Shown: positions 1 to 64,000 of the stretch, one piece after another
Layout: each line of letters begins with the position of its first letter
How positions within the stretch are numbered: the stretch's first letter is position 1
IMG/VR virus record: IMGVR_UViG_3300042879_006196
Location: 1-64,000 of that record
DNA length: 64,000 nucleotides
Direction: 5' to 3' (one strand)
The notes under the pieces: model-generated
Seen by the model: the letters and a program-made list of their open reading frames with translations, nothing else
What the model was told of the DNA's origin: nothing
Databases searched by the model: none
Translations under genes and position numbers: made by a program

Positions 1-207
1 ATGGAATACATTGTAAAAGTAACTGGCTTGGCTCAGGTCGAACAGTTTTTAAAAATGGATGCAGAATCCGAAGAAGAAGCAATAATTGAAGTGAATAAGT
101 ATGAACTCTGGAATGATGGTGTTTGGAAATTCGTTCAACTTAACGATATTGATAGTGTTGATTTATTTCAACACCTCAACACTATCAATGGTGTTGAAAT
201 AAAATGA
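1..207 (+). CDS. Hypothetical protein of the local KVRVTG...ELWNDGVW paralogue family
   Basis: ORF similar to 47825..48016, 48013..48184 and 48429..48632. Confidence 0.75.
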   Translation: MEYIVKVTGLAQVEQFLKMDAESEEEAIIEVNKYELWNDGVWKFVQLNDIDSVDLFQHLNTINGVEIK

Positions 208-599
208 AAACTGAAGAGTCACTGGAAAAATCCAGAATAATCGAACAAGTCAAGCAACTTACCTATGAAGAAATCAAAGAACATAGCTGCACAAGTTATG
301 AACAAAAACAGATAAAACTACTCAATCGTATTGCTGATGATGTGGCTTTGAGAATTTCAGAATACATGAATGGAGGAGAGTATGATCCTTCGTATAAAGT
401 TGGTAAATGCCTTGTAAATCCAAAGAAACTTGAAGAACATTTGAACAGTGTATTTAATGTAGAGTTTAGGGTTGAATTTTTTGATGGCAATTATTGTTAT
501 GCCGCTCCCCCTTTGCCTCCAAGATATTATATACGCTTCAAAGCCGATGTTTCGAAACCTAAGTGGTGGAAGGCTTGGTTCCAACGTAAAAATAAATAG
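204..599 (+). CDS. Hypothetical protein
   Basis: 131-aa ORF with ATGA overlap to the upstream gene. Confidence 0.75.
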   Translation: MKTEESLEKSRIIEQVKQLTYEEIKEHSCTSYEQKQIKLLNRIADDVALRISEYMNGGEYDPSYKVGKCLVNPKKLEEHLNSVFNVEFRVEFFDGNYCYAAPPLPPRYYIRFKADVSKPKWWKAWFQRKNK

Positions 600-600
600 A

Positions 601-822
601 CATCAAATACTAATGAGAAAATAATGAAAAGAAGTTTTACAAAAAAACTACTAGATAAAATAGGTATAGTTCTGCTTGGAGCTTTAGTTGCGCCTATTAT
701 TACAGTTTTATCATCAAATACTAATGAGAAAATAATGAAAAGAAGTTTTACAAAAAAACTACTAGATAAAATAGGTATAGTTCTGCTTGGAGCTTTAGTT
801 GCGCCTATTATTACAGTTTTAT
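601..822 (+). repeat. Perfect 111-bp tandem duplication
   Basis: 601-711 is identical to 712-822. Confidence 0.95.
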
Positions 823-926
823 ATTTAGCTCTACTGTTTAATGAAATCAGAACTTATTTTTATTTTAAAAAAGCATTAAAGAAAGCTAAGCAAAAACATC
901 AAAATGGAATATGTGAAAGTGATTAA
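624..926 (+). CDS. Small membrane protein with an internal 37-aa duplication
   Basis: Hydrophobic segment IGIVLLGALVAPIITVL occurs twice. Confidence 0.6.
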   Translation: MKRSFTKKLLDKIGIVLLGALVAPIITVLSSNTNEKIMKRSFTKKLLDKIGIVLLGALVAPIITVLYLALLFNEIRTYFYFKKALKKAKQKHQNGICESD

Positions 927-994
927 AAATATTACAATTTTAAAATAATAAGAAATGAGATTGCAATTCTTACAATTCTTACGTACATATAAAT

Positions 995-1180
995 ATGACA
1001 GTAAAAGAACTAATAGAAAAGCTGCAAGTGATTGAAGACAAAAGCCAAGAATGTATAGTTAATGACGGTGACAACTTCTGGGACATTTGGTCGTTGTGTG
1101 AAGGAGAAGACGATGCTGGTGTTGTGTGGGGATATGAGAAAGAAAGCTATGTTGAAATCAGAATTTTTAGTGACATTTGA
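995..1180 (+). CDS. MTVxELIE-family small protein
   Basis: N-terminus MTVKELIEKLQVIEDKSQEC matches ORFs at 38549, 58159, 58729 and 59712. Confidence 0.75.
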   Translation: MTVKELIEKLQVIEDKSQECIVNDGDNFWDIWSLCEGEDDAGVVWGYEKESYVEIRIFSDI

Positions 1181-1260
1181 ATATTCTTCTAGTATCCCCC
1201 GACATGTGGCTGTCAGATTGTGTTTTTCCAGGTTTAACATTTTTAAAGTATAATAAATGT

Positions 1261-1470
1261 ATGAAAGAAAATGATCGAAAAAATGTAAACTCGTCAATGG
1301 GCTTTTTTGGCTGGTTGACTCTCCTATTCATTGGCTTGAAGCTGACAAACTATATTACCTGGGATTGGGTATGGGTTCTTTCACCTTTGTGGGTTCCATT
1401 TACTCTTATGATTGGCATTTTGATATTGTTGAAAATTCTTGTCAAATCTGATAAAAAGACAAACAAATGA
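1261..1470 (+). CDS. Small phage membrane protein (GFFGWLTLLFIGLKL..I.W.W.WVLSPLW type)
   Basis: ATG follows the repeated promoter; two hydrophobic segments; pattern common in phages. Confidence 0.7.
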   Translation: MKENDRKNVNSSMGFFGWLTLLFIGLKLTNYITWDWVWVLSPLWVPFTLMIGILILLKILVKSDKKTNK

Positions 1471-1688
1471 ACTTCAAACAAAAATCTGTTGCTTTCATAG
1501 AGAGATATCAAAGAGAAATGTCTCCAAGAAAGCCTAAATATTGCATGTGTAAGTATACCCCATCGTGTTCGGAGTATACCAAGCAAGCTATTTCAAAACA
1601 TGGTGCTTTTATTGGCTGGATCATGGGAGCTTGGAGAATACTAAGGTGCAATCCAATGTCTAAAGGAGGCTTTGACCCTGTAAAATGA
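1467..1688 (+). CDS. yidD: Membrane protein insertion efficiency factor YidD-like
   Basis: YQR..SP, CxYTPSCSEY, AI.KHG...G...G..RILRCNP...GGFDPV motifs. Confidence 0.9.
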   Translation: MNFKQKSVAFIERYQREMSPRKPKYCMCKYTPSCSEYTKQAISKHGAFIGWIMGAWRILRCNPMSKGGFDPVK

Positions 1689-2046
1689 TAGATGTTTTTG
1701 TAAATATTTTGAATTTTATTTCACAAGCAATTGCTTGGTTATTTCTAATTTGTTGTGTATCTTATTTCATTTTATTATTTATCTTTGATGAAGAAACTCG
1801 ACTCTATTGCTGTCTTGGTGCATTAGTTGGTTTTCTTTTAAGTGATTTTTCTGATAAAGATTAAGCAAGATTTTTTTAGATATTTTTCGTATAAATAACT
1901 ATGAATATTAATTTGCAAAAAATAGATAGATTGCAAAAAGAATACGAAAGATTAATCTCTTTAGAGAGATATGATGAAGCACAAATGGTAAAATCACAAT
2001 TAGAAACTGAAAAAAATCATTCTTTGAATGAGGATCATGTCGGGCA

Positions 2047-2559
2047 ATGAAAAAAACTTTCATTTTACTTAATGAAAAAGTTCTCAAGTTCAGAGAAGCT
2101 TTGGTTATAGGTAGTGACGGTAAGCCTCTTGGTGTAATAAATACTAGAGAAGCCTTGAATATTGCAAAAAACGAGGGTTTGGATTTATTTGCTGTAAATA
2201 CAAACGTTTCTCCAGTGGTTTGCAAAATCGTTGACTATGGTCGCATGAAATATGAAGAAGATAAAAGAGAGCGAGCCAACCATAAAGCTAAACAAGAAAC
2301 TAAAGAAATAAAAATTTCCCCACGTATTCAGCAAAACGATCTCAATACTTTTACAAAAAGAGCAATTGAATTTTTGGAGCATAATGATAAAGTAAAAATC
2401 ACTTGTGTTTTCAAACATCGTGAATTAGAACACTCTGAGCTTGGATTGAATAAAATCGAGATTATGCTAAAGAATTTGGAAGATTATTGCTCTTATGAGG
2501 GCAAACCTATTCTCAACGGCAAATACATGTCCATAACTGTAAACCCAAAGAAAAAATGA
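2047..2559 (+). CDS. infC: Translation initiation factor IF-3
   Basis: NE..., GLDL..V......VCKIVDYGRMKYE, KEIKISP.I...D, FL...DKVK motifs. Confidence 0.92.
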   Translation: MKKTFILLNEKVLKFREALVIGSDGKPLGVINTREALNIAKNEGLDLFAVNTNVSPVVCKIVDYGRMKYEEDKRERANHKAKQETKEIKISPRIQQNDLNTFTKRAIEFLEHNDKVKITCVFKHRELEHSELGLNKIEIMLKNLEDYCSYEGKPILNGKYMSITVNPKKK

Positions 2560-3458
2560 TCTTAGAAGAATTACATAAATTGGGATATGATAATGTATTT
2601 CAAAAATCTAAGTATACAATGCATGTGCTTGTTAATGACAAAAATCGAGTGAGTGAATTACAAAAAATTGCACACAATCTCAATGGAGTGTATGATTCTA
2701 CACCAACAAGCAGTAGTAGTGTGGGTAAAGTTAAAGTTGATAAGTATACCATTTTTGTCAAACCTATGAATAAACAAGGTGATGATTCTTATGGAAGGCA
2801 AAACGAACAGTTTTTCGTAGAAATGCTTAATAAGTATGCCGATAAAATTGATTTTATTGTATTTAATGCCTTAAACGCAACAAAAACTATTTCTTATACT
2901 AAGCATGAAGATGTCTCGAAAACTAAAACAAAAATACGAAACAAAGCTGATGTTAAAATTATTGGTAAAGTGGATGTAAATTTAATATCCATAAAACAAG
3001 AAAATGCTCAAATTTGGGAATCTGCTGACACCTATGCAAAAACTTTGGTTAAATTGTATGTTCAAAAAATGTTGATGGATAATCTTGTTACTCTTGAATT
3101 TGAAAATGGAGTGTATAAAATTTTTCCTAATATTGCCATAGAGTGTACAGACGATGAAGCAAAAGATGTGGTTTTTGGTGATGATATTTTGAACAATGGT
3201 TTTATATGTATTAAAAATTTCGAAGAGAGTGATTTTGTTTTAGAAAAAAATATATTGTTCATCAGATGTGATCAGATTGTGTTTAATATGAAAGACCTAA
3301 AAGACTATCAAAAACCTTTTTTTTTAATCAGAAATGACAGCACTAGAAACTGTGCATATAAAGGTTTGAGAATTCTTGCATGTTATGCGAGCAGAATTAA
3401 TAAAAACGTGCATACAATTTATATGAAAGACAGAATAGATTTTCCAGGTTTAACATAA
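2556..3458 (+). CDS. Hypothetical protein, possibly a PD-(D/E)XK-type nuclease
   Basis: E...KADV...ISIK arrangement resembles a restriction-endonuclease-like core; weak. Confidence 0.45.
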   Translation: MILEELHKLGYDNVFQKSKYTMHVLVNDKNRVSELQKIAHNLNGVYDSTPTSSSSVGKVKVDKYTIFVKPMNKQGDDSYGRQNEQFFVEMLNKYADKIDFIVFNALNATKTISYTKHEDVSKTKTKIRNKADVKIIGKVDVNLISIKQENAQIWESADTYAKTLVKLYVQKMLMDNLVTLEFENGVYKIFPNIAIECTDDEAKDVVFGDDILNNGFICIKNFEESDFVLEKNILFIRCDQIVFNMKDLKDYQKPFFLIRNDSTRNCAYKGLRILACYASRINKNVHTIYMKDRIDFPGLT

Positions 3459-3474
3459 TCTTGTTATAATTATC

Positions 3475-4080
3475 ATGCAAGTATTTATGCCCTATGCGGA
3501 TTTTGAAAAAAGTGTTCAAGCACTTGATGACTCGCGGCTTAGAAAACAAGCCTTAGAATCAACTCAATTATTAGACATCATGTTCAATATACCAACAAAA
3601 ACAGGAAAACCTCGCAAAGGTTGGATGACACACCCTGCTTTGATAGCTTGGCAAAGCACTCCTGGTGCCTTGATAGAACATTTAATTCACAATGTAATTG
3701 AAATTGAAAAGAGAGGATTCAAAACTGACTACGCAACAGCTAAAATCAAGCAATATGCAACATTCACGACAAGCCTGTTACGCCCAATTTGGCTAGGTGA
3801 CGAAGCAATACACTCTTCACACAGAATCAGATTATTGCAAAAAGGCTTCGAAGAGAAATTCAAAGACAGTAAGAAAGCTGACGAAACAATAAAATGGTAT
3901 TCACAGTTTAGCTGGGATGAAATGAATCATGATGATTTTTTTAATCAAGAATATTTTTGGGCTACAAACATTACTAGCAATTCTTATGATTTGTCTCAAC
4001 GTGTAGAAAAAAATACATTGAAGCTGAAAAAGGACTTAATCGAAAAATTTGGCACAAATCCTTTTGTTTCTAGCGTATAA
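3475..4080 (+). CDS. Pyrimidine-dimer DNA glycosylase-like protein (DenV/MSMEG_6728 type)
   Basis: MQ.FMPY.DF....ALD..RL.KQ..E..Q.L, GW..HPA...W, HSSHR..LL.K. Confidence 0.8.
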   Translation: MQVFMPYADFEKSVQALDDSRLRKQALESTQLLDIMFNIPTKTGKPRKGWMTHPALIAWQSTPGALIEHLIHNVIEIEKRGFKTDYATAKIKQYATFTTSLLRPIWLGDEAIHSSHRIRLLQKGFEEKFKDSKKADETIKWYSQFSWDEMNHDDFFNQEYFWATNITSNSYDLSQRVEKNTLKLKKDLIEKFGTNPFVSSV

Positions 4081-4090
4081 TTATATTGTT

Positions 4091-4384
4091 ATGAATGTAG
4101 AAAAATTTAAAAATCTTGTCTCTTCAGGCGAAAAGTGTGTGGTTAAACTCGGTGCCTCATGGTGTTCTCCATGTAAAGCTCTAGACAAAGAAATTGATCT
4201 TCTTTTATCTGAACATCCAGAAGTGGAAACCAAAATCTTTAAAGTAGATATTGATGATAGCCCTGAGCTTGCTCAAGAACTAAATATTATGTCTGTCCCA
4301 GTTTGTGTTTTTATTGGCGACAACACTTACACAATCAAAAAAGGACTTTTGGCAAGACAGGGAATTTTCGAGTGGATTAAATAA
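4091..4384 (+). CDS. Thioredoxin
   Basis: WCSPCK active site, VDID...ELA....IMSVP. Confidence 0.9.
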   Translation: MNVEKFKNLVSSGEKCVVKLGASWCSPCKALDKEIDLLLSEHPEVETKIFKVDIDDSPELAQELNIMSVPVCVFIGDNTYTIKKGLLARQGIFEWIK

Positions 4385-4442
4385 TTTATTTATTGCCGCT
4401 TACTGAGATTGTGTTTTTAATTTTAAAAAAAGAGAAAAAAAA

Positions 4443-4850
4443 ATGAGTATGGATTTAAATTGTGTATATAAGGAAGTTTTTACGAGTAAGTTTAACAAAG
4501 AATTAACATTTGTAGATGCTTTGCATTTACCCCAACAGCCATCAGGCACTGATGCTTATTTCATTATGTACTGGTCTGATGATTGGAAAGTACAAATACC
4601 AAATAAGACGAATCAACAAATATTTGATTCTTACTGTAAATATATTGTAGAGAAAAATCCTTCTTTATTTGAGATTAGGGCTTTTGCTACAGATTTTAGT
4701 GAATCTGTAAAATTGGCATTAGGTGCATTAGACCCTGAGGATTGCAAAACTGTTTATTATAAAAGCTCTTACGATTTCTTTTTAGAAGAAGCGAATAATT
4801 TTTTTGAGAAATATGGCGGGATAGAGAATGTGGAGTTTTATGTTAATTAA
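4443..4850 (+). CDS. Hypothetical protein
   Basis: 135-aa ORF on the dominant strand. Confidence 0.7.
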   Translation: MSMDLNCVYKEVFTSKFNKELTFVDALHLPQQPSGTDAYFIMYWSDDWKVQIPNKTNQQIFDSYCKYIVEKNPSLFEIRAFATDFSESVKLALGALDPEDCKTVYYKSSYDFFLEEANNFFEKYGGIENVEFYVN

Positions 4851-4896
4851 ACTTTAACACAATCTGATACACAATCTGAAACCTGAAGACACACTA

Positions 4897-4917
4897 TCGC
4901 CTCAATTTCTGAGGCGA
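4897..4917. terminator. Hairpin between convergent transcription units
   Basis: TCGCCTCA-ATTTC-TGAGGCGA. Confidence 0.55.
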
Positions 4918-4968
4918 ATAAATCAACTAATCGCCTCAGAACACACAGCAAACACTCAGATTGTGTGT

Positions 4969-5142
4969 TTATTTTTTAAGCACTAAAAATAATGTGAGCA
5001 GAGAAAGTAAAAGCGAAGCTAAGCCAACAAATGCACCAAAGATTGTGCCGAATGTATTCCAGAAAGCCATTTTTGTAGTCCAGCCTGTGTTTACCACCAC
5101 TTGCTTTGCATTTATCTCAACATCATGTTCTTCGCTTTCCAT
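4969..5142 (-). CDS. 57-aa membrane protein
   Basis: MESEEHDVEI...FGAFVGLASLLLSLLTLFLVLKK; GGAGG Shine-Dalgarno just upstream on the - strand. Confidence 0.65.
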   Translation of the reverse strand: MESEEHDVEINAKQVVVNTGWTTKMAFWNTFGTIFGAFVGLASLLLSLLTLFLVLKK

Positions 5143-5151
5143 TCCTGCCTC

Positions 5152-5397
5152 CTAATCTGTAAACTTTTGTAATTTTTTTGCTGTATTTAATGAAGTATAC
5201 ATTTCTGGGCTCACACCCTCAGGTAAATCACCCAGCAATCCTAATTTAGAAATCAATACTGGTTTATCCTCTGTTAAAACATTGGAAAATTCACTCGGAT
5301 CAAATTCAGATTGTGTTTGTTTTGAAATTAAATCTTGTGCCATTTTCGTAACAAAAGAAATTTCAAACTGTGATTTACCTAAAGGAGTGATTTTCAT
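5152..5397 (-). CDS. Hypothetical protein
   Basis: 81-aa ORF with GAGGA upstream; middle gene of a three-gene - strand unit. Confidence 0.65.
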   Translation of the reverse strand: MKITPLGKSQFEISFVTKMAQDLISKQTQSEFDPSEFSNVLTEDKPVLISKLGLLGDLPEGVSPEMYTSLNTAKKLQKFTD

Positions 5398-5400
5398 AAG

Positions 5401-5484
5401 TTATTCCTCAAATTTTATATGACCGAACAAAGTGTTGAACATTTCAGTGTAAAAATCTATGATCGCTTTTTCAAATTTCTTCAT
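5401..5484 (-). CDS. 27-aa peptide MKKFEKAIIDFYTEMFNTLFGHIKFEE
   Basis: GGAGGT Shine-Dalgarno upstream; CGTATAAT -10-like element on the - strand near 5550. Confidence 0.5.
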   Translation of the reverse strand: MKKFEKAIIDFYTEMFNTLFGHIKFEE

Positions 5485-5625
5485 GTAGTGTATTACCTCC
5501 TATTACACAATCTTTGTGTTTTTTGAAGCACTACTTTGAGCTACATTTAATTATACGGTTTTTTAATTACAAAAACCTGTTGAAAATTATGAAACTATTG
5601 ATTAGTAACTCTCGTATAAATTATT

Positions 5626-6111
5626 ATGGCTATAATATCACTAGCGAAGGCTTTAAAAATAAAAAATCGAATCACAAGTAAAATTACATCTATCAAAAAA
5701 GAAATTTCTGCACATAATGCTTACTTGGTTGACAAAGATATTCCTGTTGATGAAATTAAACTACAAGTTGATGTAAATAATTCAATTAAAGAATTGGAAA
5801 AACTCACAGCATTTCTTGTAAAGGTCAAAGCAGAAATCAATAAAAGTAATTCGGATTCTGCTGATCTAATTTTTGAGCTTTCTGAGACTAAAGGATTGAT
5901 TGCTTTTTACGAAAACTTAGATTGTTCACAAAATTTATCGTCTTATTATAGACCACAATCTAACGATATAAAAAGGGTTCAAATTGATGTAATTCAACAA
6001 AACTTAATTGTAAAAACTTTAATCAAAAAGTCTGAAAAATTACAAGATCAGTTGGATGAATTCAATGCAGTTAAAAAAGTAGTTATTGATGATGAAATTT
6101 TAGAGCTGTAA
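5626..6111 (+). CDS. Coiled-coil protein resembling the DIP1984 family
   Basis: SLAKALK.KNR...I..., K.EIN.SN, C-terminal L...LD.FNA; recognised from memory. Confidence 0.5.
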   Translation: MAIISLAKALKIKNRITSKITSIKKEISAHNAYLVDKDIPVDEIKLQVDVNNSIKELEKLTAFLVKVKAEINKSNSDSADLIFELSETKGLIAFYENLDCSQNLSSYYRPQSNDIKRVQIDVIQQNLIVKTLIKKSEKLQDQLDEFNAVKKVVIDDEILEL

Positions 6112-6432
6112 CATTTTGCTCCTTTGGGGGCAAAGAGGCAATCTGACAGAAATATTTTATTTCTGTGAGCAAAAAAAAACACTGTATGTTGAAAAACAGT
6201 TTATTGAAAAAGAAGAAGATGTGGTCAAAATTCACGAAAAATAACCATTGTCAAAATTCATTGATATAAAACTTAAAATTGACAACTCAAACCTTTTCTG
6301 CTCTTTACAGATTGTCTCATTTTTTTATAACAAAACATCAGCAGAAGCCAAATAAACTTCAGCTAACAAAATCGCCCATCTTTTCGGAGGTGGGTTTTTT
6401 TCCAGATTTAACAATCTGAGAGTATAATTGGC

Positions 6433-7545
6433 ATGACATCATTTGATACACTTTATCACAAAGGCAAAAACGGAGAACTTCGACAATGGCGCACTTGGGC
6501 AGACGGAGATTCTATTTATACTGAGTATGGCTTAGTTAATGGAGCTTTACAAACCTCCAGAAAAACATGCACTCCTAAAAACATTGGAAAGAAAAACTTC
6601 ACCACAGCATCTGAGCAAGCTATTGCTGAGTCCAAATCTCTGCATAAATTCAAAATAGAGAGGAAATACTCAGCCACAAAAGAAGAGGCACAAATGCCTC
6701 TATTGTTACCGATGCTTGCTGGCAAATATGATGCTAAAAAACATAATTCACATTATTTTTGCCAGCCTAAGCTAGATGGTGTACGATGTATTGCCAGATG
6801 GGAAGGAGATTCTGTTGTCTTGTATTCAAGGCAAGGCAAGATTTACGATGTTAAGCACATTTCCGAGCAATTAAAAGATGTACTTGGTAAAGATGATGTC
6901 TTTGATGGTGAAATCTACATTCATGGATTGTCTTTACAATCTTTAATTTCATTGGTTAAAAAACCACAATCTGATTCATTGAAGTTAGAGTATCACATCT
7001 ATGATTATCCTGTTGTTAATGGCAATGAAGACCTCACCACTCAGGAAAGACTAGAATTACTAGCTGATATTAATATTAGTAATAAGCAAAGCTTACAGAT
7101 TGTGTGTGGGTATGATATTGGTTATGACAAAAACGCTATTACAGACTATCAAAGCAAGTTTTTAGCCAATGGCTATGAAGGTCTAATGCTTAGAGAAAAA
7201 GACAGTAAGTATCTTTGGGGTTATCGCTCTAATGATTTGCTCAAAGTAAAAACTTTCCAAGATTCTGAATTTCTTGTGGTAGACATCATTGAAGGAGAAG
7301 GAAAAATGGAAGGACATGCTGTTGTTATCTGCAAGAATGATTTAACAGATGATACTTTCAAAGTAACACCTAAAACCACAATGGAATCAAGAAAAGAAAT
7401 CTATGATAATAAATCAGATTATGTGGGAAGAATGTACACAGTAAAGTATTTCGATAGAACTGATGATTTAATTCCAAGATTTCATGTTGGTATTGCTTTT
7501 CGAGAGGATTTAGATTTTCCAGAAAATTCCACATTGCATAATTAA
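6433..7545 (+). CDS. ATP-dependent DNA ligase
   Basis: PMLA, QPKLDGVRC (motif I), FDGEIY, GYEGLMLR, LLKVK, FDRT...PRF. Confidence 0.95.
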   Translation: MTSFDTLYHKGKNGELRQWRTWADGDSIYTEYGLVNGALQTSRKTCTPKNIGKKNFTTASEQAIAESKSLHKFKIERKYSATKEEAQMPLLLPMLAGKYDAKKHNSHYFCQPKLDGVRCIARWEGDSVVLYSRQGKIYDVKHISEQLKDVLGKDDVFDGEIYIHGLSLQSLISLVKKPQSDSLKLEYHIYDYPVVNGNEDLTTQERLELLADINISNKQSLQIVCGYDIGYDKNAITDYQSKFLANGYEGLMLREKDSKYLWGYRSNDLLKVKTFQDSEFLVVDIIEGEGKMEGHAVVICKNDLTDDTFKVTPKTTMESRKEIYDNKSDYVGRMYTVKYFDRTDDLIPRFHVGIAFREDLDFPENSTLHN

Positions 7546-7617
7546 GTATATTCAGATTGTGTGGAAAAGTTTGATTCACTTTATAAAAAACTTAAATATC
7601 GAGCGTATATATAATTG

Positions 7618-8145
7618 ATGAAGAAATTAACTCAAAAACAATACAACATAGATAGGCAAGTAATTGAAATTGATAATTCCTATGGCGAAGTTTTCTTTCC
7701 AGTAAAATTGAAAGAAGCATATTCTGTTTTTGACAATCATTTAAAAGTAAATTATATTGTCAAACAAATACATTTGAACCCAATTTACAAACATACAATC
7801 AAAGTGAACGATGAAGGTTTGACAGTTTTGGAAATTAAGGGTGCCAAAAGTCCTTTTTTGGTTGAATTCATTTTAGACGTAAGTCTTGAAGAATTCAAAC
7901 GAATTGCACATCTTGCTTTGACAAAATTTGAAGAAAATTTTGAATTTGACCGTAAAAAAGACTATTTTATTTGTAAATTGTATCCTTGTAAATTAAAAGA
8001 TTTTCAGCATCGAAAAGAAATAGAAAAACACTACAAAGGAACACGTTATGACGGTCGTATTTACCAAAGCTTTTGTCAAGATACAAATTCTTTACAAAAA
8101 GAAATAATGCTTTGTGAAAATAATCCTAATCAAGCGTATATATAA
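7618..8145 (+). CDS. Hypothetical protein
   Basis: ORF behind a GCGTATATAT -10-like element. Confidence 0.7.
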   Translation: MKKLTQKQYNIDRQVIEIDNSYGEVFFPVKLKEAYSVFDNHLKVNYIVKQIHLNPIYKHTIKVNDEGLTVLEIKGAKSPFLVEFILDVSLEEFKRIAHLALTKFEENFEFDRKKDYFICKLYPCKLKDFQHRKEIEKHYKGTRYDGRIYQSFCQDTNSLQKEIMLCENNPNQAYI

Positions 8146-8148
8146 TTG

Positions 8149-8283
8149 ATGAAGAAATTAATCTCTCTCGCACTCGTCGTTATGGCACTTTCGATGGTAG
8201 CATGCAATTCTACCACCACTGCCACCGAAACCAATGCCCCAGCACCTGTTGCCGAAGGCAATGCACCAGCAAAAGCTAAGTAA
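8149..8283 (+). CDS. 44-aa putative lipoprotein
   Basis: MKKLISLALVVMALSMVAC: basic N-terminus, hydrophobic core, lipobox Cys, then an Ala/Pro/Thr-rich tail. Confidence 0.7.
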   Translation: MKKLISLALVVMALSMVACNSTTTATETNAPAPVAEGNAPAKAK

Positions 8284-8360
8284 GCTTCAGCTAACGAAAT
8301 CGCCCATCTTTTCGAAGGTGGGTTTTTTTCCAGATTTAACATTAACGAAGTATATTAGAT

Positions 8361-9869
8361 ATGAATAATTTTATTAAAACACCATTCGAAATTACGGACG
8401 CATACAAGCTTTCTCACTGGAGACAATATCCAGAAGGAACCACTGGTGTGTACTCCAACTTTACACCTAGAAAATCACGAAGACCAGGAATTGACAAGTT
8501 TGTTTTCTTTGGAATGCAAGCTTTTTTACAAGAACTTAATGAGCAATTTGACAAAAATTTCTTTTCATTAACAACAGAAGAAGCTGTTCAAAGATTTGAT
8601 GCTTTTTACATTGGATTCTTCGGATTATCAAATCCACACAGCAATGAACAAGTTGGTAAACTTCACCAACTAGGCTATTTGCCGATTAGGATAAAAGCTT
8701 TACCTGAAGGCTCTGTGGTTAATCATAACATTCCTGTGGCAACTATGCAATCTACACACGAAGATTTCTTTTGGTTTACACAATGGATCGAAACTTGGAT
8801 GTCAGATTCAATTTGGAAACCATCCACTTCGGCAACCACTTCTTTTTATTATCGAAAAATATTCAATTTTTACAATAAACTTACATCCGATAATGATTGG
8901 TTTGTAGATTGGCAAGGACATGATTTTTCTATGAGAGGCATGTCAAATGTGCTTGACGCATGTGCTTCTGGAGCAGGACATTTGCTCAGCTTCAAAGGTA
9001 CAGACACTTGCCCTTCACTTTCATGGATTAATGAATATTATCCTGGTGAAAATGGTTTGCTTGGAAGTTCTGTCCCAGCTACAGAACACTCTGTACAAAC
9101 TGCATTTTTGCCTGAAGTAAGTAACGATACAGATGTTTGTGACGAACAGTACACGGCTCATACTCTTGAGCTTTATCCAGAAGGGATTGTATCTCAAGTA
9201 AGTGATGGATATGATTTTTGGCGATTCGTAACTGTCATTTTGCCTAAGTTCAAGGAACAAATCATGTCTAGAGATGGTAAATTTGTCATCAGACCTGATT
9301 CTTCTCCTAAAACTCCTGTTGAGGTTATCATCGGTGACTCAGAGGCTCCAGAAGGCACACCTGAAAACAAAGGATTAATTGAATGTCTGTATGAAATTTT
9401 TGGTGGTACTTTCAATTCAAAAGGCTATAAAGTATTGGATTCGCATATCGGTGCAATTTATGGTGATTCTATCACGCTGGAATACGCTGAAGCTATTCTT
9501 TCTGGTCTTGAAAAGAAAGGATATTCTTCTGACAATATTGTGCTCGGCATAGGGTCATTCACTTATCAATATGTTACAAGAGACACTCATGGCATAGCAA
9601 TTAAAGCCACTGCTGTTTCTTCTGGTCGCGGAGAAGATCAAAAGTGGAGAGCTACTTACAAAGACCCCAAAACAGACAACTCAGGTAAGAAATCAGCTAA
9701 AGGTTTCTTAAGAGTGGATATGTTTGATGGAGATTATGTTCTTTCACAAAATGTCACACAAGAAGAAGAAGGCGGCGCATTGGAACTTGTCTACGAAAAT
9801 AGCAAGATTCTCAGATCGGAATCCTTCGCAGAAGTTCGACAAACACTCTCTGGGTTTTTACCCAACTAA
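8361..9869 (+). CDS. nadV: Nicotinamide phosphoribosyltransferase-like protein (NadV/Namat)
   Basis: TDAYKLSH..QYP, HDF..RG, VPATEHSV, V.D.YD, VIRPDS, IYGDSIT, KDPKTD...KKSAKG. Confidence 0.95.
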   Translation: MNNFIKTPFEITDAYKLSHWRQYPEGTTGVYSNFTPRKSRRPGIDKFVFFGMQAFLQELNEQFDKNFFSLTTEEAVQRFDAFYIGFFGLSNPHSNEQVGKLHQLGYLPIRIKALPEGSVVNHNIPVATMQSTHEDFFWFTQWIETWMSDSIWKPSTSATTSFYYRKIFNFYNKLTSDNDWFVDWQGHDFSMRGMSNVLDACASGAGHLLSFKGTDTCPSLSWINEYYPGENGLLGSSVPATEHSVQTAFLPEVSNDTDVCDEQYTAHTLELYPEGIVSQVSDGYDFWRFVTVILPKFKEQIMSRDGKFVIRPDSSPKTPVEVIIGDSEAPEGTPENKGLIECLYEIFGGTFNSKGYKVLDSHIGAIYGDSITLEYAEAILSGLEKKGYSSDNIVLGIGSFTYQYVTRDTHGIAIKATAVSSGRGEDQKWRATYKDPKTDNSGKKSAKGFLRVDMFDGDYVLSQNVTQEEEGGALELVYENSKILRSESFAEVRQTLSGFLPN

Positions 9870-9913
9870 TTGACATCGGGCGAGAAATCGCCCGATTCTA
9901 CCAATACTATATT

Positions 9914-10732
9914 ATGAAAGCAAACGATCCAAACATACTATCACTGATGCAAATCAAAGACCAACATGGAACTATCATCCCTTGGGAATACAATCTCTTT
10001 CCAGATGGTCAAGTGCAATTTAAAATCAAAAAGAGTTATTTAGAAAATCAAGGACTGAGTTTAGAAGTAAAAGCATCCTTGTGTAATCCAACTATTTTAG
10101 ATTTATTTAATCAACTAAAATTCACTTTACCCTTTTGCTCGTTTAATATAAATTACTACTATGGAGCCAGATGTGATAAAAGTTCAACAGACGAATATAT
10201 TGTTTGCAATGTTGCACAACAACATGCCTCCACTGAGTATAGTACATCGTTTTTAGCACCACATTGTAACAAATTGCTTGAAAGTGATATGTACAAATAT
10301 TACATTCCAGATTGCATCAATTTAAATGATTATCATTTAATTGTCTGCCCTGATGAATCAGCTTTTGAAAGATACGAAGAATTCATTGAAAATCACAATT
10401 GTATGATCTGTGAGAAAGAAAGAGATCAAGATACAGGTAGAATTATTTCACACAAAATTCCAAATTTCTCGCCAAATTTCAGAAAAGTGTTAGTAATTGA
10501 TGATCTTTGTGATGGAGGTAATACCTTTATGTCTGTTGCAGATAGTATGCCTTCAGAAACAGAAAAACATCTATTCATTTTTCATGGTGTATTTAGTAAT
10601 AATGCTTTGGAAAAATTAACAGAAAAATTTGACAAGATATTCGTTTCTAATTCTTTACCAAATTACAAAGAACAAATGGCTAGAATTCCAAATTTTGAAG
10701 ATAAAGTGGTGGTTTTCGATGTCTGGAATTGA
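9914..10732 (+). CDS. Ribose-phosphate pyrophosphokinase-like protein (Adps-like)
   Basis: FPDGQV, AR.DK, PH, PD..A..R, VIDDLCDGGNTF PRPP-binding motif, HG.F. Confidence 0.88.
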   Translation: MKANDPNILSLMQIKDQHGTIIPWEYNLFPDGQVQFKIKKSYLENQGLSLEVKASLCNPTILDLFNQLKFTLPFCSFNINYYYGARCDKSSTDEYIVCNVAQQHASTEYSTSFLAPHCNKLLESDMYKYYIPDCINLNDYHLIVCPDESAFERYEEFIENHNCMICEKERDQDTGRIISHKIPNFSPNFRKVLVIDDLCDGGNTFMSVADSMPSETEKHLFIFHGVFSNNALEKLTEKFDKIFVSNSLPNYKEQMARIPNFEDKVVVFDVWN

Positions 10733-11102
10733 TTTTTCTCTCTCTGCAAGACAAATTGCAGAGATGATACACTCTGTTACGTGCCAAATCCCAAGAATGG
10801 ATGGGTCTGTTGTATTAAAATGGGAAAAGTTGTCTGAGGATGAAAAAGTATTAGCAGAAAAAGCTGTGATTGATTTGTATTCCAATCCACCTAGAACTGC
10901 TGAAGAAAATCACGAACTTTGGATGGATTTTAAATTGAAAGATGGTTGGACTTTAGGTGATTTTGATTACAATAACAAAAAACATCCATGTCTTATTCAT
11001 TTCAAAGATTTGCCTCCCTCAGAAGTGTGTAAAGATATTGTTTGGGAACATTTAATCAATGCCTTTCGCTCATTTTATTCTGAGAATTCTAACTCAAATT
11101 GA
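10719..11102 (+). CDS. RyR-domain protein
   Basis: E.NHE.WM..KL.DGW..G......KKHPCL..F.DLP.SE..KD signature. Confidence 0.8.
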   Translation: MSGIDFSLSARQIAEMIHSVTCQIPRMDGSVVLKWEKLSEDEKVLAEKAVIDLYSNPPRTAEENHELWMDFKLKDGWTLGDFDYNNKKHPCLIHFKDLPPSEVCKDIVWEHLINAFRSFYSENSNSN

Positions 11103-11126
11103 ATTACCTCTAACGTATATAAATTA

Positions 11127-11993
11127 ATGAGAGATTATTCAGAAAAACATTGTTGGCAGTATGACATCAGATTGAAAAATTTTGATCTTGATTTGAAAGA
11201 GGCTAATTTTACTGAAAACTATACACACAATCTCACTGTAAATGATTTCGAATACAAACATGTTGTAGATACAAAAGAAAAACAAGAACTTAAAAAATTT
11301 ATCGAACGACATGAATGGCTTGGTAATTTGTCACAAATGACAACACATTGGTTTGGTGCCTATCACAATGGAAAACTAGCTGGTGGCATTTTGTTCAATA
11401 TGCCAAATGCTTTTAGTAAGATTCTTGGAGAAAACACACCTGATTTAGAAAGACTTATCAGCAGAGGGGCATGCATTTCATGGTCGCCAAAATGTTTGGC
11501 ATCGTCTTTTATGATGTGGTGTATTAATTGGATGGTAAAAAACACTCAATATAGATTGTTCACAGCTTATTCTGATCCTGAAGCAAAAGAACTAGGAACA
11601 ATTTATCAAGCGTGTAATTTTTACTATCTTGGAAAAAATTCAGGAACTTTGACCAGATACATTAACCCCTACTCTGGTAAGATTGTGTCAGATAGATATT
11701 TTAGAACTACTTCAGCATATAAAAAATATGCCAAAGAGCTAGGCATTCAATGGCAGAAGTCGTGGAATAAACCAAATGGCAGAATAAATATATCTGCCGT
11801 CCCGAAAGAAATCATGGATCAATTAAGAAAAAAATCTAAAGAAAAAATATCTGAAACTCAACCAATCATTTCAACGTATAAACATAAATACGTGTATGTT
11901 TTAGGTGAAAATAAAAAAGAAACCAAAAAACTCAGAAAAGAATTTGAACTTAGAAATAAAACTTATCCTTATCCTAAAGAGAGAGGGCAGTAA
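11127..11993 (+). CDS. Mom-like GNAT (putative DNA adenine modification)
   Basis: FIE.HEWLG, LI.R, AYSDP...ELGTIYQACNFYYLG motif typical of Mom-family proteins. Confidence 0.7.
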   Translation: MRDYSEKHCWQYDIRLKNFDLDLKEANFTENYTHNLTVNDFEYKHVVDTKEKQELKKFIERHEWLGNLSQMTTHWFGAYHNGKLAGGILFNMPNAFSKILGENTPDLERLISRGACISWSPKCLASSFMMWCINWMVKNTQYRLFTAYSDPEAKELGTIYQACNFYYLGKNSGTLTRYINPYSGKIVSDRYFRTTSAYKKYAKELGIQWQKSWNKPNGRINISAVPKEIMDQLRKKSKEKISETQPIISTYKHKYVYVLGENKKETKKLRKEFELRNKTYPYPKERGQ

Positions 11994-12028
11994 TTTTCCA
12001 GGTTTAACAAAAACGGAATATAATCAAT

Positions 12029-13171
12029 ATGAACAATAATTCAAACAATCAACGAAGTGCTCCATCTGCTAAAATTATTAGACTTGGTGAAGGAGCATTT
12101 ATCACTGTCGTTATGGATGGTGAATCTTTGACTTTAAGAGCATCTGACTCTCAAGAATCATTTGACAAAGCATTAGAGGCTTGCAAAGCTGAAGACTGGG
12201 ACTTGCTTTATACTTGCATGAGACCTGTGAAAAAATATGTCTCTGAAATCAAAGGTGTCGAAATTAATGAAAATGGTGTGTTTTACAATGGTGAAATTAT
12301 TAACAACACTTTGTCAAAGAGAATTTTGGACTTTGCATTGTCTGGTCTTGATTCAAAACCATTGTGTAAGTTTTTAGAAAAACTCATGAATAATCCTTCT
12401 AGAAGAGCAGTGAATGAGCTTTACACATTCTTGGAACATCAAAACCTACCAATCACTGATAATGGTAATTTTCTTGCCTATAAGGGTTTGCTTTCAAATT
12501 ATTACTCAATCACCTCTGGTAGTGCACAACTTATCCAAGGAACAGTTAAAAGTGGCAGTATTTACAATGGTATTGGTGAAGTCATTGAAATGAAGCGTAA
12601 TGATGTTGATGATGATAAAGACAGAGGTTGCTCTTATGGGCTACATGCTGGAACTATGGAATATGCAAGTGGTTTTGCACAAGGAAAATGCGTGATTGTT
12701 GAAATTAATCCTGCTGATGTTGTAAGCATTCCTGTAGATTGTAATTTCCAAAAGCTGAGAACATGTAAATATAAGGTGGTTGGAGAATACGAAGCACCTC
12801 TTGTTGAACCACTCTATGCATCAAATTGGATTGAAGATGATATTGGATGTGATTGCACAGATTGTGATTGTGTAGAAACTACTGAGACTACAGAAGCCTC
12901 TGAGATTACCTTAGACACATCTAGCAATCCAATTGAAGTTTTTGCATTCGATACACCTAATTCAAGCTGGATTGATTTTGTTGAATGGGGAGTGAATGAA
13001 GAACTAGATCGTGTATTATCGGTGGTGCTTGGAACTGGTGAATCAATGGATTTCATTCATGTCCCACTGTGGCAATTCAGTCAATTCCAGAAATCTGTTG
13101 AATCAGGACAATCTGCTGGTAAGTTTTTCCACCAATTTATCAAATCAGTGTATGAGCAAATTCAGTATTGA
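12029..13171 (+). CDS. rIIB: rIIB-like protein with C-terminal KTSC-like domain
   Basis: NPS..AV.ELY.FL....LPIT..G.FLAYK, EM.R..V..D....CS.GLH, V.INPADVVSIP.D....K.R.C.Y.V; tail SS.I....VP....F....SAGKFF...IK. Confidence 0.88.
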   Translation: MNNNSNNQRSAPSAKIIRLGEGAFITVVMDGESLTLRASDSQESFDKALEACKAEDWDLLYTCMRPVKKYVSEIKGVEINENGVFYNGEIINNTLSKRILDFALSGLDSKPLCKFLEKLMNNPSRRAVNELYTFLEHQNLPITDNGNFLAYKGLLSNYYSITSGSAQLIQGTVKSGSIYNGIGEVIEMKRNDVDDDKDRGCSYGLHAGTMEYASGFAQGKCVIVEINPADVVSIPVDCNFQKLRTCKYKVVGEYEAPLVEPLYASNWIEDDIGCDCTDCDCVETTETTEASEITLDTSSNPIEVFAFDTPNSSWIDFVEWGVNEELDRVLSVVLGTGESMDFIHVPLWQFSQFQKSVESGQSAGKFFHQFIKSVYEQIQY

Positions 13172-13235
13172 AAATGAAATCGGGCAAAATCTGCCCGATT
13201 TTTTCCAGCTTTAACATAACCTGATTATTATAGAT

Positions 13236-13628
13236 ATGAAAGAATTCGGAAGTTTAGTAAATTACATCAAAACTGTGGCTACCAAAGGTATGCCAGCACC
13301 CCAAGTGGGAATGGGCGCAACCCTTCTTTGCTACACAGATAGACACGCTTGCACTGTCACAAAAGTATTCGAATTGAATAAAAAACTTTATGTTGAGATA
13401 CAGCAAGATTTTGCCTTTCGTATAGATGGAAATGGCATGAGTGAATGTCAAAAATATGATTTCAAACCTAATCCAAATGGATGCACTTACACTTATAGAT
13501 GGTGTGAAAAAAAGCAAAGATGGCTTAAAGTGTTCTTCAACGAAGAAACTAACAGATACAATTTAATTCAAAATGCATTTGGTTTATCTATTGGTAAAAG
13601 AGATGAATATTATGATTTTTGTTTTTAA
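13236..13628 (+). CDS. Phage hypothetical protein
   Basis: ORF starts directly at the repeated promoter. Confidence 0.75.
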   Translation: MKEFGSLVNYIKTVATKGMPAPQVGMGATLLCYTDRHACTVTKVFELNKKLYVEIQQDFAFRIDGNGMSECQKYDFKPNPNGCTYTYRWCEKKQRWLKVFFNEETNRYNLIQNAFGLSIGKRDEYYDFCF

Positions 13629-13665
13629 TTTAGCGTATAATAGATTGTAATTGAAAATTAAATAT

Positions 13666-13963
13666 CGGGGTGTGGTGAAATCGGTAGACACAACAGACTT
13701 GAAGTAAATTTGAGTGCTTGCATGACCCTTTTAGTGCGAGTAGAACCAGTCAAACTCGGTGAAGGCTTTGAAATGCTAATACCGAGCCAAGCCTAGAAAT
13801 AGGAAGGTGTAGAGACTAGACGGCTGGGCGATAAAGGAAATAAAAAAATCGCAAGGTATAGTCCAGAGTACAAACAAGAAAAATCTTGGTGGTGAAAACC
13901 ATAGTGCTACGAAAATCTGTCGGTAGCAATACTGTGAGGGTTCAAGTCCCTCTGCCCCGACCA
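13666..13963 (+). tRNA. trnL: tRNA-Leu(UAA) interrupted by a group I intron (exons 13666-13700 and 13912-13963)
   Basis: Joined exons give the stem-loop ACAGA-CT-TAA-AA-TCTGT, a long variable arm, GGTTCAAGTCC T-arm and CCA end. Confidence 0.92.
13701..13911 (+). ncRNA. Group I intron (211 nt) in the tRNA-Leu anticodon
   Basis: Inserted after U34 and ends in G; P/Q/R/S-like elements AAACTCGGTGAA, AATACCGAGCC, GTGTAGAGACTAGACGG, AAGGTATAGTCC. Confidence 0.9.
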
Positions 13964-13967
13964 ATCA

Positions 13968-14042
13968 GGGCTTATAGCTTAATGGTAAAGCGCTCGGCTC
14001 ATAACCGAAGGAGTGTAGGTTCAATCCCTACTGAGCCCACCA
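13968..14042 (+). tRNA. tRNA with CAU anticodon (Ile2 or elongator Met)
   Basis: GGGCTTA/TGAGCCC acceptor stem, CTCATAA loop, GGTTCAATCC, CCA. Confidence 0.9.
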
Positions 14043-14111
14043 ATCACACAATCTTAATTCAATAATTTGCCCGATTTTTTCCAGATTTAACACAATCTGA
14101 TTATAATAAAA

Positions 14112-14477
14112 ATGACATTTTTTGAAAACTTAATGATAGCACATTTTATTGGAGATTGGATTCTCCAACCTTCATCAATGGGAATACAAAAATCTTCCAA
14201 TTGGAAAATTAGATTTTTGCATTGCTTAATTTACACCGCTTGTTTTTTCTGGCTTAACTGGATTGCCTGTTTGTGGATTTTTATAACCCATTTTATCATT
14301 GACTCGTATATGCCTCTATTTTGGTTTAGAAAATTAAGAGGTGATTTTAAAACCATTGAAGAATTTAAAACTTCTTTTAACACACCTGCTGGCTTTTTTA
14401 TAAATGTTGTACTTGATCAAATTTTTCACATTATCACATTTTTGCCTGTAATTTTGTCCGTAAATTACAATAAATAA
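14112..14477 (+). CDS. DUF3307-like membrane protein
   Basis: AHFIGDW.LQ, LHC.IY, THFIID, DQ.FH motifs. Confidence 0.8.
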   Translation: MTFFENLMIAHFIGDWILQPSSMGIQKSSNWKIRFLHCLIYTACFFWLNWIACLWIFITHFIIDSYMPLFWFRKLRGDFKTIEEFKTSFNTPAGFFINVVLDQIFHIITFLPVILSVNYNK

Positions 14478-14478
14478 A

Positions 14479-17400
14479 ATGATTAATACAGATTGTGTGA
14501 AAATATATGAGGAAGAATATCAGGTGAGCAAGCAGGTGAGCCATCAGCAGGTGATGGATCGGGTGATGACTCTAGTGTGGTATCAGATTCGCCACGAGGT
14601 AGAGGATCAGGTATTAAGTGAGGTGTGGCTTAAGGTGTGGTATGATTAATACAGATTGTGTGGAAGTAAAAAAACAGGCACATAATCAGCTAAGGAATCA
14701 GGTGTTGAATCACGTGCGGTATCAGGTGTTGAATCACGTGCGGTATCAGGTGCTGAATCAGGTGTGGTATCTGGGGAGGGATCAGGTGTGGGTTAAGGTG
14801 TTTAGATGATTAATACAGATTGTGTGGAGATAAAAGATTGGGGTCATATAGAGGATCACGTGGAATATCAAACTTCGATTCAGGTATCAAATGAGGTGTG
14901 GAAGCAGGTGTATCTTCATCTGAGGAATCGAATGAAGAAAGAGATGTATTTCTACTTAAGGTGGGAGGTGTGGTTTAAGGTGTGGTTTGATTAATACAGA
15001 TTGTGTGGAGATAAAAGATTGGGGTCATATATTGGATCATGTGGAATATCAAATTTCGACTCAGGTGTCAAGTGAGGTGTGGAAGCAGGTGTATTCGCAG
15101 GTGAGAAATCAAACGATGGATGAAATGTATTTCTACGAGAGAAAACAGGTGTGGCTTAAGGTGTGGTTTGATTAATACAGATTGTGTGGAGATGTATGAG
15201 ATTAAAGATCAGGTGTGGGATAAGGTGGAGTATGAGGTTTCGATTCAAGTGAGGGATCAGGTGTGGGGTTATTTGTATTCCCTCATAAGGTACGAGGTGA
15301 GGCTTAAGGTGTGGTTTGATTAATACAGATTGTGTGGAGATAAAAGCGATTAGATATCAGGAGAGAAAACAGGTATGTGATCAGGTGAGAAATCAGGTGG
15401 GGAATGAGGTGAGGAATGAGGTGTGGCATCAGGTAGAGTATCAGGTGTGGGCAAAGGTGTGGTGGTCAGGTGAGGGGAATCACTTGAGTGATCGGATTTT
15501 CAAATGATTAATACAGATTGTTTAAAGGTGAAGGTTGAAGATCAGGTGCAGAATCAGGTGTATAATCTCCTAAGGATTCATGTGAAGCTCCAGTTGGACT
15601 ATCAGGTGTGGGATCGTTTGTTTTGGGAAATGCGGTGGAAGGTGTTCAAATGATTAATACAGATTGTGTGGAGATATTTGAGATTGAAAGTAAGGCGTAT
15701 GATCAGGTTATGGAACTGGTCTATTATCAGGTTTGGGAACAGGGGTGGTCGAGGGTAAGAGTGTATATGTGTCGTGAGGTGTTCAGATGATTAATACAGA
15801 TTGTGTGGAGATATTTAACATTAAAGATCGAGTGGGGGAGCAGGTGATATTTGAGGTGAGGATTAAGGTGGTGGATAAGGTGTTGTGGAAGGTGTATGAT
15901 TGGGCGAGGGATCAGGTAAAGGGTAAGGTAAGAGTGAAGGTGTTCAGATGATTAATACAGATTGTGTGGAAGTGAAGAATCAGGTGAAGAATCAAATGAG
16001 GAATCATGTACAGTATCATGTGCAGACTCAGGTGTATGAAAAGGTAGATTATCAGGTGTGGGATAAGGTGTGGTATCTAATGAGGAATAAGGTGATAAAT
16101 GATTGATATAGATTGTGTGGAGATATTTGAGATTAGAGATCGGGTGAAAAATCAGGTGGTGGATAAGGTGTTGTGGAAGGTGTGGTATCTGGCGAGGAAT
16201 CAGGTGAGGGGTCAGGTGTATCTAAAGGTGTGGGATAAGGTGTGTGATCAAGTTGTGTGTCAGGTGTGGCTTAAGGTGCTCAAATGATTAATACAGATTG
16301 TATGGTAGTGAAGAATCAGGTGAAGAATCAGGTGTTGGATCAGGTGAGTTATCAGGTGTGGGATCAGGTGCTGTATCAGATGTGGCATCAGGTGTATCAT
16401 CACGTGAGGGATCAGGTGTGGTATCAAGTGGAGGATCAGGTGTATGATAAGGTGTGGCATCCTGTGAAATATCGGGTAAAGGGTCAGGTGTTCGATGATT
16501 AATACAGATTGTTTGAAGGTGAAACATCAATTTAAGAAAGTGGAATCTCAGGTGTGGGATCAGGTGATAGATGATTAATACAGATTGTGTTGGAGTAAAT
16601 CATAAAGTATTTTTTGAGAATGTGTCCTTTGAATTGTGGCATCAGACGAGGAATAATCTAAGGTGGCAGGTGAGGAACCAGGTGTGGTTTAAGGTGTATC
16701 TTCAGGTATGGCATAAGGTGTTCAGATGATTAATACAGATTGTGTGGAGATATTTGAGAATCGAAATCAGGTGATAACTCAGTTGAGTGATCAGGTGAGT
16801 TCGAATCTGGTGCATAGTCAGGTGTGGTTTAAGGTGTTCAGATGATTAATACAGATTGTGTGGAGATATTTGAGAATCTAAATCGGGTAGAGGGTAAGGT
16901 GAGGCATCAGGCAAGAGATCAGGTGAGTAATCATGTGTGGTATAAGTTGCGGGATAAGGTGTGGTGGGAGATGTGGTGCTACGTAAGAGTGAAGGCGTGG
17001 AGGAAAATGTTCGAATGATTAATACAGATTGTGTGGAGATGTATGATAATATTGAGTTATGGTGGAAGGTGACAGATAAAGTGTATGCTGTGGCGAGGAG
17101 TCAGGTGCAGAATCAGGTATTGTTTCATACAAAGACTCATCCTAAGGTGAAACTGAAGGTGAAAGATCAGGTATATTATGAGGTGCTCAGATGATTAATA
17201 CAGATTGTGTGGAGATATTTGAGATTGAAGATCAGGGTTGGGATCAGGTGAGTGATCAGGTGAGTGATCAGGTGGAGTATCAGGTGTGGGAGCAGGTGTG
17301 GTGGAAGGTGTGGGATCAGGTGTGGTATCAGGTGTGGTATCAGGTGTGGTATCTGGCGTGGGATAAGGCGTGGGATGAGGTGATAAATGATTAATACAGA

Positions 17401-18082
17401 TTGTGTGGAGATGTATGAGATTGAAAATCAGGTGTGGGATCAGGTGAGTGATCAGGTGGAGCATCAAGTGTGGTATCAAGTGGAGCATCCTTTGTATGCT
17501 CAGGCGAGGGATCAAGTGATGAACCAGGTGTGGCTCAAGGTGTTCAGATGATTAATACAGATTGTGTTGAGATATTTGAGATTGAAGATCAGGCGTTGGA
17601 TCAGGTGAGTGATCAGGTGGAGTGGGAGGTGTGGCATCATGTGGAATATAAGGTGTGGTATAATGTGAGTAATCAGGTGAAAAACCCAGTGTGGTTTAAG
17701 GTGTTCGTATGATTAATACAGATTGTGTGGATGTGAAGGTTGAGGATCAGATTTGGCGTCAGGTGAGTTATCAGGTGGAGTGGGATACGCGGCATCATGT
17801 GGAGGTGTGGTATAATGTGAGTAAGCAGGTGAAAAACCCAGTGTGGTTTAAGGTGTTCGTATGATTAATACAGATTGTGTGGGTGTGAAGGTTGAGGATC
17901 AGATTTGGTGTCAAGTGGAAAATCAGGTGGAGTGTCAGTTGTCGTACTGGGTATGTGATGAGGTGAGATTTGATGCGGTTGATACAGTTTGGCATGAAGT
18001 GGGGTATAAGTTGTATGATCACATGGTTTTTCCAGGTTTAACATTACCCGATTATACTGGATATGATTCAAAAAAAAGATGA
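14479..18082 (+). repeat. MINTDCV micro-ORF array, block 1 (22 units by manual count)
   Basis: Repeat (A/T)TGATTAATACAGATTGTGTG at 14479, 14642, 14806, 14987, 15168, 15316, 15504, 15650, 15787, 15948, 16099, 16284, 16495, 16571, 16726, 16842, 17015, 17191, 17387, 17548, 17709, 17861; each opens a QVW-rich ORF that ends in the next repeat, except the last (17861), which runs on into the rIIA promoter. Confidence 0.95.
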
Positions 18083-20204
18083 CTTTGTAATCGACATGAA
18101 TTCCTCATTTGCACAACGAAAGTTCTCAGTTAAAACTGAGAATCTTGCTCATTTGTTCGACATAATGAGAAATTACATTTACTCAAACAAAATTCTTGCA
18201 GTTATTAGAGAGTACTCTACAAATGCAATTGATGCAAACATAAAAAATAACTTTGCATCTAGACCAATTTCAATCACATTGCCTACGTACTTCGAACCTA
18301 CATTTTCTGTAAGAGACTATGGCGCAGGTTTGAGCGAAGAAGAAATTTTTGAAATTTATTCTAGTTATGGAGAATCCACTAAAAGAGAAAGCAATGAATA
18401 CATTGGTAATCTTGGTATTGGAAGCAAATCTGGCTTCGCTTATTCTGATTCATTTACCATTACTTCATTCCATAATGGAACAAAAAAAATCTATGAAGCT
18501 TTCATTGATGAATCACAAATTGGTACAATTGCAAAAATTCATGAAGAAAAAAATGACAGTGAAAGCGGATTGTTAATATCTATTTCTGTTAATAAAAATG
18601 ACATCAATTATTTCAAAATTGAAGCAGAAAAGTTTTTCATGTGGTGGGATGTTACACCTGAATTTATTGGTGTCCAACCTGATTTTATGTCTCAATTTTC
18701 AACATACAAAAATGAATATTCTTCTAGTATTTGTCAAATCTTTTCAAAAAGATATTCTGAAACTTCAATTTCAGTTAAAATGGGTAATATTCTTTATCCA
18801 GTTACAAATTTTGATAAAATTGATTGTGATTGGTTGAAAGGTTTGTCTGTTGTCATTAAAGTAGGGCTTGGAGAAGTAAGTCACTCCGCTTCAAGAGAAT
18901 CTCTTGAAATGAATAGTTTAACTGTAGATACAATTAATACATATCTTCAAAAAATAAGAGAGACACTTACAGCACATTTCCTGAAGCAAATTGATGATTG
19001 CAAAACACCTTGGGGCGCAATCATAGAATATCATAATATGTCTTTTTTCGCTCAACAAACGATTGGTAAAAAAATATCTTGGAAAGGTAAAACTCTATCA
19101 ACGCAGTTACCGTCTAGTTTTCAATATTGTTTCTTTGATACATACTACAAAAAATGGAAGAAAAATGTAACTGTTCGATACTCCGCTGGAGACAGTGTGG
19201 CTTTTATTTTGAATGATGGAGGTTTTCCAGCGTCACAAACTAGAGCAAGGCTTCTAGCCGCACGTGATAAACTCAACAAGACAAACCTTTACACAAGTAT
19301 CATTTACATAAAAGGTTCAATCTCAGACACAAATGATTTACTAAAAAGTGACGAATTGATTGGATCAAATTATGTCAAGCTTTCAACGGTATTAGCAATT
19401 CCTACTAAAAATAAAAGTAAAAAAGCTGTTGCTGGAAAGATTCTTGAATGGAATTCCACAACAACATTTCCATACTCTACTTGCTGGGACTCTGTAGATA
19501 TACCAGACAGTGATGAAGAAATGATTTATGTTGAGATTGAAAAATTTGTGCCTGTCATGAGCAATTTTAATAACAGTAGCCGAGCGAGGTTTTATGATCT
19601 TAAAAATTGTTTGAATTTGATTCGTGATGTGGATAATAAAGTTTTCAAAATTTACGGAGTAAAAGCTGGTCAAAAATTACCTAAAAATTTTATTAGTCTG
19701 CATGATTACATGGAAAGGATGATTGTAAAATTCATTAAAACAGACGATTTTGTTGATAGTTATGTTCAACATGCAATTAGTCAAGTTAATTTAAGAACAT
19801 CATTCTTGAGTAGTGCAAGAACTCTAATGCAAACATTTGATACTGATATAATGAACAAATTCAATGATGTAAAATGCGAAAAGCTCAAGGCAATGTTTTA
19901 CTTTACTAAGCCTATGATGAATAAATTTTATCATCTTTTGACGAACATAAAAAACATTTCATTTCATTTTCCTAAAATAACCACTGCCTTGTCAGAGTTG
20001 GATGATTTGAAAGACAAAAGATTACAAGTTTGGAATCAAAACAAAAATTATTGTTTGGAAAATTATCCAATGATTGAATTTCATTATTCTCCAAACACTA
20101 TGGCTTTGACAAAAATGTTTGAATATGTAAATTCAATTCACGCAACACAAAACACTGAGAGGCACAAAAAGCCAATCAAAATTTCATCAAAAATTAATGT
20201 TTGA
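18063..20204 (+). CDS. rIIA: rIIA-like protein (N-terminal GHKL ATPase)
   Basis: Y.NK..AVIRE...NA.DA, F.VRDYG.GLS, YG.STKR.SN..IG.LG.GSKS.FAYSDSF, S.SRESL. Confidence 0.9.
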   Translation: MIQKKDDFVIDMNSSFAQRKFSVKTENLAHLFDIMRNYIYSNKILAVIREYSTNAIDANIKNNFASRPISITLPTYFEPTFSVRDYGAGLSEEEIFEIYSSYGESTKRESNEYIGNLGIGSKSGFAYSDSFTITSFHNGTKKIYEAFIDESQIGTIAKIHEEKNDSESGLLISISVNKNDINYFKIEAEKFFMWWDVTPEFIGVQPDFMSQFSTYKNEYSSSICQIFSKRYSETSISVKMGNILYPVTNFDKIDCDWLKGLSVVIKVGLGEVSHSASRESLEMNSLTVDTINTYLQKIRETLTAHFLKQIDDCKTPWGAIIEYHNMSFFAQQTIGKKISWKGKTLSTQLPSSFQYCFFDTYYKKWKKNVTVRYSAGDSVAFILNDGGFPASQTRARLLAARDKLNKTNLYTSIIYIKGSISDTNDLLKSDELIGSNYVKLSTVLAIPTKNKSKKAVAGKILEWNSTTTFPYSTCWDSVDIPDSDEEMIYVEIEKFVPVMSNFNNSSRARFYDLKNCLNLIRDVDNKVFKIYGVKAGQKLPKNFISLHDYMERMIVKFIKTDDFVDSYVQHAISQVNLRTSFLSSARTLMQTFDTDIMNKFNDVKCEKLKAMFYFTKPMMNKFYHLLTNIKNISFHFPKITTALSELDDLKDKRLQVWNQNKNYCLENYPMIEFHYSPNTMALTKMFEYVNSIHATQNTERHKKPIKISSKINV

Positions 20205-20474
20205 ATGACTTAGTTACCAACATGCAGAAAATTTAATCATGAAGTTTTTCAATAAATTCTTCTCACTGATTCAGATTGTGTGCATGTTGGTAATTTTGCC
20301 TTTTGCATTCTTTTACTTAACTATTTTAGATTTTTTGGATTACCAAAAATCAAAAAAAATGTAACTATTCTTGAATAGTTATCGTAAATAAAATTGTATT
20401 ATAGATTGAATCTTTTATAGAATTAGTGTGTAATACATTTTTTCCAGGTTTAACAAAACAGGATTATAATTAAC

Positions 20475-21569
20475 ATGGTTGAACAATTAACACAAGAACA
20501 AATAGACAGTTTTCCACGATTCAGAGATAAGTGGACAAACATCGGACGATCCACTGGCAGAGCTGACCTTTCAGTTGTAAAGCCAATTATCAACAAAATT
20601 TATGAGCAGAAAGATCTTGAAGCTCCAAAGTACTTCTTCCATTTTGGCAATCCGATGGATATGCTCAATGGACGAGTGATTTGCAGAATGCTCAACAGTT
20701 TTGATCCAAAAAATTATCAGAAAGATACAATCAATCTTGATAATGACTTCATGCGTATCTTTGATATGACCTATCAAATGTATTCTGAACAATTCGATTT
20801 GAAATCTGCACATGGTGTGGATTGGAGCGAAGACATCAAGCTTGGAATGCTTTCACATTGCCAAAATCTTTTGAAGTCTAAAAACATGCTTGCATACAGA
20901 AAAGAACTGGAAACTGATGTTCTTTATGGCAACCATGAAGCACACAATCTGGCTTACTACGAATTCTGGGACGAATGGTTCAAATTTGACTTCTTAAAGC
21001 CAATGCATGCATTTTTTGAACTCGCTAACCATCTTGGATGGTGGTGTGCTGAAAAAGAAGTGGCATATTTGTCAGACAAACCTGATGAAGTGCACGTGGA
21101 TGAACTAGGTAGACTTCACAACACCGCAGGACCAGCTGTCAAATACAGAGATGAATTCTCAATCTACTGCATCGAAAGCCATAGCGTTCCTGCCCACGTG
21201 GTAGAGGCACCAGACACAATTACAGTTGAAGAAATTGATTCTCAAACAAACGCTGAAGTTAGAAGAATTTTTATGACACAATTTGGATTCGAAAGATATT
21301 TCCAAGAAGCAAATTGTCAAATTATTGACCAGGATTTTACTGTTGTTGATTATAACAAACAAGAATCTATGCCAAGAATGCTCGTAAAAACTAAATTTGA
21401 TGATGTGTATTTGATCGGAACTGATGGCTCCACAAATCGTGTTTACTACATGCCAATTGGTAATGTAACCACAATCAAAGAAAGATTGGGTGTGAACATC
21501 AAAACCTGTAAGCAAGCACATGAAATCATTTCAGGTGTGAAAGAATCAAATATCATTTCGCAAAGCTAA
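20475..21569 (+). CDS. DUF6745-like protein
   Basis: N-terminal LT.EQ....R.KW..IG.ST..AD; C-terminal LH...GPA..Y.D.......VP..VV..P..IT...I....NAEVRR..M...G.ERY; recognised from memory. Confidence 0.75.
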   Translation: MVEQLTQEQIDSFPRFRDKWTNIGRSTGRADLSVVKPIINKIYEQKDLEAPKYFFHFGNPMDMLNGRVICRMLNSFDPKNYQKDTINLDNDFMRIFDMTYQMYSEQFDLKSAHGVDWSEDIKLGMLSHCQNLLKSKNMLAYRKELETDVLYGNHEAHNLAYYEFWDEWFKFDFLKPMHAFFELANHLGWWCAEKEVAYLSDKPDEVHVDELGRLHNTAGPAVKYRDEFSIYCIESHSVPAHVVEAPDTITVEEIDSQTNAEVRRIFMTQFGFERYFQEANCQIIDQDFTVVDYNKQESMPRMLVKTKFDDVYLIGTDGSTNRVYYMPIGNVTTIKERLGVNIKTCKQAHEIISGVKESNIISQS

Positions 21570-21599
21570 TATGTATAATAAATAACAAGGATAAAAAAA

Positions 21600-22037
21600 A
21601 TGACAAAAACCATTAAAAAAACCAAAGCTCAGAATAACCTTTCTGAAATTCAACAATTCGCCACTAAATCTAGCAACGATTGTCGCATCATTGACAAAAT
21701 TGAAGTGGGGCAGTGCGTGAGACAAGGGGATGTTTACATCACCCGAATCGAAAACTTCTCGAAAGTGGGATGCACTAAAGCAGGGCAAAAACTTGCTCCT
21801 GGTGACACCCCTGGCTCAAGACATTTTGTAGATGCACACGTTACTACTTGGCAAAATGAAAACACTGGAAAAGTTGTGCGAAATGAAGTGGGATTCACAT
21901 GTAAAGGATTGCTCCTTGAATGCGATAGAAGCTTCAAGGTCACACACCCTGAACATGCCCATTTCTATCTCCCTGCTGGCTCTTATGAAGTGAGCTATCA
22001 AGTTAACACCAAAGAAATGGCTAGAGTACTTGATTAA
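21600..22037 (+). CDS. Conserved small partner of DUF6745-type genes
   Basis: RQGDV, LA.G...G.RH, .THPEH....LP.G.YEV..Q, terminal RV.D. Confidence 0.7.
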   Translation: MTKTIKKTKAQNNLSEIQQFATKSSNDCRIIDKIEVGQCVRQGDVYITRIENFSKVGCTKAGQKLAPGDTPGSRHFVDAHVTTWQNENTGKVVRNEVGFTCKGLLLECDRSFKVTHPEHAHFYLPAGSYEVSYQVNTKEMARVLD

Positions 22038-22078
22038 AATCTAAAAACAACACACTCACATCTTTTCCAAAAACACCG

Positions 22079-22113
22079 AAGAGGACAATTCAAATATTGT
22101 CCTCTTTATTTTT
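22079..22113 (+). terminator. Intrinsic terminator closing the DUF6745 operon
   Basis: AAGAGGACAAT...ATTGTCCTCTT followed by a T-run. Confidence 0.8.
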
Positions 22114-22164
22114 CAATTTTTGCCCGATTTTTTCCAGATTTAACAATTATTATTTATATTAAAA

Positions 22165-25100
22165 ATGATCAACACAGATTGTGCGGAAGTAAATGAAAAA
22201 GTGAATCCTATACAGCATCATGCAATTAATCAAGTACAGTATGAATTGGAGATTGAAGTTTGGGATATGGTAAAATGTAAGGTATCAGGTGAGGTAAGTT
22301 GTCAGGTGTTCGATTGATTAATACAGATTGTGTGAAAGTGGAACATCCAGTGTGGACTCAAGTGCGAGATCAGCTGTTCTCTCAGGTGCAGTGGAAGGTG
22401 TGCCATAACGTGCTGACTCAGGTGGAGTGGAAGATGCATGATCAGGTGTGGTGGAAGGTGTTCGATTGATTAATACAGATTGTGTTAAGGTGTGGGAGAA
22501 AAAGGATAAGGTGAGGGGTCAGGTGTGTTATCAAGTGATGGGTCAGGTAGAAGATCAGGTGCATGGTCCTTTGTTTCGGGAAATGTGGTGGCAGGTGTGG
22601 TTTGAGGTTTTCAAATGATAAATACAGATTGTGTGAAGGTGAGGGAGAAAAAGATTCAGGAGTGCGATCAGGTGTATGAGCAGGTGTATGAGCAGGTGTA
22701 TTGTCAGGTGAGTAATCATGTGGAGTATCAGGTGTGGGAGCAGGTGTGGTGCAAGGTATGTAAAAAAGTGTGGTTTAAGGTCTATAATGATTAATACAGA
22801 TTGTGTGGAGGTGAGGGAGAAAAAGAATCAGGCGACTGAGCAGGTGTATGAGCAGGTGTGTGAGCAGGTGGGGTGGAATGTGGAGTATCAGGTGTGGGAG
22901 CAGGTAGAAGATCAGGTGTGGGATCGTTTGTTTTGGTACTCGCGCTTTGAGGTGTTCAAATGATTAATACAGATTGTGTGGTGAAGAAGCAGGTGTGGGA
23001 GTATGTAGAAAGTCAGGTGTTGTGGAAGGTGTATGATTGGGTGAGTGAGCAGGTGAATTGGCAAGTGGAGATTCAGTTGTGGGATAAGCTGTTTGCTCAG
23101 GAAAGACATCAGGTACGGCATCAGGTAAAAGTGAAGGTGTTCAAATGATTAATACAGATTGTGTGGAAGTTGAAAGCCATGTGAAGAATCAGGGGTTTGA
23201 TCAGGTGTGGAATCAGGTGGAACTTCAGGTGTGGGGTCAGGTGTGGGATTATTTGTGGTGGAAGGTGTGGCTTGAGGTGTTCGAATGATTAATACAGATT
23301 GTGTGTATGATTGGGTGAGTGGTGATTGGGTGAGTGATCAGGTGGAGCTTCATGTGAGGAATCAAGTGCGGGGTCAGGTGTGGGGTCAGGTGTGGGATAA
23401 GGTGCGGGATCAGGTGGAGTATCAGGTGTGGGAGCAGGTGTGGTTTGAGGTGCTCAGATGATTAATACAGATTGTGTGGAAGATCAGGTGGAGTATCAGG
23501 TGGAGTATCAGGTGGAGCTTCAGAAGTGGGGTCAGGTGTGGGATGAGGTGTGGTGGAAGGTGTGGCTTGAGGTAAGTGATCAAGTAAGGGATCAGGTGTT
23601 TTATAAGGTGTGGTTTGAGGTGTTCTATGATTAATACAGATTATGTGGTAAATAAGCAGGTGTGGTGGCATGCAGAAGATCAGGTGTTTTCGAATATGCG
23701 TGATTGGGTGTGGTGGCATGTAGAAGATCAGGTGTATGATCAGGTAAGGATATTGGTGCAGATTCATGTGTGGGATCAGGTGGGGGGTCAGGTGTATGAC
23801 CAGGTGTTCTATGATTAATACAGATTGTGTGAAGGTAAAGAAGCAGGTGTGGGAGCATGTAGAAAATCAGGTGTGGTTTGAGGTGTATGATTGGGTGAGT
23901 GAGCAGGTGAATTGGCAAGTGGAGATTCAGTTGTGGGATGAGGTGTTGTATCAGGTGTTGTGGATTAAGGTGTTTAGATGATTAATACAGATTGTGTGAA
24001 GATAAAAAATCAAATGTATGATCAGGTGGAGTGGAAGGTGTATGATCAGGAGTGGTGGTATCGGGTGAGCATTCTAGTGTTGGATCAGTTGGAGTATAAG
24101 GTGTGTAATCAGGTGTGGTGGGAGGTGTATAAGGGTGTGTGGCAGGTGTTAAAATGATTAATACAGATTGTGTGGAAGATCAGGTGTGGGATCAGGTGGA
24201 GCTTCAGGTGTGTAATCATGTGTGGTATCATGTGAGGTATCAGGCGTCTCAGCAGTTGGGGGTTAAGGTGAGAGGTCAGGTGAAATACAAGGTGAGGTAT
24301 CATGTGAGAGATCAAGTGGTGTGTGAGGTGTGGTATGATTAATACAGATTGTGTCAAGGTGAGGGAGCAAGATAAGGTGTGGGATCAGGTGTGGTGGAAG
24401 GTGCTCAAATGATTAAAACAGATATTGTGAAAGTGAAACGTGAAAATCAAATGTGTTTTAAGATTTATCACAATTTGGAACAACAAGTGCACTGGAATAT
24501 ACTTTATCTGGTGAAAGCTCAAACGAAAAATAGACTTTTTGCACAGAAGAATCTGCTGGGTAGGATTGTAGATCGCGAGATCAAAAGGCGCTCAAATGAT
24601 TAATACAGATTGTGTGGTTGTGTGGAATCAGGTGAGACATCAGGTACGGCATCAGGTAAAAGTGAAGGTGTTCAAATGATTAATACAGATTGTGTGGAGG
24701 TATGTGAGATTAATCATGTATGGACTCAGGTGAATTATAAGGTGACACATCAGGTGAAGAGAGTGGCATCTCAGGTTCACTCTGAGGTGAGACATCAGGT
24801 ACGGCATCAGGTGTGGTGTGAGGTAGAGGATCAGGTGGAGTGGAATGTGTGGAATAAGGTGCTGGGTCAGGTGTGGAATCAGGTGAGGATTCAGGTGTGG
24901 TATGATTAATACAGATTGTGTGGAAGATCAGGTGTGGGATCAGGTGGAGCTTCAGGTGTGTAATCAGGTGAGGTATCAGGTGAGGTATCAGGTGAGGGTT
25001 CAGGTGTGTGATAAGGTGAGGGGGAGGTGGTGCTACGTAAGAGTGAAGGTGTTGTTTAAGGTGTTCAGATGATTAATACAGATTGTGTGGAAGATCAGGT

Positions 25101-27430
25101 GTGGGATCAGGTGGAGCTTCAGGTGTGTAATCAGGCGAGGTATCAGGTGAGGTATCAGGTGAGGGAGGAGGTGTCTGATAAGGTGAGGGGTCAGGTGAGA
25201 TATAAGGTGAGGCATCATGTGAGAGATCAGGTGGTGTGTGAGGTGTTCTATGATTAATACAGATTGTGTAAAGGTGAGGGAGCAAGATAAGGTGTGGAAT
25301 CAGGTGCAGGATCATGTGTGGTTTGAGTTGTGGTATAAGGTGCGGGATCAGGTGAAGATTGAGGTGAGGTTTCAGGTGTGGGTTCAGGTGTTCAAATGAT
25401 AAATACAGATTGTGTGGAAGTGGAAGATGATTCAAATTTGACTAAAATGAAACATGTGTTGACTCATGTGCGCGATAGGGTGGAGGTTAGGGTGTGGTTT
25501 GCGGTGTCGGCTCTTGTGGAATGTCGGTATTGGTATGAAGTAAGAGATAATGTGTTCTAATGATTAATACAGATTGTGTGGAAGTGAAACATCCAGTGTG
25601 GGGTGAGGTGAGGGAACAGGCAAGGGTTACAATAGTTTATCATTTGTGGCATCAGGTGTGGTACCAGGTTGCGTGGGATGTAGAGGATCAGGTGTTGGAT
25701 CAGGTGTGGAATCAGGTGTTCTAATGATTAATACAGATTGTGTGGTAGCGAAGAATCTGGTGCGGAATCAAATGAGGAATCATGTACAGTATCAGGTGCA
25801 GACTCAGGTGTATGAAAAGGTAGATTATCAGGTGTGGGATAAGGTGCGATGGAAGGTGTATGCTCAGGTGCGGGATAAGGTGTTTAGATGATTAATACAG
25901 ATTGTGTGGAAGTGAGGGAGCGGGATCAGGCGTGGAAAAAAGTGCAGAATCATGTGTGGAATCAGGTGCAGGATCATGTGTGGTTTGAGTTGTGGTATAA
26001 GGTGCGGGATCAGGTGAAGATTGAGGTGTGGAATAGGGTGTGGTGGAAGGTGTTCAAATGATAAATACAGATTGTGTGAAAGATCAGGTGTGGAATCAGG
26101 TGTGGAATAAGGTGTTGAATCAGGCGTGGGGTCAGGTGGAGTATCAGGTGGAGATTCAGGTGTGGGATCAGGTATGGATTCAGGTATGGAAGGTGTGTTG
26201 TAAAATACAGAATCAGGTGTGGCATGATTAATACAGATTGTGTGGATGTATGTGATAATAATTATCAGTTTTGGTATGTAGTGTCTCAGGTTCAGGTTGA
26301 GGCAAATCAGGTGGAGATTCAGGTGTTTAGACAAGTGAGGAAACTAACGTGGGCTCAGGTAAGATATCAGGTGACACACAAGGTAATTGATCAGGTGTGG
26401 TATGATTAATACAGATTGTGTGAAAGATCAGGTGTGGAATAAGGCGCTGGATCAGAAGTGGGGTCAGGTGAGGAAACAGGTGTGTGAGCATGTATGGGAT
26501 CAGGTGTGGAATAAGGTGTGGGATCGTTTGTTTTGGGTAAGATTCAAGGTGAAGTATCAGGTGTGGCATGATTAATACAGATTGTGTGAAAGTGAGTGAG
26601 TGTGATAAGGTGCAGGATCAGGTGAGACAGCAGATGCGGGATCAGGTGAAAGATCAGGCGTTGAAGGGGTTTATTCAGGTATATTGGCAGGTGAGTAATC
26701 AGGTGGAGTATAAGGTGTGGGAGAAGGTGATCAAACAGGTACGACTTCAGGTGTGGTATGATTAATACAGATTGTGTGAAAGAGCAGGTGTGGAATAAGG
26801 TGCTGGGTCAGGTGAGATACAAGGTGAGGTATCAGGTAGAGGATAAGGTGGAGTGGAAGGTGTTAAATCAGGTATATGATAAGGTGTTTAAATTGAATTA
26901 TAAGGTGTTGAAAAAGGTGTTCAGATGATTAATACAGATTGTATAGAGATATTTGAGATTGAAGATCAGGCGTTGGATCAGGTGAGTGATCAGGTGGAGA
27001 TGGAGGTGAGGTATCAGGTGAGATATAAGGTGAGGCATCATGTGAGAGATCAGGTGTGGTGTGAGGTGTTCTATGATTAATACAGATTGTATAGAGATAT
27101 TTGAGATTGAAGATCAGGCGTTGGATCAGGTGAGTGATCAGGTGGAGATGGAGGTGTGGCATCATGTGTTGGATCAAGTTGTGGGTGAGGTGTGGTATCA
27201 GGTGTGGTATCAGGTGAATTATCAGGTGTGGTATGATTAATACAGATTGTGTGAAAGTGAAACGTGAAGATCAATTGTGTTTTAAGATTTATTATAATTT
27301 CGATCATAAAATGCACTGGGAGATGATGTATCAAGCGCATTACAAACCCCAATATCAAGCAGAATATTATTTATGCTGTAATATTTACAATAAAGGATGG
27401 AAGCAGATAACAGAGCAGATATTCAAATGA
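22165..27430 (+). repeat. MINTDCV micro-ORF array, block 2 (32 units by manual count)
   Basis: Repeats from 22165 to 27233 at about 75-230 bp spacing; first ATG lies directly behind the promoter at about 22126-22160. Confidence 0.95.
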
Positions 27431-27968
27431 TGAATCACTTCAAAGATTCCTTTTTTATGAAACATCCCACTGGACTCCGCGACAAAAAATGATCCCTCTT
27501 TAATGCAGAATAAAACACCTTTTCATCACCCTTTTTGTACCCCACACCTGACCAAAAACAAGGCTTCACACACACTAATTTATATGCCTTTCTGTTCATT
27601 TTTTACTCTATGAATTCCTATATGAACACACAATCTGAAACACGATCTCTATATCCCTAATACAATTAAGATACAATTAAAAAATCACATATTCATTATG
27701 CATTTTTTTCACCTTCCACCACCTCAAATGATAAAAAAAAAATTACACAAGATATATATGATTTTTTTCAATTTTTTCTACTCTATGAAAAATTAATGAG
27801 ATTTTTTGTCAAATCATTTTTCATCTCTGAAAAAATCATATCATTTTCTCTTTCTATTTTTTTCTGATTTTCGCCCGATTTTTCCTCATCAATTTTGCCC
27901 GATTTTTTCCAGTTTTAACATTTTCTTTTTATAATGTTTCCAAGACAAATTTCGTAGAATGTAGTGGT

Positions 27969-30900
27969 ATGATTAATATACATAATGTAGAATTGAATGA
28001 CAAGGATTACATAAAAATAAAAGATTTCATTTCTTCCCATGTAAATGAAAATGTCTGGTTTCGTGTGAATGATCAAGTGAGGAAATATTTCTGCCATAAA
28101 CACAGAGGTAAAATTTATAAGAGGATGTTCAAATGATTAATATAGATTGTGTGAAGGTATTTGATATGAAACAGGTGTGGGATGAGCTGACTTTTCAAGT
28201 GAGTGATCCAGTGGATAAGCATGTGCTGTCTGACGTGTGGTATCAAGTGAGGGATAAGGTGTGGATTCAGGTACGATTTAAGGTGTGGATTAGGGTGTTG
28301 TTATGGTTAATACAGATTGTGTGAAGGTGAGGGTGCTGAATCAGGTGAGTGATCAGGTGCGGGATCAAGTGAACTATCCAGAGGCAAATCATGTGCTGTC
28401 TGACGTGTGGCATCAAGTGAGGGATCAGGTGTGGATTCAGGTACGATTTAAGGTGTGGATTAGGGTGTTATGGTTAATACAGATTGTGTGAAGGTATTTA
28501 ACCTAATACAAGCGTGGGATGAACTAACAACTTATCAGGTAAGGTATTCAGTGAAATATCATGTGCTGCATAATCTCTGGTATGAAGTGGGGGCTGGGGT
28601 GAAGATTGAGGTGAGGCATAAGGTGTGGTTTGATTAATACAGATTGTTTGAAGTAAAAGTGATTAGATATCAGGTAAGTGATAAGTTGTGGGAGTTGGTG
28701 ATCAGACAGGTATGGAATCAGGTGAGGTATAATGGTCGGTGGCATCAGGTAGAGGGGAGGGTGCGGGATCGGTTGTTCAAATGATTAATACAGATTGTGT
28801 GGAAGTGAATTATAGGGGGTGGATTCAGGTACGATTTAAGGTGTGGTTTGAGGTGAGAGATCGGGTGTGGCTTGAGGTAAGTGAACATCCAGTGTGGAGT
28901 CAAATTTTTTTCCATCAGGTGTTTGAAAAGGTGGAGTGCGAAGTGTGGTATGATTAATATAGATTATGTGAGGGTGAGGAATCAGGTGGGTGAGCAGGTG
29001 AGCTGTCAGGTGTGGAATCAGGTGTTTGAGCATTTAGAAGATCAGGTAGAGTATCAAGTGTATAATCAGATTTTGTCTGAGTTGCATGATCAGTTGTATT
29101 ATAAGGACTGGGAGGTGTGTTATAAAATACGGCAAAAGGTGTGGTATGATTAATACAGATTGTGTGAAAGTGGAGAATCATGGTTGTTGGCAGTTTAGGG
29201 ATCAGGTGTGGTATCAAGTGGAGCAACAGGTGTGGCACAAGGTGTCTAATGGGGTTCGGGATAGGGTGTGGATTAAGGTGTTCAGATGATTAATACAGAT
29301 TGTGTGAAGGTATTTGAACTAAATCAATTGTGGAATCAAGTGAGTGATCAGGTGGAGTGGAAGGTGCGTGATGAGGTAGAGTATAAGGTGTGGCTTCAGG
29401 TAAGATACAAGGTGTGGGATCAGGTGCAGTTTTGGGTAAGATTCAAGGTGAAGTATCAGGTGTGGCATGATTAATACAGATTGTGTGGAAGTGAAACATC
29501 CAGTGTGGACTCAGGTGCAGAATCAGGTATATTGGCAGGTGAGTAAACAGGCATGTCATAAGGTGGAGTGGAAGGTGTGGCATAAGGTGTGTAGTGGGGT
29601 GCGGGAATGGGTTGTGTATCAGGTGTGGGATCGGGTTGTGTATCTAACGTTAAATGATTAATACAGATTGCGTGAAGGTATGTGAGATTAATCATGTATG
29701 GACTCAGGTGAATTATAAGGTGACACATCAGGTGAAAAGAGTGGCATCTCAGGTTCGCTTTGAGGTGATGAGTCAGGTGTGGGATCAGGTGTATTGGATG
29801 ATGTGGCAAAAGGTGGTGTGGTATGATTAATACAGATTGTGTGGAAGTGGAACATAAAGTGTTGGAGACGATGTGGTATCATATGTGGGAAAAGGTGTGC
29901 TATGGGCTGATATTTCAGGTATGTAGTGAAGTGAGGCTTAAAGTGAGGCTTAAGGTTTTTGTTTGAGGTGTGGTATGATTAATACAGATTGTGTGGAGAT
30001 GGTGCGTCCAGTGTGGACTCAGGTTCGAAATCAACTGTTTACTCAGGTGCAGAATCAGGTAGATCATAAGGTGAGGGCTCAGGTGTTCTTGAACGTGTGG
30101 TCTAAGGTGTGGGATCAGGGGTGGTATCAGGCGTGGGATAAGGTGATAAATGATTAATACAGATTTTGTGGAAGTGAAAAATCAAATGTGGGGTGAGGTG
30201 AGGGATCATGCGTGGTTGAAGGTGTGGTATCTGGCGAGGAATCAGGTGAGGAACCAGGTAAATGATCAGGTAAGTGGTGAGGTGATTAGTCTGCTTGTGT
30301 ATCAGGTGTGGCATCAGGTGTTGTATCAGTTGACTGATATGGTTTGGAATAAGGTGATAAATGATTAATACAGATTGTGTGGAAGTGAAAAATCATCCAC
30401 ATATGCAGGTAAGACAGCAGATGAGACACAGGGCGTGGTTTCAGGTGTGGAATCAGTTGGTTCCTATGGTTTGTGATCATGTGTGGAAGCACATGTATAT
30501 TCAGGTGCAAATTCAAGTGTTGGATAAAGTGATGTATGGATTGTATGAAGAAGGTGAACAATCAGGTGTGGCATGATTAATACAGATTATGTGGGCTTAC
30601 TCGGAGCGGCAAAAACTCAGGCTCAAAATGAAATTAACAGTATTGTGCAACTTGAAGTGTGGGAGAAGGTGATCAGTCAGGCATGGCTTAACACGTGGCA
30701 AAAGGTGTGGTATGATTAATACAGATTGTGTGAAAGTGGGGAATCCAGTGGGGAATCAGTTGGGGTTTGAGGTGAATTTTCAGGCGAGGTGGCAAGTGAT
30801 GTCTCATGTGGAATATGTGGTGCGGCATGATGTGAGGGATCAGCTGGAGTGCAAAGTTTGGTATATGTGGTGGAAGGTGTGCAAATGATTAATACAGATT

Positions 30901-33178
30901 GTGTGAAAGTGGAAAATCAAGTGTTTAATGAGGTGCAGAATCAGGTGTGGTGGAAGGTACATGCTCAGGTGTTCCGTAAGCTGAGAGGTAAGGAATGGTT
31001 GGCTGAGTTGTGGCAACAGAAAACATATGTTGTCACGTATCAGAATCAGGTTCTACTTAAAGTAAAACTTCAGGTGTGGTATGATTAATACAGATTGTGT
31101 GGAATTGTATAATGAGGTTTCGAATCAAGTGAGGGATCAGGCGTGGGCTCATGGACTTCAGGCGTGGTGGCAAGTGAGGAATAAGATAAGGTATCAGCCT
31201 TGGCATCAAATTAGTAGGAAGGTGAGAAAACAGGTATGGTATGAGGTGTGGTATGATTAATACAGATTGTGTGAAAGTGTATAATGAGGTGCAGAATCAA
31301 GTGAGGGATCATGTGTGGATTAATACAGATTGTGTTAATACAGATTATGTTGAATTGTATTATGAGGTTTCGATTCAAGTGAGGGATCAGGTGTGGTATC
31401 AGGCGTGGGATAAGGTTTGGGATCAAGTGAGGAATAAGATGAAGTATCAGGCTTGGCATCAAATTAGTAGGAAGGTTAGAAAACAGGTATGGTTTGAGGT
31501 GTAGTATGATTAATACAGATTTTGTGAAAGTGGAAATTTGGGTGTGGGATCAGCTAAAGAATCATGTGAAAAATGAATTTAGTAGTGAAGTGTGGCAACA
31601 GGTAAATGTTAGGATGTGCGATCAGGTGTGGGAGAAGGTGATCAGACAGGTACGATATAAGGTGTGGTATGATTAATACAGATTGTGTGAAGATATATAA
31701 TAGTAAAAATCCAATGATTGATCATATGTGGGATCTAGTGACAACCCAATCGTTTTATGAGTTTTTGAATTATGTGCTTTTCAAGGTAAAGAGACAGATA
31801 TGGAATAAGGTGTGGCTTGAGGTGTTCAAATGATTAATACAGATTGTGTGGAATTGAGCCATCACGCGCTGGATCAAGTGAGCAACAATACGCGGTATCA
31901 GCTGGAGTGGAAGGTATGGGCTCATGTGGATCATGCGGTAAAACAGATTGGTTTGCCGTTTAAGGTAAAGTTGCAGGTATGGAATAAGGTGATAAATGAT
32001 TAATACAGATTGTGTAAGGAATAAGATGAAGCAGAAGCACTTGGATTTTAGACATCAAACGCAAAAGTATGTATGGGCTAACTTTATATTAGGGCTTGAG
32101 TATCGTGTGAGACTTAATGTCTGTAGTAAGCTTACGAGTCAGATATATTATCAGGTGAGTGTATATATTTATAATAAGGTGTATGATGATTAATACAGAT
32201 TGTGTGCAGATAAATGATGATGAATATCAGGTAAAAAGTCAGAAGTATAAACATATATCTAATGAGATGTATCTTGAGGTGTGGTATGAGATGTCTCAAA
32301 AAGTATTATATTTTTCTGTGCGTGAGTTGTGCATTAAGGTGTTTAGATGATTAAAATAGATTGTGTGGAGATTAAGGTTCAACATCACATTTGTCTTGTG
32401 CACATTCATGTTTCTAATCAGGCTTATCAGGTGTGGGACAAGAATTGTAAAGGAGTGTGTTTTCCAAGGCGTCAGTTGTGGTTTGAGGTGTTTAGATGAT
32501 TAAAACAAATTGTGTGGAGATTAAGGTTCAAGATCAGATTTGGTTTGTGGATCATTATTTGTCCAATGAAATGTGGTGTCAGGCTTTGAACAATACAGTG
32601 CTTTGGGCAATTCCTAATGTGGTAATTTATAATGTGCGCGATAAAGCTTGGATCAAGGTGTTTAGATGATTAACACAGATTGTGTGAGAGTGGACAGTCT
32701 TGAAATAAAGCATGAAGTTGTTTTTGAGATGAGGAATAAAGTGTGGAATCAAATATATTATCATGTGTCTTGTAAGGTTTGGAGGCTGGTAAAGCTTCAG
32801 GTGTTTGGGTGTTCAGATGATTAATACAGATCGTGTGGATTTGAAAAATCATGATAATCTACATTATCATCTTACTAATTCACCAAGATGGTATGTGTGG
32901 GATCAAATTAATCTTCAAGTGAGGAATCATGTTTCTAAGGTAAGGTTTAAGTTGTGGGATGAGATGTTAAAATGATTAATACAGACTGTGTGAATATAAG
33001 GAATGGTGAAAAAATCCAAATGGATTTGCAGAACCATGTGGATATAGTTGATATCCATTCTGTTCGAAATTCTATTTATTATCAAGTAAGAAGATTAAGT
33101 AATGTAACTTTGATAAGATATAAATTACAAAAGATTTTTTTTGATTATTTGTCTTATGATTTATGTGGGATATTGTGA
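27969..33178 (+). repeat. MINTDCV micro-ORF array, block 3 (30 units by manual count)
   Basis: Repeats from 27969 to 32972; promoter at about 27903-27935; first and last units are the most diverged. Confidence 0.95.
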
Positions 33179-33350
33179 AAAAAAGTGGGAATCAGATTGT
33201 GTTAGATTGTGGTAAATTTATGGATAAAAAGTGGGAATTAGATTGTGTTAGATTGTGGTAAATTTATGGATAAAAAGTGGGAATTAGATTGTGTTAGATT
33301 GTGGTAAATTTATGGATAAAAAGTGGGAATTAGATTGTGTTAGATTGTGT
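33179..33350 (+). repeat. 46-bp tandem repeat, about 3.6 copies
   Basis: GTGGGA at 33185, 33231, 33277 and 33323; each unit carries two AGATTGTG. Confidence 0.92.
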
Positions 33351-33537
33351 TTTTATCGTTGCTCCTGCACACTCACCCCTCACACAATCTGAATTACTAT
33401 ATGAAGCCGATACACAATCTGAGTAATACTGGGGGTCATGGCTCCACAGACGTGCGGTTAAAAACTAAAATCAGATTGTGTATTTACGATCTGAATCAGA
33501 TTGTGTGTTTAGTTTTCGAGCAAATTTTTTTTCGAGC

Positions 33538-33601
33538 AAATGCCCGCATTAACGGGCGGGCAAATTTTTCGAGGAAATGCCCGCATTCGCGGGCGGGCAA
33601 A
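33538..33601. repeat. Two GC-rich palindromic direct repeats
   Basis: TGCCCGCATTAACGGGCGGGCA and TGCCCGCATTCGCGGGCGGGCA. Confidence 0.8.
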
Positions 33602-33918
33602 AATAAAAAAAAATCTGAAACTTTTCGAGATTGTGTATCGTATAATAATATGGAGGTTAAGCTTTTTCACTCTTCTGAACTTTGCTACGAGTAAATGTGC
33701 ACTGCAAGAAAGAAGTGTAGGAAGAATAAGTTTACCTTCTCCGCATCATCTACCAAGTTGTAGAAGGAGCTAGTAACTGCCTTAGGTTTAGGTCGTTGCT
33801 TTTAAGACACAGGTCTAATAGAACAGACACCATCTGCGGGTGGGGAAGTGAGGGGCAGAACCTTGCGTGTCATATACAATAAAATCAATGTGAGTTAATC
33901 GCCACGTTGAAAGTTGGA

Positions 33919-33944
33919 AGGGGGGTTGATTACCCCCTTTTTTA
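33919..33944 (+). terminator. Intrinsic terminator
   Basis: AGGGGG...CCCCCT followed by a T-run. Confidence 0.75.
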
Positions 33945-33946
33945 TT

Positions 33947-34225
33947 ATGAACGATTTCGAGGCTATTGACAGTATAGATTTTAATCACTCTTTTGAGATT
34001 TGGGAAGAGGGTGTGACTTTTTTGTTACCTGGTGATCACATGTTATTTGTAAAGCATGAGGAGCTAGATTATCTCAATGGAAATTCAGATTGTGTTTCAA
34101 AGATTGTTGATTCAGAAAATTTAAATTTCTTTATGGAATTGTTTGCGAAGGCATTTGAGGTTCGTGAGCAGAAGAGGAAAATTTTTCGAGCGAATTTGAG
34201 GCTAATCACACAATCTGGAAAGTAG
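33947..34225 (+). CDS. Hypothetical protein
   Basis: ORF. Confidence 0.6.
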   Translation: MNDFEAIDSIDFNHSFEIWEEGVTFLLPGDHMLFVKHEELDYLNGNSDCVSKIVDSENLNFFMELFAKAFEVREQKRKIFRANLRLITQSGK

Positions 34226-34263
34226 GTTTTTTCCAGGTTTAACACAATCTGATTATAATAGTC

Positions 34264-34542
34264 ATGGCTGATGTTGAATCATACAAAGTTGTGAAGGATT
34301 TCGAGGGCAATGGTTTTCGAGTATCTAAGGGTGTGATCATGCGCAACACTTTTATTGATTCTGGATCAGATTGTGTATCAGTGGTTGGTTCTTCAGTATT
34401 TGTAAACATTCCAAAAGATTGTTTAGAGAAAATCGAAGAGAAGAAATTCGAGAAAAAAATTCGAAAAAAGAAAAAAGAATCAGTGGTGCAATCAAGTTCT
34501 GCAAGAATTTCGAGCAGACCAGACTTATTGAAGAAAGAATGA
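34264..34542 (+). CDS. Hypothetical basic protein
   Basis: ORF at the repeated promoter. Confidence 0.7.
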   Translation: MADVESYKVVKDFEGNGFRVSKGVIMRNTFIDSGSDCVSVVGSSVFVNIPKDCLEKIEEKKFEKKIRKKKKESVVQSSSARISSRPDLLKKE

Positions 34543-34642
34543 AACAATTTGCTTTCAAATTTCGTATATTAAAGTGAAGAACAAAATCTGGTTTTTTCCA
34601 GGTTTAACAAAAACCAAATATAATCAAAGTAAAGAAAACACT

Positions 34643-35104
34643 ATGAGTAGTAAAACAAAACAAACTAACAGTGGCGCAACTGCCACCAATCGTCAAACTA
34701 TGGTCTACGCTCGCGATTCTCGCGGTAGATTCGCAAGTCCAAGTGCAGTGGTAAAGAGCAGCAATAAGAAGAAGGCAACTTCCTCTACTACATCTACTAC
34801 TAGCATTGTGCGAGACAGCAAGGGTCGGTTTTCGAGCAATCGAAATCAATCTGTACCTTCGAAGGCATCTAATGCTAAGAATGGTGGTCTTCCTACATCA
34901 AGTTTCATTAAGACAATCAATATTAATGAAGACAACACTGTTGAAGTGGTCATGACAAAAAATCCTAAGACTGTGTATAAGTATAAGCCCACTTTGAAGG
35001 GATTGTCAAGTCTTCGTTCGACATTGAAGCGTGGCGAAAGCCTTGGCGGTGCTTACAACAAGCACTTGCGTGGTCGAGAGATTTCTCGCACCATCTTCCG
35101 ATAA
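34643..35104 (+). CDS. Basic protein with two RDxxGRF motifs and a KTSC-like C-terminus
   Basis: ARDSRGRF, VRDSKGRF; SSFI........VEV......VY.Y.........GESLG.AYN..LR. Confidence 0.7.
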   Translation: MSSKTKQTNSGATATNRQTMVYARDSRGRFASPSAVVKSSNKKKATSSTTSTTSIVRDSKGRFSSNRNQSVPSKASNAKNGGLPTSSFIKTININEDNTVEVVMTKNPKTVYKYKPTLKGLSSLRSTLKRGESLGGAYNKHLRGREISRTIFR

Positions 35105-35468
35105 GATTTTCGAGCTCAGCTCGAAATAAGTTGAGAATAGAGTAAGAGGAGAACTCTTAACAAGGATCATCGGTTGTAATATTTGTTCCTCCTTGAACAC
35201 TCAACAAAACGTTCTATCTCGAATCGTTCAGCAATGAGCTTCGGAAACATCTCTTCCCAGTAATGGTTAGGAAGTAATAAGAGTAAAGAAACAGTGCAGA
35301 CCCCGTTTGAAATAACAACGTAATTGCACCCTGGTACAAGTCCTACCACCGAAGATAGAAGATTTTCGAGCTCAGCTCGAAATAAGTTGAGAATAGAGTA
35401 AGAGGAGAGCTCTTAACAAGGATCATCGGTTGTAATATTTGTTCCTCCTTGAAGACTCAACAAAACGT
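35104..35468 (+). repeat. 109-bp structured direct repeat, two copies (35104-35212 and 35360-35468)
   Basis: Near-identical copies containing TCGAGC-TCA-GCTCGA, AAGAG-N5-CTCTT and GTTGAG...CTCAAC stems. Confidence 0.9.
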
Positions 35469-35555
35469 CATACACTCTGTGTCAGTGCCAGGTGTTAAGC
35501 TTTAGCCTGGTTTAAACCAAATAAAGTGGTGCTGTGTGTTTATTGATTAGTATAT

Positions 35556-35581
35556 AAAAGCCTCGGATTTCGAGGCTTTTT
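35556..35581 (+). terminator. Intrinsic terminator
   Basis: AAAAGCCTCG-GATTT-CGAGGCTTTT. Confidence 0.85.
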
Positions 35582-35587
35582 CTATTT

Positions 35588-35926
35588 ATGAGAATGAAAA
35601 ATTTATCGAATAAAGAATTGAATAGATTGTTAATGAACAAAAAAGATGAAAATTTATTTCTAAAAAGAAATATTGATCACAGCATTAATCAAATTAGAGA
35701 ATTGAGTGAAGCATCCTCAAATCATTTGAGAGAAATTACTAGTTTGCAAAAAAACATACACAATCTCACCACAGACAAAGAAACTATTGAGGAGAAAAAT
35801 GAAAGCATTGAAAATGAGATTGAGGAAATCGAGGCTGAAATTGATATGAGAGATAGGGAAGGCATTGTGATCAATAGTTATGCAGAGCTAGAGGAAGCTG
35901 GTCAGATGGTGTTTGAAGTTTATTGA
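35588..35926 (+). CDS. Coiled-coil hypothetical protein
   Basis: Heptad-rich ORF. Confidence 0.7.
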   Translation: MRMKNLSNKELNRLLMNKKDENLFLKRNIDHSINQIRELSEASSNHLREITSLQKNIHNLTTDKETIEEKNESIENEIEEIEAEIDMRDREGIVINSYAELEEAGQMVFEVY

Positions 35927-35981
35927 TCAGATTGTGTTTTGGATGAAATTTCGAGTAAATTAGATACGTAGAAGATTGTGT

Positions 35982-36389
35982 ATGAAAATTATTTTCAAAG
36001 AAAATGATAATGGATTGATGTGTTTATTTGACACACGATCTGAAAAGTTTTTTCCCCAAACTGTAGTGGGATGTTGTGTTAGAGACATTGATTCCCCTAA
36101 TGCAAAAGACCTTTTAGATTTAGCAAATCAGATTGCTAGAAAGCCTTTCAAAAATATTTTAGAGTTAGCGCAAAGTATGGTATATCAAGACAATGGATAT
36201 CTTGAGTGTTTATTTGCCAAAGCTTATGTTCAGATTAATCCAGATTTGAAAGAAAAGGTATTAGAGAAATTAAACAAGCCGAAGGTCAATAAGAAGATGG
36301 AGATCAAAGGGAAGAAGGTTAGGAAGCCAAAAGCTGCAATTGAATTTTCGGGTACCAGGAAAAGGGGCAGACCAAAGAAGATTGTGTAA
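35982..36389 (+). CDS. Hypothetical protein with a C-terminal AT-hook-like motif
   Basis: Ends RKRGRPKKIV. Confidence 0.65.
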   Translation: MKIIFKENDNGLMCLFDTRSEKFFPQTVVGCCVRDIDSPNAKDLLDLANQIARKPFKNILELAQSMVYQDNGYLECLFAKAYVQINPDLKEKVLEKLNKPKVNKKMEIKGKKVRKPKAAIEFSGTRKRGRPKKIV

Positions 36390-36434
36390 AAAGCGCGGTT
36401 TTTCCAGCTTTAACAAATTTCGAATATATTGATT

Positions 36435-36644
36435 GTGAAAATATTAAAATTAGCAACAGGCATAATTATATTATCAACAATCATTATGATGATAATGAAA
36501 TTATGCGGGGTAAATATTAGTTGGGATGTAGTCTTTTCTCCAATTGCTTTTACCTTATTCACCCTCACAGGTTTTGCATGGTTAGTGGTGATATCACTCT
36601 TCCTTCTTGTTGTGAGTGATTCTGGTTCAAGGAGCAAGAAATAA
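36435..36644 (+). CDS. Small membrane protein related to 1261..1470
   Basis: MKLCGVNISWDVVFSP; two hydrophobic segments. Confidence 0.65.
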   Translation: MKILKLATGIIILSTIIMMIMKLCGVNISWDVVFSPIAFTLFTLTGFAWLVVISLFLLVVSDSGSRSKK

Positions 36645-37213
36645 TGACAGAAATAATCTTTAATAGAAGTTACATTGAAACACTTTATAGTGCTAACTAT
36701 TTCGGTAGTACTACAGACTATAGCGAAGAGGAAATCGAGCGAAATAAAGAGCGATGGATTGAAGAAATGAAATTGCTTGGCTGGAACCTTGGAGACACAA
36801 TCTTTCTTGAGTATGACTATGTATCCAAAGATATATTAAATGATGAATCTGATGAAGATGAAATTGACAAAGAAGATGAATTTGAAAAGGCTTGTGAGAA
36901 GGCATTAGAAAAAATATCTAGACCTGATGAATCTGAAGAATTTCAATATGAAGAGGGGGTGCCTTACACAGGCGACGAAATCCATTTCACAAATGGAACT
37001 ATCTGGTCATTGCTATTATTTTCTGATTTGTATCCATTATTAACAATGGAAGGCGGCGAAAAAGAGGTGATTCTTATACCTATGTCTTTTGAGCAAATGA
37101 GAGAACAAGGTTTTGTTAAAGATTATTATTTTTTGAATGATGTAGAAGGAGTGCTTAAAGATGCTTTGAAGGGTGGGGCTAAGATTGTGAGAGGAGTGGG
37201 AGTAGCAAAATGA
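36644..37213 (+). CDS. Acidic hypothetical protein
   Basis: TAATG overlap with the upstream gene. Confidence 0.75.
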   Translation: MTEIIFNRSYIETLYSANYFGSTTDYSEEEIERNKERWIEEMKLLGWNLGDTIFLEYDYVSKDILNDESDEDEIDKEDEFEKACEKALEKISRPDESEEFQYEEGVPYTGDEIHFTNGTIWSLLLFSDLYPLLTMEGGEKEVILIPMSFEQMREQGFVKDYYFLNDVEGVLKDALKGGAKIVRGVGVAK

Positions 37214-37422
37214 CCACTGAGAAAATGCTTGAGAAAATCGAGGCTAAAAATGACTTCTCAGATTGTGTGTTATTGGTGGGTTCTTTTGCTTCTTTGAAAT
37301 TTAATTTGGCATGTGTTGGAGATCAAGTGTGGGGTACTGGTCCTCGCGGCGATGAAATTGATACCACACGATCTGAGATGATGTCTGATTATGAGGGGTG
37401 CGCTTGGATTTTCCAGGTTTAA
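37210..37422 (+). CDS. Hypothetical protein, paralogue of 38771..38995
   Basis: EMLxKIE...DCV...VWG....G.EI..TR. Confidence 0.7.
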   Translation: MTTEKMLEKIEAKNDFSDCVLLVGSFASLKFNLACVGDQVWGTGPRGDEIDTTRSEMMSDYEGCAWIFQV

Positions 37423-37441
37423 CAGATTGTGTGTATATTAA

Positions 37442-38089
37442 ATGATGAAATATCTTGTTACTTTGAGCAAATACGACCCCAAAACTGAATCATGTCCCAG
37501 TTTAACAGAAATTCGTAATCATTTGGAGAAGATTTCTTGTCTTCCATATCTGATTGAAAACCAAACACACAATCTGGAAGGATACAAATACAGAATTAGT
37601 GTTCATGATGATTACACATTCGAGTGTGAAATCATGGATGGTGATTCTAAGATTCTTGGATATGTGAATGCAAATTTCGAGGTAGATGATGTTGAAAAAT
37701 ATTACATGGAGAAAATTATCAATGACAGTGATTATGTAGTCAAGACTATTCAAGATTTTGTTCATTATGTTCTTACGGATGACAACAGAGGTGAACGCTT
37801 GAAAATCGAGGTTCATACAATGGGATGGCTTGACCTCAGTTATTATGACACACTTCATAAGCACAGATTTGTTTTTGTAACACAAAATGCATCTAAAGAA
37901 GATTGTGTGGAAAAGCTTTATTCAAAAGCTTTTGATAAAGCTTGGGAACTTGAGATGAATCATAATTGTAATCGCACATGGGATTGTCATGGTTCTCTCA
38001 AGCATCAATTAGAAAATTGTTCTTTCATGATGGATGATAGCCAGATTGATTATTTCAAGAATAGATTGCAGATTTTAATGAATGCTTAA
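37442..38089 (+). CDS. Hypothetical protein
   Basis: 215-aa ORF at the repeated promoter. Confidence 0.75.
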   Translation: MMKYLVTLSKYDPKTESCPSLTEIRNHLEKISCLPYLIENQTHNLEGYKYRISVHDDYTFECEIMDGDSKILGYVNANFEVDDVEKYYMEKIINDSDYVVKTIQDFVHYVLTDDNRGERLKIEVHTMGWLDLSYYDTLHKHRFVFVTQNASKEDCVEKLYSKAFDKAWELEMNHNCNRTWDCHGSLKHQLENCSFMMDDSQIDYFKNRLQILMNA

Positions 38090-38129
38090 TCATATCGGGC
38101 GAAAATTCGCCCGATTTTTCGTATATTAA

Positions 38130-38507
38130 ATGATGAGATACAGAATAACAGTGACAGGAAATGCATACGTGGCAAATACTATAGAAGTGGATGCTGAATC
38201 AGAAGATGAAGCGGTGGAAAAATGGTATAATTCCAAAAGTGACTGGGAAGTTATTCAAGTTGATGACATGGACTTTGAAGTAGAAGTGCTCAACGATATA
38301 AAAAAATACCAAGTAAAAATAAATGGTTGGACTCCCATAACACATTTAGTAGAGGTGGATGCCAAATCAGAAGAAGAAGCAATCCAAGAAGTGAAAAATC
38401 GAGAGATTAAAAATCGAAATGGTAATAGATATATAGAATCTATCAATGAGGTGGGTGGCGTGGATTTTATTTTAATTGCTAATGAGCAGATTGAAGTAGT
38501 TTCTTAG
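38130..38507 (+). CDS. Two-module member of the Y.V.V.G...EV.AESE.EA family
   Basis: Module repeated twice within the ORF. Confidence 0.7.
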   Translation: MMRYRITVTGNAYVANTIEVDAESEDEAVEKWYNSKSDWEVIQVDDMDFEVEVLNDIKKYQVKINGWTPITHLVEVDAKSEEEAIQEVKNREIKNRNGNRYIESINEVGGVDFILIANEQIEVVS

Positions 38508-38548
38508 ATTGTGTTTTCCAGGTTTAACACAATCTGATTATAATAGAT

Positions 38549-38704
38549 ATGACAGTACAAGAATTAATTGAAAAGTTACAAGAAGTTGAAGATAAAAGCA
38601 GAATTTGCTTAGTTGAAGACTCTGATGAGAATTTATGGGAAATTAAACCTGGTGGTATTTACCATTGGTTTTACGAAGGATCGAATGCAATCGTGTTCAG
38701 CTAA
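38549..38704 (+). CDS. MTVxELIE-family small protein
   Basis: MTVQELIEKLQEVEDKSRIC; 51 aa. Confidence 0.7.
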   Translation: MTVQELIEKLQEVEDKSRICLVEDSDENLWEIKPGGIYHWFYEGSNAIVFS

Positions 38705-38770
38705 TATTCCCCGACATGTGGCTGTCAGATTGTGTTTTTCCAGATTTAACACAATCTGATTATAATAGAT

Positions 38771-38995
38771 ATGCTAACAACAATTGAAATGTTAAAGAAA
38801 ATCGAGGGTCACCCAGACTGCCGAGATTGTGTCACAGGTGGGCAGTATTTTACCAGAAGCTACTGGTTAGCCTGTGATGATGAAATGGTTTGGGGTGCAG
38901 ACCCTGATGGGCATGAGATAGAGATGACAAGGGTAGATTTTGAACGGCAATATCAAGGCTATCATTGGGTAACAGAAACAATAGAGGACAAATGA
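38771..38995 (+). CDS. Hypothetical protein, paralogue of 37210..37422
   Basis: ORF at the repeated promoter. Confidence 0.7.
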   Translation: MLTTIEMLKKIEGHPDCRDCVTGGQYFTRSYWLACDDEMVWGADPDGHEIEMTRVDFERQYQGYHWVTETIEDK

Positions 38996-39207
38996 CAAGA
39001 ACAAGAGATGAAATTATGCGTGACATTTGTGATATTTACGACAGAATGAGTGGTGAAAGAATCTCACATGATGGTGAGCTGTCACTATCAGTTATTAACA
39101 AAAAACGAAAATCATTGGAAAATAAATTGAACAAATTAAAAATCGAACTAAATGAAGATGTAAGCGAATATTCCGCATGGACTTGGTGGTTGGAGAATCA
39201 GCTATGA
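38992..39207 (+). CDS. Hypothetical protein
   Basis: GAGGA Shine-Dalgarno and ATGA overlap. Confidence 0.7.
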   Translation: MTRTRDEIMRDICDIYDRMSGERISHDGELSLSVINKKRKSLENKLNKLKIELNEDVSEYSAWTWWLENQL

Positions 39208-39518
39208 CACTTGACGAAGTAATTTTTGTAGAAGGCAGATGGAGAAAAGTTTGTATTCACGCTAAAGGATTCAAGGTGTTTACAATGAGAGGTGAACTAA
39301 TCTATCTTCATCGTTACATTTTCGAGCAACATCATAAAATTAAAGTAGAACCGCCACATCGCATTATTCACATTGATGGCAATAAAATGAATAATTCAAT
39401 TACAAATTTGAGGTTGAGACGCAGAGTTGAAGGCGGCAAAAGCAAAAAACTTGCTAAGTCTGCCTTAAATCAACACAATGATGATCGTAATTTTTCGCCC
39501 GATTTTTTCCAGGTTTAA
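39204..39518 (+). CDS. HNH endonuclease-like protein
   Basis: YLHR.I......I.HIDGNKMNNSITNL. Confidence 0.8.
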   Translation: MTLDEVIFVEGRWRKVCIHAKGFKVFTMRGELIYLHRYIFEQHHKIKVEPPHRIIHIDGNKMNNSITNLRLRRRVEGGKSKKLAKSALNQHNDDRNFSPDFFQV

Positions 39519-39530
39519 CACAATCTGATT

Positions 39531-40025
39531 ATGATAGATATGGGAAAAAGAAAAACTTACAGTTTGACACTTATTCAAGATTTCGAGTGCTTGCAATACG
39601 ACGTAGAAATTCAAGCCACAAGCTTAGATGAGGCAATGGAATTGGCAACAAAACCAGAGAACCGACCAGATTGGGTTAAAGAGGTGATTTCCAAAGCTGA
39701 AGACCTTGGTATTATCGAAGATCGGTGTGAGGTTTGGCAGTTTTGTACTTTAGTAGATGGAGAGGAAGTGGATGAAGATGAATCTGAAGAAGATGAAGAG
39801 GAAACTGTAAGTGTTATTGCCATCAAAAATGGTGTAGTAGAGGAATGTTATAATTTTTCTGGCAAGAACGATGAAATTGCAAAATTAGCTGAGAAGAAAT
39901 TTCTTGAACTATGTAGTGATAAAATTAGCAATTTTGATGAGTACACTCCTGATGACATTACAGCAATCTTGGATGATGGGCTGGCAGAATATGGCGGAGG
40001 ATCAATCAACATCCATTGGTTCTGA
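39531..40025 (+). CDS. Acidic hypothetical protein
   Basis: ORF at the repeated promoter. Confidence 0.7.
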   Translation: MIDMGKRKTYSLTLIQDFECLQYDVEIQATSLDEAMELATKPENRPDWVKEVISKAEDLGIIEDRCEVWQFCTLVDGEEVDEDESEEDEEETVSVIAIKNGVVEECYNFSGKNDEIAKLAEKKFLELCSDKISNFDEYTPDDITAILDDGLAEYGGGSINIHWF

Positions 40026-40058
40026 AGTTTATTAACAATGAAAAGGAAATAAAAAAAC

Positions 40059-40475
40059 ATGAAAACATATAAAGTATGCGTTATGAAGACAACTAGATAT
40101 CAACAAACGGTATTAGTTCAGGCACATAAAGAAATAGAAGCCGAAGAAAAAGTACAATATGATGAGCTGTGGAACGATGATTCTTGGGAATTCAGAGATA
40201 TGCACTGTGATGTTCTAGATGCAGAGGAAACAGAAGAAGATGAAATTGTAGAATGTATTTTGTCAGAAGCTACGCACTTCTGGAGTAATGGGGTTCTTCA
40301 CGAGATAGATGGGACAGTGGTTAAAATATGGATTGAAAATGAGAAAGATTTTATTGAAAATGGCAAAGCTTTTGGCATTAAAATCTATAATTCGGATAAA
40401 GGTCATCATACCTACATAGATGAACAAAACTTTACATTTTTGGGCATTAAACCAGTTAAAATTTCAATCCGCTAA
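40059..40475 (+). CDS. Hypothetical protein, paralogue of 54947..55336
   Basis: MKTYKV...ELW..DSW...LSEATH.W shared. Confidence 0.75.
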   Translation: MKTYKVCVMKTTRYQQTVLVQAHKEIEAEEKVQYDELWNDDSWEFRDMHCDVLDAEETEEDEIVECILSEATHFWSNGVLHEIDGTVVKIWIENEKDFIENGKAFGIKIYNSDKGHHTYIDEQNFTFLGIKPVKISIR

Positions 40476-40536
40476 CCCTAGCAAGGGTTAGCCACCCATT
40501 TTTTCCAGGTTTAACAAAATCTGATTATAATAGACG

Positions 40537-40767
40537 ATGACAATTAAAACTTTCCGTGACCTCCAAGAGGCACTCTCTAAACTAAACGACGACCAACTTA
40601 GCTGTGACCTCATTTTGTACGGAACTCTTGAGGATGATTGGTTCCCTTTCAAGGCAAAACTCAAAATTGCTAATGAAAAAGATATTGACGTGGTTGATGA
40701 CCAACACCCATATTTTGTGTTAGACTTTGAAGGAGACAATGAAGCGAACAATCAAGATATACTTTGA
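40537..40767 (+). CDS. Hypothetical protein
   Basis: ORF at the repeated promoter. Confidence 0.7.
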   Translation: MTIKTFRDLQEALSKLNDDQLSCDLILYGTLEDDWFPFKAKLKIANEKDIDVVDDQHPYFVLDFEGDNEANNQDIL

Positions 40768-41071
40768 ATTGGTGGTGGAAGCATCAGATGAAACACTAAT
40801 TGCAAGTTCACATACAATAAAAAAAAACCCTCTGGGTTGGGGTGAGCAACTTCATTCTGTATTTTATTTCTATGCAGATAAAAAATTATTGGGAGGAACA
40901 TTAAATAATGCAAAAGATTATACAAACAAAATCATTTCACATAGAATACCAAAATGCGAAGAGATTAGTTATGATGAAACCACAAACTCTACAATAATTA
41001 GAATTTTTGAAGAACATAGACCCAAGGTAAAAGATGAGGACAAAGACAATGAAGAAAATGAAGAAAATTAA
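40739..41071 (+). CDS. Hypothetical protein
   Basis: GGAG Shine-Dalgarno; overlapping ORF. Confidence 0.6.
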   Translation: MKRTIKIYFELVVEASDETLIASSHTIKKNPLGWGEQLHSVFYFYADKKLLGGTLNNAKDYTNKIISHRIPKCEEISYDETTNSTIIRIFEEHRPKVKDEDKDNEENEEN

Positions 41072-41297
41072 AGTGATTTTAGAAGTGATTTTGGATATCC
41101 CTGAGAAAATGGAGTTGGGAGTGGATGTAAATGACATTCCCTACTACTTTATTGCAACGGATGGTATGGCTAGACCATTGGAACTTCATCCCAATCTAGG
41201 CTTTGATGTTTCCTACGAAAAAGAAATGGCTAGACCATCTGATGAGGGATGCGAAGTGCTTGAAGTGAATACAAAAATCGAGGAATTAAATGGCTAA
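41049..41297 (+). CDS. Hypothetical protein
   Basis: ORF; start uncertain (41049 or 41058). Confidence 0.6.
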   Translation: MKKMKKIKVILEVILDIPEKMELGVDVNDIPYYFIATDGMARPLELHPNLGFDVSYEKEMARPSDEGCEVLEVNTKIEELNG

Positions 41298-41652
41298 TTG
41301 GATAACAAATACAGTAGAAATTAGAGGTGACAATCAGGAAATCGGTGTCATTCTTGCAATTCTCAATTCTGAAGATTGTGTAATTGATTTTACACAAGTT
41401 GGCGAGAACTTTGAAAATGTAAGGGTAGACCCAGACCCTGCCAATACATTTATTGTTCAAAGAACTGATAATCTTGTGGAATTCGAGGTTGAAACTGCTT
41501 GGCAATCACCTGATGAACCTATCCTTCAACTTTCGAGAGAGTTTCCAAATTGTACGTTTGAGATGTGGAGCCATGATGGTAATCAAGGTTGGCATTCAAT
41601 CTTCAAGGATGGGTTGACCACAGAAATCGAGGGTGAAAATGAACAGTCTTGA
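41290..41652 (+). CDS. DUF1281/YubB ferredoxin-like protein
   Basis: MANW..N...I.G, IDF, F.TAW.SP....QLS..FP...F. Confidence 0.65.
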   Translation: MANWITNTVEIRGDNQEIGVILAILNSEDCVIDFTQVGENFENVRVDPDPANTFIVQRTDNLVEFEVETAWQSPDEPILQLSREFPNCTFEMWSHDGNQGWHSIFKDGLTTEIEGENEQS

Positions 41653-41851
41653 ACTTAACACAGATGGTGGCTTAATCAAAGCCACCATGAACGATGACCC
41701 TGATTATCCATGTATTCAAATGGAAATGGATGGTTTGCTCATTGGGGTTTTCGAGTATGATTCATTGAACAAAATGTTAAGATATAGGATTTACAGCGAA
41801 GACCCAGATGTTGAAGAACCTATTATAAACACAAAACTGATAAGCCAATAA
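41639..41851 (+). CDS. Hypothetical protein
   Basis: GAGGG Shine-Dalgarno-like; overlapping ORF. Confidence 0.6.
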   Translation: MNSLELNTDGGLIKATMNDDPDYPCIQMEMDGLLIGVFEYDSLNKMLRYRIYSEDPDVEEPIINTKLISQ

Positions 41852-41945
41852 TATTGGCTTATCACAACTAGATCAGATTGTGTTTTTAGGATTTCGAATT
41901 TCGCCCGATTTTTTCCAGATTTAACAATTCCCAATTATAATAACC

Positions 41946-42230
41946 ATGAAAGAATTCAAAGTCTTTGACATTAGTGAAATTCCAAAAGAATTTCACTCTG
42001 GAATATCTGAGAAATCAGGATACGGCAACTTCGCTGTTCTTTGGTATAACCATGTTAACTCTAAACCATTAGAACAACATAATGGAGGAGAGATACTTTG
42101 GGATTCTAGGAATGATTCAGGATGTAGTCCCGATTTTCTTCACATTATCGAGCGAGGCGACCATCCTTTGTCAGATTTTTTCATGGACAACGGTGCTAAC
42201 TTCGGTGAAGATGTTTATATTCAGTGGTAA
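41946..42230 (+). CDS. Hypothetical protein
   Basis: ORF at the repeated promoter. Confidence 0.7.
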   Translation: MKEFKVFDISEIPKEFHSGISEKSGYGNFAVLWYNHVNSKPLEQHNGGEILWDSRNDSGCSPDFLHIIERGDHPLSDFFMDNGANFGEDVYIQW

Positions 42231-42276
42231 TTCGCCCGATTTTTTCCAGATTTAACAATTTCCAATTATAATAGAC

Positions 42277-42465
42277 ATGAAACAACACAATCTGCTTGAA
42301 GAAGCATATCAACATTATCAAGACGGTGGAACACCTGCCGTCTGTGATTTCGCTAATAAAGAAAACATCAATGAATGGAGTTTTTGCGAACCATGTGATT
42401 GCGAAACTCCAGTCTTAGAAAACACTTGTTTGGCTTGCGGTCAGACACTAAAAATCGAGCTATAA
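42277..42465 (+). CDS. Small Zn-ribbon-like protein
   Basis: CxxC...CxxC at the C-terminus. Confidence 0.65.
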   Translation: MKQHNLLEEAYQHYQDGGTPAVCDFANKENINEWSFCEPCDCETPVLENTCLACGQTLKIEL

Positions 42466-42467
42466 CC

Positions 42468-42683
42468 ATGAAAATCAAAACAAAAAAACTTTCAGCAATT
42501 GTACCACATAATTCAGATTTTGAGCCAAATGTCCTTCAGATTGGGTATTTGTTAAACAACAGTTGGATTGGAGTACACAACATTTATCGTACAAAAGGTG
42601 GATGGAAGAGTGACAACTACTCTGGTTGGTACAAAACAATCACCGAGTGGAAAGCAAAAACAAAGTGGTGGCTGGAAGATTGA
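42468..42683 (+). CDS. Hypothetical protein
   Basis: ORF immediately after 42465. Confidence 0.6.
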   Translation: MKIKTKKLSAIVPHNSDFEPNVLQIGYLLNNSWIGVHNIYRTKGGWKSDNYSGWYKTITEWKAKTKWWLED

Positions 42684-42815
42684 AATAATATTTCCAAAAT
42701 ACCCACTATTTCCAATGTTGGAAAACCCACAAATATTGGAAATACCAATGACAGAGCACTAACAATTAATTCGCCCGATTTTTTCCAGATTTAACAATCC
42801 CCAATTATAATAACC

Positions 42816-43247
42816 ATGACAACAGTAAACGACATCAAAATTTCAGCAGACAAATCAAAACTCCTAGAAATTGAAGCCTTCCTCAAAAATGAGGATTATA
42901 ATGGCAACACACTAGTACTTGACTTTTCAAAAGTGAGACAATTCCACAATCGGTTTCATGAATTACCCATTTCAGAGTGGACTGTGGATGAAAACGGTTC
43001 CAGCATTTTGTGGTACGCCGCAGATACAGATTCTGAACCTCTTTATTTTGAACTCACCGCATTGGCAGAAGAGTTCCCCGATGCGAAAATCGAATTGATT
43101 TGTGAGGGTTCAGATGTTGAATATTATATGTGGCACAATGGTTCACTCAATGCAAATTTCATGCTTGATTTGGAAGACATGGAAGAATATGACATGGATG
43201 ACCTCTGGGCTGAAGTAAAAAGACTCAAACTGGATGTGGTAAACTGA
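42816..43247 (+). CDS. Hypothetical protein, weakly DUF1281-like
   Basis: LDFSK, L.EEFP...I.L pattern similar to 41290..41652. Confidence 0.6.
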   Translation: MTTVNDIKISADKSKLLEIEAFLKNEDYNGNTLVLDFSKVRQFHNRFHELPISEWTVDENGSSILWYAADTDSEPLYFELTALAEEFPDAKIELICEGSDVEYYMWHNGSLNANFMLDLEDMEEYDMDDLWAEVKRLKLDVVN

Positions 43248-43675
43248 TGATTGATTTTATTTCTAAAGATGTAGATGAAGCATTTGAGGAGTGGACGAAA
43301 CAACCTTTTTGGAAAGCTTTTGTTGAACACGGATTATCTCTTGAAGATAAAAAAAAGGATTTTTACTGCCAGCATAATTATTATTGGAATAAATTGAGCA
43401 AACTTGGATGTAAACCTGGAGATGAAATCCCTATTGATGAATTTCATAGAATTGCTGGGAAATTATTCGATGACTATAGCAAAGCATTCGAAAATATTCC
43501 TCTCAATACGTGTCTGGAATATCTTGCAGAGGAGGAAAACAAGCCCTTGGATGAATTAAGAGTAAAAGATTTAGATAGGGCTACTTTTGCAGGAGTAGGT
43601 TTGATGTTTGCACTAAGAGATTCAATTCCTTTTCATCTGGTAATGTCATATCTACCAGAGGAGGACACAATCTGA
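43247..43675 (+). CDS. Hypothetical protein, tandem paralogue 1
   Basis: SKDVDEAFEE...AFENIPLNTC.EY...H.VMSYLPEEDTI. Confidence 0.75.
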   Translation: MIDFISKDVDEAFEEWTKQPFWKAFVEHGLSLEDKKKDFYCQHNYYWNKLSKLGCKPGDEIPIDEFHRIAGKLFDDYSKAFENIPLNTCLEYLAEEENKPLDELRVKDLDRATFAGVGLMFALRDSIPFHLVMSYLPEEDTI

Positions 43676-44121
43676 TGACAGAACTGATAGGACTCAATTT
43701 GGTTTCTAAAGATGTAGATGAAGCATTTGAGGAGTTTTCGAAAATAATTCCTGAAAATAATGTTTTCGAAGGAGTCTCTTTTGAAGATATAAAAAAGGAT
43801 TTTTATTTGTCCCACAATTATGCTCGCAATGAATTAAGAAAACTCGGTTGGAAGCATGGAGATGAAATTCCTATTGATGAAATACCCTGGAATCTTTTCT
43901 GGTATGATTATCACAAAGCTTTCAAAAATATTCCTCTCAATACGTGTTTCGAATATATTACAAAATATACTGCAAAGAAGAAAAACATACCAGCAGATGA
44001 ATTGACAGTAAAAGATTTAGGATGGGGTACTCGTGTAGAAATAGGTTTGATGTTGGCACTAAGATATTCAATTCCTCTTCATGTGGTAATGTCATATCTA
44101 CCAGAGGAGGACACAATCTGA
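43675..44121 (+). CDS. Hypothetical protein, tandem paralogue 2
   Basis: Same motifs and identical C-terminus as 43247..43675. Confidence 0.75.
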   Translation: MTELIGLNLVSKDVDEAFEEFSKIIPENNVFEGVSFEDIKKDFYLSHNYARNELRKLGWKHGDEIPIDEIPWNLFWYDYHKAFKNIPLNTCFEYITKYTAKKKNIPADELTVKDLGWGTRVEIGLMLALRYSIPLHVVMSYLPEEDTI

Positions 44122-44354
44122 TGGAGGCAATGACACTTACTAAAAGAGCCATTAAAGATTTGATGGCTCAAGGATATTTTAGTCCCACGCCTCATCATCA
44201 AAAGGGCATCAAAGATCTATGGCTTATTGAAATGCAAAAACGAGGCTGGGATATCGGAACTACTGGAGATGGGAATGATTATGATCTAGCCTGTAAAGAA
44301 TCATTAAGGGTTGCACGAACCAAATATAAGATATCAGTAATTTTCCAGATTTAA
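44121..44354 (+). CDS. Hypothetical protein
   Basis: TGATG overlap; the last codons are encoded by the promoter repeat. Confidence 0.6.
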   Translation: MEAMTLTKRAIKDLMAQGYFSPTPHHQKGIKDLWLIEMQKRGWDIGTTGDGNDYDLACKESLRVARTKYKISVIFQI

Positions 44355-44376
44355 CAGATTGTGTTTATAATGTAAG

Positions 44377-44673
44377 ATGATAACAACACCAAAACAAATC
44401 AACACGTTTTTCGACATTCGTGAGTGCGTGAAATTCTACGACATCAAACCCATTAACCCCGATAGATGGAATGAAATTGATGGTTATGATACTCTTCAGG
44501 AATACTATGATGACTACCACCCCAATGTTCTTTTCTTGGATTTTGAAACTGATATCTACGAACTTGAATTAGGAAAACTTGAGAACAGAAACTTTTTAGT
44601 TTTCGAAGGAGAACAAGTATACGACGCACAAACCACGATTCATGTAGTTGAACTTGAAATGCCAAATAAATAA
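44377..44673 (+). CDS. Hypothetical protein
   Basis: ORF at the repeated promoter. Confidence 0.7.
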   Translation: MITTPKQINTFFDIRECVKFYDIKPINPDRWNEIDGYDTLQEYYDDYHPNVLFLDFETDIYELELGKLENRNFLVFEGEQVYDAQTTIHVVELEMPNK

Positions 44674-44774
44674 ATTTCCAGATTGTGTGTGAGGAGGGGG
44701 AATACCTTGTTTCCCCCTCCAAGGGCGGCGCCGAACTAATTTTCCAGGTTTAACATTTTCGAGTTATAATAGGT

Positions 44775-45071
44775 ATGATAGAACTAAACCCTAAACAACA
44801 AGAAGATTTTGATGCCATGCTCATCAAATTTGCATCATCGGATGTGCTTTACGATGAGAAGGAGTTTCTCAAATCGTGGAACGATCAAAACGTGGATGAA
44901 GAACAAATTGCTGAAATTGCAAAAGAGTACGTTTGGGAAGCCTATGAGCATTTAGATGGCTATGATATTGTATCAAAAATAGTTGATATAAAAGACGTGA
45001 TGGAACATCGCTTGAAAGACTACCTTGAGTGGCTTGTCAAAGAAAATAAGATTACAATCAACACTGCTTAA
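44775..45071 (+). CDS. Hypothetical protein
   Basis: Single-gene cassette. Confidence 0.7.
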   Translation: MIELNPKQQEDFDAMLIKFASSDVLYDEKEFLKSWNDQNVDEEQIAEIAKEYVWEAYEHLDGYDIVSKIVDIKDVMEHRLKDYLEWLVKENKITINTA

Positions 45072-45134
45072 TCCCCCTCCAAAGGGGAGACAGCCCGTTT
45101 TTTCCAGGTTTAACATTTCCTGATTATAATAGAT

Positions 45135-46010
45135 ATGAAATCAAAAGCACACGAAGCAGTTTTTAATCAAATGATGTCCCTAATGGAGCAAGGTCATATC
45201 CCTTGGAGAAAGCCTTGGAAGAACTCCGCACCTCGCAATGGTTCTACCAACCGCAGATATTCAGGTATCAACTTTTTCATTCTCTCAGCTAGTGGGTATG
45301 CTGATGAACGTTGGCTAACTTACAATCAAGTGAAAGAACTTGGCGGTGATGTCAAGAAAGGCGAAAAGTCTCGTCAGATTGTGTTCTGGAATATCCTTTC
45401 TAAAGAACAAGACGGCAAGAAAAAAAATATTCCAATCCTTAAATACTTCAATGTTTTTAATATTGAGCAAACTGAAGGAATCAAGTTTTCAAAGGAAGAA
45501 CTAGCCAAACTTGAAGAGTTGCGAAAATCTGAAGTTATTGAAGCTGAGGAGATTATCACTAAATACTCTGACAAACCCAAGACATTGTTTAACTATTCTT
45601 TGGCTTGTTATTCTCCAACTCAAGATACTGTGATGATGCCAGACAAAGCAAAGTTTAACACTACTGAGCATTTTTATGCAACATTATTTCATGAATACGC
45701 ACACAGCACAGGACACGCTAACCGCTTAAATCGTAAAGGTATTGCAAACTTTGACGCCTTTGCTTCAGAGCAATATTCTGAGGAAGAGCTTATTGCTGAG
45801 TTCACATCTGCATTTCTGTGCAATTACGCAGGTATTGACAACACCCTTGAGAACTCTACTGCATACATTCAAGGTTGGATGAAAGCCTTCAAAAATAACC
45901 CTGAAATGATTATAAGCTGTGCAAACAAGGCACAAAAGGCTGTAGATTACATTCTAGGAACAAATTCCGCAACTGAATCGCCAATTGTCAAAACAGAGAA
46001 CACTGCATAA
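45135..46010 (+). CDS. ardC: ArdC-like ssDNA-binding antirestriction protein with zincin-like domain
   Basis: PWRKPW, Y.GIN...L, WLTYNQ....GG.VKKGEK...I.FW, YF.VFNIEQT, FHEYAHSTGH..RL.R, YSEEEL.AE. Confidence 0.9.
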   Translation: MKSKAHEAVFNQMMSLMEQGHIPWRKPWKNSAPRNGSTNRRYSGINFFILSASGYADERWLTYNQVKELGGDVKKGEKSRQIVFWNILSKEQDGKKKNIPILKYFNVFNIEQTEGIKFSKEELAKLEELRKSEVIEAEEIITKYSDKPKTLFNYSLACYSPTQDTVMMPDKAKFNTTEHFYATLFHEYAHSTGHANRLNRKGIANFDAFASEQYSEEELIAEFTSAFLCNYAGIDNTLENSTAYIQGWMKAFKNNPEMIISCANKAQKAVDYILGTNSATESPIVKTENTA

Positions 46011-46073
46011 TCCCCCTCCAAAGGGGAGGCAGACCATATTTTCCAGGTTTAACATAATCTGATTATAATAGAT

Positions 46074-46724
46074 ATGGCACTTGACACAGTTTTCAACAAT
46101 ATCAGCTCACAAGAAATTAAGCACTACACTAAGTATTGGAAATCTATTCAACCCAAAACAGATGAGGAGATTTTCAAGCGTTGGCTTTTCGCCTACACCT
46201 CTATCCATACAACTTGGCAAGGAAACTTGAGAGGATACAATGCAATCAAAAACTTTGATGAGTGGATTGGTAGCAAGCAGATTCTGTCTGAGAAGTTGTT
46301 TGAATCTAAATGCGGTATGCACAACAAACGCACTGAATTCATTTGGAATTTTGCCCAAGATTTTTTCGCTAATACCAAAGATTTTCACAAGCAAAAAAAC
46401 GAGAGTTGGATTGATTTTCGTAATCGCTTAGTTAAAAAGTGTAATGGGATTGGTATTGCAAAAGTAAGTTTCACTTTAGAAATGTGCTTCCCAACACAAG
46501 CTGAAGTGGTATGTCTTGATGTTCATATGTTAAGACTATATGAAATTCCAATATTAAAGTTTGGTAGTAAAAAAGATATTGAAATTTATCAAAGCCATGA
46601 GCAGGATTGGATTCATCGTAGCAAGGCACTCAGAACGTCACCATACATCTCCAGATGTATTTTTTGGGACAAAAAGCAAAAACAATCTGATTCACGCTAT
46701 TGGAGTTGGGTTCTGGAGGGCTAA
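46074..46724 (+). CDS. HhH-type DNA N-glycosylase-like protein
   Basis: GIG.AK.SF...CLDVHMLR resembles the Ogg-type HhH motif with catalytic Lys and Asp. Confidence 0.6.
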   Translation: MALDTVFNNISSQEIKHYTKYWKSIQPKTDEEIFKRWLFAYTSIHTTWQGNLRGYNAIKNFDEWIGSKQILSEKLFESKCGMHNKRTEFIWNFAQDFFANTKDFHKQKNESWIDFRNRLVKKCNGIGIAKVSFTLEMCFPTQAEVVCLDVHMLRLYEIPILKFGSKKDIEIYQSHEQDWIHRSKALRTSPYISRCIFWDKKQKQSDSRYWSWVLEG

Positions 46725-46806
46725 TCCCCCTCCAAAGGGGTGGCAGAGCATTTTTTCCAGGTTTAACATTTCCCGATTATAATAAATGTAAGATTAAAGG
46801 AGAAAA

Positions 46807-47115
46807 ATGTTTAACCACACACTTAACAAAATCGCAGTAGACTTCACTTCCCGAACTGGCTCACGAAAGCGAGTCAGAGTCCCTGTCGCTGGTACTCGCC
46901 ACATCGGTTATCAGCCTGGTCAAAAGGTTGCCGTCGTCGCCTCTGACAAGGGTGGAGTAGAAATCTTCCCCGTCAGTGACCCTAAACGCTATGTCAACAC
47001 CTACACTGTTGAGAAGGATGGTGCAATTCGCATCTCAGCAGAAAAGTTCGGGTTGAAGACAGAAGACCTGTCTGTGACCTGTGACAAGCTCACAAACCAC
47101 GTGTTTGTGGCATAA
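46807..47115 (+). CDS. Hypothetical protein, possibly AbrB/MraZ-like fold
   Basis: AAGGAG Shine-Dalgarno; R.RVP...G..PG.KV and V..DG.IRI patterns; weak. Confidence 0.5.
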   Translation: MFNHTLNKIAVDFTSRTGSRKRVRVPVAGTRHIGYQPGQKVAVVASDKGGVEIFPVSDPKRYVNTYTVEKDGAIRISAEKFGLKTEDLSVTCDKLTNHVFVA

Positions 47116-47318
47116 GACTCGAAGGGGCAGGTATGGGTTGAACCTGCCCCAGACCTATAACGAGCTATGGTATGTAAGGAGAGCTTACATCGCCTCAAAG
47201 ATAACGGAGGTCATGAAACACTCGTTCCCTCACGGGGGGGGGGGGGGGAACCTTATCCCCCTCCAAGGGCTCCGCCGACCAAATTTTCCAGATTTAACAT
47301 ATTTCGATTATAATAGAT

Positions 47319-47603
47319 ATGTTAGATTACAAAACTAGAGAAGAAATTGAAAAAATTAATGCCGACACTTCCTTGGATACTCCAAAATCATTTGCTCCAT
47401 TTTTGAAAGCTGATTTGAATGGTTATAGTACCAACAGCTTAAGGTTTGCTACAGTTAAAGAATGTGACGAATTTTTGAGTGATTGTGCTTCTCGGTGGAC
47501 ATTAGTTCTGGATACAATTTCTTGTGTATCCTCAGATGAACCTAATTATATGTTCACTGAAGGTGAATTGAAAGAGTTAAATGAGGTTGGTGAAGATGCC
47601 TAA
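47319..47603 (+). CDS. Hypothetical protein
   Basis: Cassette ORF. Confidence 0.7.
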   Translation: MLDYKTREEIEKINADTSLDTPKSFAPFLKADLNGYSTNSLRFATVKECDEFLSDCASRWTLVLDTISCVSSDEPNYMFTEGELKELNEVGEDA

Positions 47604-47824
47604 TCCAAATTCCAGACCATGTGTGTTAAGATTTACTCATAATGGGCATAGCTATCAAATTGAATACCCAAGCATCCAGCAAGGGCAAAAAGCTATGCAG
47701 AGTTGGTTAAAGAAAAGCAAAATTGAAAACGTAAAGATTGTGGTGACCAGATAAAGCCAAATCCCCCTCCAAAGGGGAGGCAGACTGTTTTTTCCAGGTT
47801 TAACATTTCGAGATTATAATAGGT

Positions 47825-48016
47825 ATGAAACAAAAATATAGAGTGGTTCTTAGTACAATGGCTTATATGTCGCAAACTTTGGTAGTAGAAGCTGATTCAG
47901 AGAGTGATGCTGAAGATATTGTTTACGATAACGAGCTTTGGAATGACGGTGTATGGGAATACAATGGTATTACTTCTCAAACACCTGAATTAAATTATGT
48001 TGAGGAGGATAATTGA
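47825..48016 (+). CDS. KVRV...ELWNDGVW family protein
   Basis: Paralogue of 1..207. Confidence 0.7.
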   Translation: MKQKYRVVLSTMAYMSQTLVVEADSESDAEDIVYDNELWNDGVWEYNGITSQTPELNYVEEDN

Positions 48017-48184
48017 AACACAAAGTAAGAGTTACTGGTTGGGCTTATGTTGAGCAATACATAGAAGTGAATGCGGAAACCGAGGATGAAGCAGTGGATA
48101 AAGTAGAAAAAGCAGAGCTTTGGAATGATGGTGTTTGGAACTACATTCAGCTTGACGATATTGATTGTGTGGAGGTGGAGAAAT
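48013..48184 (+). CDS. KVRV...ELWNDGVW family protein (TTG start; end approximate)
   Basis: LKHKVRVTGWAYVEQYIEV.AETEDEA...ELWNDGVW; GAGGAGG Shine-Dalgarno. Confidence 0.65.
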
Positions 48185-48359
48185 GAAATTCATTGTTGAG
48201 ATAGGTGACGAGGTTGTTGCTGATTTACTTGGAATTGATCATCTAACACCTGAAGAGATAGAAAAATGTTTAAGTGATAGATATGATGAAATTGATGAGG
48301 TTATTCAAACAGGTTGCGACCAAGCATTAGAGATGTACTTTGATGAAGTGAAAGGATAG
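48183..48359 (+). CDS. Acidic hypothetical protein
   Basis: GGAG Shine-Dalgarno and overlap with the upstream ORF. Confidence 0.6.
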   Translation: MKFIVEIGDEVVADLLGIDHLTPEEIEKCLSDRYDEIDEVIQTGCDQALEMYFDEVKG

Positions 48360-48428
48360 TTTCAATCCCCCTCCAAAGGGGAGGCAGACTGTTTTTTCCA
48401 GGTTTAACATTTCGAGATTATAATAGAT

Positions 48429-48632
48429 ATGAAACACAAAGTAAGAGTTACAGGGTGGGGTTATATAGAAAAATACATCGAAGTGGAATCAGAATCCGAA
48501 GAGGAGGCAGTGGAGAAAGTAGAAAGTGGCAAGTTCGATGGAGTGTTCCAACTTTGGAATGGTGGAACTTGGAAATGTATTATACTTGAAAAAATTGATG
48601 TCGTTGAGGTGGAAGATGCTGTTAAAGATTAA
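48429..48632 (+). CDS. KVRV family protein
   Basis: MKHKVRVTGWGYIEKYIEVESESEEEA. Confidence 0.7.
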   Translation: MKHKVRVTGWGYIEKYIEVESESEEEAVEKVESGKFDGVFQLWNGGTWKCIILEKIDVVEVEDAVKD

Positions 48633-48846
48633 AACCGCCACCACCTACGACGATGCTCATGAGTTTTTGCAGTGCTGGGGTATTGAGAATCCAGAATCTT
48701 ATGGCATAAATAAAATCTTTTCTTTTGATGATTACGAGTTTGAACTATCTGATTTGGAAATAATTGAAAAGATTCTTGATTTGTGGATTGGGAAGTTTTC
48801 AGTACTTCATAGTGAGATTGGGTATGTGGTTACGGAATTTGAATAA
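48616..48846 (+). CDS. Hypothetical protein
   Basis: GAGGTG Shine-Dalgarno; overlapping ORF. Confidence 0.6.
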   Translation: MLLKIKTATTYDDAHEFLQCWGIENPESYGINKIFSFDDYEFELSDLEIIEKILDLWIGKFSVLHSEIGYVVTEFE

Positions 48847-48945
48847 TCCCCCTCCAAAGGGGAGGCAGACTGTTTTTTCCAGGTTTAACATATTATTTTT
48901 ATAATACAAGGAAGATTCAATTTAGATTGTGTATAATTAAAGAGT

Positions 48946-49021
48946 GGCTCATAGGACAACTGGTGGAGTCGCCGCCCTGTCACGGCGGAGATGGAGGGTT
49001 CAATGCCCTCATGGGTCGCCA
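48946..49021 (+). tRNA. trnD: tRNA-Asp(GUC)
   Basis: CCGCC-CTGTCAC-GGCGG anticodon arm, T-arm, CCA. Confidence 0.9.
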
Positions 49022-49027
49022 ACATAC

Positions 49028-49102
49028 TGACACCTAGCTCAACGGTAGAGCTTTTCGCTGTTAACGAAGGGGTTATAGGTTCGAATCCTATGGTGTCAGC
49101 CA
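49028..49102 (+). tRNA. trnN: tRNA-Asn(GUU)
   Basis: TGACACC/GGTGTCA acceptor stem, CTGTTAA loop, GGTTCGAATCC, CCA. Confidence 0.92.
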
Positions 49103-49105
49103 TAA

Positions 49106-49180
49106 GCTGGATTAGCTCAGCGATAGAGCAACCGCCTTGTAAGCGGTAGGTCAAGAGTTTGAATCTCTTATCCAGCTCCA
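49106..49180 (+). tRNA. trnT: tRNA-Thr(UGU)
   Basis: GCTGGAT/ATCCAGC acceptor stem, ACCGC-CTTGTAA-GCGGT, CCA; atypical TTTGAAT T-loop. Confidence 0.88.
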
Positions 49181-49235
49181 CATCCACACAATCTCACCAA
49201 TTTTCCAGGTTTAACACAATCTGATTATAATAGAT

Positions 49236-49940
49236 ATGGAAATCATTTACACAGCTACTGTTGGTTCTAAAATGCATGGTTTGTCAACACCACAATCTGA
49301 CGAAGACACCAGATACATTTACAAACTCTCTCTCAGAGAAGTGATTTCACCATTTGCCACCGATAGAACTAAAACCACTTCTTCCAATGGCGAAGATACC
49401 GAATCTTGGGAGCTAAGAAACTTTGTTAAGCATCTTACCTCAGGCAATCCTACAATGTATGAAGTAATTAAATCACCATTGTATAAAAAAGATGGTGATT
49501 CTGAATTGCTCAGAATAATTCCTAACTATGCTTTTGATGGAAGAAAGATTTTATTGGCTCACATTGGTTATGCTGAGGCACAACTAAAAAGATACTTGAG
49601 AAACTTTAAGCAACCAGCTGAGGCTAACACATTGAAAAGAATACCTAAATCAATTGTTGCCGCTTATAGAGTATTAGCACAGGCTGACCAGCTTCTTAAT
49701 ACAGGAACATTTGAGCCTGTAATAAAAGACTACTCACAATCTTTACATGATAAGCTGATGACAATCAAGTTGATGTCCACTGACGACATCACTTTAGATT
49801 TTGTCAAAGAACATGAGTTAGGTATTGAAAAAGGTATTCAAGATTTGAAGACTATGTTTGAGGATTTGCCAAGTTCAATAAAAGATAAAAAGCCAGATAT
49901 TGATGCCTTAGAGTTACTGCTCATGCAGTTTTACAAGTGA
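49236..49940 (+). CDS. Pol-beta-superfamily nucleotidyltransferase
   Basis: GS..HGL.TP.SD.D.R, D....EL..F...L..GNP...E. Confidence 0.8.
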   Translation: MEIIYTATVGSKMHGLSTPQSDEDTRYIYKLSLREVISPFATDRTKTTSSNGEDTESWELRNFVKHLTSGNPTMYEVIKSPLYKKDGDSELLRIIPNYAFDGRKILLAHIGYAEAQLKRYLRNFKQPAEANTLKRIPKSIVAAYRVLAQADQLLNTGTFEPVIKDYSQSLHDKLMTIKLMSTDDITLDFVKEHELGIEKGIQDLKTMFEDLPSSIKDKKPDIDALELLLMQFYK

Positions 49941-50002
49941 CCCCCTCCAAAGGGGAGGCAGATCGTTTTTTCCAGGTTTAACATAATCTGATTATAATAG
50001 AT

Positions 50003-50245
50003 ATGGATATCAACAACAAGGAGTATATCGAAGATTTAACCTCAATCCGCACAGCTTTTTCTAGTATTTTGTCTGAACTCAAGACTTCGGAAGTCAGAAA
50101 AAAAATCGAATTAAACATTGCTGAACTTACTTTTGCAATTAAAATCTCAGAAATTGAATCTGAAGTTGATGATGAAGAACTGTCAAATGAAGGAGTTCAA
50201 GATTCATTGATAAATGATATTTCTAGTTGTAGTGGTGAAATTTGA
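50003..50245 (+). CDS. Hypothetical protein
   Basis: Cassette ORF. Confidence 0.65.
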   Translation: MDINNKEYIEDLTSIRTAFSSILSELKTSEVRKKIELNIAELTFAIKISEIESEVDDEELSNEGVQDSLINDISSCSGEI

Positions 50246-50442
50246 GGCAACATTTAGAAAATCACATGATTCATGGAATCAATATTGAAGTAGATTGTGT
50301 AGATGATGGAGATGATACTTATTATGAGCTGTACGATGGCGACGATTGTATCAATCTTGGTGTTCCTTTCTATGAAAAGCCCACAGAGACACAAATCAAA
50401 GAATTTTTGATTAAAGAAAAAATTTTGCAAGACCATGTTTAA
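50242..50442 (+). CDS. Hypothetical protein (TTG start)
   Basis: TTGA overlap. Confidence 0.6.
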   Translation: MRQHLENHMIHGINIEVDCVDDGDDTYYELYDGDDCINLGVPFYEKPTETQIKEFLIKEKILQDHV

Positions 50443-50508
50443 TTCTCCCCCTCCAAAGGGGAGTCAGATTGTGTTTTCCAGGTTTAACACAATCTGATTA
50501 TAATAGAT

Positions 50509-50784
50509 ATGAGTCACGATTTAACATCATTACTTATGTGTTGGTTTGACACAGGTACTTTGGATTTTTTGATTATTGATAAAAAAGAAATTTTTGATAC
50601 AACTTTTATTGATATTATCTTTGAAAAAAGAAATTATTTTGAAGATTTTCTAAAATGTGTAAATGGACAGATACCTTCGTGGCTTGAAGACGACCACAAT
50701 ATCTTTGACATTAAACCTTTTGTTGAAGACATATCTTATTCTGATATGATTGTTAGGCTCAAGGCTGGAGGATTGCATCTTTAA
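50509..50784 (+). CDS. Hypothetical protein
   Basis: Cassette ORF. Confidence 0.7.
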   Translation: MSHDLTSLLMCWFDTGTLDFLIIDKKEIFDTTFIDIIFEKRNYFEDFLKCVNGQIPSWLEDDHNIFDIKPFVEDISYSDMIVRLKAGGLHL

Positions 50785-50847
50785 TTCCCCTCCAAAGGGG
50801 AGTCAGATTGTGTTTTCCAGGTTTAACACAATCTGATTATAATAGAT

Positions 50848-51129
50848 ATGATTCAGGAAGAAAAGAATAACAGCGAAAAATTTCCAATCCACATATCAGA
50901 CATGCCTTACTGGTCAGGCATGCCTTACTGGATAACAGTTTTTGGGAAAGTTATAGGAGAAGCTGTTTACATTGAAGTTCACAGCAGTGTACACAAAACC
51001 AAGGTCTGGACAATGCCAACTGGATTCCAAATTGAATACTGGAATGATTACAACAAAACAGCTATGCAAGATATTTTAACTAAAATTGTTGAAAGATATG
51101 GCTTGGTACAAGTGACCCGCTGGGAATAA
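50848..51129 (+). CDS. Hypothetical protein
   Basis: Cassette ORF. Confidence 0.7.
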   Translation: MIQEEKNNSEKFPIHISDMPYWSGMPYWITVFGKVIGEAVYIEVHSSVHKTKVWTMPTGFQIEYWNDYNKTAMQDILTKIVERYGLVQVTRWE

Positions 51130-51279
51130 ATTTCAAACTCAATGAAACGAAGTGTTCACTAAAATAGCTATATTCACCACGGTGGTAAATATAGCACAAA
51201 CTGTGAACAGAGAGCAATCCCCTCATAACAATCTCAGCCCGTTTTTTTCCAGGTTTAACATAATCTGATTATAATAGAT

Positions 51280-51519
51280 ATGGAAAAGATTACCCTTAAC
51301 CTTCAAAACATTGAAGTAGTACTTACACCTGAAGAATTACAATCTTTCTTTTCTGGCGTTCTCAAGTCAGATTTGCATATGAACAATGATTCAGTTTATA
51401 AGCTATTAAAAGTGCTTGAGTATGCAAAGTACCCTGACCAAGAGTATGTACTTCTTAACCCAGAAGGTTGCTTTACAGGTAAGCAACTAGCCGAAAAGAA
51501 TGGTGTCAAGTTTGGATAA
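51280..51519 (+). CDS. Hypothetical protein
   Basis: Cassette ORF. Confidence 0.7.
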   Translation: MEKITLNLQNIEVVLTPEELQSFFSGVLKSDLHMNNDSVYKLLKVLEYAKYPDQEYVLLNPEGCFTGKQLAEKNGVKFG

Positions 51520-51693
51520 TCACGAAGATATTGATTACGAAGAATTATTTAATCTTAGCGAAGAAGAATTATTCTCTTTGATTCAAATTTGCGAAATTGG
51601 TTTATTAAGTATTTTTGCATGGGAATAACCCCCTCCAAAGGGGAGCCAGCCCGTTTTTTCCAGATTTAACAGATTGTGTTTATATTAGATTGT

Positions 51694-51975
51694 ATGATAG
51701 TTAAAACAAAAAACGTTTGGTTTTACAAAAGTTTGGAAGAGTTCCTAGAAGGTTGGTTAGAAGGTTGGTCATTTGACATTGCAATCGAAGACGAAAATGG
51801 CGTAATGCCTATGAGTAACATGAGCAGGAAAGAAATTTTTCAACACTTTGGTACTAACGATGAATTGGAAACTTTTGAAAATGTTCTTGAAAAAACTCCT
51901 GGTAAATATGCTGTGTCTGTACTTTTACCAGTTTCAAAAATGGAATTCATCATATTTCAACTAGATGAAGATTAA
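51694..51975 (+). CDS. Hypothetical protein
   Basis: Cassette ORF. Confidence 0.65.
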   Translation: MIVKTKNVWFYKSLEEFLEGWLEGWSFDIAIEDENGVMPMSNMSRKEIFQHFGTNDELETFENVLEKTPGKYAVSVLLPVSKMEFIIFQLDED

Positions 51976-52043
51976 GTATAACCCCCTCCAAAGGGGAGGC
52001 AGACTGTGTTTTCCAGGTTTAACATTTCCTGATTATAATAGAT

Positions 52044-52226
52044 ATGGACAGAAATGTATATGTAAACGTAACAACTCGTCTCGTCATTCGTTGTTCAGAA
52101 GGTGAGGACATCGCTCAAGTGTTAGCAAACATGGATTACAACTTCATTGCTAGTGGTTTTGATAATGCTGACATTTTTGAAACTGAAATCCTTGACTGGG
52201 AGATAGTTGACAGCAGATACGACTAA
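52044..52226 (+). CDS. Hypothetical protein
   Basis: Cassette ORF. Confidence 0.7.
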   Translation: MDRNVYVNVTTRLVIRCSEGEDIAQVLANMDYNFIASGFDNADIFETEILDWEIVDSRYD

Positions 52227-52243
52227 TAACAAGGAACACAACC

Positions 52244-52480
52244 ATGAAAGAGCCTTTAATAAAAAGAACATTGACCAATAAAAATGAACGCACTGTTGCT
52301 GAAAAAATTCACAAGGATGGCAGACTTGCATATGAACAAGGGTACTGTGAAAACGATAATCCTTATGAAAAATGCTCAGACATTTATTCATTGAAATGGG
52401 TAGCATGGAAAAACTGGGGAAATGGCTGGAGATTTGCTTTGGGGGCTAAGATGCGTTCTGAAAGGGTAGATAGCAAATGA
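52244..52480 (+). CDS. Hypothetical protein
   Basis: AAGGA Shine-Dalgarno; GY...ENDNPY...W..GW pattern. Confidence 0.65.
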   Translation: MKEPLIKRTLTNKNERTVAEKIHKDGRLAYEQGYCENDNPYEKCSDIYSLKWVAWKNWGNGWRFALGAKMRSERVDSK

Positions 52481-52695
52481 AACTCATAACAAGGGATCAC
52501 CCAGATTTCTACAAGTCACTGCCAAACTATGTTTTTATCAGCATAAATGCTGAGATTAACCAAGAAACCAATTTGCCTTTTGATGAAAATCAATACATGA
52601 TAGTTGATATGGATTGGGCATCAGATAATGGTGTTCCGCCTATTGATGATGATGGTTGTGACATGATACTTCATGCAATAGTGGTTAAAGAATAA
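52477..52695 (+). CDS. Hypothetical protein
   Basis: ATGA overlap. Confidence 0.65.
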   Translation: MKLITRDHPDFYKSLPNYVFISINAEINQETNLPFDENQYMIVDMDWASDNGVPPIDDDGCDMILHAIVVKE

Positions 52696-52762
52696 TCTTT
52701 CCCCCTCCAAAGGGGAGCCAGCCCGTTTTTTCCAGGTTTAACATAATCTGATTATAATAGAT

Positions 52763-53449
52763 ATGAAACTATTAGGAGTTAATTCTGACGCAAAAACAAC
52801 AAAAGGCACGAAATATGGTTACCTTACTGGGATTCTCTATCTCGCACCTGCGAAGCAATCAGGGTTTGAAGTCTGTCCTTCACGCTCAGTGGGTTGCACT
52901 GAGGCTTGTTTGTACACTAGCGGTCATGGTAGCTTTCAAAATGTTAAAGACGCACGAATAAGAAAAACACAATGGTTATTCAATGACCGACCAGGTTTTT
53001 TACAAGCTCTGCGGGCTGACGTGAAGGCACTTGTAAAGAAAGCTGAAAAACAAGGTTTAGTCCCATGCGTTAGGCTTAATGGGACATCTGACATAGGGTG
53101 GGAAGGTGTAGCGAATGACCTTATGGCTGAATTTAGTAACGTTCAATGGTATGATTATACTAAAATACAAGCCAGAATGATGCGATATCTTGAAGGTAAA
53201 ATGCCTAGCAATTATCATCTCACTTTTAGTAAGAGTGAAAACAATTGGGATAAATGTCTAGAGGTATTGAAACATGGCGGTAACGTAGCCGCAGTATTCA
53301 ATAAACTACCAGAAACATTCATGGGTTATGCCGTCATTGACGGCGATAAATCAGATCTACGCTTCCTAGACCCTTTTAACGTTATTGTGGGCTTAAAAGC
53401 CAAAGGAATGGCAAGAAAAGATAAATCTGGATTCGTAATAACAATTTAG
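52763..53449 (+). CDS. GP88-like Cys-rich phage protein
   Basis: LYLAPA...VCP..S.GC...CL..SG.G, AR..KT, RLNGTSDI.WE, YDYTK, D..DLRFLDP. Confidence 0.75.
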   Translation: MKLLGVNSDAKTTKGTKYGYLTGILYLAPAKQSGFEVCPSRSVGCTEACLYTSGHGSFQNVKDARIRKTQWLFNDRPGFLQALRADVKALVKKAEKQGLVPCVRLNGTSDIGWEGVANDLMAEFSNVQWYDYTKIQARMMRYLEGKMPSNYHLTFSKSENNWDKCLEVLKHGGNVAAVFNKLPETFMGYAVIDGDKSDLRFLDPFNVIVGLKAKGMARKDKSGFVITI

Positions 53450-53535
53450 TTCTGAATATGAAATTTATTCATTCCCCCTCCAAAGGGGCGGCAGCCCGTT
53501 TTTTCCAGGTTTAACATAATCTGATTATAATAGAT

Positions 53536-54111
53536 ATGACATTATTAGGAATTGACACAGAATCAGGGGGAATTTCATTAGATTATGACTTACTCACGCT
53601 TACTATGTGTATTATAAAGGATTATGAAATTGTAAGAACAATTGATATGAAATTAAAACCAGACCCTATTGATGGTCGTTCCTCATACTATGTTCAAGCT
53701 GAGGCTTTGGGAGTGAATGGCATTAACATTCCAGAACACGATTTGAAAGCTATGCCTTACAAAGAATCAAAACAATTTATTTATGATTGGCTCAAAGATG
53801 CTAAAAATGATTTTGGTAAACTTTTACCTTTTGGCAATGGTGTAAGCAGAGACATTCAACTCATCACTAAATTTACAATCTCACCAAAAACATGGGAGAC
53901 GGTTGTTATGAAAAATCCAATTGAGCTTACTTCTATTGGCAATAACCTTAAAATGCTAGGTCTGATACCTATGGAGCAATCCTTAGCACTTAGCAAAATT
54001 GCCTCATACTTTGGCGTAGAAATTGACGAAGAAAAAGTACACACTGCTGAATACGATGTTTGGCTAGGTACTCAAGTGTTGAAGCACTATAACCAATTGA
54101 TAACAAAATGA
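53536..54111 (+). CDS. DnaQ/DEDDh 3'-5' exonuclease
   Basis: GIDTE.GG (ExoI), AL.VNGI, HTAEYDV (ExoIII). Confidence 0.85.
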   Translation: MTLLGIDTESGGISLDYDLLTLTMCIIKDYEIVRTIDMKLKPDPIDGRSSYYVQAEALGVNGINIPEHDLKAMPYKESKQFIYDWLKDAKNDFGKLLPFGNGVSRDIQLITKFTISPKTWETVVMKNPIELTSIGNNLKMLGLIPMEQSLALSKIASYFGVEIDEEKVHTAEYDVWLGTQVLKHYNQLITK

Positions 54112-54343
54112 AAAAATTCAAACTAGGCGACAAATGCCGAATGAAAAATGATAGAATTAAACAACTAACTGATAAAGATTTAGTGGTTGTTAGTGTATGG
54201 GCTGGTAAGTATGAAATCTATACTGTAAGGTTAGATAAACATTACTACAATGTAATGGGTGATTGGCTGGCAACCATGTAATCCCCTCCAAAGGGGAGGC
54301 AGCCCGTTTTTTCCAGCTTTAACACAATCTGATTATAATAGAT

Positions 54344-54859
54344 GTGAAGGAAACATTTACAATCAAACTAGGAAACACCGCTCACCTTGCAGACCCTTGC
54401 TACACAACCGAAGACGATTACAACAATGGAGCAGGTACACACTTGTACACGCCTTGCGTGAGTGGAGATTGGGAAATCACTGTGCAAAAAAACGAGCGTG
54501 GCGAACTTGTTGTTTTACGAGGTCAATCGCCTGACGCATCACGCTCTAGCAATGTATGGTATTTTGCTTGGGTATTTTCTGGTCAGTTTGGCATCTTTGA
54601 TAGTACAATCTGGGATGATGTAAAAGAAGTGGATAATCCTGATAACTTCTTTGGCAAAGCTACTAACCTCACTCTCAGTGAACAAGGTTGCGGAGTAATT
54701 GATAACGCTGGTTTTGTAACTGGCACTCCTCATGATATCAGCACTTATAATTTAGTAAAATACTTTAACGCTGAAGGTGAGCTTACAGAATTTGAGCTTA
54801 CAGAATTTGAGCTTGTTTCTGCTGAAGAAGATGAAGAAGATGAAGATTTTTCTGATTGA
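54344..54859 (+). CDS. DUF4241-like protein (GTG start)
   Basis: LADPCY, SGQFGIFD; paralogue of 55406..55975. Confidence 0.65.
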   Translation: MKETFTIKLGNTAHLADPCYTTEDDYNNGAGTHLYTPCVSGDWEITVQKNERGELVVLRGQSPDASRSSNVWYFAWVFSGQFGIFDSTIWDDVKEVDNPDNFFGKATNLTLSEQGCGVIDNAGFVTGTPHDISTYNLVKYFNAEGELTEFELTEFELVSAEEDEEDEDFSD

Positions 54860-54946
54860 AAATTTAACCAAAGTCATTCAGTTTCCCCCTCCAAAGGGGA
54901 GGCAGATTGTGTTTTCCAGGTTTAACAATCTGAGAGTATAATAGAT

Positions 54947-55336
54947 ATGAAAACATATAAAGTATTAGTTTATAACACAAGTAGATATTTCCAATGGGTA
55001 TCAGTTCAAGCAAATTCAGAAGAAGAAGCCGAAGAAAAAGTAGAACTTCATGAGCTATGGGACAAAGATTCTTGGTTATTAGATAATGAACACTGTGAAG
55101 TAGATTATGTAGAGACAGAAGAAGAAGAAGTGGCAGTAGACTTGTCAGAAGCTACGCACGTTTGGATTAACGAGACTCTTCACAAGATAGATGATGGGAA
55201 AGGTGTTTTCAAATGGATTGTTGATGGGCAAACACTTGGTATTATAATCACAAATGGGTTTTTTGATTCAAGAATGCATACCAAAATTGATAAAACACTA
55301 TTTGCACTTTTGAGTATTCGACCAGTAAAACTTTAA
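54947..55336 (+). CDS. Hypothetical protein, paralogue of 40059..40475
   Basis: Shared N- and C-terminal motifs. Confidence 0.75.
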   Translation: MKTYKVLVYNTSRYFQWVSVQANSEEEAEEKVELHELWDKDSWLLDNEHCEVDYVETEEEEVAVDLSEATHVWINETLHKIDDGKGVFKWIVDGQTLGIIITNGFFDSRMHTKIDKTLFALLSIRPVKL

Positions 55337-55405
55337 TCCGCTAACCCCTCCAAAGGGGAGGCAGCCCGTTTTTTCCAGGTTTAACACAATCTGATTATAA
55401 TAGAT

Positions 55406-55975
55406 ATGGAACATTATTACACTTTCCAACTTGGCGAACTCGCTCATCTTTCAGACCCTTGCTACAGCACACAGGAAGATGGCAATTACTCAAAGTTCAA
55501 CCAACCTTGCCACCCTGGTCTTTGGGATGCAAAGGTTGCCCTAGATGACGGATGCGTGGTTTCGGTAGAATACTGCCATACTAACACCCTCTTGCTTCAC
55601 AAAGCTGAAATGCAAAACTTCCAAGTTGCGGTAGACAGTGGTCAATTTGGCATCTTTGATGCGAGCATTTGGGAAGATGAAAGCGATTTCGAAGCAAGTG
55701 GAAGTTTCTACAGAGAGTGTTGCGATGCCACTTTGAGTGGTTTCATGGTAAGTCCAATTTACAAACAGGAATATGGCAAATTAAGTGAATTTGGTTTCGG
55801 CTTTGTATCTCGCACAGGGTATGGCGATGGCTCATACAATGTAGAAGCCTACTATAATAATGGAAAACTTGTGAAAGCAAAAATTACTTTCATTGAGCAA
55901 GATGAAAATGATGATGATGACTACGATGAATCAGATTATGATTGGGAAGGAGACCCACTTCACTCTGGTTATTGA
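55406..55975 (+). CDS. DUF4241-like protein
   Basis: LSDPCY, VDSGQFGIFD, F.S.TGYGDGSY. Confidence 0.75.
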   Translation: MEHYYTFQLGELAHLSDPCYSTQEDGNYSKFNQPCHPGLWDAKVALDDGCVVSVEYCHTNTLLLHKAEMQNFQVAVDSGQFGIFDASIWEDESDFEASGSFYRECCDATLSGFMVSPIYKQEYGKLSEFGFGFVSRTGYGDGSYNVEAYYNNGKLVKAKITFIEQDENDDDDYDESDYDWEGDPLHSGY

Positions 55976-56041
55976 GTTTCCCCCTCCAAGGGGGAGCCAG
56001 ATCGTTTTTTCCAGCTTTAACACAATCTGATTATAATAGAT

Positions 56042-56365
56042 ATGGAATTGTTAAAAATTTACAATGATGACCCAGGATTTTTGGGCTCACCAAAACTCTG
56101 TGCTATATTTGAGTGCCTTGCAAGAATTCCTCAAGATAGTCGAGCGGTCAAGCCAACCATTGGTGGAATAAGTATCACTTCTGATGGGTTCATCATTGCT
56201 GACCAGAACTTTCTTGGCTCAGTAGAAGAACTTGAAACAAACTTGTATGGACTATGCGAACATTTTGGTATAGACACTTCAGAAGCTGACTTGTTGCTTT
56301 CTAACGCCTTAGACTGGAGGCAGGGTGGTAACGCTTACAGTGATGCAAGAATACTTTCTTTCTAA
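56042..56365 (+). CDS. Hypothetical protein
   Basis: Cassette ORF. Confidence 0.7.
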   Translation: MELLKIYNDDPGFLGSPKLCAIFECLARIPQDSRAVKPTIGGISITSDGFIIADQNFLGSVEELETNLYGLCEHFGIDTSEADLLLSNALDWRQGGNAYSDARILSF

Positions 56366-56439
56366 CAATTGCTCATCCCCCCTCCAAAGGGGAATCAGCC
56401 CGTTTTTTCCAGGTTTAACACAATCTGATTATAATAGAT

Positions 56440-56805
56440 ATGGAAAGTCTGTCTATCATTCAAATCAATCAAATCAAAGATTCACTTAACAGAATAGAAT
56501 CTAAGTTAGATGCTTTGTTGCAAAATACCACAATACCCTTGTCTACTTGCACATACAAAGATATTACAATTGAATGTCGTTATGTGACTGTGCCTTTTGA
56601 ATATGAGGATGGTGAAATCGAGGAAAACGAGTATACCGTGGTTTCAAATCCTATTGCAAAATTAATTTACTGGGGCATTGATAATGAAGAGCCTGAGGCT
56701 TTGGCATGGGATGAAGGTTGCTGGTTTTCTGTTAGCACTCATGAGCTAAAAACATTCACTGATGAAGACTTAATACAAATGATAAGAAAAATAAATTCAT
56801 ATTAA
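56440..56805 (+). CDS. Hypothetical protein
   Basis: Cassette ORF. Confidence 0.7.
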   Translation: MESLSIIQINQIKDSLNRIESKLDALLQNTTIPLSTCTYKDITIECRYVTVPFEYEDGEIEENEYTVVSNPIAKLIYWGIDNEEPEALAWDEGCWFSVSTHELKTFTDEDLIQMIRKINSY

Positions 56806-56828
56806 CATTTTTATCGTATAATAGGTTG

Positions 56829-56904
56829 GGGTGCATAACTCAATGGCTAGAGTAACTCGCTTTTAACGAGTAAGTTCTGGGTTCGAGTCCCAGTGCACCC
56901 ACCA
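56829..56904 (+). tRNA. trnK: tRNA-Lys(UUU)
   Basis: GGGTGCA/TGCACCC acceptor stem, ACTCG-CTTTTAA-CGAGT, GGTTCGAGTCC, CCA. Confidence 0.93.
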
Positions 56905-56968
56905 ATCCCCCTCCAAGAGGGCGGCAGATCGTTTTTTCCAGGTTTAACACAATCTGATTATAATAGAT

Positions 56969-57673
56969 ATGATTCTTTATCAAGGACCAAGCGAAATAGA
57001 CGGCAAGCCAATCATTGCAATTATGACTGGTTTCAACTCCAAGTCTCAAAATTCAAAAACTGGCGAAATGCCACAAGTTTGGATTATCAGAGATGGAATT
57101 CATCCCGTAGACGCTTTGAGAACTGGTCAAGATGACAGTATCTGCGGTGATTGTATTCATAGACCAAAATATCTTGGCGATGATGCACTCAGAAAGTGGT
57201 CGAGAACGTGCTATGTCAATACAATGGCATTAAGCCAAGTTTATAAGTCATATTTAGCCAATACTTATGAATTGGTTGACCTTGATGAACTGGCAGTAAA
57301 ATTATCAGGGTTGAATATTCGTTTGGGTGCTTATGGCGACCCGGCCGCGGTTCCGATTCACATTTGGGATAAACTTTGTGCACATTGCAAATCTACTGGC
57401 TATACGCACCAATGGAAACGCTGTGATTCACGTTACGCAGAATATTGCATGGCAAGTTGTGATTCAATTCTTGACGTTGTGCAGTCAACCGCGAAAGGCT
57501 ATCGTGTCTATTTTGTGCAAACTGATAACCAAGTAAAGCAAGTAAGCGATATAAAACTTGCTTGGTGTCCAGCAAGCAAAGAAATGGGCAGAGTTACCAC
57601 GTGTTCAAAGTGTATGGCTTGCTCAGGCACTCGCTCAAACCTTCATTCAAATATCAGCATTATGCTCCACTAG
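56969..57673 (+). CDS. Cys-rich phage protein (GP88-related or radical-SAM-like)
   Basis: N.KTG.M.Q.W, SICGDC.HR, CYV, RLG.YGDPAAVP, TGYTHQW, CPA...C..C..C. Confidence 0.65.
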   Translation: MILYQGPSEIDGKPIIAIMTGFNSKSQNSKTGEMPQVWIIRDGIHPVDALRTGQDDSICGDCIHRPKYLGDDALRKWSRTCYVNTMALSQVYKSYLANTYELVDLDELAVKLSGLNIRLGAYGDPAAVPIHIWDKLCAHCKSTGYTHQWKRCDSRYAEYCMASCDSILDVVQSTAKGYRVYFVQTDNQVKQVSDIKLAWCPASKEMGRVTTCSKCMACSGTRSNLHSNISIMLH

Positions 57674-57761
57674 GGCTTCAAAACGCCCCACAGAGCATTC
57701 CCCCTCCAAAGGGGCGGCAGACCATTTTTTCCAGGTTTAACACAATCTGATTATAATAGAT

Positions 57762-58079
57762 ATGGGAAATATTCTTGACGTAACAGTAAGAGATTATACA
57801 ATCCGCTATCATAAGCTCTACGAAGAAGTAGGCACTTTAACAGATGTAGTCATATCAGATGACTATGATAGGATTGATTTGTCATTGGAAGACGATAGCT
57901 TCAACTGTGAAGACCCGTTCGCCCTGATAGAATGGATTTTTAAGAGAACTAAATACAATTCCGAACTAACTGAACTACTTTTTTTTCATTACAACGTGGC
58001 ACAAGGTGTGAGAATTCACGGTAAGTACTATGTTTTCGAGGATTGGAAAGAACTCTACGAAAAACATATTAGTGATTAA
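57762..58079 (+). CDS. Hypothetical protein
   Basis: Cassette ORF. Confidence 0.7.
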   Translation: MGNILDVTVRDYTIRYHKLYEEVGTLTDVVISDDYDRIDLSLEDDSFNCEDPFALIEWIFKRTKYNSELTELLFFHYNVAQGVRIHGKYYVFEDWKELYEKHISD

Positions 58080-58158
58080 ATGATTCACTAATAAATCCCC
58101 CTCCAAAGGGGAGGCAGATTGTGTTTTCCAGGTTTAACACAATCTGATTATAATAGAT

Positions 58159-58299
58159 ATGACAGTACAAGAACTGATAGAAAAGTTGCAAGAGATTGAA
58201 GACAAAAGCAAAATTTGCATGCTTAATGACCCAGAGGGTACATTAGTGAATGAAATTACATGGATTGGTGAGTGGGAGTGTGTTGTAGAAATCAGATAA
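58159..58299 (+). CDS. MTVxELIE-family small protein
   Basis: MTVQELIEKLQEIEDKSKIC; 46 aa. Confidence 0.7.
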   Translation: MTVQELIEKLQEIEDKSKICMLNDPEGTLVNEITWIGEWECVVEIR

Positions 58300-58401
58300 A
58301 ATATTCAGACAAGTATTGCTGAGTGTTCTTTTAGCTTTCCCCTCCAAAGGGGAGGCAGATTGTGTTTTCCAGGTTTAACACAATCTGATTATAATAGATA
58401 T

Positions 58402-58668
58402 ATGAGCGAACTTCATGAAATTAAAAACAAATTTGACGTGGGTGATATTTATCTCTACTATACGCCAGTAGATAACCCATATAAGTTCCGCAAAAGTGAA
58501 ATTACCTATGACGAGCGCAAGGAAACTTTTGACTTTCTTAAGGCAAATGACAAACTCCCAGATTATGTCCAAGATGTTTGGTATGCCCCATCAAGTGGAG
58601 GAGCTAAAAAGCTTTCATTATCCACTGTTAAATACACTGGTGCTTTCATCACTGGAATGCCAGTGTAA
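58402..58668 (+). CDS. Hypothetical protein
   Basis: Cassette ORF. Confidence 0.7.
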   Translation: MSELHEIKNKFDVGDIYLYYTPVDNPYKFRKSEITYDERKETFDFLKANDKLPDYVQDVWYAPSSGGAKKLSLSTVKYTGAFITGMPV

Positions 58669-58728
58669 TCCCCCAAAGGGGAGGCAGATTGTGTTTTCCA
58701 GGTTTAACACAATCTGATTATAATAGAT

Positions 58729-58896
58729 ATGACTATGACAGTACAAGAACTAATTGAACAACTACAAAAGATTGGTGATAAAAGCAAAATTTGCTTAGTT
58801 GATGACGGAGACGGCGGGGCATTAGGTGAAATTAAATCTGTTTATGATGCACAATATGTAGAAATCAACATAAGATATTCATACAAGTATTGCTGA
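58729..58896 (+). CDS. MTVxELIE-family small protein
   Basis: MTMTVQELIEQLQKIGDKSKIC; 55 aa. Confidence 0.7.
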   Translation: MTMTVQELIEQLQKIGDKSKICLVDDGDGGALGEIKSVYDAQYVEINIRYSYKYC

Positions 58897-59171
58897 GTGT
58901 TCTTTTAGCTTCCCCCTCCAAAGGGGAGGCAGATTGTGTTTTCCAGGTTTAACATAATCTGATTATAATAGATATATGGAAGATGAAGCATATTTCTTTT
59001 GGAAAAATTTGGCAGATCTATTGGAGCTTGAATTGATCGGGTGGAGTAATTTTGCAACTGGAACTTTCAGGGACGCCTCACTTAATACAAGCGTTCAAAT
59101 TCAATATTGGTTTGCTAAGAGAATACAGGATAAAATCATAGAATTATGAATTCTGAAGGTATAATAGATAT

Positions 59172-59648
59172 ATGAGCCATCTTTACGAGGATTTAGATTC
59201 AGCTTTCTCCGCACTCTATGATTATAGTTGTGAGGGCGGTTCTTACGGGGTTGATGAAGATGATAATTCCAAAAGCCACCATTATAAAAGTGTCGATGGC
59301 ATGATTCTTATGGAATTGAGCAGGGATTGCTTGGTTTCAACAATTACCGTAGGTGATGAATTCCGTGTAGTGCGTAACCTTGACTGGGAAGACTGGTATC
59401 ACTTTGTAACTGGTGACGAAGAAAGTTTCATTGCATTTGTTTCTGAGTTGATTCCACCGCCTAAAAATACATGGCATCATACTTGCGAAAAATGCTACAA
59501 GCAAAACTCTAGTGTTTCAATGATTTATGACCCATTTGAGTATGATATAAATAACCGCGAGGTGGTACTGGCAACATTGTGTTCAGATTGTTTTAGTGAG
59601 GACTATGGTCTTCAACAAGAATTACACAATCTTGCAATGGAAGTGTAA
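59172..59648 (+). CDS. Hypothetical protein with C-terminal CxxC pairs
   Basis: TATAATAGATAT-ATG start; CEKC...CSDC. Confidence 0.7.
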   Translation: MSHLYEDLDSAFSALYDYSCEGGSYGVDEDDNSKSHHYKSVDGMILMELSRDCLVSTITVGDEFRVVRNLDWEDWYHFVTGDEESFIAFVSELIPPPKNTWHHTCEKCYKQNSSVSMIYDPFEYDINNREVVLATLCSDCFSEDYGLQQELHNLAMEV

Positions 59649-59711
59649 TTCCCCTCCAAAGGGGAGGCAGATTGTGTTTTCCAGGTTTAACACAATCTGA
59701 TTATAATAGAT

Positions 59712-59945
59712 ATGACAGTACAAGAACTAATTGAACAACTACAAAAGATTGAAGACAAAAGCAGAGAGTGCATAATAGATGATGGTGGCGGCGGTGCATT
59801 TTATGATGTTGAATCTGTTTTTACTGAGAGAGAGTATGTACTAATCTCAAGATATTCAAGCGAGTATAATAATTCAATATATTCAAACGAGTATAATAAT
59901 TCAACAGTAGTAATGTGTGAAGAATATTCAGACAAGTATTGCTGA
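59712..59945 (+). CDS. MTVxELIE-family small protein
   Basis: MTVQELIEQLQKIEDKSREC. Confidence 0.75.
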   Translation: MTVQELIEQLQKIEDKSRECIIDDGGGGAFYDVESVFTEREYVLISRYSSEYNNSIYSNEYNNSTVVMCEEYSDKYC

Positions 59946-60020
59946 ATGTTCTTTTAGCTTTCCCCTCCAAAAGGGAGGCAGATTGTTTTTTCCAGGTTTA
60001 ACATTTCCTGATTATAATAG

Positions 60021-60410
60021 ATGTAAGAACATTGAAAAGAGAATAAGAATCGCCCGAATTAAGTATCGGAAAGAGGAGCTGACCCAACAGTGAACTCTAA
60101 AAAACGCTGGGTAATTGGGTAAGACGAGCCACACGTCATAAAGAAAGTGGTGAAGCGGGAAACAAATGAAAGTGAAAGGCTTTCTGGGTTTTTAACTTGG
60201 CATCCGTGTATAAGGGGTATGCTCCCACCGAGGCGATTTTTAATCTTATATCTCTTACAGAATAATGTAAAAAGTTTAGGGGACGCCCTATAGGGACTCA
60301 CGTAACCCGAAATACGTGGTTGAACAATCATGTTCCGATGAGGCAAGTACATCGTTAAATCAATCTGCTAGGGAGGTGGGCTAATTACCCACCCCCGCAT
60401 GTTTTTAAGA
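60021..60410 (+). ncRNA. Candidate structured ncRNA cassette of about 390 nt
   Basis: Full promoter module but no ORF; hairpins CACGTA/TACGTG, CGATG/CATCG, GTGGG/CCCAC, TTACA/TGTAA. Confidence 0.5.
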
Positions 60411-60474
60411 TTCCCCCTCCAAAGGGCAGGCAGATCGTGTTTTCCAGGTTTAACATTTTCGAGTTATAATAGGT

Positions 60475-60741
60475 ATGAGCAGACACTCAGCACAAACAAA
60501 AGATGGAAGAAGCATGGTTATCGGTTTTGATGCCCCCTTAAGCGAATACTTTATTCAGGTATATGGGGACAATGATGAGTTGGTGGCTGACTTTTCTTCA
60601 TCAGGAATGTCAATGGTAAAAATGCACCCACCAATGTCAAATTCAAAAATTCTGGAAACTATTCAGTCAATCATGAGCGATGATGACCAGAAGCGACTGG
60701 CTCCTCAGATTGAACTACTATGCTTGGATTTACCTTTCTGA
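60475..60741 (+). CDS. Hypothetical protein
   Basis: Cassette ORF. Confidence 0.7.
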   Translation: MSRHSAQTKDGRSMVIGFDAPLSEYFIQVYGDNDELVADFSSSGMSMVKMHPPMSNSKILETIQSIMSDDDQKRLAPQIELLCLDLPF

Positions 60742-60810
60742 GCAGATTCCCCCTCCAAAGGGGCGGCAGCCCGTTTTTTCCAGGTTTAACACAATCTGAT
60801 TATAATAGAT

Positions 60811-61209
60811 ATGAGCGAAAAAAACCTAGTTTTTCATGTTTTCGGATTTAACATCATTCAGCGACCAGTTCACAGTTACCTTGATGGCAGAGCGGGAAAG
60901 CTAAGAAGACTTCCACAAATACAAGTAGGTGAAACTGTTAGTTATTATGGGCATTCTCACACAGAGTACGGAAGATGTATAGAAGATGATATTTTTGACA
61001 CAGTAGACGAGGCTTTGGAAGTAGCTAAAACCCGTTTAGAGCATGAAAAATTGTCTTTGGCAGAAAAAATCCAATACCTACAAGAAAAATTAGCAGAGTG
61101 TGAAAATCAAGAAATAAAAATAAAACTTTATGAAGACATTCTGAAGGAAACAGCAATTAAAGAAATGAAAAGACTTGCCAAGGAGAATAACCTTGAAGTT
61201 TCATTTTAA
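60811..61209 (+). CDS. Hypothetical protein
   Basis: Cassette ORF. Confidence 0.7.
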   Translation: MSEKNLVFHVFGFNIIQRPVHSYLDGRAGKLRRLPQIQVGETVSYYGHSHTEYGRCIEDDIFDTVDEALEVAKTRLEHEKLSLAEKIQYLQEKLAECENQEIKIKLYEDILKETAIKEMKRLAKENNLEVSF

Positions 61210-61223
61210 TTAAAAATAAAAAT

Positions 61224-61303
61224 TGGGCATGTTGCATTGTTAAGAATATTTGGAAAATCACCTTTTAGGTTTAAGTGCGGGTTCAAATCCCACTGCTCCA
61301 CCA
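61224..61303 (+). pseudogene. Degenerate tRNA-like element
   Basis: GCGGGTTCAAATCCCAC T-arm and GCTCCACCA 3' end; no recognisable D-arm or anticodon arm. Confidence 0.55.
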
Positions 61304-61366
61304 ATTCCCCCTCCAAGAGGGAGTCAGCCCGTTTTTTCCAGGTTTAACATAATCTGATTATAATAG

Positions 61367-61750
61367 ATGTACCTACAAGGTAACATCAAGGAAAAAAAGA
61401 TGCCAAAATCAGCCCTATATCAATCAGCAATCACAAATCGAAAACTCCTCACTGACCACCTCACGTTAATCGAGGAATATCTTGAAGCAGGAGAAGCGAC
61501 CACAGAAATTTACTTCTATGGTGCGAACAACTCCATCATCAGAAAATACACAAAAACCTCTAAGTGGTCAACATCAATTGGCAAGCAGAGAGTCAGAACA
61601 AGCCATGAGATTTTTGTCTCCATTAATACAGGCTTTCTTCCTCGTGGCACAAAGCGAATGAAGGTGAAAAGCCCATTTGTTGAAAATGAAACCAAGACTG
61701 TTTTGAGTAGTATGCCAGTTACAGTTCAATGCCAATCAATTGCCATCTAG
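61367..61750 (+). CDS. Hypothetical protein
   Basis: Cassette ORF; alternative start at MPKS. Confidence 0.65.
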   Translation: MYLQGNIKEKKMPKSALYQSAITNRKLLTDHLTLIEEYLEAGEATTEIYFYGANNSIIRKYTKTSKWSTSIGKQRVRTSHEIFVSINTGFLPRGTKRMKVKSPFVENETKTVLSSMPVTVQCQSIAI

Positions 61751-61829
61751 TAAGATGGCAATTGATTCCCCCTCCAAAGGGGAGGCAGAAAATTTTTTCC
61801 AGGTTTAACATTTCCTGATTATAATAGAT

Positions 61830-62099
61830 ATGGGTAAGAACCATAAAATCAAAGAAACCTTCGAAGTAGGTAGAAACTTCATCTCAATCTTCCCTGAAGA
61901 ATCCTTCCTTGAGCAACTTGTTCTTGAGGGTGATGTTCTCAAGTTCAAGATGAAATCTGGTGCAAGTGTTTACAGCACTACCATCACTGATACCATGAAG
62001 CGAGAATTGCTCGCTGTTGCCAGAGAAGGTGGCTCAATCGGCACCTTTTACAATACAAGGCTTCGACCCTTGCCTATAACAAAGTCAGATTCTTTCTGA
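61830..62099 (+). CDS. KTSC-like domain protein
   Basis: SFL......L...KSG..VY........GGSIG.FYN..LR. Confidence 0.55.
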   Translation: MGKNHKIKETFEVGRNFISIFPEESFLEQLVLEGDVLKFKMKSGASVYSTTITDTMKRELLAVAREGGSIGTFYNTRLRPLPITKSDSF

Positions 62100-62164
62100 A
62101 TGATAGGGGAATAAAATCCCCTATCTAAAATTTTCCAGGTTTAACAAAACCTGATTATAATGAA

Positions 62165-62304
62165 TGTAAGAACGAAAGTTCTACAAGGTGACGACTCTGC
62201 ACCTTGAGGGGAACGGAATTGCCCCTTGAAACCAGTAGCTCCTGTCAAATGGAGTGACGACATCTATTAAGTGCTTTGGGAATAGTTTCTAGAAAGAGGC
62301 TATT
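62165..62304 (+). ncRNA. Candidate small structured RNA cassette of about 140 nt
   Basis: Promoter but no ORF; AGAAC-GAAA-GTTCT, CAAGGTG/CACCTTG, AGGGG/CCCCT, CTCC/GGAG and GAATAG/CTATTC stems in series. Confidence 0.6.
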
Positions 62305-62366
62305 CCCCCTCCAAGAGCCCCGCCGCCCGCTTTTTCCAGGTTTAACACAATCTGATTATAATAGAT

Positions 62367-62765
62367 ATGACATTAGAACAACTGCAACAAATCTTTCCAG
62401 GTGCTACGGCTGATACTTGGCATCAGCACCCAAACGGTGGTGGATGGGTGCAAAATACTGCAAAGGTATATGAAACTGCTTGGGTTGGCAAAGATGCCGT
62501 AGTGTATGGGGATGCTGTGGTGCTTTGGAATTCTTCTATATCGGGGAATGCTAGGGTGTTGGCTGACGGGTATGGGTCTGGAGGAGAAGAAATGACCTTA
62601 GAAAAAGCGTTGGAGCGGATTGAGTTCCTTGAGAACGCTCTGAACGGAGCGATTGGTTCCTGCATTAAGGATGAGGAATGTGATTTCACGAAAAAGCCAG
62701 AACTGGTGGAATACATTAAGCAAAACTGGTTGAATGCATTAATCAAAGAAATAGATAATGAATAA
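62367..62765 (+). CDS. Protein with a short beta-helix-like repeat fused to an MTLE.AL.RIEFLENAL module
   Basis: HPNGGGWV.NTA.V...AWVG.DAVVYGDA; second half similar to 62758..62964. Confidence 0.65.
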   Translation: MTLEQLQQIFPGATADTWHQHPNGGGWVQNTAKVYETAWVGKDAVVYGDAVVLWNSSISGNARVLADGYGSGGEEMTLEKALERIEFLENALNGAIGSCIKDEECDFTKKPELVEYIKQNWLNALIKEIDNE

Positions 62766-62964
62766 CATGACATTAGAAGAGGCATTGAAACGGATTGAGT
62801 TCCTTGAGAACGCTTTAGACCAAGCCATTGACTTGGCAGTAATCCGAACTTGGGATTTAGGATATATTGTAGCAGGTTATGGTGGTGATAATGCAACTTA
62901 TGACGTTAGAGAGCCACAAAGAGCTTTTCCTGCTCTAGTGGAATACTTGGAGGGGAAGGAGTGA
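62758..62964 (+). CDS. Hypothetical protein
   Basis: MTLEEALKRIEFLENAL. Confidence 0.7.
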   Translation: MNNMTLEEALKRIEFLENALDQAIDLAVIRTWDLGYIVAGYGGDNATYDVREPQRAFPALVEYLEGKE

Positions 62965-63029
62965 AAACCCCCTCCAAGAGTTTCGCTGCCCGCTTTTTCC
63001 AGGTTTAACACAATCTGATTATAATAGAT

Positions 63030-63248
63030 GTGATGTTACCTTACGAATATCTCAACGAAGTGCTTCAAAAGGGCGTTTGCCCAAATTGCAACAAGCCCAG
63101 CAAGTCTATTGACTTCCAATTCTCATATGGCGTGTACGCTGGTGTGATGTGCACTAAATGTGCCATCAATGGCTACAGAGACTCCTGCGGTCACAAGCGA
63201 CCAATGGGCACTAGAGCCGAGTACGAGTCCTTTGGAGAGGATTATTAA
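63030..63248 (+). CDS. Small Zn-finger-like protein (GTG start)
   Basis: CPNC...CTKC. Confidence 0.65.
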   Translation: MMLPYEYLNEVLQKGVCPNCNKPSKSIDFQFSYGVYAGVMCTKCAINGYRDSCGHKRPMGTRAEYESFGEDY

Positions 63249-63311
63249 TCCCCCTCCAAAGGGGCGGCAGATCGTTTTTTCCAGGTTTAACACAATCTGA
63301 TTATAATAGAT

Positions 63312-63515
63312 ATGAGCAGTGATACAAAAGAATCGTTGGTTGTACTATCTCTCCTCGGAGGATTTGTTCCGTTGGTCTTTGCAATAGTGTGTCTCCCCAA
63401 GTATACGGAAGCCTCACTTTATTGGCTGAAGTTCGCCATGACCGCTTCAATTGTGTGTCCCGCAGTTGGATTTACAATTGACAGAGTGTGGAGAAAAGTC
63501 ACAAAAAATGACTAG
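63312..63515 (+). CDS. Small membrane protein
   Basis: Two hydrophobic segments. Confidence 0.7.
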   Translation: MSSDTKESLVVLSLLGGFVPLVFAIVCLPKYTEASLYWLKFAMTASIVCPAVGFTIDRVWRKVTKND

Positions 63516-63723
63516 CATCTATGAAGAACTCAAAAACGCTGGTGTGGAAATCTCCAACTGGCAAAGTGACCTTTATTGTCCAAAAAATGCCCAGACTATC
63601 CCAATAGTCAAAAAGTATGAAAAAGAACACTATATTTCTACTTTCAAAAACTTAAACGACGGTCTCACTTGGTATGATGTTGCTTTTGCTTACGACCCTT
63701 ACTGGTCAAAATTAGGAAAGTAA
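63508..63723 (+). CDS. Hypothetical protein
   Basis: Overlapping ORF; SDLY.P, AFAYDPYW. Confidence 0.65.
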   Translation: MTSIYEELKNAGVEISNWQSDLYCPKNAQTIPIVKKYEKEHYISTFKNLNDGLTWYDVAFAYDPYWSKLGK

Positions 63724-63786
63724 TTCCCCTCCAAGGGGGCGGCAGACCATTTTTTCCAGGTTTAACACAATCTGATTATAATAAAT

Positions 63787-63981
63787 ATGAGCAATAAAAA
63801 GGCTTCAATCAAAAAACGAATAACAATGAATGGCAAAACATCAATTGTTGAAATAGATGTCTTCCAGCCCACTGGACATATGTCTTACTCAGGATTCGGT
63901 GCTCATGGAAGACAAAATCGAAAATCCGAGCGTCGCCAAAATCGAGCTGAAGCTCGCAACGTAATGAGAGGTGCATTTTAA
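63787..63981 (+). CDS. Small basic protein
   Basis: Cassette ORF. Confidence 0.7.
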   Translation: MSNKKASIKKRITMNGKTSIVEIDVFQPTGHMSYSGFGAHGRQNRKSERRQNRAEARNVMRGAF

Positions 63982-64000
63982 TGATTGACCCAAATGAATA

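What the first reader, a model, noticed from the sequence alone, without database searches (positions are those of the whole stretch)
14479..33178. About 84 head-to-tail MINTDCV micro-genes: an 18-kb variable peptide library
Seen: about 84 copies (22+32+30, manual count) of ATGATTAATACAGATTGTGTG. Each opens a 25-85 aa ORF with a fixed MINTDCV head, a hypervariable body of period-4 repeats (QVWD, QVxx, KVWx) and a constrained tail (KVFR, KVFK, VWYD, VIND). Almost every unit I translated is open to the next repeat; exceptions include 29823 (a frameshift) and 31253 (a TGG-to-TAG change). That points to selection for coding. Inference: one peptide fold amplified about 84-fold and diversified, as expected for a decoy, sponge or anti-defence library, or a variable receptor or inhibitor repertoire. 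I know of no described phage system with this architecture.
Basis: partly seen in the sequence, partly recalled or inferred. Interest (0 to 1): 0.97.

Follow-up and report, generated by a model that had tools for sequence, protein, structure and literature searches.

The report
84 tandem tetrapeptide-repeat micro-genes in phage
A giant uncultured phage carries 84 head-to-tail mini-genes, each coding for a different ~57-residue peptide built from "x-Gln-Val-x" repeats; the same repeat sits inside many proteins of the uncharacterised DUF6745 family, whose gene lies between the arrays, which suggests a large, fast-changing peptide repertoire that probably acts on the host.

Summary
There are 84 heads in three arrays (22+32+30), and 47 of them are exact 21-mers.

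The units are coding:
- The ATG frame has 8 stops in 3829 body codons, against 307 and 366 in the other two frames.
- Unit length is never a multiple of 3.
- Related strains show no nonsense changes among 113 substitutions (8.4 expected).
- A distant phage encodes the same x-Q-V-x peptides with different codons (CAAGTC, not CAGGTG).

The array is not unique. Tandem xQVx micro-gene arrays with other heads occur in at least five more metagenomic phage lineages. In five of the six array lineages, this one included, they lie within a few kb of a DUF6745 gene.

About a third of the DUF6745 proteins I examined carry the same tetrapeptide repeats as an internal insert. The window's DUF6745 has no insert. 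The micro-genes are therefore the free-standing, hugely amplified form of a known repeat module. The closest studied analogue is the tetrapeptide-repeat protein gp54 of mycobacteriophage Tweety, a tunable counter-defence factor.

Units turn over between strains: only 42 of 84 are conserved. Orthologous units evolve at dN/dS of about 1.15, with Q and V conserved.

Function is inferred, not shown. The 21-nt head also holds a DNA motif (CAGATTGTGT) shared with the phage's promoter cassettes.

The parts
14078..14107 (+). Promoter-like cassette (TTTCCA-18-TATAAT with ACACAATCTG in the spacer). It drives the DUF3307 gene and, with no gap, array 1.
14112..14477 (+). DUF3307 / phrog_2470 membrane-protein gene. 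The first unit of array 1 starts one base after its stop codon. The same position is kept in related strains.
14479..18082 (+). Array 1: 22 micro-genes. The last one overlaps the rIIA start by 20 nt.
18063..20204 (+). rIIA-like gene (713 aa) between arrays 1 and 2.
20475..21569 (+). DUF6745 gene (364 aa) without the internal tetrapeptide-repeat insert. The AlphaFold2 model has pLDDT 92.7, and its fold matches nothing in the PDB.
21600..22037 (+). 145-aa partner gene (phrog_27831). The same family lies next to DUF6745 in L004 and L007, and a similar 149-aa protein does in L015.
22078..22160 (+). Terminator-like hairpin (22078-22107) followed by a promoter-like site (22131-22160) just before array 2.
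22165..27430 (+). Array 2: 32 micro-genes. The first head is a divergent form, ATGATCAACACAGATTGTGCG.
27906..28136 (+). Promoter-like site (27906-27935) and a degenerate 55-aa unit (27969-28136, MINIHNV...) whose stop overlaps the first head of array 3.
28133..33178 (+). Array 3: 30 heads. It includes the frameshifted pseudogene at 28630-28780 and an in-frame partial head at 31316.
33180..33349 (+). 46-bp tandem repeat (3.7 copies, 99% matches). Each copy holds (C/T)AGATTGTGT, the motif shared by the heads and the promoter cassettes.

Best explanation
SHOWN. The 18.7-kb region holds three polycistronic arrays of real protein-coding micro-genes.
- Each unit starts at ATG inside the head ATGATTAATA-CAGATTGTGT-G.
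- Each unit ends at a stop supplied by the next head: TGA of ATGA in 42 units, TAA of GATTAA in 38. Any incoming frame is therefore closed and translation can restart.
- An AAGGTG in the tail lies 4-5 nt before the next ATG.
- The products are about 57 aa. Their body is x1-Q-V-x4 repeated. V and Q are conserved, while x1 (D/Y/N/H...) and x4 (W/R/E/S...) are free.
- This body is the free-standing form of the tetrapeptide-repeat insert that many DUF6745 proteins carry between their N-terminal domain and their core.
- In this phage the DUF6745 gene lies between the arrays and lacks that insert.
- The family evolves by gain, loss and replacement of whole units between strains, and by amino-acid change at x1 and x4.

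PREDICTED. AlphaFold2 models one product as a single helix.

INFERRED.
- The arrays are expressed from the phage's own promoter cassettes, alongside the rII, anti-restriction and NAD-salvage genes of this region.
- The peptides act as a repertoire of variable helical modules. They work with, and probably dock in trans onto, DUF6745 and its 145-aa partner.
- This retargets or tunes an interaction with host proteins, most plausibly host defence. The analogy is Tweety gp54, where changing the tetrapeptide-repeat segment tunes counter-defence.
- The strict nucleotide conservation of the head has a second cause at the DNA or RNA level. It could be a shared regulatory motif, or homology that supports unequal recombination.
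For: Coding:
- The ATG frame has 8 stops, against 307 and 366 in the other frames and 266-287 expected.
- TAG is seen 2 times against 193 expected from positional base frequencies.
- T makes up 3% of the first base of the NAG codon, but 27% and 44% of the first bases of the x1 and x4 codons.
- Unit length mod 3 is never 0 in 80 units; the chance of that is (2/3)^80, about 8e-15.
- Between strains there are 113 body substitutions and no nonsense change, with 8.4 expected (P about 2e-4). V changed in 0.8% of codons and Q in 1.4%, against 1-11% for the other residues, mostly 4-10%.
- Clean orthologous indels are 3, 6, 12, 15, 12+3 and 24 nt.
- L004 encodes the same QV repeats with CAAGTC/CAAGTT rather than CAGGTG.

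Not an assembly artefact: four independent assemblies keep the same gene order with 61-72 units.

Link to DUF6745:
- Micro-genes lie next to, or on both sides of, a DUF6745 gene in the window, L004, L007, L017 and L022, and a single one does so in L021.
- In Mycobacterium phage prophiGD102-1 gp38 (xQLx repeats) and in MW202476.1 (SSLx repeats) the repeat and DUF6745 are fused in one protein.
- 51 of 161 DUF6745 representatives carry a period-4 run of at least 24 aa at residues 60-100 or so, and many of these runs are exactly xQVx.

Structure: AlphaFold2 predicts one helix, residues 5-57, pLDDT 81.

Turnover: only 42 of 84 units have a 90% or better match in strain L010, although the flanks are 97-98% identical. 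Orthologous units give dN/dS of 1.12-1.36, against 0.37 for rIIA.

Analogue: Tweety gp54 has a 12-bp unit in which third codon positions are invariant and first and second positions vary (PMC2884959). The same pattern holds here. Changes in its repeat number give defence escape (PMC9262239).

Head as a DNA element: its CAGATTGTGT is the reverse complement of the ACACAATCTG found in 34 promoter cassettes. It also occurs 29 times outside the arrays on the + strand.
Against: - There is no expression, proteomic or binding data, and the host is unknown.
- DUF6745 and the 145-aa partner have no known function, no PDB fold match and no hit in PADLOC.
- One freshwater lineage (L019/L020) has about 22 tandem units and no DUF6745 within 6 kb on either side.
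- A relative with DUF6745 at 40% identity (L015) has only a few units.
- Tweety gp54 has no DUF6745 domain, so the functional analogy rests on the repeat alone.
- A dN/dS near 1 fits relaxed constraint as well as diversifying selection. The excess at x codons over array synonymous sites is not significant (P=0.08).
- Hydrophobicity peaks at 90 and 180 degrees, not at 100 degrees, so the single amphipathic helix is uncertain.
Confidence: 0.55

Rival explanations
1. Dosage or bulk model. The peptides are real, but their diversity is drift. What matters is producing a large amount of generic QV-repeat helix, for example as a sponge for a host protease, chaperone or sensor, or as a filler. Copy number was amplified for dose, as in poxvirus gene accordions, and the copies then decayed apart under weak constraint.
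For: dN/dS is about 1.1-1.4 for orthologous units. Only Q and V are conserved. Units are gained and lost freely between strains. The excess of non-synonymous change at x codons is not significant against array synonymous sites (P=0.08).
Against: Third codon positions are more conserved than first positions in the x codons, the reverse of what drift gives. Against the synonymous rate of the flanking genes, the x-codon rate is 2.5-fold higher (P=0.009). No two units in 83 are more than 75% identical, so there is no sign of recent amplification for dose.
Confidence: 0.2
2. Internal proteins in the manner of phage T4. The conserved head would be a capsid-targeting sequence that loads the variable peptides into the prohead. 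They would be injected with the DNA and block host defences on entry, as described for the T-even internal proteins.
For: [quoted passage not shown] Here a short N-terminal head is conserved within a phage and the bodies are hypervariable. The phage has rIIA- and rIIB-like genes. Heads are specific to each lineage, as expected if they co-evolve with a scaffold.
Against: The head is conserved at synonymous sites and shares a DNA motif with the promoters, which a peptide signal does not require. The same repeat is an internal insert of DUF6745 proteins in a mycobacterial prophage and an integrase-carrying phage record, neither showing any T4-type gene in the stretch examined. No conserved cleavage motif follows the head; position 8 is E in 38 units and K in 27. 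The arrays sit among rII, NAD-salvage and anti-restriction genes.
Confidence: 0.1
3. Library of precursor peptides for post-translational modification (RiPP-like). A short conserved leader would precede a variable core, with DUF6745 or its partner as an unrecognised modifying enzyme.
For: The units have a conserved head and a variable body, there are many tandem copies, a conserved Cys sits at position 6, and a conserved gene pair of unknown function lies alongside.
Against: The head is 7 aa and differs between lineages; other lineages have no Cys. No known RiPP enzyme family was found in the ORFs scanned. In many DUF6745 proteins the repeat is covalently part of the same protein. The cores are periodic rather than free.
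Confidence: 0.05
4. Non-coding DNA or RNA element. The array would be 84 copies of a regulator or promoter-derived motif (CAGATTGTGT) spaced by a G-rich 12-nt satellite, acting for example as a sink for a transcription factor. The ORFs would be incidental.
For: The head shares the motif with 34 promoter cassettes and with the 46-bp repeats at 33180-33349. Codon usage is the opposite of the rest of the phage: CAG 84% against CAA 86%, and GTG 79% against 22%. GC skew reaches 0.6.
Against: Stop codons are depleted only in the ATG frame. There are no nonsense substitutions between strains. Indels come in threes. The QV peptide is conserved in other lineages with different codons and different heads. 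The same repeat is part of ordinary proteins. A DNA-level role for the head in addition to coding is not excluded.
Confidence: 0.04
5. Assembly artefact produced by collapsed or chimeric repeats.
For: Short-read metagenome assemblies often handle repeats badly.
Against: Only the 21-nt head is repeated and every body is unique. Four other assemblies from different samples give collinear arrays with 95-100% identical orthologous units.
Confidence: 0.01

Closest known systems
Internal tetrapeptide-repeat insert of DUF6745 (PF20530) proteins, e.g. Mycobacterium phage prophiGD102-1 gp38 (QSM05137.1) and UOF77368.1 of Caudoviricetes sp. MW202476.1
   Same: Period-4 repeats with two conserved and two variable residues. 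Many are exactly xQVx with W, G, R, D or N at the variable places. A micro-gene peptide from L007 hits the gp38 repeat by tblastn (E=6e-5). The micro-gene arrays lie beside DUF6745 genes.
   Different: Here the repeat is not part of the DUF6745 protein. It is split off as separate genes of about 57 aa, each with its own start codon, and multiplied 84-fold. The neighbouring DUF6745 has a non-repetitive helical segment where the insert would be. The function of DUF6745 is unknown; no paper mentions it.
Mycobacteriophage Tweety gp54 (with Che8 gp57 and PMC gp51): a tetrapeptide-repeat protein and tunable counter-defence factor against Phrann gp29/gp30
   Same: A 12-bp repeat unit with two invariant residues and two variable ones. 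Third codon positions are conserved while first and second positions vary. Repeat content differs between related phages. The gene lies in a non-structural region and is dispensable (PMC2884959; PMC9262239).
   Different: gp54 is one protein with A-A-x-x repeats between unique N- and C-terminal domains. It has no DUF6745 domain, and no sequence homology to the micro-genes has been shown. Its counter-defence role was shown genetically; nothing has been tested here.
Internal proteins of T-even phages, with their conserved capsid-targeting sequence
   Same: A set of small, highly diverse proteins that share only a short conserved N-terminal segment, in phages that carry rII genes, and that are linked to host-defence conflict (PMC3012670).
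   Different: Those proteins have unrelated, non-repetitive bodies and number only a few (my own knowledge). Here there are 84 members of a single repeat family. The head is conserved at the nucleotide level, and there is no evidence of packaging or cleavage.
Tandem xQVx micro-gene arrays in other metagenomic phages (L004/L005, L007, L017/L018, L019/L020, L022)
   Same: Head-to-tail genes of 46-90 aa with overlapping stop and start codons, a head conserved within each phage, a QV period-4 body and a conserved tail. Most lie beside DUF6745.
   Different: These have roughly 3-25 units, against 84 here. Their heads differ (MTYFEQL, MKSVKxQV, MINVKNK), and the QV codons differ at least in L004 and L007. 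As far as my searches reach, none has been described in the literature.

Membership tests
DUF6745-associated tetrapeptide-repeat module | Period-4 peptide repeat with two conserved and two variable positions | tested here: met
   529 tetrads were scored; V was fixed by the way they were selected, and Q, K or E fill position 2 in 79% of them. x1 and x4 are variable. The DUF6745 inserts show the same xQVx pattern.
DUF6745-associated tetrapeptide-repeat module | The repeat lies inside a DUF6745 protein, between the N-terminal domain and the core | tested here: not met
   The units are separate ORFs, each with its own start and stop. The window's DUF6745 has no repeat.
DUF6745-associated tetrapeptide-repeat module | Genetic linkage to a DUF6745 gene | tested here: met
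   DUF6745 at 20475-21569 lies between arrays 1 and 2. The same linkage holds in L004, L007, L017, L021 and L022, but not within 6 kb in L019/L020.
Tweety gp54-type tunable counter-defence proteins | 12-bp repeat unit with conserved third codon positions and variable first and second positions | tested here: met
   Information content at the third codon positions is 0.94, 0.94, 1.07 and 0.57 bits, against 0.09 and 0.19 bits at the first positions of x1 and x4. This is the pattern reported in PMC2884959.
Tweety gp54-type tunable counter-defence proteins | A single protein with unique N- and C-terminal domains flanking the repeats, homologous to gp54 | tested here: not met
   The units have only a 7-aa head and a 4-5-aa tail. 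gp54 has no Pfam family in common with anything here.
Tweety gp54-type tunable counter-defence proteins | Neutralises a host or prophage defence, with specificity set by the repeats | not testable with these tools
   This needs plating assays. The host is unknown.
T4-type internal proteins | N-terminal capsid-targeting sequence cleaved by the prohead protease, and presence of the protein in virions | not testable with these tools
   The head is conserved, but no consistent cleavage motif follows it. No virion data exist.
RiPP precursor arrays | A recognised modifying enzyme encoded alongside the precursors | tested here: not met
   Pfam and PHROG scans of the neighbouring ORFs found DNA ligase, NAMPT, a Mom-like protein, rIIA and rIIB, DUF3307, DUF6745 and phrog_27831, but no RiPP enzyme family. 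Only the larger ORFs were scanned.
CRISPR array | Short repeats separated by unique spacers of near-constant length, with no ORF constraint | tested here: not met
   The sequence between heads is 53-232 nt, is internally 12-nt periodic, and is open in one frame only.
Diversity-generating retroelement target | Reverse transcriptase and a template repeat; variation confined to template adenines | tested here: inconclusive
   No reverse transcriptase was found among about 20 ORFs scanned. Variation involves all four bases at the first codon positions. The rest of the 347-kb genome was not examined.

The most novel reading that the evidence does not exclude
The arrays are a germline-encoded combinatorial repertoire. 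One DUF6745 scaffold, with its 145-aa partner, accepts any of about 84 interchangeable variable helices in trans. Each helix presents a different surface (x1 and x4) on a constant Q-V seam, so a single phage carries dozens of ready-made specificities against host defence or takeover targets. Unit shuffling between strains renews the set. This would be a phage counterpart of a variable-receptor repertoire and would give the 15,000-cluster DUF6745 family its first function.
Probability: 0.2. Interest if true: 0.95.

Novelty: new variant of a known kind. Interest (0 to 1): 0.8.

Why it matters
- Scale: this would be the largest tandem family of independently translated micro-genes that I know of in a phage. 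That rests on my own knowledge and on three full-text literature searches that found nothing comparable.
- Links between three things not previously connected:
  - a recurrent but undescribed type of micro-gene array in environmental phages;
  - the tetrapeptide-repeat insert of the large, uncharacterised DUF6745 family (15,335 clusters at E up to 0.001);
  - the only studied tetrapeptide-repeat phage protein, Tweety gp54, a tunable counter-defence factor.
- A testable idea: phages may diversify a helical repeat either by changing repeat number within one protein or by splitting it into many separately encoded variants.
- A warning for annotation: gene callers skipped many of these units in several assemblies (L008, L009).

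Tried and rejected
- DNA searches of the array and its left flank against 50,697 phage records found nothing except a 76-nt stretch.
- Pfam, NCBIfam, PHROGs and PADLOC give no significant family for the peptides. The only hits are weak and compositional, such as DUF4816 and phrog_33514.
- A profile search of PDB sequences found nothing.
- Rfam finds only the five tRNAs.
- I considered that the AGGTG recurring every 12 nt is a Shine-Dalgarno-like ribosome sponge, or a DNA motif that is the real target of selection. I rejected this as the main explanation because the L004 lineage encodes the same QV repeats as CAAGTC/CAAGTT.
- Minus-strand ORFs up to 156 aa cross the units, but their stop counts (245, 95 and 260) show no consistently open frame.
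- The exact head is absent from 185,579 species genomes, so there is no prophage or spacer lead to the host.
The bacterial distribution of DUF6745 was therefore not mapped.
- Fold searches of the DUF6745 model: no PDB match (best E=1.4). BFVD returns only other DUF6745 proteins, such as that of Microcystis phage LMM01.
- A weak match of the DUF6745 profile to influenza PA endonuclease (E=0.36) is not significant and was not used.
- My automated alignment of units of unequal length between strains was noisy. Only the clean pairs with one or two gaps were used.

Full report
**Where the window comes from**

The window is part of IMGVR_UViG_3300042879_006196, a 347-kb uncultured phage contig. All its sizeable ORFs are on the + strand. 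Genes identified around the finding:
- ATP-dependent DNA ligase, NAMPT with a PRPP-synthase-like protein, a Mom-like protein and an rIIB-like protein (12029-13171), all upstream;
- tRNA-Met (13968);
- a DUF3307 membrane protein (14112-14477);
- rIIA (18063-20204), a DUF6745 protein (20475-21569) and a 145-aa phrog_27831 protein (21600-22037), between the arrays;
- an anti-restriction-type protein (45135-46010), further downstream.

No cultured phage is close. rIIA is at most 33% identical to anything in 50,697 phage records, and the array DNA has no match there.

The 21-mer occurs 81 times at up to 2 mismatches (0 expected by chance) and 84 times at up to 4. 47 copies are exact, and the split is 22+32+30. 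One more degenerate unit lies at 27969-28136.

Every unit opens with MINTDCV, or a one-residue variant of it. The body is a 4-residue (12-nt) repeat, and the tail is usually one of a few forms: VWYD, KVFR, VIND, VWFD or KVFK.

The stop of each unit is provided by the next head: TGA of ATGA in 42 units, TAA of GATTAA in 38. The head therefore carries a start codon in one frame and a stop in each of the other two. An AAGGTG in the tail sits 4-5 nt before the next ATG.

**Is it coding? Six independent lines say yes**

1. In unit bodies the ATG frame has 8 stops in 3829 codons. The other two + frames have 307 and 366, and base composition predicts 266-287. 77 of 80 bodies are open in the ATG frame, against 2 in each other frame.
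2. From positional base frequencies TAG should occur 193 times and occurs twice. T is nearly absent (3%) from the first base of the conserved NAG codon, although it makes up 27% and 44% of the first bases of the two variable codons.
3. Unit length is never a multiple of 3 in 80 units (P about 8e-15), and lengths differ by multiples of 3, not only of 12.
4. Four independent assemblies of close relatives (L008-L011) have flanks 97-98% identical to the window. In 40 orthologous unit pairs there are 113 body substitutions and no nonsense change, with 8.4 expected (P about 2e-4). Clean indels are 3, 6, 12, 15, 12+3 and 24 nt.
5. A distant phage (L004/L005) has about 25 tandem micro-genes with a different head (MTYFEQLTK) and tail (KEIQ) but the same xQVx body, encoded as CAAGTC/CAAGTT instead of CAGGTG. 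What is conserved is the peptide, not the DNA word.
6. The same repeat is part of ordinary, longer proteins, as described below.

The minus strand has no consistently open frame. Rfam finds only tRNAs.

The same relatives also exclude an assembly artefact. Only the 21-nt head is repeated, and no two bodies in the window are more than 75% identical.

**An unusual kind of coding sequence**

Codon usage is the reverse of the rest of the phage: CAG 84% against CAA 86% elsewhere, GTG 79% against 22%, and AAG, GAG and AGG are also preferred.

Within the 12-nt unit N-A-T / C-A-G / G-T-G / N-G-G, third codon positions are more conserved than the first positions of the two variable codons (0.57-1.07 bits against 0.09 and 0.19).

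Orthologous units between strains give dN/dS of 1.12-1.36, against 0.37 for rIIA. V and Q almost never change, whereas most other residues change at 4-10%. At the variable codons the non-synonymous rate is:
- 1.5 times the synonymous rate within the arrays (P=0.08);
- 2.5 times the synonymous rate of the flanking genes (P=0.009).

This suggests selection for amino-acid change but does not prove it.

Whole units also turn over. Only 42 of the 84 window units have a match of 90% or better in strain L010, and 26 have no counterpart above 60%.

**What the peptides are related to**

The peptides have no Pfam, NCBIfam, PADLOC or PDB sequence match. Their only PHROG hits are to families of unknown function.

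The informative result came from the neighbour. DUF6745 lies beside or inside micro-gene arrays in:
- the window;
- L004 (27% identical DUF6745);
- L007 (heads MKSVKHQV);
- L017/L018 (heads MINVKNK);
- L022.

A single micro-gene sits beside DUF6745 in L021. The phrog_27831 protein accompanies DUF6745 in the window, L004 and L007, and a similar 149-aa protein does so in L015.

A peptide from L007 hits Mycobacterium phage prophiGD102-1 inside gene 38 by tblastn, and that gene is also a DUF6745 hit. gp38 consists of an N-terminal domain, about 50 xQLx repeats, and the DUF6745 core. A second phage protein (MW202476.1) has SSLx repeats in the same place.

A profile search shows that DUF6745 is a very large family: 15,335 clusters at E up to 0.001. 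Of the 161 members I examined, 51 have a period-4 run of at least 24 residues starting around residue 60-100. Many of these runs are exactly xQVx, with W, G, R, D or N at the variable places.

The window's DUF6745 has a non-repetitive helical stretch there instead. So the micro-genes are the free-standing form of a repeat module that is otherwise an insert of DUF6745 proteins. The split-versus-fused pattern argues that the two work together.

The association is not absolute:
- A widespread freshwater lineage (L019/L020, about 22 units of 60 aa) has no DUF6745 within 6 kb.
- L015, with DUF6745 at 40% identity, has only a few units with MIKLDCV or MIALDCV heads.

A profile of the generic repeat finds 613 small proteins in metagenomes. 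Some of these are probably fragments of fused proteins.

**Structure**

AlphaFold2, given the paralogue alignment, predicts one continuous helix for residues 5-57 (pLDDT 81). With a period of exactly 4, the Val seam would spiral around an alpha-helix. Hydrophobicity power peaks at 90 and 180 degrees, not at 100 degrees. I therefore treat the helix as likely and its packing as unknown.

The DUF6745 model is confident (pLDDT 92.7), with a helical N-terminal half and a beta-rich C-terminal half. It matches nothing in the PDB, and in BFVD it matches only other DUF6745 proteins, including one from Microcystis phage LMM01.

**The head is more than a peptide**

Heads differ completely between lineages, yet within this phage they are conserved even at synonymous sites.

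The window contains 34 copies of a terminator-promoter cassette. Each consists of a CCCCTCCAAAGGGGAGG hairpin, TTTTCCAGGTTTA, ACACAATCTGATTATAAT, AGAT and then ATG. The -10 box therefore ends 4 nt before the start codon.

The head's CAGATTGTGT is the reverse complement of the ACACAATCTG in that cassette. The same 10-mer:
- often also sits just upstream of the -35 element;
- occurs 29 times outside the arrays on the + strand;
- fills the 46-bp tandem repeats directly after array 3.

I cannot say what binds it. It may be a regulatory site, and the identical heads certainly provide homology for unequal recombination. L004 and L007 use ordinary promoters and Shine-Dalgarno sites, and I saw no resemblance between their heads and those sequences. 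This feature therefore looks lineage-specific and secondary to the peptide.

Promoter-like sites precede the DUF3307 gene plus array 1 (14078), array 2 (22131) and array 3 (27906). No terminator-like sites interrupt arrays 1 and 2, and array 3 holds one weak one (30449). This fits three polycistronic transcripts translated by termination and restart. That is inference.

**Known relatives in function**

Mycobacteriophage Tweety gp54 has 48 A-A-x-x repeats with a 12-bp unit. Its third codon positions are invariant and its first and second positions vary. The authors read this as selection for variation, and repeat numbers differ between related phages (PMC2884959).

Mutants that escape the Phrann gp29/gp30 defence change the repeat number of gp54, which was therefore described as a tunable counter-defence system (PMC9262239).

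gp54 has no DUF6745 domain. This is an analogy of design, not shown homology.

The internal proteins of T-even phages are another analogy: diverse anti-defence proteins that share only a short capsid-targeting sequence (PMC3012670).

**Conclusion**

Shown:
- This is a real multigene family of 84 micro-genes under selection for coding.
- It is homologous in design to the DUF6745 tetrapeptide insert and linked to DUF6745.
- It is present in several phage lineages and changes fast between strains.

Inferred:
- Polycistronic expression with coupled translation.
- Action together with DUF6745 and its partner.
- A role in host takeover or counter-defence, with the variable positions providing specificity.

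The main alternatives are a dose-driven sponge with neutral diversity and packaged internal proteins. Purely non-coding, RiPP-precursor and artefact readings are unlikely.

Noticed in passing
window, 34 sites, e.g. 38527, 49214, 50487, 56020, 63290: A near-identical terminator-promoter cassette recurs 34 times: CCCCTCCAAAGGGGAGG hairpin, TTTTCCAGGTTTA, ACACAATCTGATTATAAT, AGAT, ATG. The -10 box ends 4 nt before the start codon, which suggests leaderless mRNAs and a phage-specific promoter class with an inverted 10-mer around the -35 element.
   Followed up: partly
window 33180-33349 and 33380-33510: A 46-bp tandem repeat (3.7 copies, 99% matches) lies directly after array 3, with two (C/T)AGATTGTG motifs per copy. 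It is followed by four more copies of the motif in both orientations.
   Followed up: partly
window 48946-49180, 13968-14042, 56829-56904: The phage tRNAs are Asp(gtc), Asn(gtt), Thr(tgt), Met(cat) and Lys(ttt). Asn, Thr, Asp and Met are four of the seven residues of the head, which is translated 84 times. Thr(tgt) is the exact cognate of the head codon ACA, while Asn(gtt) and Asp(gtc) read the head codons AAT and GAT by wobble. This may be chance, and the rest of the genome was not examined.
   Followed up: no
L004:8701-13715 and L004:14376-15431: In the L004 lineage the micro-gene head MTYFEQLTKDQV resembles the N-terminus of the neighbouring DUF6745 protein (..IEKLTQEQVDS..). This hints that the units arose from the 5' end of a DUF6745 gene.
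   Followed up: no
L007:11746-13055: A contig with micro-genes and DUF6745 also encodes CsgF- and CsgG-like (curli secretion) proteins 1.5-3 kb away.
   Followed up: no
L019/L020:5282-9172: A freshwater lineage has about 22 tandem MKSVxxQV micro-genes of very uniform length (about 60 aa). It was seen in 94 blocks of the contig collection and has no DUF6745 within 6 kb.
   Followed up: partly
window 14000-33000: GC skew reaches 0.6 across the arrays, with the coding strand G-rich. Many GATC sites arise from the frequent GAT-CAG (Asp-Gln) codon pair: Asp fills x1 in 117 of 529 tetrads. GATC itself was not counted.
   Followed up: no
window 8361-10732, 11127-11993, 45135-46010: The region also holds NAD+ salvage genes (NAMPT and a PRPP-synthase-like gene), a Mom-like DNA modification gene and an anti-restriction-type gene (phrog_7245). 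This fits a host-takeover and anti-defence region.
   Followed up: partly
L008 and L009, versus L010 and L011: Gene calls recorded for some assemblies skip many units of the same array; L008 lists only about a dozen. Automatic annotation therefore under-reports these micro-genes.
   Followed up: no

What the first reader, a model, noticed from the sequence alone, without database searches (positions are those of the whole stretch)
15948..29756. Array units are mosaics: 75-85 nt patches are copied between distant units
Seen: 15989-16070 equals 25765-25846 (82 nt, 1 mismatch, about 10 kb apart and across rIIA). 24698-24778 equals 29676-29756 (81 nt, 1 mismatch, different blocks). 25292-25366 equals 25954-26028 (75 nt, identical). 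26925-27008 equals 27073-27156 (84 nt). Flanks differ in each case. Whole-unit tandem duplicates also occur (14806/14987 and 28133/28303). Inference: ongoing gene conversion or recombinational shuffling generates new peptides, in the manner of antigenic variation. The CAGGTG microrepeats may serve as crossover points.
Basis: partly seen in the sequence, partly recalled or inferred. Interest (0 to 1): 0.82.

Follow-up and report, generated by a model that had tools for sequence, protein, structure and literature searches.

The report
Recombining mini-gene array in lake phage
A giant lake-water phage carries about 85 back-to-back mini-genes for short repeat peptides that have clearly swapped pieces with one another, so near-identical phage strains hold very different peptide sets; what the peptides do is still unknown.

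Summary
All four quoted patches are in the sequence as described. They belong to a network of 31 shared patches of 40 nt or more that touches 36 of 84 units. Chance predicts 0.3 unit pairs sharing an exact 24-mer; 45 are seen.

The object is 85 co-oriented, translationally coupled mini-genes of median 57 aa, in three blocks around rIIA and a DUF6745 gene of a 347-kb lake phage. Each unit has the head MINTDCVE and a body of four-residue x-Q-V-x repeats.

Breakpoints are sharp. W52 is W53's 5' part plus W41's 3' part. A strain about 99% identical in ordinary genes shares only 55 colinear units, 18 of them altered by patches, chimeras or in-frame indels.

The units are coding. The reading frame has no stop in 4,727 codons, and every offset is a multiple of 3. 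A second lineage keeps Q-V with different codons.

The same repeat forms the centre of long DUF6745 proteins. That is an unreported link.

"Antigenic variation" is only partly supported. There is no expression site, and array pieces are letter-identical in three lake runs.

Function is unknown. My best guess is a fast-turnover family of small early accessory proteins.

The parts
14479..18082 (+). Array block 1: units W1-W22, mini-ORFs with the head ATGATTAATACAGATTGTGTGGA (MINTDCVE) and a body of 12-nt / 4-aa x-Q-V-x modules. It follows the DUF3307 gene directly.
   Evidence: every unit is open from its head to the next head. The stop overlaps the next start as ATGA or ATGATTAA. No head matches on the minus strand.
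22165..27430 (+). Array block 2: units W23-W54.
   Evidence: It is preceded by a hairpin plus T-run at 22078-22107 and a promoter-like element at about 22110-22164.
27969..33178 (+). Array block 3: units W55-W85. The last units (W79-W85) have few Q-V modules.
   Evidence: It is preceded by a 539-nt spacer that carries the same promoter-like element (about 27890-27945).
15989..16070 (+). Patch in W10 shared with W45 (25765-25846), 82 nt with 1 mismatch, lying across rIIA. W10's first 47 nt are instead closest to W12.
24676..24778 (+). 5' part of W39 shared with W65 (29654-29756), 103 nt with 3 mismatches. The 3' parts are unrelated.
25250..25399 (+). W42, a two-parent chimera. Nt 1-57 match W36 (24335-24391, 2 mismatches). 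Nt 43-117 match W46 (25954-26028, 0 mismatches).
   Evidence: 101 of 101 informative columns fit one breakpoint.
26925..27080 (+). W52, a two-parent chimera. Nt 1-84 are identical to W53 (27073-27156). Nt 90-156 match the W41 tail (25191-25257, 2 mismatches).
   Evidence: 64 of 64 informative columns, P < 0.00005. The same unit is found 100% identical in an independent assembly (R44).
17548..17712 (+). W20: the head part resembles W52/W53 of block 2 and the tail resembles W21. In the sister strain a 45-nt internal patch is replaced by sequence also found in unit R55.
28630..28780 (+). W59, a pseudo-unit with an in-frame stop after 8 codons, followed by repeat-like sequence up to the next head.
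20475..21569 (+). DUF6745 gene (364 aa) between the arrays. It has the N-terminal and C-terminal domains of the family but none of the tetrapeptide repeats that long family members carry between them.
18063..20204 (+). rIIA-like gene (713 aa, HATPase_c_3) that separates blocks 1 and 2.
12029..13171 (+). rIIB-like gene upstream of the arrays.
   Evidence: phrog_609, E = 7e-60.
14112..14477 (+). DUF3307 membrane-protein gene. Its promoter-like element at 14087 is the nearest one upstream of block 1.

Best explanation
The region is a tandem multigene family of about 85 real, translated mini-genes in a 347-kb lake phage.

Unit anatomy:
- Each unit encodes a peptide of about 57 residues, predicted to be one long helix.
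- The peptide has a conserved head (MINTDCVE), a body of four-residue repeats (variable - Q/K/E/H - V - variable) and a conserved tail.
- The units are read one after another from long transcripts. The 10-nt start of each head (ATGATTAATA) holds the start codon. It also holds stop codons for the two other frames, so a neighbour ends there in either of those frames.

How the family evolves (homologous and short-homology recombination between misaligned units):
- Crossovers at heads add and remove whole units.
- Crossovers or template switches inside bodies make two-parent chimeras.
- Short conversion tracts paste 40-100 nt patches into otherwise unchanged units.
- Slippage adds or removes repeat modules.

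Selection keeps the frame open and keeps the Q-V scaffold. The two variable positions of each tetrad are left free or favoured to change. Strains that are about 99% identical elsewhere therefore carry very different peptide repertoires.

Shown: the anatomy, the coding signal, the mosaicism, the strain differences, and the homology of the repeat to the central repeat of DUF6745 proteins.

Inferred:
- The recombination pathway.
- That the arrays are single transcription units.
- That the peptides are early accessory proteins, functionally tied to the adjacent repeat-less DUF6745 protein, that act in phage-host conflict.
For: Anatomy:
- 85 heads, all on the + strand; junctions are ATGA (38) or ATGATTAA (36).
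- No copy of the phage's 25-nt gene-start element inside the arrays, and only one weak terminator-like hairpin (6 pairs, 30449-30464).

Coding:
- 0 stops in 4,727 frame-0 codons, against 446 and 514 in the other frames and about 387 expected from composition.
- 6% of possible point changes would create a stop.
- All 31 patch offsets are multiples of 3, and only 2 of the 9 non-zero offsets are multiples of 12.
- The indels seen in the strain alignments are 3, 6, 12, 15 or 24 nt.
- An independent lineage (L015/L016) keeps the Q-V peptide repeat but encodes it as CAAGTC (86 times) with no CAGGTG.

Selection:
- Replacements between strains hit variable positions in 43 of 1,381 codons, and Q/V scaffold positions in 4 of 541 (odds ratio 4.3, P = 0.0015).
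- Overall pN/pS is 1.12, against roughly 0-0.37 in flanking genes.

Mosaicism.

Turnover between strains and samples.

Not an assembly artefact: the chimeric units W20, W28, W35, W41 and W52 recur at 99-100% identity in independent assemblies.

Structure: AlphaFold2 gives one helix over residues 4-61, pLDDT 88.

DUF6745 link:
- A profile of the units finds 1,022 proteins. The top hits are 300-600-aa proteins with an N-domain, [DN]QV[WRGS] repeats and DUF6745.
- Arrays flank a repeat-less DUF6745 gene in two lineages.
- Repeat-bearing DUF6745 genes sit in prophage early or accessory regions.
Against: - There is no direct evidence of transcription or translation. The only 'RNA' run holding the sequence is probably DNA.
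- pN/pS near 1 is also what a functionless sequence would show.
- The arrays' synonymous divergence (0.010) is below that of most flanking genes (about 0.01-0.09). Diversifying selection therefore cannot be told from relaxed selection.
- More distant phages with repeat-less DUF6745 genes (L018-L021) have no Q-V arrays, so the association is not universal.
- The DUF6745 fold has no solved relative, so the functional part is inference only.
- AlphaFold2 tends to call repeats helical. The hydrophobic moment peaks at 90 degrees rather than 100 degrees.
Confidence: 0.65

Rival explanations
1. Neutral 'coding minisatellite'. The units are a selfishly expanding repeat, perhaps derived from a DUF6745 repeat region, with no function. 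The mosaicism is only the normal behaviour of tandem repeats in a recombination-proficient phage.
For: - pN/pS of 1.12 between strains.
- About a third of the units are strain-specific.
- Codons are homogeneous within a lineage, as expected from recent amplification.
- Occasional pseudo-units exist: W59 and R5.
Against: - Only 1 of 85 units has a premature stop, although 6% of point changes create one.
- All offsets and indels keep the frame.
- The Q/V scaffold positions are protected relative to the variable positions.
- The peptide repeat is kept with different codons in a second lineage.
- Start/stop coupling is kept at 74 of 84 junctions.
Confidence: 0.15
2. A DNA- or RNA-level element. 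The array works through its roughly 230 CAGGTG (or roughly 400 AGGTG, Shine-Dalgarno-like) motifs or its extreme G-over-C skew, for example as binding sites, a ribosome sponge or recombination hot spots. The ORFs are incidental.
For: - CAGGTG occurs at 15.5 per kb in the arrays against 0.08 per kb elsewhere.
- GC skew is about +0.6.
- Codon choice is opposite to the rest of the genome: GTG 78% vs 22%, CAG 82% vs 13%.
- The head contains the reverse complement of the phage's gene-start element core.
Against: - The L015/L016 arrays have 0 CAGGTG, 0 AGGTG and a skew of only 0.23, yet the same Q-V peptide repeat and the same ATGATTAA coupling.
- Long DUF6745 proteins also use CAAGTY.
- The strict open frame and the multiple-of-3 offsets that are not multiples of 12 are not expected for a DNA motif array.
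Confidence: 0.07
3. A programmed cassette system like pilE/pilS or vlsE. The units are donors that are copied at high frequency into an expressed gene (the DUF6745 gene), or are switched within a clone.
For: - Segmental, non-reciprocal patches occur between units.
- The arrays flank a gene whose relatives carry exactly this repeat.
Against: - The DUF6745 gene has no repeats and is 99.8% identical in the sister strain.
- All units have their own start codons.
- No reverse transcriptase was seen among the window ORFs of 300 aa or more that were scanned; the 300-aa ORF at 2556-3458 has no Pfam match.
- The substitution spectrum is not adenine-specific.
- Array pieces are identical across lake runs of 2020-2024.
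Confidence: 0.05
4. Assembly artefact. The mosaics are mis-joins made by a short-read assembler in a repetitive region.
For: - The window is a metagenome assembly.
- Logan contigs break every 200-500 nt in the array.
- One contig (L014) shows a different junction.
Against: - The chimeric units recur at 99-100% identity in assemblies from other samples and pipelines (R, L011, L014).
- They also recur as database proteins from other assemblies.
- [Inference] The patches (40-107 nt) are likely shorter than typical short-read lengths (read lengths were not checked), and the unique flanks are covered by letter-identical contigs in three further runs.
Confidence: 0.03
5. RiPP precursor library. The units are precursor peptides with a conserved leader and hypervariable core, as for prochlorosins, processed by an enzyme encoded elsewhere.
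For: - Many tandem small ORFs with a conserved N-terminus and a nearly invariant Cys6 (77 of 85) plus a variable body.
Against: - The conserved N-terminal part is only 8 residues.
- No modifying enzyme was seen in the window among the ORFs scanned.
- The body is a regular helix-forming repeat that is shared with a large non-RiPP protein family.
Confidence: 0.05

Closest known systems
Central tetrapeptide-repeat region of DUF6745 (PF20530) proteins of phages and prophages
   Same: The same four-residue repeat, [DN]-Q-V-[WRGSE], of variable copy number. A profile of the units hits these proteins at E down to 1e-47. The arrays lie next to a DUF6745 gene in two lineages.
   Different: In those proteins the repeat is an internal segment of one 300-600-aa protein. 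Here it is cut into about 85 free-standing ORFs, each with its own head, start and stop, and the local DUF6745 protein has no repeat. No paper in the searched library mentions DUF6745.
Multigene families diversified by segmental gene conversion (Borrelia vls, Neisseria pilS/pilE, Plasmodium var, trypanosome VSG). Comparison from general knowledge.
   Same: Mosaic paralogs with short, sharply bounded shared tracts, and chimeras whose parents are far apart.
   Different: There is no single expression site, no silent cassettes and no evidence of within-clone switching. All units appear to be co-expressed.
Hyperplastic or accessory regions of T4-like and jumbo phages, near the rII genes: clusters of small early genes that differ between close relatives. 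Comparison from general knowledge.
   Same: The location beside rIIA and rIIB, the small co-oriented ORFs, and high turnover between strains that are otherwise about 99% identical.
   Different: Such regions normally hold unrelated ORFans. Here 85 paralogs of one repeat family fill 14 kb.
Prochlorosin-type RiPP precursor libraries of cyanobacteria. Comparison from general knowledge.
   Same: Many paralogous short ORFs with a conserved N-terminus and a variable remainder.
   Different: The 'leader' is only 8 residues, the core is a regular repeat, and no maturase is seen.
Diversity-generating retroelements of phages
   Same: A phage-encoded means of varying a protein sequence.
   Different: No reverse transcriptase or template/variable repeat pair was seen in the window. 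The changes are not adenine-directed, and the variation is by exchange of existing segments.

Membership tests
Cassette-based antigenic variation system (pilE/pilS, vlsE type) | One expressed locus plus promoterless, start-less silent cassettes | tested here: not met
   84 of the 85 units begin with ATG (78) or TTG (6); the exception (TGG) is the head nested inside W74. The units end at the next head, and no distinct expression site exists.
Cassette-based antigenic variation system (pilE/pilS, vlsE type) | Segmental, non-reciprocal transfer of short tracts between copies | tested here: met
   There are 31 patches, 8 of them internal. W20/R18, W28/R25 and W32/R29 differ by short tracts whose alternative versions or fragments occur elsewhere in the array; only the R18 tract has a long (38-nt) match, to R55.
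Cassette-based antigenic variation system (pilE/pilS, vlsE type) | High-frequency switching within a clonal population | tested here: inconclusive
   Only fragmented contigs could be laid. They show window-identical pieces in runs of 2020, 2023 and 2024. Single-molecule data are needed.
DUF6745 (PF20530) protein family | Presence of the DUF6745 domain | tested here: not met
   The units have no Pfam, PHROG or NCBIfam match. They share only the repeat that lies outside the Pfam domain.
DUF6745 (PF20530) protein family | Tetrapeptide x-Q-V-x repeat as in the central region of long members | tested here: met
   Profile positions 8-51 of the unit alignment match 2-7 stretches in each of the top hits.
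Diversity-generating retroelement | Reverse transcriptase plus template/variable repeat pair with adenine-specific changes | tested here: not met
   No reverse transcriptase was seen among the window ORFs of 300 aa or more that were scanned; the 300-aa ORF at 2556-3458 has no Pfam match. Strain differences are AG 28, CT 20, AT 13, GT 11, AC 3. The rest of the 347-kb genome was not available.
RiPP precursor array | Leader peptide recognised by a co-encoded maturase; modified core | not testable with these tools
   No maturase was found among the scanned ORFs of the window. The conserved N-terminus is only 8 aa. Peptide chemistry is unknown.
Tandem multigene family evolving by unequal crossing-over and gene conversion | Head-to-tail paralogs, copy-number change between close relatives, chimeric members, incongruent 5' and 3' relationships | tested here: met
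   85 vs 73 units; 30 and 18 strain-specific units. Chimeras are shown. 11 of 12 close pairs are close in one half only.

The most novel reading that the evidence does not exclude
The arrays are a virus-encoded, recombination-driven library of free-standing copies of the DUF6745 repeat helix. About 85 co-expressed variants act in trans, as binders, decoys or partners of the repeat-less DUF6745 protein, against a variable host or rival-phage target. Unit shuffling is the phage's way of generating new specificities without a reverse transcriptase. In effect this would be a 'polyclonal' peptide repertoire in a phage.
Probability: 0.2. Interest if true: 0.9.

Novelty: new variant of a known kind. 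Interest (0 to 1): 0.72.

Why it matters
Three reasons.

- **Scale and rate.** The array fills about 14 kb of the 347-kb contig. It changes far faster than the rest of the genome: about a third of its units differ between strains that are about 99% identical elsewhere. That makes it a natural marker of micro-diversity and of recombination rates in uncultured lake phages.

- **A lead on DUF6745.** The array links an uncharacterised but widespread phage and prophage family (DUF6745, with its variable tetrapeptide-repeat stalk) to a second genetic format, free-standing mini-genes. This gives a concrete handle for asking what that repeat does.

- **A possible new route to diversity.** If the peptides are active, this would be a case of a virus maintaining a large, recombining repertoire of small proteins. 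Such a route is distinct from diversity-generating retroelements and from tail-fibre cassette exchange.

The junction design may also interest people who study small-protein genes. One short head supplies the start codon and the stops for the other two frames.

Tried and rejected
- **GenBank phages.** Nucleotide and protein searches with rIIA, an 8-kb array piece and one unit gave no near relative. Only distant rIIA homologues at 26-33% identity were found.
- **Family libraries.** Pfam, PHROGs, NCBIfam and PADLOC gave nothing for the units.
- **IMG/VR pattern scan.** It found only the source contig itself.
- **Word-index protein search with one unit.** Only 4 hits. The exhaustive profile search was needed to see the DUF6745 link.
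- **RNA evidence.** The one 'RNA-Seq' run is probably DNA and holds only 5-6% of the words. Transcription is therefore untested.
- **Read laying.** Logan contigs break at every repeat, so structural heterogeneity within a sample could not be read. Most 'joints' have sides of 21-35 nt and are repeat artefacts.
- **Fold search of the DUF6745 model.** No PDB match at E <= 0.001, so no functional lead from structure.
- **Genome scan with the DUF6745 alignment.** It was repeated with one repeat-bearing protein.
- **SD-sponge, E-box or Chi-like reading of CAGGTG.** Considered and rejected, because the L015 lineage lacks the motif.
- **Literature.** Five searches found nothing on DUF6745 or on such arrays.
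- **Crossover-point claim.** Not testable, because the motif recurs every 12 nt.

Full report
**What is there**

The window is part of IMGVR_UViG_3300042879_006196, a 347-kb phage contig. No GenBank phage is close to it. Runs that hold the sequence are lake-water metagenomes.

Between 14.5 and 33.2 kb I find 85 copies of the head ATGATTAATACAGATTGTGTGGA, all on the + strand and none on the minus strand. One of the 85, W75, is a duplicated head nested inside W74.
- Each head opens an ORF of 8-83 codons (median 57) that runs exactly to the next head.
- In 38 junctions the stop is the TGA of ATGA. In 36 it is the TAA of ATGATTAA. The head therefore supplies the start codon and also the stops for the two other frames.
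- The units form three blocks: 14479-18082 (W1-W22), 22165-27430 (W23-W54) and 27969-33178 (W55-W85).
- The blocks are interrupted by an rIIA-like gene, a DUF6745 gene and a 145-aa ORF. They are preceded by an rIIB-like gene and a DUF3307 gene.
- Each product starts MINTDCVE, with Cys6 in 77 of 85 units. It continues with four-residue repeats: x, then Q/K/E/H, then V, then x. It ends in KVFR or QVWYD.
- AlphaFold2, run with an alignment of 26 units, gives one helix over residues 4-61 at pLDDT 88.

**The observation**

An all-against-all search finds 31 patches of 40 nt or more, with few mismatches, in 29 unit pairs. These involve 36 of 84 units.
- 19 patches are anchored at the head, so the 5' part is shared and the 3' part differs.
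- 4 are anchored at the tail and 8 are internal.
- None covers a whole unit.
- 8 pairs are neighbours, where 0.68 would be expected by chance. 11 pairs are more than 10 units apart, and 6 cross rIIA.

Chance is excluded. 45 pairs share an exact 24-mer beyond the head, against 0.3 after shuffling the 12-nt modules. The longest exact match is 75 nt, against at most 31 nt.

**Tree or breakpoints**

I compared 60-nt 5' and 3' segments of every pair. Of 12 pairs close (88% or more) in one segment, only W35/W41 is close in both.

Alignments of three units show clean switches.
- W52 equals W53 for 84 nt, then equals the W41 tail.
- W42 is the W36 head plus the W46 body.
- W20 is a W53-like head plus the W21 tail.
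- W28 combines W33 and W38.

A single-breakpoint permutation test gives P < 0.00005 for five trios and 0.002 for a sixth. W52 fits at 64 of 64 informative columns. Gap columns were counted singly, which inflates the counts but not the pattern.

A breakpoint-free duplication tree is rejected.

**Not an artefact**

Independent assemblies contain the same chimeric units at 99-100% identity:
- Ga0315901_10002108, here called R.
- ENA ERZ27280167, locus L011.
- JGI 3300042503, locus L014.

Logan contigs of three other lake runs match pieces of the array letter for letter.

**Comparison with a sister strain**

R (27.9 kb) is collinear with window 4865-35212.
- Ordinary genes are 97.5-100% identical, with pN/pS mostly below 0.3.
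- The arrays differ sharply: 85 against 73 units.
- Only 55 pairs are collinear. 37 of these are 97% identical or better and 18 are altered.
- 30 units occur only in the window and 18 only in R.

The altered pairs show the events directly.
- W20/R18 differ at 14 positions inside a 45-nt tract whose R version also occurs in R55.
- W28/R25 and W32/R29 have similar tracts.
- R15 is the W3 head plus the W5 tail, at another array position.
- R55 is the W67 head plus the W68 tail.
- Indels are 3, 6, 12, 15 or 24 nt.

The position after W41 has four different successors in four assemblies. These include a junction to W20-like, W21 and W22 of block 1 in L014.

Proteins from further samples are new recombinants.
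- P0002 is the W63 head plus the R6 tail.
- P0144 is the W74 head plus the W5 tail, which crosses blocks.

**Are the units genes?**

The evidence says yes.
- Frame 0 has no stop in 4,727 codons. The other + frames have 446 and 514, and composition predicts about 387.
- 6% of all possible point changes would make a stop. Only W59 (nonsense) and R5 (frameshift) are broken.
- All 31 patch offsets are multiples of 3, and only 2 of the 9 non-zero offsets are multiples of 12.
- Between strains, replacements fall on the variable positions in 43 of 1,381 codons and on the Q/V scaffold in 4 of 541 (P = 0.0015).

The decisive point comes from a separate lineage (L015/L016). Its units have the head MINVKNK and the tail NTRND. 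They carry the same D-Q-V-W repeats and the same ATGATTAA coupling. There Q-V is encoded as CAAGTC 86 times and never as CAGGTG.

The peptide, not the DNA hexamer, is what is conserved. By inference, the CAGGTG richness, the GC skew of +0.6 and the odd codon usage of the window's arrays are by-products of amplifying one module.

Overall pN/pS between strains is 1.12. I cannot separate relaxed from diversifying selection at the variable positions.

**Link to DUF6745**

A profile of 26 units, searched against 1.84 billion representative proteins, finds 1,022 hits.
- The best hits are 300-600-aa proteins built as an N-terminal domain, then a long run of [DN]QV[WRGS] tetrads, then DUF6745.
- The window's own DUF6745 protein has both end domains but no tetrads.
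- In L015/L016 a repeat-less DUF6745 gene is likewise flanked by mini-gene arrays on both sides.
- More distant repeat-less homologues (L018-L021) lack such arrays.
- Repeat-bearing DUF6745 genes occur in many bacterial genomes. In Paraburkholderia the gene lies next to an integrase and a YqaJ recombinase. In Ruegeria it lies next to orphan methylases. These look like prophage early or accessory regions.
- The DUF6745 model is confident (pLDDT 91) but has no PDB relative. The best viral match is the DUF6745 protein of Microcystis phage LMM01.
- No paper in the library mentions DUF6745.

**Expression context (inferred)**

The phage's ordinary genes each carry a near-invariant 25-nt element, TTAACACAATCTGATTATAATAGAT, directly before the ATG. 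There are 45 copies in the window and none inside the arrays.
- Blocks 2 and 3 are each preceded by another shared promoter-like element.
- Block 2 also follows a hairpin terminator.
- Inside the arrays the scan finds only one weak terminator-like hairpin (30449-30464).

The blocks are therefore probably long polycistronic units read by termination-reinitiation. No RNA data could be obtained.

**Verdict**

The mosaicism is real and is produced by recombination among tandem paralogs: unequal crossing-over, short conversion tracts and module slippage. It operates much faster than point mutation.

It is not shown to be programmed, and it lacks the architecture of antigenic-variation systems. Array pieces are unchanged in lake runs dated 2020, 2023 and 2024.

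The function is unknown. I think the most likely reading is a fast-turnover family of small helical early proteins, related to and probably working with the DUF6745 protein, in phage-host conflict.

Noticed in passing
window 12004-63786 (e.g. 38524, 49211, 56415): A near-invariant 25-nt element, TTAACACAATCTGATTATAATAGAT, sits directly before the ATG of 45 genes on the + strand (2 on the minus strand). The 9-nt spacing between TTAACA and TATAAT is not sigma-70-like. It looks like a phage-specific promoter that yields leaderless or near-leaderless mRNAs.
   Followed up: partly
window, every unit head; also 37417-37441 and 51666-51690: The unit head contains CAGATTGTGT, the reverse complement of the core ACACAATCTG of that gene-start element. 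A variant element with the direct form (TTAACAGATTGTGTGTATATTAA followed by ATG) precedes the gene at 37442. The head may derive from promoter sequence, or may share a binding factor with it.
   Followed up: no
window 33180-33349: 3.7 tandem copies of a 46-nt unit that contains AGATTGTGTTAGATTGTGG lie immediately after the last array unit (99% match). The sequence is iteron-like and its role is unknown.
   Followed up: partly
L014:3300-3840 vs window 25257 and 17548-18039: A contig from another sample joins W41 (block 2) directly to W20-like, W21 and W22 (block 1). This is consistent with a tandem duplication of, or a rearrangement spanning, the 7.7-kb W20-W41 segment that includes rIIA.
   Followed up: partly
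window 31253-31504 (W74); R61: W74 holds an internal partial head duplication (…WINTDCVNTDYV…). The sister strain has one more 15-nt copy (NTDCV). This is micro-slippage of the head itself.
   Followed up: no
window 28133-28491 (W56, W57): The heads of the following units (W57 at 28303, W58 at 28470) read ATGGTT instead of ATGATT and so lose the built-in TGA and TAA stops. The ORFs of W56 and W57 therefore run 21 nt into the next unit. This shows how the head normally insulates frames.
   Followed up: no
L020:112-2263: A more distant phage with a repeat-less DUF6745 gene has a tandem run of ORFs of about 60 aa starting MIK/MIN, several ending in ND (i.e. ATGATTAA-type junctions), but without Q-V repeats. 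This suggests a broader class of coupled mini-gene arrays.
   Followed up: no
window 27431-27968: The 539-nt spacer between blocks 2 and 3 is C-rich on the + strand, unlike the arrays. It ends in the element TTTGCCCGATTTTTTCCAG(T/A)TTTAACA that also precedes block 2 (22110-22145).
   Followed up: partly
window 3475-4080, 6433-7545, 8361-9869, 11127-11993, 45135-46010, 49236-49940: Accessory genes in the window include a DenV-like pyrimidine-dimer glycosylase, an ATP-dependent DNA ligase, a nicotinamide phosphoribosyltransferase, a Mom-like protein, an ArdC-N plus zincin peptidase protein (anti-restriction-like) and an RlaP-like nucleotidyltransferase.
   Followed up: partly
run X19 laid on window 25999 and 26083: A diverged relative in an aquatic sample differs from the window by a 12-nt insertion and a 12-nt deletion, each one repeat module, in units W46/W47.
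   Followed up: no

What the first reader, a model, noticed from the sequence alone, without database searches (positions are those of the whole stretch)
14479..33000. The junction ATGATTAA is a start codon plus stops in both other frames
Seen: the first 8 nt of the repeat read ATG in frame 0, TGA in frame +1 and TAA in frame +2. Both stops are used: ...AGA TGA gives a 4-nt overlap (e.g. 14806) and ...TAT GAT TAA gives an 8-nt overlap (e.g. 14642). A TAATG variant occurs at 25560 and 25724. A Shine-Dalgarno-like AAGGTG or GAGGTG lies about 5-8 nt upstream. Inference: an upstream unit arriving in either non-zero frame, including after a shuffling indel, terminates and re-initiates at the next head. 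This makes the polycistron tolerant of rearrangement and translationally coupled over kilobases.
Basis: partly seen in the sequence, partly recalled or inferred. Interest (0 to 1): 0.75.

Follow-up and report, generated by a model that had tools for sequence, protein, structure and literature searches.

The report
Phage array of 83 overlapping mini-genes
A 347-kb lake-water phage carries 83 head-to-tail mini-genes, each ending inside the start signal of the next; they are a fast-changing expansion of a helical "QV-repeat" module that most related phages keep fused to a DUF6745 protein, and the start-plus-two-stops junction is real but looks mostly like a by-product of ordinary overlapping-gene coupling.

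Summary
A 21-24 nt head (ATGATTAA...) occurs about 83 times on the + strand, only between 14479 and 33178 of a 347-kb jumbo phage. The upstream frame stops inside the next head in 77 of 80 junctions: 37 as ATGA, 36 as the 8-nt overlap, 2 as TAATG and 2 as a 22-nt overlap. No head spacing is a multiple of 3.

The units are real genes of about 57 aa, each predicted to form one long helix of x-Q-V-x repeats. A profile search links them to phage proteins that carry the same repeat between an N-domain and DUF6745. The window's only DUF6745 gene has no repeat and lies between the arrays. Two unrelated phage contigs show the same split arrangement, also with overlapping junctions.

Each of the three blocks starts at a promoter that sits so close to the ATG that the mRNA has little or no leader, and the blocks have no excess of internal promoter-like sites. 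This phage shows SD-like motifs mainly at overlapping starts. Serial termination-reinitiation is therefore plausible but untested.

Against a selected "fail-safe": both frames come from two native tail types, only 2 of 80 units are rescued frameshifts, the whole head is conserved rather than just the 8-mer, and AGGTG is simply the Q-V codon pair. Verdict: partly supported. The function is unknown.

The parts
14067..14111 (+). Early-type promoter motif (GCCCGATTTTTTCCAGATTTAACA ... TATAAT) whose -10 element ends 4 nt before the ATG. It heads the operon that contains block A.
   Evidence: The motif recurs at 13191, 14067, 22120, 27895, 39495, 41901, 42232, 42771 and 51235. The promoter scan also found it.
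14112..14477 (+). DUF3307 membrane protein gene. It is the first cistron, and its stop lies 1 nt before the first unit.
   Evidence: Pfam PF11750, E 2.8e-11; phrog_2470.
14479..18082 (+). Block A: 22 overlapping mini-genes (MINTDCVE head, x-Q-V-x repeats). The last unit runs into the rIIA promoter and start.
18063..20204 (+). rIIA gene with its own copy of the promoter motif at 18029-18062, embedded in the last unit.
   Evidence: phrog_612, E 1.6e-103; sequence.
20475..21569 (+). The genome's only DUF6745 gene. It has the N-domain and the DUF6745 domain but none of the Q-V repeats that homologues carry between them.
   Evidence: PF20530, E 3.6e-28; sequence; single copy in the genome; AF2 model has two confident domains and a low-confidence stretch at 81-152.
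22078..22107 (+). Terminator-like hairpin (12 pairs followed by a T run) before block B.
22120..22164 (+). Promoter motif placed directly in front of the first unit of block B.
22165..27430 (+). Block B: 32 overlapping mini-genes.
27435..27599 (-). Degenerate unit-like ORF in inverted orientation at the end of block B. It is also called as a gene in the relatives L010 and L011.
   Evidence: The likeness was judged by eye only.
27895..27935 (+). Promoter motif of block C. Here it leaves a leader of about 30 nt.
27969..33178 (+). Block C: one diverged first unit (27969-28136) followed by 29 overlapping mini-genes.
30361..30576 (+). Unit with an internal frameshift. It has an 8-nt-type tail, but the frame arrives shifted and is stopped by the head's TGA instead (it ends ...EEGEQSGVA).
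28133..28491 (+). Two units whose downstream heads read ATGGTTAA (the TGA is lost). The upstream frames run 22 nt into the next unit.
31253..31504 (+). In-frame fusion of two units. An internal head remnant lies at 31316 with its ATG changed to TGG.

Best explanation
The region is an extreme tandem expansion of one small phage gene family: 83 copies in three operons, about 14 kb or 4% of the genome.

What each gene encodes. Each copy encodes a protein of about 57 aa with a fixed N-terminus (MINTDCV), a variable run of x-Q-V-x tetrapeptide repeats predicted to form one long alpha-helix, and one of two fixed C-terminal tails.

Where the module comes from. The repeat is the same module that most related phage proteins carry inside one polypeptide, between an N-domain and a DUF6745 domain. 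Here, and independently in at least two other phage lineages, that module has been split off. It is encoded as free mini-genes next to a DUF6745 gene that lacks repeats. I infer that the mini-proteins work together with, or in place of the missing segment of, the DUF6745 protein. The biochemical role is unknown.

How it is expressed (inferred). Each block is transcribed from one early-type promoter that leaves little or no leader. Ribosomes translate the first cistron, terminate at a stop inside the next head (ATGA, ATGATTAA or TAATG) and reinitiate on the spot. The conserved AGGTG 4-5 nt upstream and the A/U-rich head probably help.

How it evolves (shown). Units change by 12/24-nt repeat slippage and by recombination between units, for which the identical 21-24-nt heads offer homology. 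Close strains therefore differ by whole-unit replacement, gain and loss.

The junction. The start-plus-two-stops property comes from the head codons ATG-ATT-AAT and from two inherited tail types. It incidentally catches rare frameshifts. It is probably not the reason the head is conserved.
For: Coding:
- The ATG frame is open to the next head in 75 of 80 units, while the other two frames carry 316 and 339 stops over the same codons.
- AGGTG is in the Q-V register in 392 of 400 cases.
- Strain indels are mostly 12, 24 or 15 nt.

One family confined to this locus.

Fold: AF2 with the 74-paralogue alignment gives a single helix over residues 4-61, pLDDT 88.

Link to DUF6745:
- A profile of the units finds 1366 proteins. 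The best (E 4e-48 to 1e-30) are 370-590 aa and match several times over the repeat positions.
- 6 of the 10 hits scanned against Pfam carry DUF6745.
- Atlas clusters of these proteins are 81-95% viral.
- In homologues Q-V is encoded by CAA-GTA or CAA-GTC/GTT, so the motif is conserved at protein level.
- The window's single DUF6745 gene has no repeats and lies between blocks A and B.

Same split elsewhere:
- Among 120 viral loci with period-4 Q-V coding, 19 DUF6745 genes contain the repeat and have no mini-gene array nearby.
- The only 2 repeat-less DUF6745 genes (L020, L091) are exactly the loci with adjacent tandem Q-V mini-ORFs. Those arrays have different heads, different codons and overlaps of 17 nt (L020) or 4/8/11/14 nt (L091).

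Expression logic:
- The promoter motif sits in front of each block, with its -10 element ending 4 nt before the ATG at blocks A and B.
- Promoter-like sites inside the arrays are not enriched: 58 found against 66 in shuffles.
- SD-like motifs occur at 47% of 70 other overlapping pairs, 18% of 201 leading genes and 11% of coding background. This matches the published pattern of SD use for reinitiation only (PMC6728339).
- The terminal AGGTG is kept at 83% of heads against 36% of interior slots.
- The first 10 nt of the head are 89% A+T, against 53-62% in the flanking bins.

Evolution:
- Relative L010 is 95-99% identical in the flanks. Inside the array its units are either 88-100% identical or replaced by units only 36-68% alike, with order kept.
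- Chimeric units exist, for example 26925.
- pN/pS is 0.76 in units against 0.14 in flanking genes.
Against: - There are no transcript, ribosome or peptide data. The only 'RNA' runs look like DNA.
- pN/pS near 0.8 is compatible with weak constraint, meaning many units may be dispensable.
- The complex prediction of a unit with the DUF6745 protein gave no answer.
- The DUF6745 fold matches nothing solved, so the functional link rests on fusion/fission logic and adjacency in three lineages.
- Many viral contigs have single short Q-V ORFs with no DUF6745 gene in the fetched flank, so the association is not universal.
- The sample of loci was chosen by Q-V content, so repeat-less DUF6745 genes without arrays would not have been seen.
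- Array codon usage (CAG 83%, GTG 78%) is the reverse of the genome's (CAA 85%, GTG 21%). The third position of the Q-slot codon varies less than its first. Some RNA- or DNA-level pressure on AGGTG therefore cannot be excluded.
- The array mRNA is not less structured than the rest of the genome.
- The host is unknown, so its anti-SD sequence could not be checked.
Confidence: 0.6

Rival explanations
1. One reading: the 8-mer ATGATTAA is itself the selected device. It acts as a fail-safe that ends any incoming non-zero frame and restarts translation, which is what lets the array tolerate shuffling and indels.
For: - Both stops are used about equally: 37 four-nt and 36 eight-nt overlaps.
- Two frameshifted units are caught by the 'other' stop.
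- Units are demonstrably shuffled.
- Heads of two independent arrays also carry stops in both other frames: L091 ATGAATGA, and L020/L129 ATGA plus TAA at +14.
- Only 5% of this phage's gene starts have both stops within 8 nt.
Against: - 78 of 80 units reach their stop in the native Q-V register through two inherited tail types.
- Indels between strains are mostly multiples of 12, so frames rarely change.
- Conservation is uniform over 21 nt, not peaked on the 8-mer.
- Heads lacking one stop persist (ATGATAAA x3, ATGGTTAA x2) and are simply paired with the fitting tail or read on for 22 nt.
- In-frame fusions occur (31253; one in L010).
- 52% of genes start ATGA. Once one overlap type is given, the second stop is close to a coin toss.
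Confidence: 0.2
2. The array is largely selfish or neutral. It is a run-away tandem amplification driven by unequal crossing-over at identical heads. The mini-proteins have little function, and the open frames persist only because the copies are young or are homogenised.
For: - pN/pS is 0.76.
- Very short, fused and frameshifted units exist (8-27 aa units; 31253; 30361).
- Unit content differs between close strains.
- The codon pair is homogeneous and unlike the genome's, which suggests amplification from one seed.
Against: - 75 of 80 frames are intact although paralogues are only 22-65% identical to the reference unit (alignment A1), so the copies are not young.
- The phage with its array is found in 18 or more lake metagenomes.
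- rIIA has its own promoter, so block A is not kept open merely to feed it.
- The same split architecture arose in other lineages.
Confidence: 0.13
3. The primary function lies in the nucleic acid. About 400 phased AGGTG (or ATCAGGTG) motifs on a G-rich, C-poor strand act as a ribosome/anti-SD sponge, a Chi-like or protein-binding array, or a DNA-modification target. The ORFs are secondary.
For: - AGGTG occurs at 18-37 per kb against 0.85 per kb elsewhere, with spacings of 12, 24 and 36 nt and no CACCT on the + strand.
- Codon choice is reversed relative to the genome.
- K and E variants of the Q slot keep the AG (AAG 121, GAG 48 against AAA 20, GAA 15).
- GC skew reaches 0.6.
Against: - Homologous repeats elsewhere use CAA-GTA or CAA-GTC and contain no AGGTG. 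The L020 array has none either.
- One frame is open in 75 of 80 units while the other two are closed.
- No Rfam family matched beyond tRNAs.
Confidence: 0.05
4. The units are silent donor cassettes for recombinational variation of an expressed Q-V repeat protein, in the manner of antigenic variation.
For: Units are mosaic and hypervariable and share boundary sequences.
Against: - Every unit has its own start, stop and upstream motif.
- The genome's only DUF6745 gene has no repeat tract to receive cassettes.
- The head pattern occurs nowhere else in the genome.
Confidence: 0.02

Closest known systems
Translational coupling of co-directional overlapping genes by termination-reinitiation (ATGA, TGATG; Huber et al. 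2019, PMC6728339)
   Same: Overlaps of 4 and 1 nt. An SD-like motif lies in the 3' end of the upstream gene. The genome largely lacks SD at leading genes but has it at overlapping genes, the published 'third pattern' seen in cyanobacteria and haloarchaea.
   Different: The chains here run to 22-32 cistrons rather than pairs. Half the junctions use an 8-nt overlap. The first cistron starts with little or no leader. Coupling itself is untested here.
Phage and cyanobacterial DUF6745 (PF20530) proteins with an internal x-Q-V-x tetrapeptide repeat tract
   Same: The same 4-residue repeat, matched at E down to 4e-48. They are mostly viral. A DUF6745 gene lies inside the locus.
   Different: In those proteins the repeat is one tract of 8-59 Q-V inside a 300-590 aa polypeptide. 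Here it is cut into 83 separate ORFs, each with its own 7-residue head, and the DUF6745 gene has no repeat. The family has no described function, and no paper in the library mentions it.
Q-V mini-gene arrays beside repeat-less DUF6745 genes in other viral contigs (L020, L091; also L129)
   Same: Tandem ORFs of 50-100 aa made of Q-V repeats, with a conserved head and tail, overlapping stop/start, and a repeat-less DUF6745 gene next door.
   Different: They have 4 to about 20 units rather than 83. The heads differ (ATGACCTCACAAAATAA; ATGAATGA). The codons differ (CAA-GTC in L020). L020 has no SD-like motif.
Hyperplastic early regions of T4-like phages near rIIA/rIIB (from general knowledge, not tested here)
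   Same: The array sits between rIIB and rIIA among small early-type genes, all on one strand, with many ATGA overlaps.
   Different: Those regions hold many unrelated small ORFs, not one family amplified 83-fold.
CRISPR arrays and integron cassette arrays
   Same: A short conserved boundary sequence alternates with variable inserts, and content changes unit by unit between strains.
   Different: The 'spacers' are coding and related to one another. Spacing varies from 74 to 253 nt. The boundary has no dyad symmetry. No cas gene, integrase or reverse transcriptase was found nearby.

Membership tests
Translationally coupled overlapping gene chain (termination-reinitiation) | Co-directional genes whose stop overlaps, or lies within a few nt of, the next start | tested here: met
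   77 of 80 junctions overlap by 1, 4, 8 or 22 nt.
Translationally coupled overlapping gene chain (termination-reinitiation) | Initiation signal for the downstream gene lies inside the upstream coding end | tested here: met
   AGGTG ends 4-5 nt before the ATG at 66 of 80 heads. The same enrichment is seen at the phage's other overlapping pairs: 47% against 18%.
Translationally coupled overlapping gene chain (termination-reinitiation) | Downstream translation depends on upstream translation | not testable with these tools
   This needs reporters or ribosome profiling. No RNA data were usable.
DUF6745-associated x-Q-V-x repeat module | Period-4 repeat with Q-V at fixed positions, recognised by a profile | tested here: met
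DUF6745-associated x-Q-V-x repeat module | Repeat lies in the same polypeptide between the N-domain and DUF6745 | tested here: not met
   The units are separate ORFs and the DUF6745 gene lacks the repeat. The same split occurs in L020 and L091.
DUF6745-associated x-Q-V-x repeat module | Physical interaction of the mini-protein with the DUF6745 protein | tested here: inconclusive
   The complex prediction scored 0.29, under the mark of 0.32, and returned 'no answer'.
CRISPR array | Near-identical repeats at regular spacing, unrelated non-coding spacers, cas genes | tested here: not met
   Spacing is 74-253 nt. The inserts are paralogous and coding. The only Cas-like hit nearby is below Pfam's cut-off.
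Diversity-generating retroelement | Reverse transcriptase with a template/variable repeat pair | tested here: not met
   No RVT_1 match anywhere in the genome.
RiPP precursor peptide array | Conserved leader, variable core and adjacent modifying enzymes | tested here: not met
   The conserved N-terminus is only 7 residues. The neighbours are rIIA, rIIB, DUF3307 and DUF6745, with no recognisable modifying enzyme.
Non-coding satellite / tandem repeat | No reading-frame constraint; unit lengths spread over all three classes modulo 3 | tested here: not met
   No spacing is a multiple of 3 in 80 junctions. One frame is open and two are closed.

The most novel reading that the evidence does not exclude
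The arrays are a phage-encoded library of interchangeable single-helix Q-V mini-proteins. They act in trans with the repeat-less DUF6745 protein, as a split, multi-allelic version of a normally fused protein. Cassette recombination at the conserved heads diversifies the library, giving the phage population a fast-evolving repertoire, for example for host takeover or counter-defence. Whole blocks are expressed by a relay of 20-30 consecutive termination-reinitiation events starting from an mRNA with little or no leader.
Probability: 0.2. Interest if true: 0.85.

Novelty: new variant of a known kind. Interest (0 to 1): 0.62.

Why it matters
If the blocks are translated as inferred, they are the longest natural chains of stop/start-overlapping cistrons that I know of: 22-32 in a row, starting from an mRNA with little or no leader, in a system that otherwise barely uses SD. 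That would make them a ready-made test bed for how far termination-reinitiation can carry.

The comparison with fused proteins also gives the uncharacterised DUF6745 family its first structured hypothesis: a helical Q-V module that can be supplied in cis or in trans. It also exposes a fast-evolving, strain-variable locus in an abundant freshwater jumbo phage.

For annotation, the region shows that a run of 50-60-aa ORFs with strong G-skew and 12-nt periodicity should not be dismissed as a non-coding repeat.

Tried and rejected
- No DNA-level relatives among 50,697 GenBank phages. The head pattern is absent from other IMG/VR contigs.
- rIIA alone found no related viral loci. The nearest cultured phages are under 35% identical in rIIA.
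- The units have no Pfam, PHROG, PADLOC, NCBIfam or PDB match. Sub-threshold GvpQ, YpjP and Trigger_C hits to Q-V tracts are low-complexity noise.
- The 'SD sponge' or nucleotide-motif idea was weakened because homologues encode Q-V without AGGTG.
- The idea that C-depletion makes the mRNA unstructured is not supported: -27.0 against -24.6 kcal/mol per 150 nt for the rest of the genome.
- The tRNA-Met gene just upstream (13968-14042) is not initiator-like. The initiator-like one is at 70505.
- Ribosome hopping or read-through across heads was rejected because only the ATG frame is open inside the units.
- DGR was rejected because there is no reverse transcriptase.
- Expression evidence: the two runs labelled RNA-Seq behave like DNA and hold a 90-95% relative. 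The 'joints' seen in DNA contigs fall at repeated heads and promoter motifs and were treated as assembly-graph artefacts.
- The DUF6745 model has no solved-structure neighbour. AlphaFold DB neighbours are only other DUF6745 proteins.
Relatives cannot be drawn for a virus record. The host therefore remains inferred only. The SD pattern and the bacterial DUF6745 clusters point weakly to cyanobacteria.

Full report
WHAT IS THERE. The window is the first 64 kb of a 347,392-bp virus record (CheckV 99% complete, 33.6% G+C), with genes on the + strand in this part. The 8-mer ATGATTAA occurs 76 times against 7.9 +/- 3.0 in shuffles. Seventy-one copies are on the + strand, all between 14479 and 32972. 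It is the start of a longer head, ATGATTAATACAGATTGTGTG. That head occurs 81 times with up to 2 mismatches, nowhere else in the genome and never on the other strand. Allowing 5 mismatches to the 24-mer gives 83 unit starts plus one internal remnant.

The units form three blocks:
- Block A, 14479-18082, 22 units.
- Block B, 22165-27430, 32 units.
- Block C, 28133-33178, 29 units, preceded by a diverged first unit at 27969.

Between A and B lie rIIA, a DUF6745 gene and a 145-aa ORF. Upstream lie rIIB, a tRNA-Met gene and a DUF3307 membrane protein gene.

THE JUNCTION. Reading from each head's ATG to the first stop, the stop falls inside the next head in 77 of 80 adjacent junctions. There are 37 ATGA junctions (4 nt), 36 ATGATTAA or ATGATTGA junctions (8 nt), 2 TAATG junctions (at 25560 and 25724) and 2 junctions that run 22 nt in. 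Head spacing (median 167 nt, range 74-253) is never a multiple of 3: 38 junctions are class 1 and 42 are class 2, with p about 8e-15 for an empty class.

THE UNITS ARE GENES. The ATG frame is open through to the next head in 75 of 80 units. Over the same codons the other two frames hold 316 and 339 stops and are open in 0 and 1 of the 75 units. The interior is a 12-nt, 4-residue repeat, x-Q-V-x, usually written NAT-CAG-GTG-TGG. AGGTG stands in that register in 392 of 400 cases. Indels between orthologous units of two strains are mostly 12, 24 or 15 nt. AlphaFold2 with the 74 paralogues as alignment predicts one continuous helix over residues 4-61, pLDDT 88. Units have a median of 57 aa (IQR 52-62). 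Seventy-seven start with ATG and six with TTG.

WHAT THE UNITS ARE RELATED TO. Pfam, PHROGs, PADLOC, NCBIfam and PDB sequences gave nothing for the units. A word-based search found only four clusters from the same phage lineage. A profile of the paralogues searched against 1.84 billion representatives found 1366 proteins. The best (E 4e-48 to 1e-30) are 370-590 aa and match several times over the repeat part of the profile, not the head. Their architecture is an N-domain of about 75 aa, a long x-Q-V-x tract, then DUF6745; 6 of the 10 hits scanned against Pfam carry DUF6745. Atlas clusters of these proteins are 81-95% viral, with bacterial relatives mainly cyanobacterial.

In two such genes Q-V is written CAA-GTA, or CAA-GTC/GTT, with no AGGTG at all. 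The conserved feature is therefore the peptide, not the nucleotide word. The window's own DUF6745 gene (20475-21569) is the only one in the genome. It has the N-domain and the C-domain but no repeat. Its model has two confident domains and a low-confidence stretch where homologues carry the repeat. All small proteins among the 150 best hits begin MINTDC or MVNTDC, so they belong to this lineage.

THE SAME SPLIT ELSEWHERE. With small HMMs of the two DUF6745-protein domains, 21 loci have such a gene. Nineteen genes contain the repeat, and none of those loci has further Q-V ORFs. The two repeat-less genes are in L020 and L091, and these are exactly the loci with tandem Q-V mini-ORFs.
- L020 has four units directly downstream of the DUF6745 gene. 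The head is ATGACCTCACAAAATAA and each unit overlaps the next by 17 nt.
- L091 has about twenty units on both sides of the DUF6745 gene. Heads include ATGAATGA and overlaps are 4, 8, 11 or 14 nt.
- L129 has a further array cut by the contig end.

Heads, tails, codons and G+C differ among these lineages, so the arrangement recurs independently. By fusion/fission logic the mini-proteins and the DUF6745 protein belong to one functional unit. This is an inference. A complex prediction gave no answer, the fold has no solved neighbour, and no paper in the library mentions the family. There is also a sampling caveat: loci were chosen by Q-V content. Many contigs carry a single short Q-V ORF with no DUF6745 gene in the fetched flank.

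HOW IT IS PROBABLY EXPRESSED. A conserved motif, GCCCGATTTTTTCCAGATTTAACA followed by N11 and TTATAAT, recurs nine times in the first 52 kb. Its -10 element ends 4 nt before an ATG. That implies mRNAs with no leader or almost none. One copy precedes the DUF3307 gene that opens block A. One directly precedes the first unit of block B, after a terminator-like hairpin at 22078-22107. One precedes block C with a leader of about 30 nt. Promoter-like sites inside the arrays are not enriched: 58 against 66 in shuffles. rIIA has its own copy embedded in the last unit of block A.

Genome-wide, upstream regions of ORFs of at least 120 aa are A/T-rich and lack SD: GGAG in 8% and AGGTG in 1%. In contrast, 47% of 70 other ATGA or TAATG gene pairs have an SD-like word at -17 to -3, against 18% of 201 leading genes and 11% of coding background. 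Huber et al. 2019 describe this as the pattern in which SD serves reinitiation rather than de novo initiation, seen in cyanobacteria and haloarchaea (PMC6728339).

In the arrays, AGGTG ends 4 or 5 nt before the ATG at 66 of 80 heads, against 36% occupancy of interior slots. The first 10 nt of the head are 89% A+T, against 53-62% in the flanking bins. Serial termination-reinitiation is therefore the simplest reading. It is not shown. The two runs labelled RNA-Seq behave as DNA and hold a 90-95% relative.

HOW IT EVOLVES. The phage is present at about 99% word share in 18 lake-water metagenomes. A relative, L010, is 95-99% identical over the last units and the downstream genes. Further in, its units are either 88-100% identical to their positional counterparts or replaced by units only 36-68% alike, with unit losses and gains but the order kept. 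Within the window, units share long exact segments in mosaic fashion across blocks. For example, 26925 has the front of 17548/27073 and the back of 25069. Pooled pN/pS is 0.76 in units against 0.14 in flanking genes, though the counts are small.

All 21 head positions, including synonymous ones, are 89-100% conserved while interiors diverge. Two explanations fit: constraint on the initiation region, or homogenisation because the heads are the recombination joints. I cannot separate them.

The two stop frames are not reached by accident. They belong to two native tail types...AAG GTG TGG TAT GAT TAA and ...AAG GTG TTC AGA TGA. The two types differ by one nucleotide in length and both end in the Q-V register. 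Only units 15316 and 30361 end in a shifted register and are caught by the other stop.

Head variants that have lost one stop persist. ATGATAAA (22615, 25396, 26058) always follows a 4-nt tail. ATGGTTAA (28303, 28470) lets the upstream frame run on for 22 nt. In-frame fusions exist at 31253-31504 and once in L010. In this genome 52% of genes start ATGA. Stops in both other frames within 8 nt occur at 5% of starts, and within 17 nt at 23%.

The heads of L091 and L020 also carry stops in both frames. That is suggestive, but once one overlap is given, the other stop is close to a coin toss. So the buffering effect exists, but selection for it is not demonstrated.

OPEN POINT. Array codon usage is the reverse of the genome's: CAG 83% against CAA 85% for Q, GTG 78% against 21% for V, and AAG, GAG and AGG are likewise raised. 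K and E variants of the Q slot keep the AG. Amplification from one 12-nt seed explains much of this. Some pressure to keep AGGTG, for instance as internal SD-like sites, cannot be excluded. The array mRNA is not predicted to be less structured than other parts of the genome.

VERDICT. The region is a new, extreme variant of two known things: overlapping-gene translational coupling and phage multigene expansion. It is built from a Q-V helical module that other phages keep fused to DUF6745. The biochemical function is unknown.

Noticed in passing
window 13191, 14067, 18029, 22120, 27895, 39495, 41901, 42232, 42771, 51235: A conserved promoter-like motif (GCCCGATTTTTTCCAGATTTAACA, then N11 and TTATAAT) whose -10 element ends 4 nt before an ATG. 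This suggests a class of early mRNAs with little or no leader. 'TATAA' lies within 20 nt of 23-27% of gene starts genome-wide.
   Followed up: partly
whole genome (G000): Leading genes lack Shine-Dalgarno motifs, while 47% of overlapping gene pairs have one. Together with the cyanobacterial bias of bacterial DUF6745 proteins, this hints at a cyanobacterial or similarly SD-poor host. The host was not identified.
   Followed up: partly
G000:C1:327414-328754: A second, smaller tandem family: five units about 320 bp apart, each with ...CAGATTTGGGTGA before an ATGA overlap.
   Followed up: no
G000:C1:249796-251481; 70062-70383; 74376-74795: Other tandem repeats: a 156-bp unit x 10.8 copies (90% match), and 69/138-bp repeats.
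   Followed up: no
window 13968-14042, 48946-49180, 56829-56904; G000 171411-173310: The phage encodes 23 tRNAs. The one beside block A is an elongator-type CAT tRNA. An initiator-like tRNA (acceptor stem GCGGGG, very like E. coli tRNA-fMet) lies at 70505-70579.
   Followed up: partly
window 27435-27599 (- strand): A 54-aa ORF on the opposite strand at the end of block B looks like a degenerate inverted unit (head-like ...TTAGTGTGTGTGAAG, Q-V-type words out of frame). It is conserved in relatives L010 and L011.
   Followed up: partly
window 8361-11993: Upstream neighbours called in a sister contig include NAMPT/NAPRTase (8361-9869), a RyR-domain protein and a Mom-like protein (11127-11993).
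   Followed up: no
window 33347-33694: A 115-aa ORF just after block C has a weak Cas7-like Pfam hit (E 4.8e-4, 20 bits against a cut-off of 33). It is probably not significant.
   Followed up: no
proteins P0022, P0055: Q-V repeat tracts also occur in proteins with other domains: an S8 peptidase, and a 1629-aa sacsin-type ATPase that matches the PADLOC TmtA models (E 4e-17). The repeat is therefore a portable module, sometimes in defence-like proteins.
   Followed up: partly
loci L016, L024, L027, L040, L056, L063 and others; several GVMAG contigs: Dozens of viral contigs, including giant-virus MAG contigs, carry single short stop-to-stop frames (about 25-100 aa) with 5-19 Q-V repeats and no DUF6745 gene in the fetched flank. 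L053, L082 and L127 matched only through low-complexity QVQV or LQVG runs.
   Followed up: no
runs X19, X20: Two public runs labelled RNA-Seq hold a 90-95% identical relative of this phage, but the tool judged them to be probably DNA. Depth spikes at 13901-14300 coincide with the tRNA gene and the repeated promoter motif.
   Followed up: yes

Follow-up and report, generated by a model that had tools for sequence, protein, structure and literature searches.

The DUF6745 family and the systems that resemble it

DUF6745 (Pfam PF20530) is a catalogued domain of unknown function. The family is large, 6275 cluster representatives at 50% identity being matched at E≤1e-3, and it is found in lytic phages and in prophages of many bacterial phyla, always in early regions. 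Our literature searches for the family, for the RQGDV motif, for repeat strings and for phage small-gene arrays found nothing relevant, and no paper in the library searched mentions DUF6745. Here, we studied a DUF6745 gene in a window of 64,000 nucleotides, corresponding to the beginning of the 347,392-bp viral contig IMGVR_UViG_3300042879_006196. The protein matches the Pfam model at 98.7 bits against a cut-off of 27 (E 3.6e-28, residues 148-293). The N-terminal head (LT.EQ .. KW..IG.ST) and the YG.H(D/E)A .. Y.F motif lie on either side of a variable middle, and the gene is paired with the same small partner as its relatives. It however lacks the period-4 repeat insert, not part of the Pfam model, that 24 of 32 viral relatives carry, and has a predicted 77-residue helical subdomain at that position. 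The same kind of repeat is instead encoded by about 84 tiny neighbouring genes.

Other systems share some of these traits. In fused and split borosin or burpitide systems, a short repeated core peptide is either embedded in the modifying protein or encoded separately next to it. Neither of our two proteins shows a sequence or fold relation to those enzymes, the DUF6745 insert is internal rather than terminal, no modification is known, and the setting is a phage early region. In prochlorosin-type libraries, one processing enzyme serves dozens of small precursor genes having a conserved leader and a variable body. There, the leader is about 60 residues long, as compared to about 7 here, whereas the present bodies are simple period-4 repeats, the genes are strictly tandem and translationally coupled, and no lanthipeptide synthetase is present. 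Pentapeptide-repeat proteins (A-[D/N]-L-x-x) also consist of short tandem units with a central aliphatic residue preceded by a polar one, and also vary in copy number. The period is however 4 here, and neither the micro-proteins nor the inserts matched a Pfam family at E≤0.1. Finally, the lambda O gene carries origin iterons between the regions encoding its N-terminal and C-terminal domains. In the present case, the peptide pattern is conserved across different codons, copy numbers reach 150 tetrads and the free units are maintained as ORFs.

The DUF6745 gene, its partner and the micro-gene arrays

The window is an early-gene region read on the + strand. It holds DNA ligase, NAMPT, PRPP synthase, a Mom-like protein, rIIB, rIIA and an anti-restriction homologue. 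No match was found by Megablast of positions 18000-22200 against GenBank phages, and tblastn found only two weak DUF6745 hits. The features under study are the following.

14077..14093 (+), copy of the phage-wide promoter-like motif in front of the operon that holds array block 1 (TTTCCA-18-TATAAT)
14112..14477 (+), 121-aa membrane protein (DUF3307, phrog_2470), first gene of the array-1 operon
14479..18082 (+), array block 1, 22 micro-genes of 27-73 aa with leader MINTDCV, a period-4 x-Q/K-V-x body and start/stop overlaps of 4 or 8 nt
18063..20204 (+), rIIA homologue (phrog_612, E 1.6e-103), context and not part of the module
20440..20470 (+), promoter-like motif plus TATAAT, ending 5 nt before the DUF6745 start codon
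20475..21569 (+), DUF6745 protein, repeat-less ('split') form, with head at residues 1-57, predicted helical subdomain at 60-146 where relatives have the repeat insert, and core from YGNHEA (residue 151) onward
21600..22037 (+), conserved partner, a small protein predicted to be mostly beta strands, with a possible metal site
22078..22107 (+), intrinsic-terminator-like hairpin closing the DUF6745-partner operon
22130..22146 (+), promoter-like motif in front of array block 2
22165..27430 (+), array block 2a, 32 micro-genes
27905..27921 (+), promoter-like motif in front of array block 2b
27969..33178 (+), array block 2b, about 30 micro-genes, more degenerate towards the 3' end

An earlier note, made from the sequence alone, had described a DUF6745-like gene without repeats in its middle, accompanied by an RQGDV/THPEH partner, with its own promoter and terminator and lying between two array blocks. 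All the main points of this observation were confirmed. One correction is needed, since rIIA and a 41-aa ORF also lie between array block 1 and the DUF6745 gene.

The pair has directly upstream the motif TTTTCCAGGTTTAACAA at 20440-20456, with TATAAT at 20465-20470. The 17-nt motif, TTTTCCAGRTTTAACA, occurs 62 times, always on the + strand, against 0.18 expected, and it precedes most genes. Therefore, it is not special to the DUF6745 gene. Downstream, the hairpin has a 12-bp stem and a T run. The two genes therefore look like a bicistronic unit of their own.

The DUF6745 protein (364 aa) shows a best period-4 score of 3 of 20, as compared to 14-19 of 20 in all but one of the fused relatives (the exception, locus L034, scores 10; loci recovered in our searches are numbered with the prefix L). 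AlphaFold2 gave a confident model (pLDDT 95.6) in which residues 60-146 form a helical subdomain. In the window's own clade, the middle of the protein is thus predicted to be folded rather than a bare gap.

The partner (145 aa, phrog_27831) has RQGDV at residues 41-45 and THPEH at 115-119. In 31 homologues, the invariant residues are R29, RQGDV, G68, G72-S-R-H75, H116-P-E-H119, Q134 and the C-terminal Asp. A shorter form has QGD, GE.TGH.H and H.EH. A profile built from the 31 homologues located the partner directly upstream or downstream of DUF6745 in most loci having sequence on both sides, in phages as well as in bacteria of many phyla. The bacterial copies lie in prophage early regions, with neighbours including a YqaJ recombinase, an HNH nuclease, an integrase, C5 methylases, P63C, AAA_24 and Gp157. 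One such pair corresponds to genes 37-38 of a mycobacterial prophage. The predicted partner model is mostly beta strands with an N-terminal helix (pLDDT 87). It had no Foldseek match in the PDB at E<0.001 and no Pfam match, and the conserved His and Glu are only suggestive of a metal site, such as that of a cupin-type metalloprotein.

Searches for a function with both proteins gave nothing. Profile searches against PDB sequences returned no hit, Foldseek of the DUF6745 model against the PDB gave nothing at E<0.001, and Foldseek against BFVD returned only other DUF6745 proteins, among them the homologue of Microcystis phage LMM01. PADLOC gave no match to a known or candidate defence protein for DUF6745, the long or short partners, or a fused relative.

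Each micro-gene starts with the nearly invariant 21 nt ATGATTAATACAGATTGTGTG, encoding MINTDCV, runs for a median of 57 codons and stops 1, 4 or 8 nt inside the next start. Such an overlap is found in 71 of the 82 units of at least 20 aa. The junction carries stop codons in both other frames, so that a unit of any length ends there. The bodies contain 18% Val, 10% Gln and 6.5% Trp, and V-V distances peak sharply at 4, 8, 12 and 16. The other two + frames hold 318 and 425 stops in the same 4090 codons, and composition alone predicts 314 ± 15 in-frame stops. This shows that the units are maintained ORFs and not chance frames. Gene callers and protein databases largely miss these genes. Indeed, a search of 5.8 billion protein clusters with one micro-protein found nothing. 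An exact search for the junction in IMG/VR found only the window's own contig.

We considered whether the arrays could be a by-product of unstable 12-nt repeats. In this view, a repeat insert was excised or copied out by recombination, picked up a start codon and was amplified by unequal crossing-over, the peptides having no role with DUF6745. In favor of this idea, unit numbers differ between near-identical strains (see below), unit 75 holds junction remnants fused in frame, the 21-nt leader is almost invariant at the nucleotide level and synonymous codon use is uniformly skewed. The window arrays strongly favour G-ending codons and avoid C, which points to an added force at the nucleotide level. 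However, frames are kept open from junction to junction in 82 diverged units, leader changes give a dN/dS of about 0.44, the arrays have promoter-like motifs of their own, and the same arrangement, with starts, stops and acidic tails, is kept in many distant lineages. We regard this explanation as unlikely.

Repeat inserts and free repeat genes in other loci

The earlier note had stated that DUF6745 homologues commonly carry a period-4 insert between the head and the YG.H.A region. This statement is right. Many relatives carry a tandem tetrapeptide repeat at exactly this position, the homologue P0009 being one example. In 32 IMG/VR loci recovered with patterns taken only from the core domain, 24 genes carry it. 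One further gene of the 32 is a truncated copy of a fused gene. Among the 164 homologues examined from two sequence searches, only 21 carry the insert, but this list is ranked by likeness to a repeat-less query. The consensus is [D/A/N]-[Q/S]-V-[W/R/G], with rarer xAVx, xNLx, xSLx and xATx types. Inserts range from 7 tetrads to about 150, the longest being in L016.

We then asked whether the split arrangement recurs. In L019, a repeat-less DUF6745 and its partner are followed by seven units of the form MTLSEEQIQPVRNQV-(xxQV)n-VQE. In L015, a repeat-less gene is followed by at least 15 units of the form MK[TI]LGKPV-(xxSV)n-IK with ATGA overlaps, and then by the partner, while three more units lie about 9 kb upstream. 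In L017, L010, L093 and L094, MKSVK/MNSVK-(xxQV)n units lie beside the pair, with six in a row in L093. A scan of metagenomes added many more cases, including Tara Oceans contigs, with units of the forms MMKSVKNQV..QVYDEIS, MKTTKFHV..QVYESN and MKPVNYQV.. on one or both sides of a repeat-less gene and its partner. L107, L112-L134 and L164 are further examples. In L085/L086, a relative of the window phage with 52% identity, MIQTQSQ-(xKVW/xEVR)n units directly follow the partner. Arrays lie between or beside DUF6745 and the partner in L015, L019, L093/L094, L126, L120 and L130. Single-protein scans with the L015 and L019 proteins returned only themselves. The L019 leader MTLSEEQ resembles the DUF6745 head LT.EQ, but the idea that leaders derive from the head was dropped because the other lineages have K-rich leaders.

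In the sample of 32 loci, the four with free repeat genes (L010, L015, L017 and L019) are all repeat-less and no fused locus has any. In the wider sample of 96 viral and metagenomic loci in which head and core are both covered, 27 of 63 repeat-less genes have free repeat genes nearby and 36 show none in the flanks available, whereas 1 of 33 fused genes (L170) has one and 32 show none (Fisher's exact test, p 1.5e-5, without phylogenetic correction). The loci are not independent, and the only four phylogenetically independent contrasts, though all in the same direction, are too few for significance. On a tree of the core domain, the split lineages are nested among fused ones and separated by well-supported branches, which forces at least 4 changes of state. 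The leaders differ between lineages, yet free peptide leaders resemble each other enough to leave open one old origin rather than repeated fission.

Several comparisons indicate that free and fused repeats are of one kind. Both share one register profile, with Val at position 3 in 80-100% of tetrads, Gln, Ser or Lys at position 2, and W and R leading at position 4. An hhalign run placed the window array profile on the insert of fused proteins with 98% probability (E 1.6e-13) and found nothing in the repeat-less alignment, although scores on low-complexity sequences are inflated. The ends correspond, since fused inserts begin [I/L]-[K/R]-x-Q-V and end Q-V-Y-G-x-H-D whereas free peptides begin [V/T]-K-x-Q-V and end Q-V-Y-[D/E]. 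Median sizes are similar, 57 residues for free peptides and 66 for fused inserts.

These data bear on two further explanations. First, the repeats could work as DNA or RNA, for instance as iteron-like binding sites for DUF6745, the micro-ORFs being incidental. Tandem 12-nt repeats indeed lie in the middle of an early gene that sits near replication and recombination genes in prophages, placement inside or beside the gene is what cis-acting sites would show, and the window arrays have a strong strand bias (GC skew 0.54-0.59). However, it is the amino-acid pattern that is conserved across lineages and not the nucleotide sequence, with Gln-Val encoded by CAG-GTG here and by CAA-GTT in L019, Ser-Val in L015, Asn-Leu in L032, and Ala-Val or Ala-Thr types. 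This argues for a protein-level element rather than a DNA site. The reading frame is always the one giving x-polar-V-x, free units have conserved starts and stops and open frames, and 14.6 kb of sites would be extreme. We consider this reading very unlikely. Second, the arrays could be an unrelated expanded family of small early genes that happens to lie next to DUF6745 in a syntenic group of phages, with a convergent low-complexity likeness. Sister phages indeed have homologous MI-type micro-genes with non-repetitive bodies (L005, L103 and most of L081). Against this, the association appears in lineages sharing only 23-30% DUF6745 identity and having different leaders, the array of L015 lies between DUF6745 and its partner, free repeat genes are nearly absent beside fused genes, and the repeat type of the free genes matches the fused inserts (QV in most lineages, SV in L015 and L107). 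Coincidence appears the least likely of the explanations considered.

The arrays turn over quickly. L097, an independently assembled contig from another metagenome, is 97% identical through rIIA, DUF6745 and the partner, but over the same interval it has 19 and 28 units where the window has 22 and 33. In sister phages, the MI-type micro-genes share the ATGATTAA junction but are only weakly periodic or not periodic at all. L081 keeps a V-V signal at lags 4 and 8 (z 4.1 and 5.0), whereas L005 and L103 have no clear repeat, the V-V spacing test, run on L005 only, having found none. The closest abundant relatives (54% identity, L177-L179) have no array within 10 kb on each side. Arrays are therefore common next to repeat-less genes but not obligatory, and the window phage is an extreme expansion.

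Roles inferred for the three parts

The earlier note proposed that the variable module had been exported into about 84 trans-acting genes that pair with, compete with or decoy for one core DUF6745 complex. This interpretation is partly supported. Two checks set beforehand as able to refute it, on whether homologues lack the repeat insert and on whether arrays fail to co-occur with DUF6745 loci, were run and neither refuted it. The analysis establishes the family membership of the gene, its conserved pairing with the partner, the position and type of the insert in relatives, the common nature of free and fused repeats, the recurrent association of free repeat genes with repeat-less DUF6745, the maintenance of reading frames in the arrays and the turnover of units between strains. 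In contrast, any action of the micro-proteins in trans, whether by binding, competition or as decoys, any modification of the peptides, and the direction of the change (export or fusion) are matters of inference only.

In the explanation that we favor, at about even confidence, the gene is the split form of a three-part phage early module made of the DUF6745 core protein, the small partner with its conserved His/Glu cluster, and a tetrapeptide-repeat element of the form [D/N/A]-[Q/S/K]-V-[W/R/G] repeated n times. The element would belong functionally to the pair and could be supplied in cis, as an internal insert, or in trans, as tandem, translationally coupled micro-proteins. Most split lineages have 1 to about 15 copies, as compared to about 84 here. 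The micro-proteins would supply in trans what the insert supplies in cis, most simply by associating with the DUF6745/partner complex where the insert would emerge. One core could therefore be combined with many repeat variants, removing the limit of one variant per protein and giving a library that diversifies by unit gain, unit loss and point change. Because the module sits in early or prophage-early regions and varies so much, it probably acts on a host target during takeover or counter-defence, but this last step is speculation.

Alternatively, the repeat element may be the substrate of the partner, seen as a small metalloenzyme with DUF6745 as scaffold, in a way resembling ribosomal peptide pathways. 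The micro-genes would then be a precursor library. The invariant H75, H116, E118 and H119 of the partner, together with GE.TGH.H plus H.EH in its short form, look like a metal site, the micro-genes have a conserved short leader and a variable body, and both fused-or-split architectures and large precursor libraries exist among borosins, burpitides and prochlorosins. However, neither protein matches a known enzyme family or fold, an insert between two folded domains is unusual for a released peptide, the leader has only about 7 residues, and no protease or export gene stood out beside the module in the few loci whose neighbours were scanned. This reading is possible but doubtful.

We found no description of the partner, of the defined tetrapeptide repeat, of its cis or trans placement or of an 84-gene array. 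On present evidence, the module is real and apparently undescribed, and we would not assign it to any known kind of system, with the caveat that its parts have no established function. These results turn an anonymous domain into a defined three-part system. They also matter for annotation, since the micro-genes are largely missed and assemblies often break inside the repeats. A more far-reaching view, which we hold only tentatively and consider rather unlikely, is that DUF6745, its His/Glu partner and the W/R/G tetrapeptide repeat form a widespread and so far unrecognised three-component phage system, in which a hypervariable repeat module sets the specificity towards a host target and is carried either in cis as one variant per phage or in trans as a fast-evolving library, this jumbo phage being the extreme case. 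If the repeat element sets specificity, the fused and split forms would be a natural example of a single-variant and a library solution to the same problem in phage-host conflict.

Promoter-like motif and gene content of the early region

Over the whole window, a 17-nt motif, TTTTCCAGRTTTAACA, occurs 62 times, all on the + strand, as compared to 0.18 copies expected. Copies are found for instance at positions 1224, 6398, 20440, 22130 and 62131. A TATAAT-like box often follows about 18 nt later and ends only about 5 nt before the ATG. This motif is probably the early promoter of the phage itself, and it may possibly give near-leaderless mRNAs.

The following genes were also identified in the window:
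8361-10732, NAMPT and a PRPP synthase homologue, lying side by side and giving an NAD-salvage pair
11127, a Mom-like modification gene
14112-14477, a DUF3307 membrane protein, the first gene of the array-1 operon, whose stop abuts the first micro-gene
45135, an anti-restriction homologue

In a sister phage (locus L001), the early region is interrupted by TnpB-like (OrfB_IS605) genes and homing-endonuclease-like ORFs (2175-3311 and 15857-17122).

Codon use and unit junctions in the micro-gene arrays

In the two array regions (14479-18082 and 22165-33178), synonymous codons are strongly G-ending and avoid C. CAG reaches 83% as compared to 14% in other genes, GTG 79% as compared to 24% and GAT 98% as compared to 70%, whereas GGC falls to 1% as compared to 19%. 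The GC skew is 0.54-0.59. The arrays of L019 and L093, two other loci with free repeat genes, do not show this bias, showing that it is specific to this phage, though it remains unexplained.

Every unit junction, as for example that at 22612-22635, carries the sequence ATGATTAAT, which holds the next start plus stop codons in both other frames (TGA and TAA). Therefore, units of any length modulo 3 end there. The 21-nt leader is almost invariant at the nucleotide level, with 38 changes in 1476 sites. One 83-aa unit (31253-31504) contains two junction remnants fused in frame (..WINTDCVNTDYV..), which looks like a scar of unequal recombination between units.

Period-4 repeats in other loci and other proteins

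Assemblies often break, or shift frame, inside the 12-nt repeats, as observed in L042 (1628-2854) and at many contig ends (loci L057, L060, L062, L064, L067 and L070-L072). As a result, DUF6745 genes in MAGs are frequently truncated at the insert. A single locus, L170, has both a fused DUF6745 and a free repeat micro-gene, of the xRVx type, located downstream (5457-5669).

Period-4 repeats were also found in other proteins. In L019, the same phage as one carrying a split module, a 366-aa protein (16858-17958) carries a [D/N]-G-E-V period-4 acidic repeat. In a Pseudomonadota MAG (locus L068), a different 237-aa protein (5203-5916) carries [D/A]-A-A-[R/W/G] period-4 repeats. The W/R/G tetrapeptide repeat is therefore not exclusive to DUF6745.
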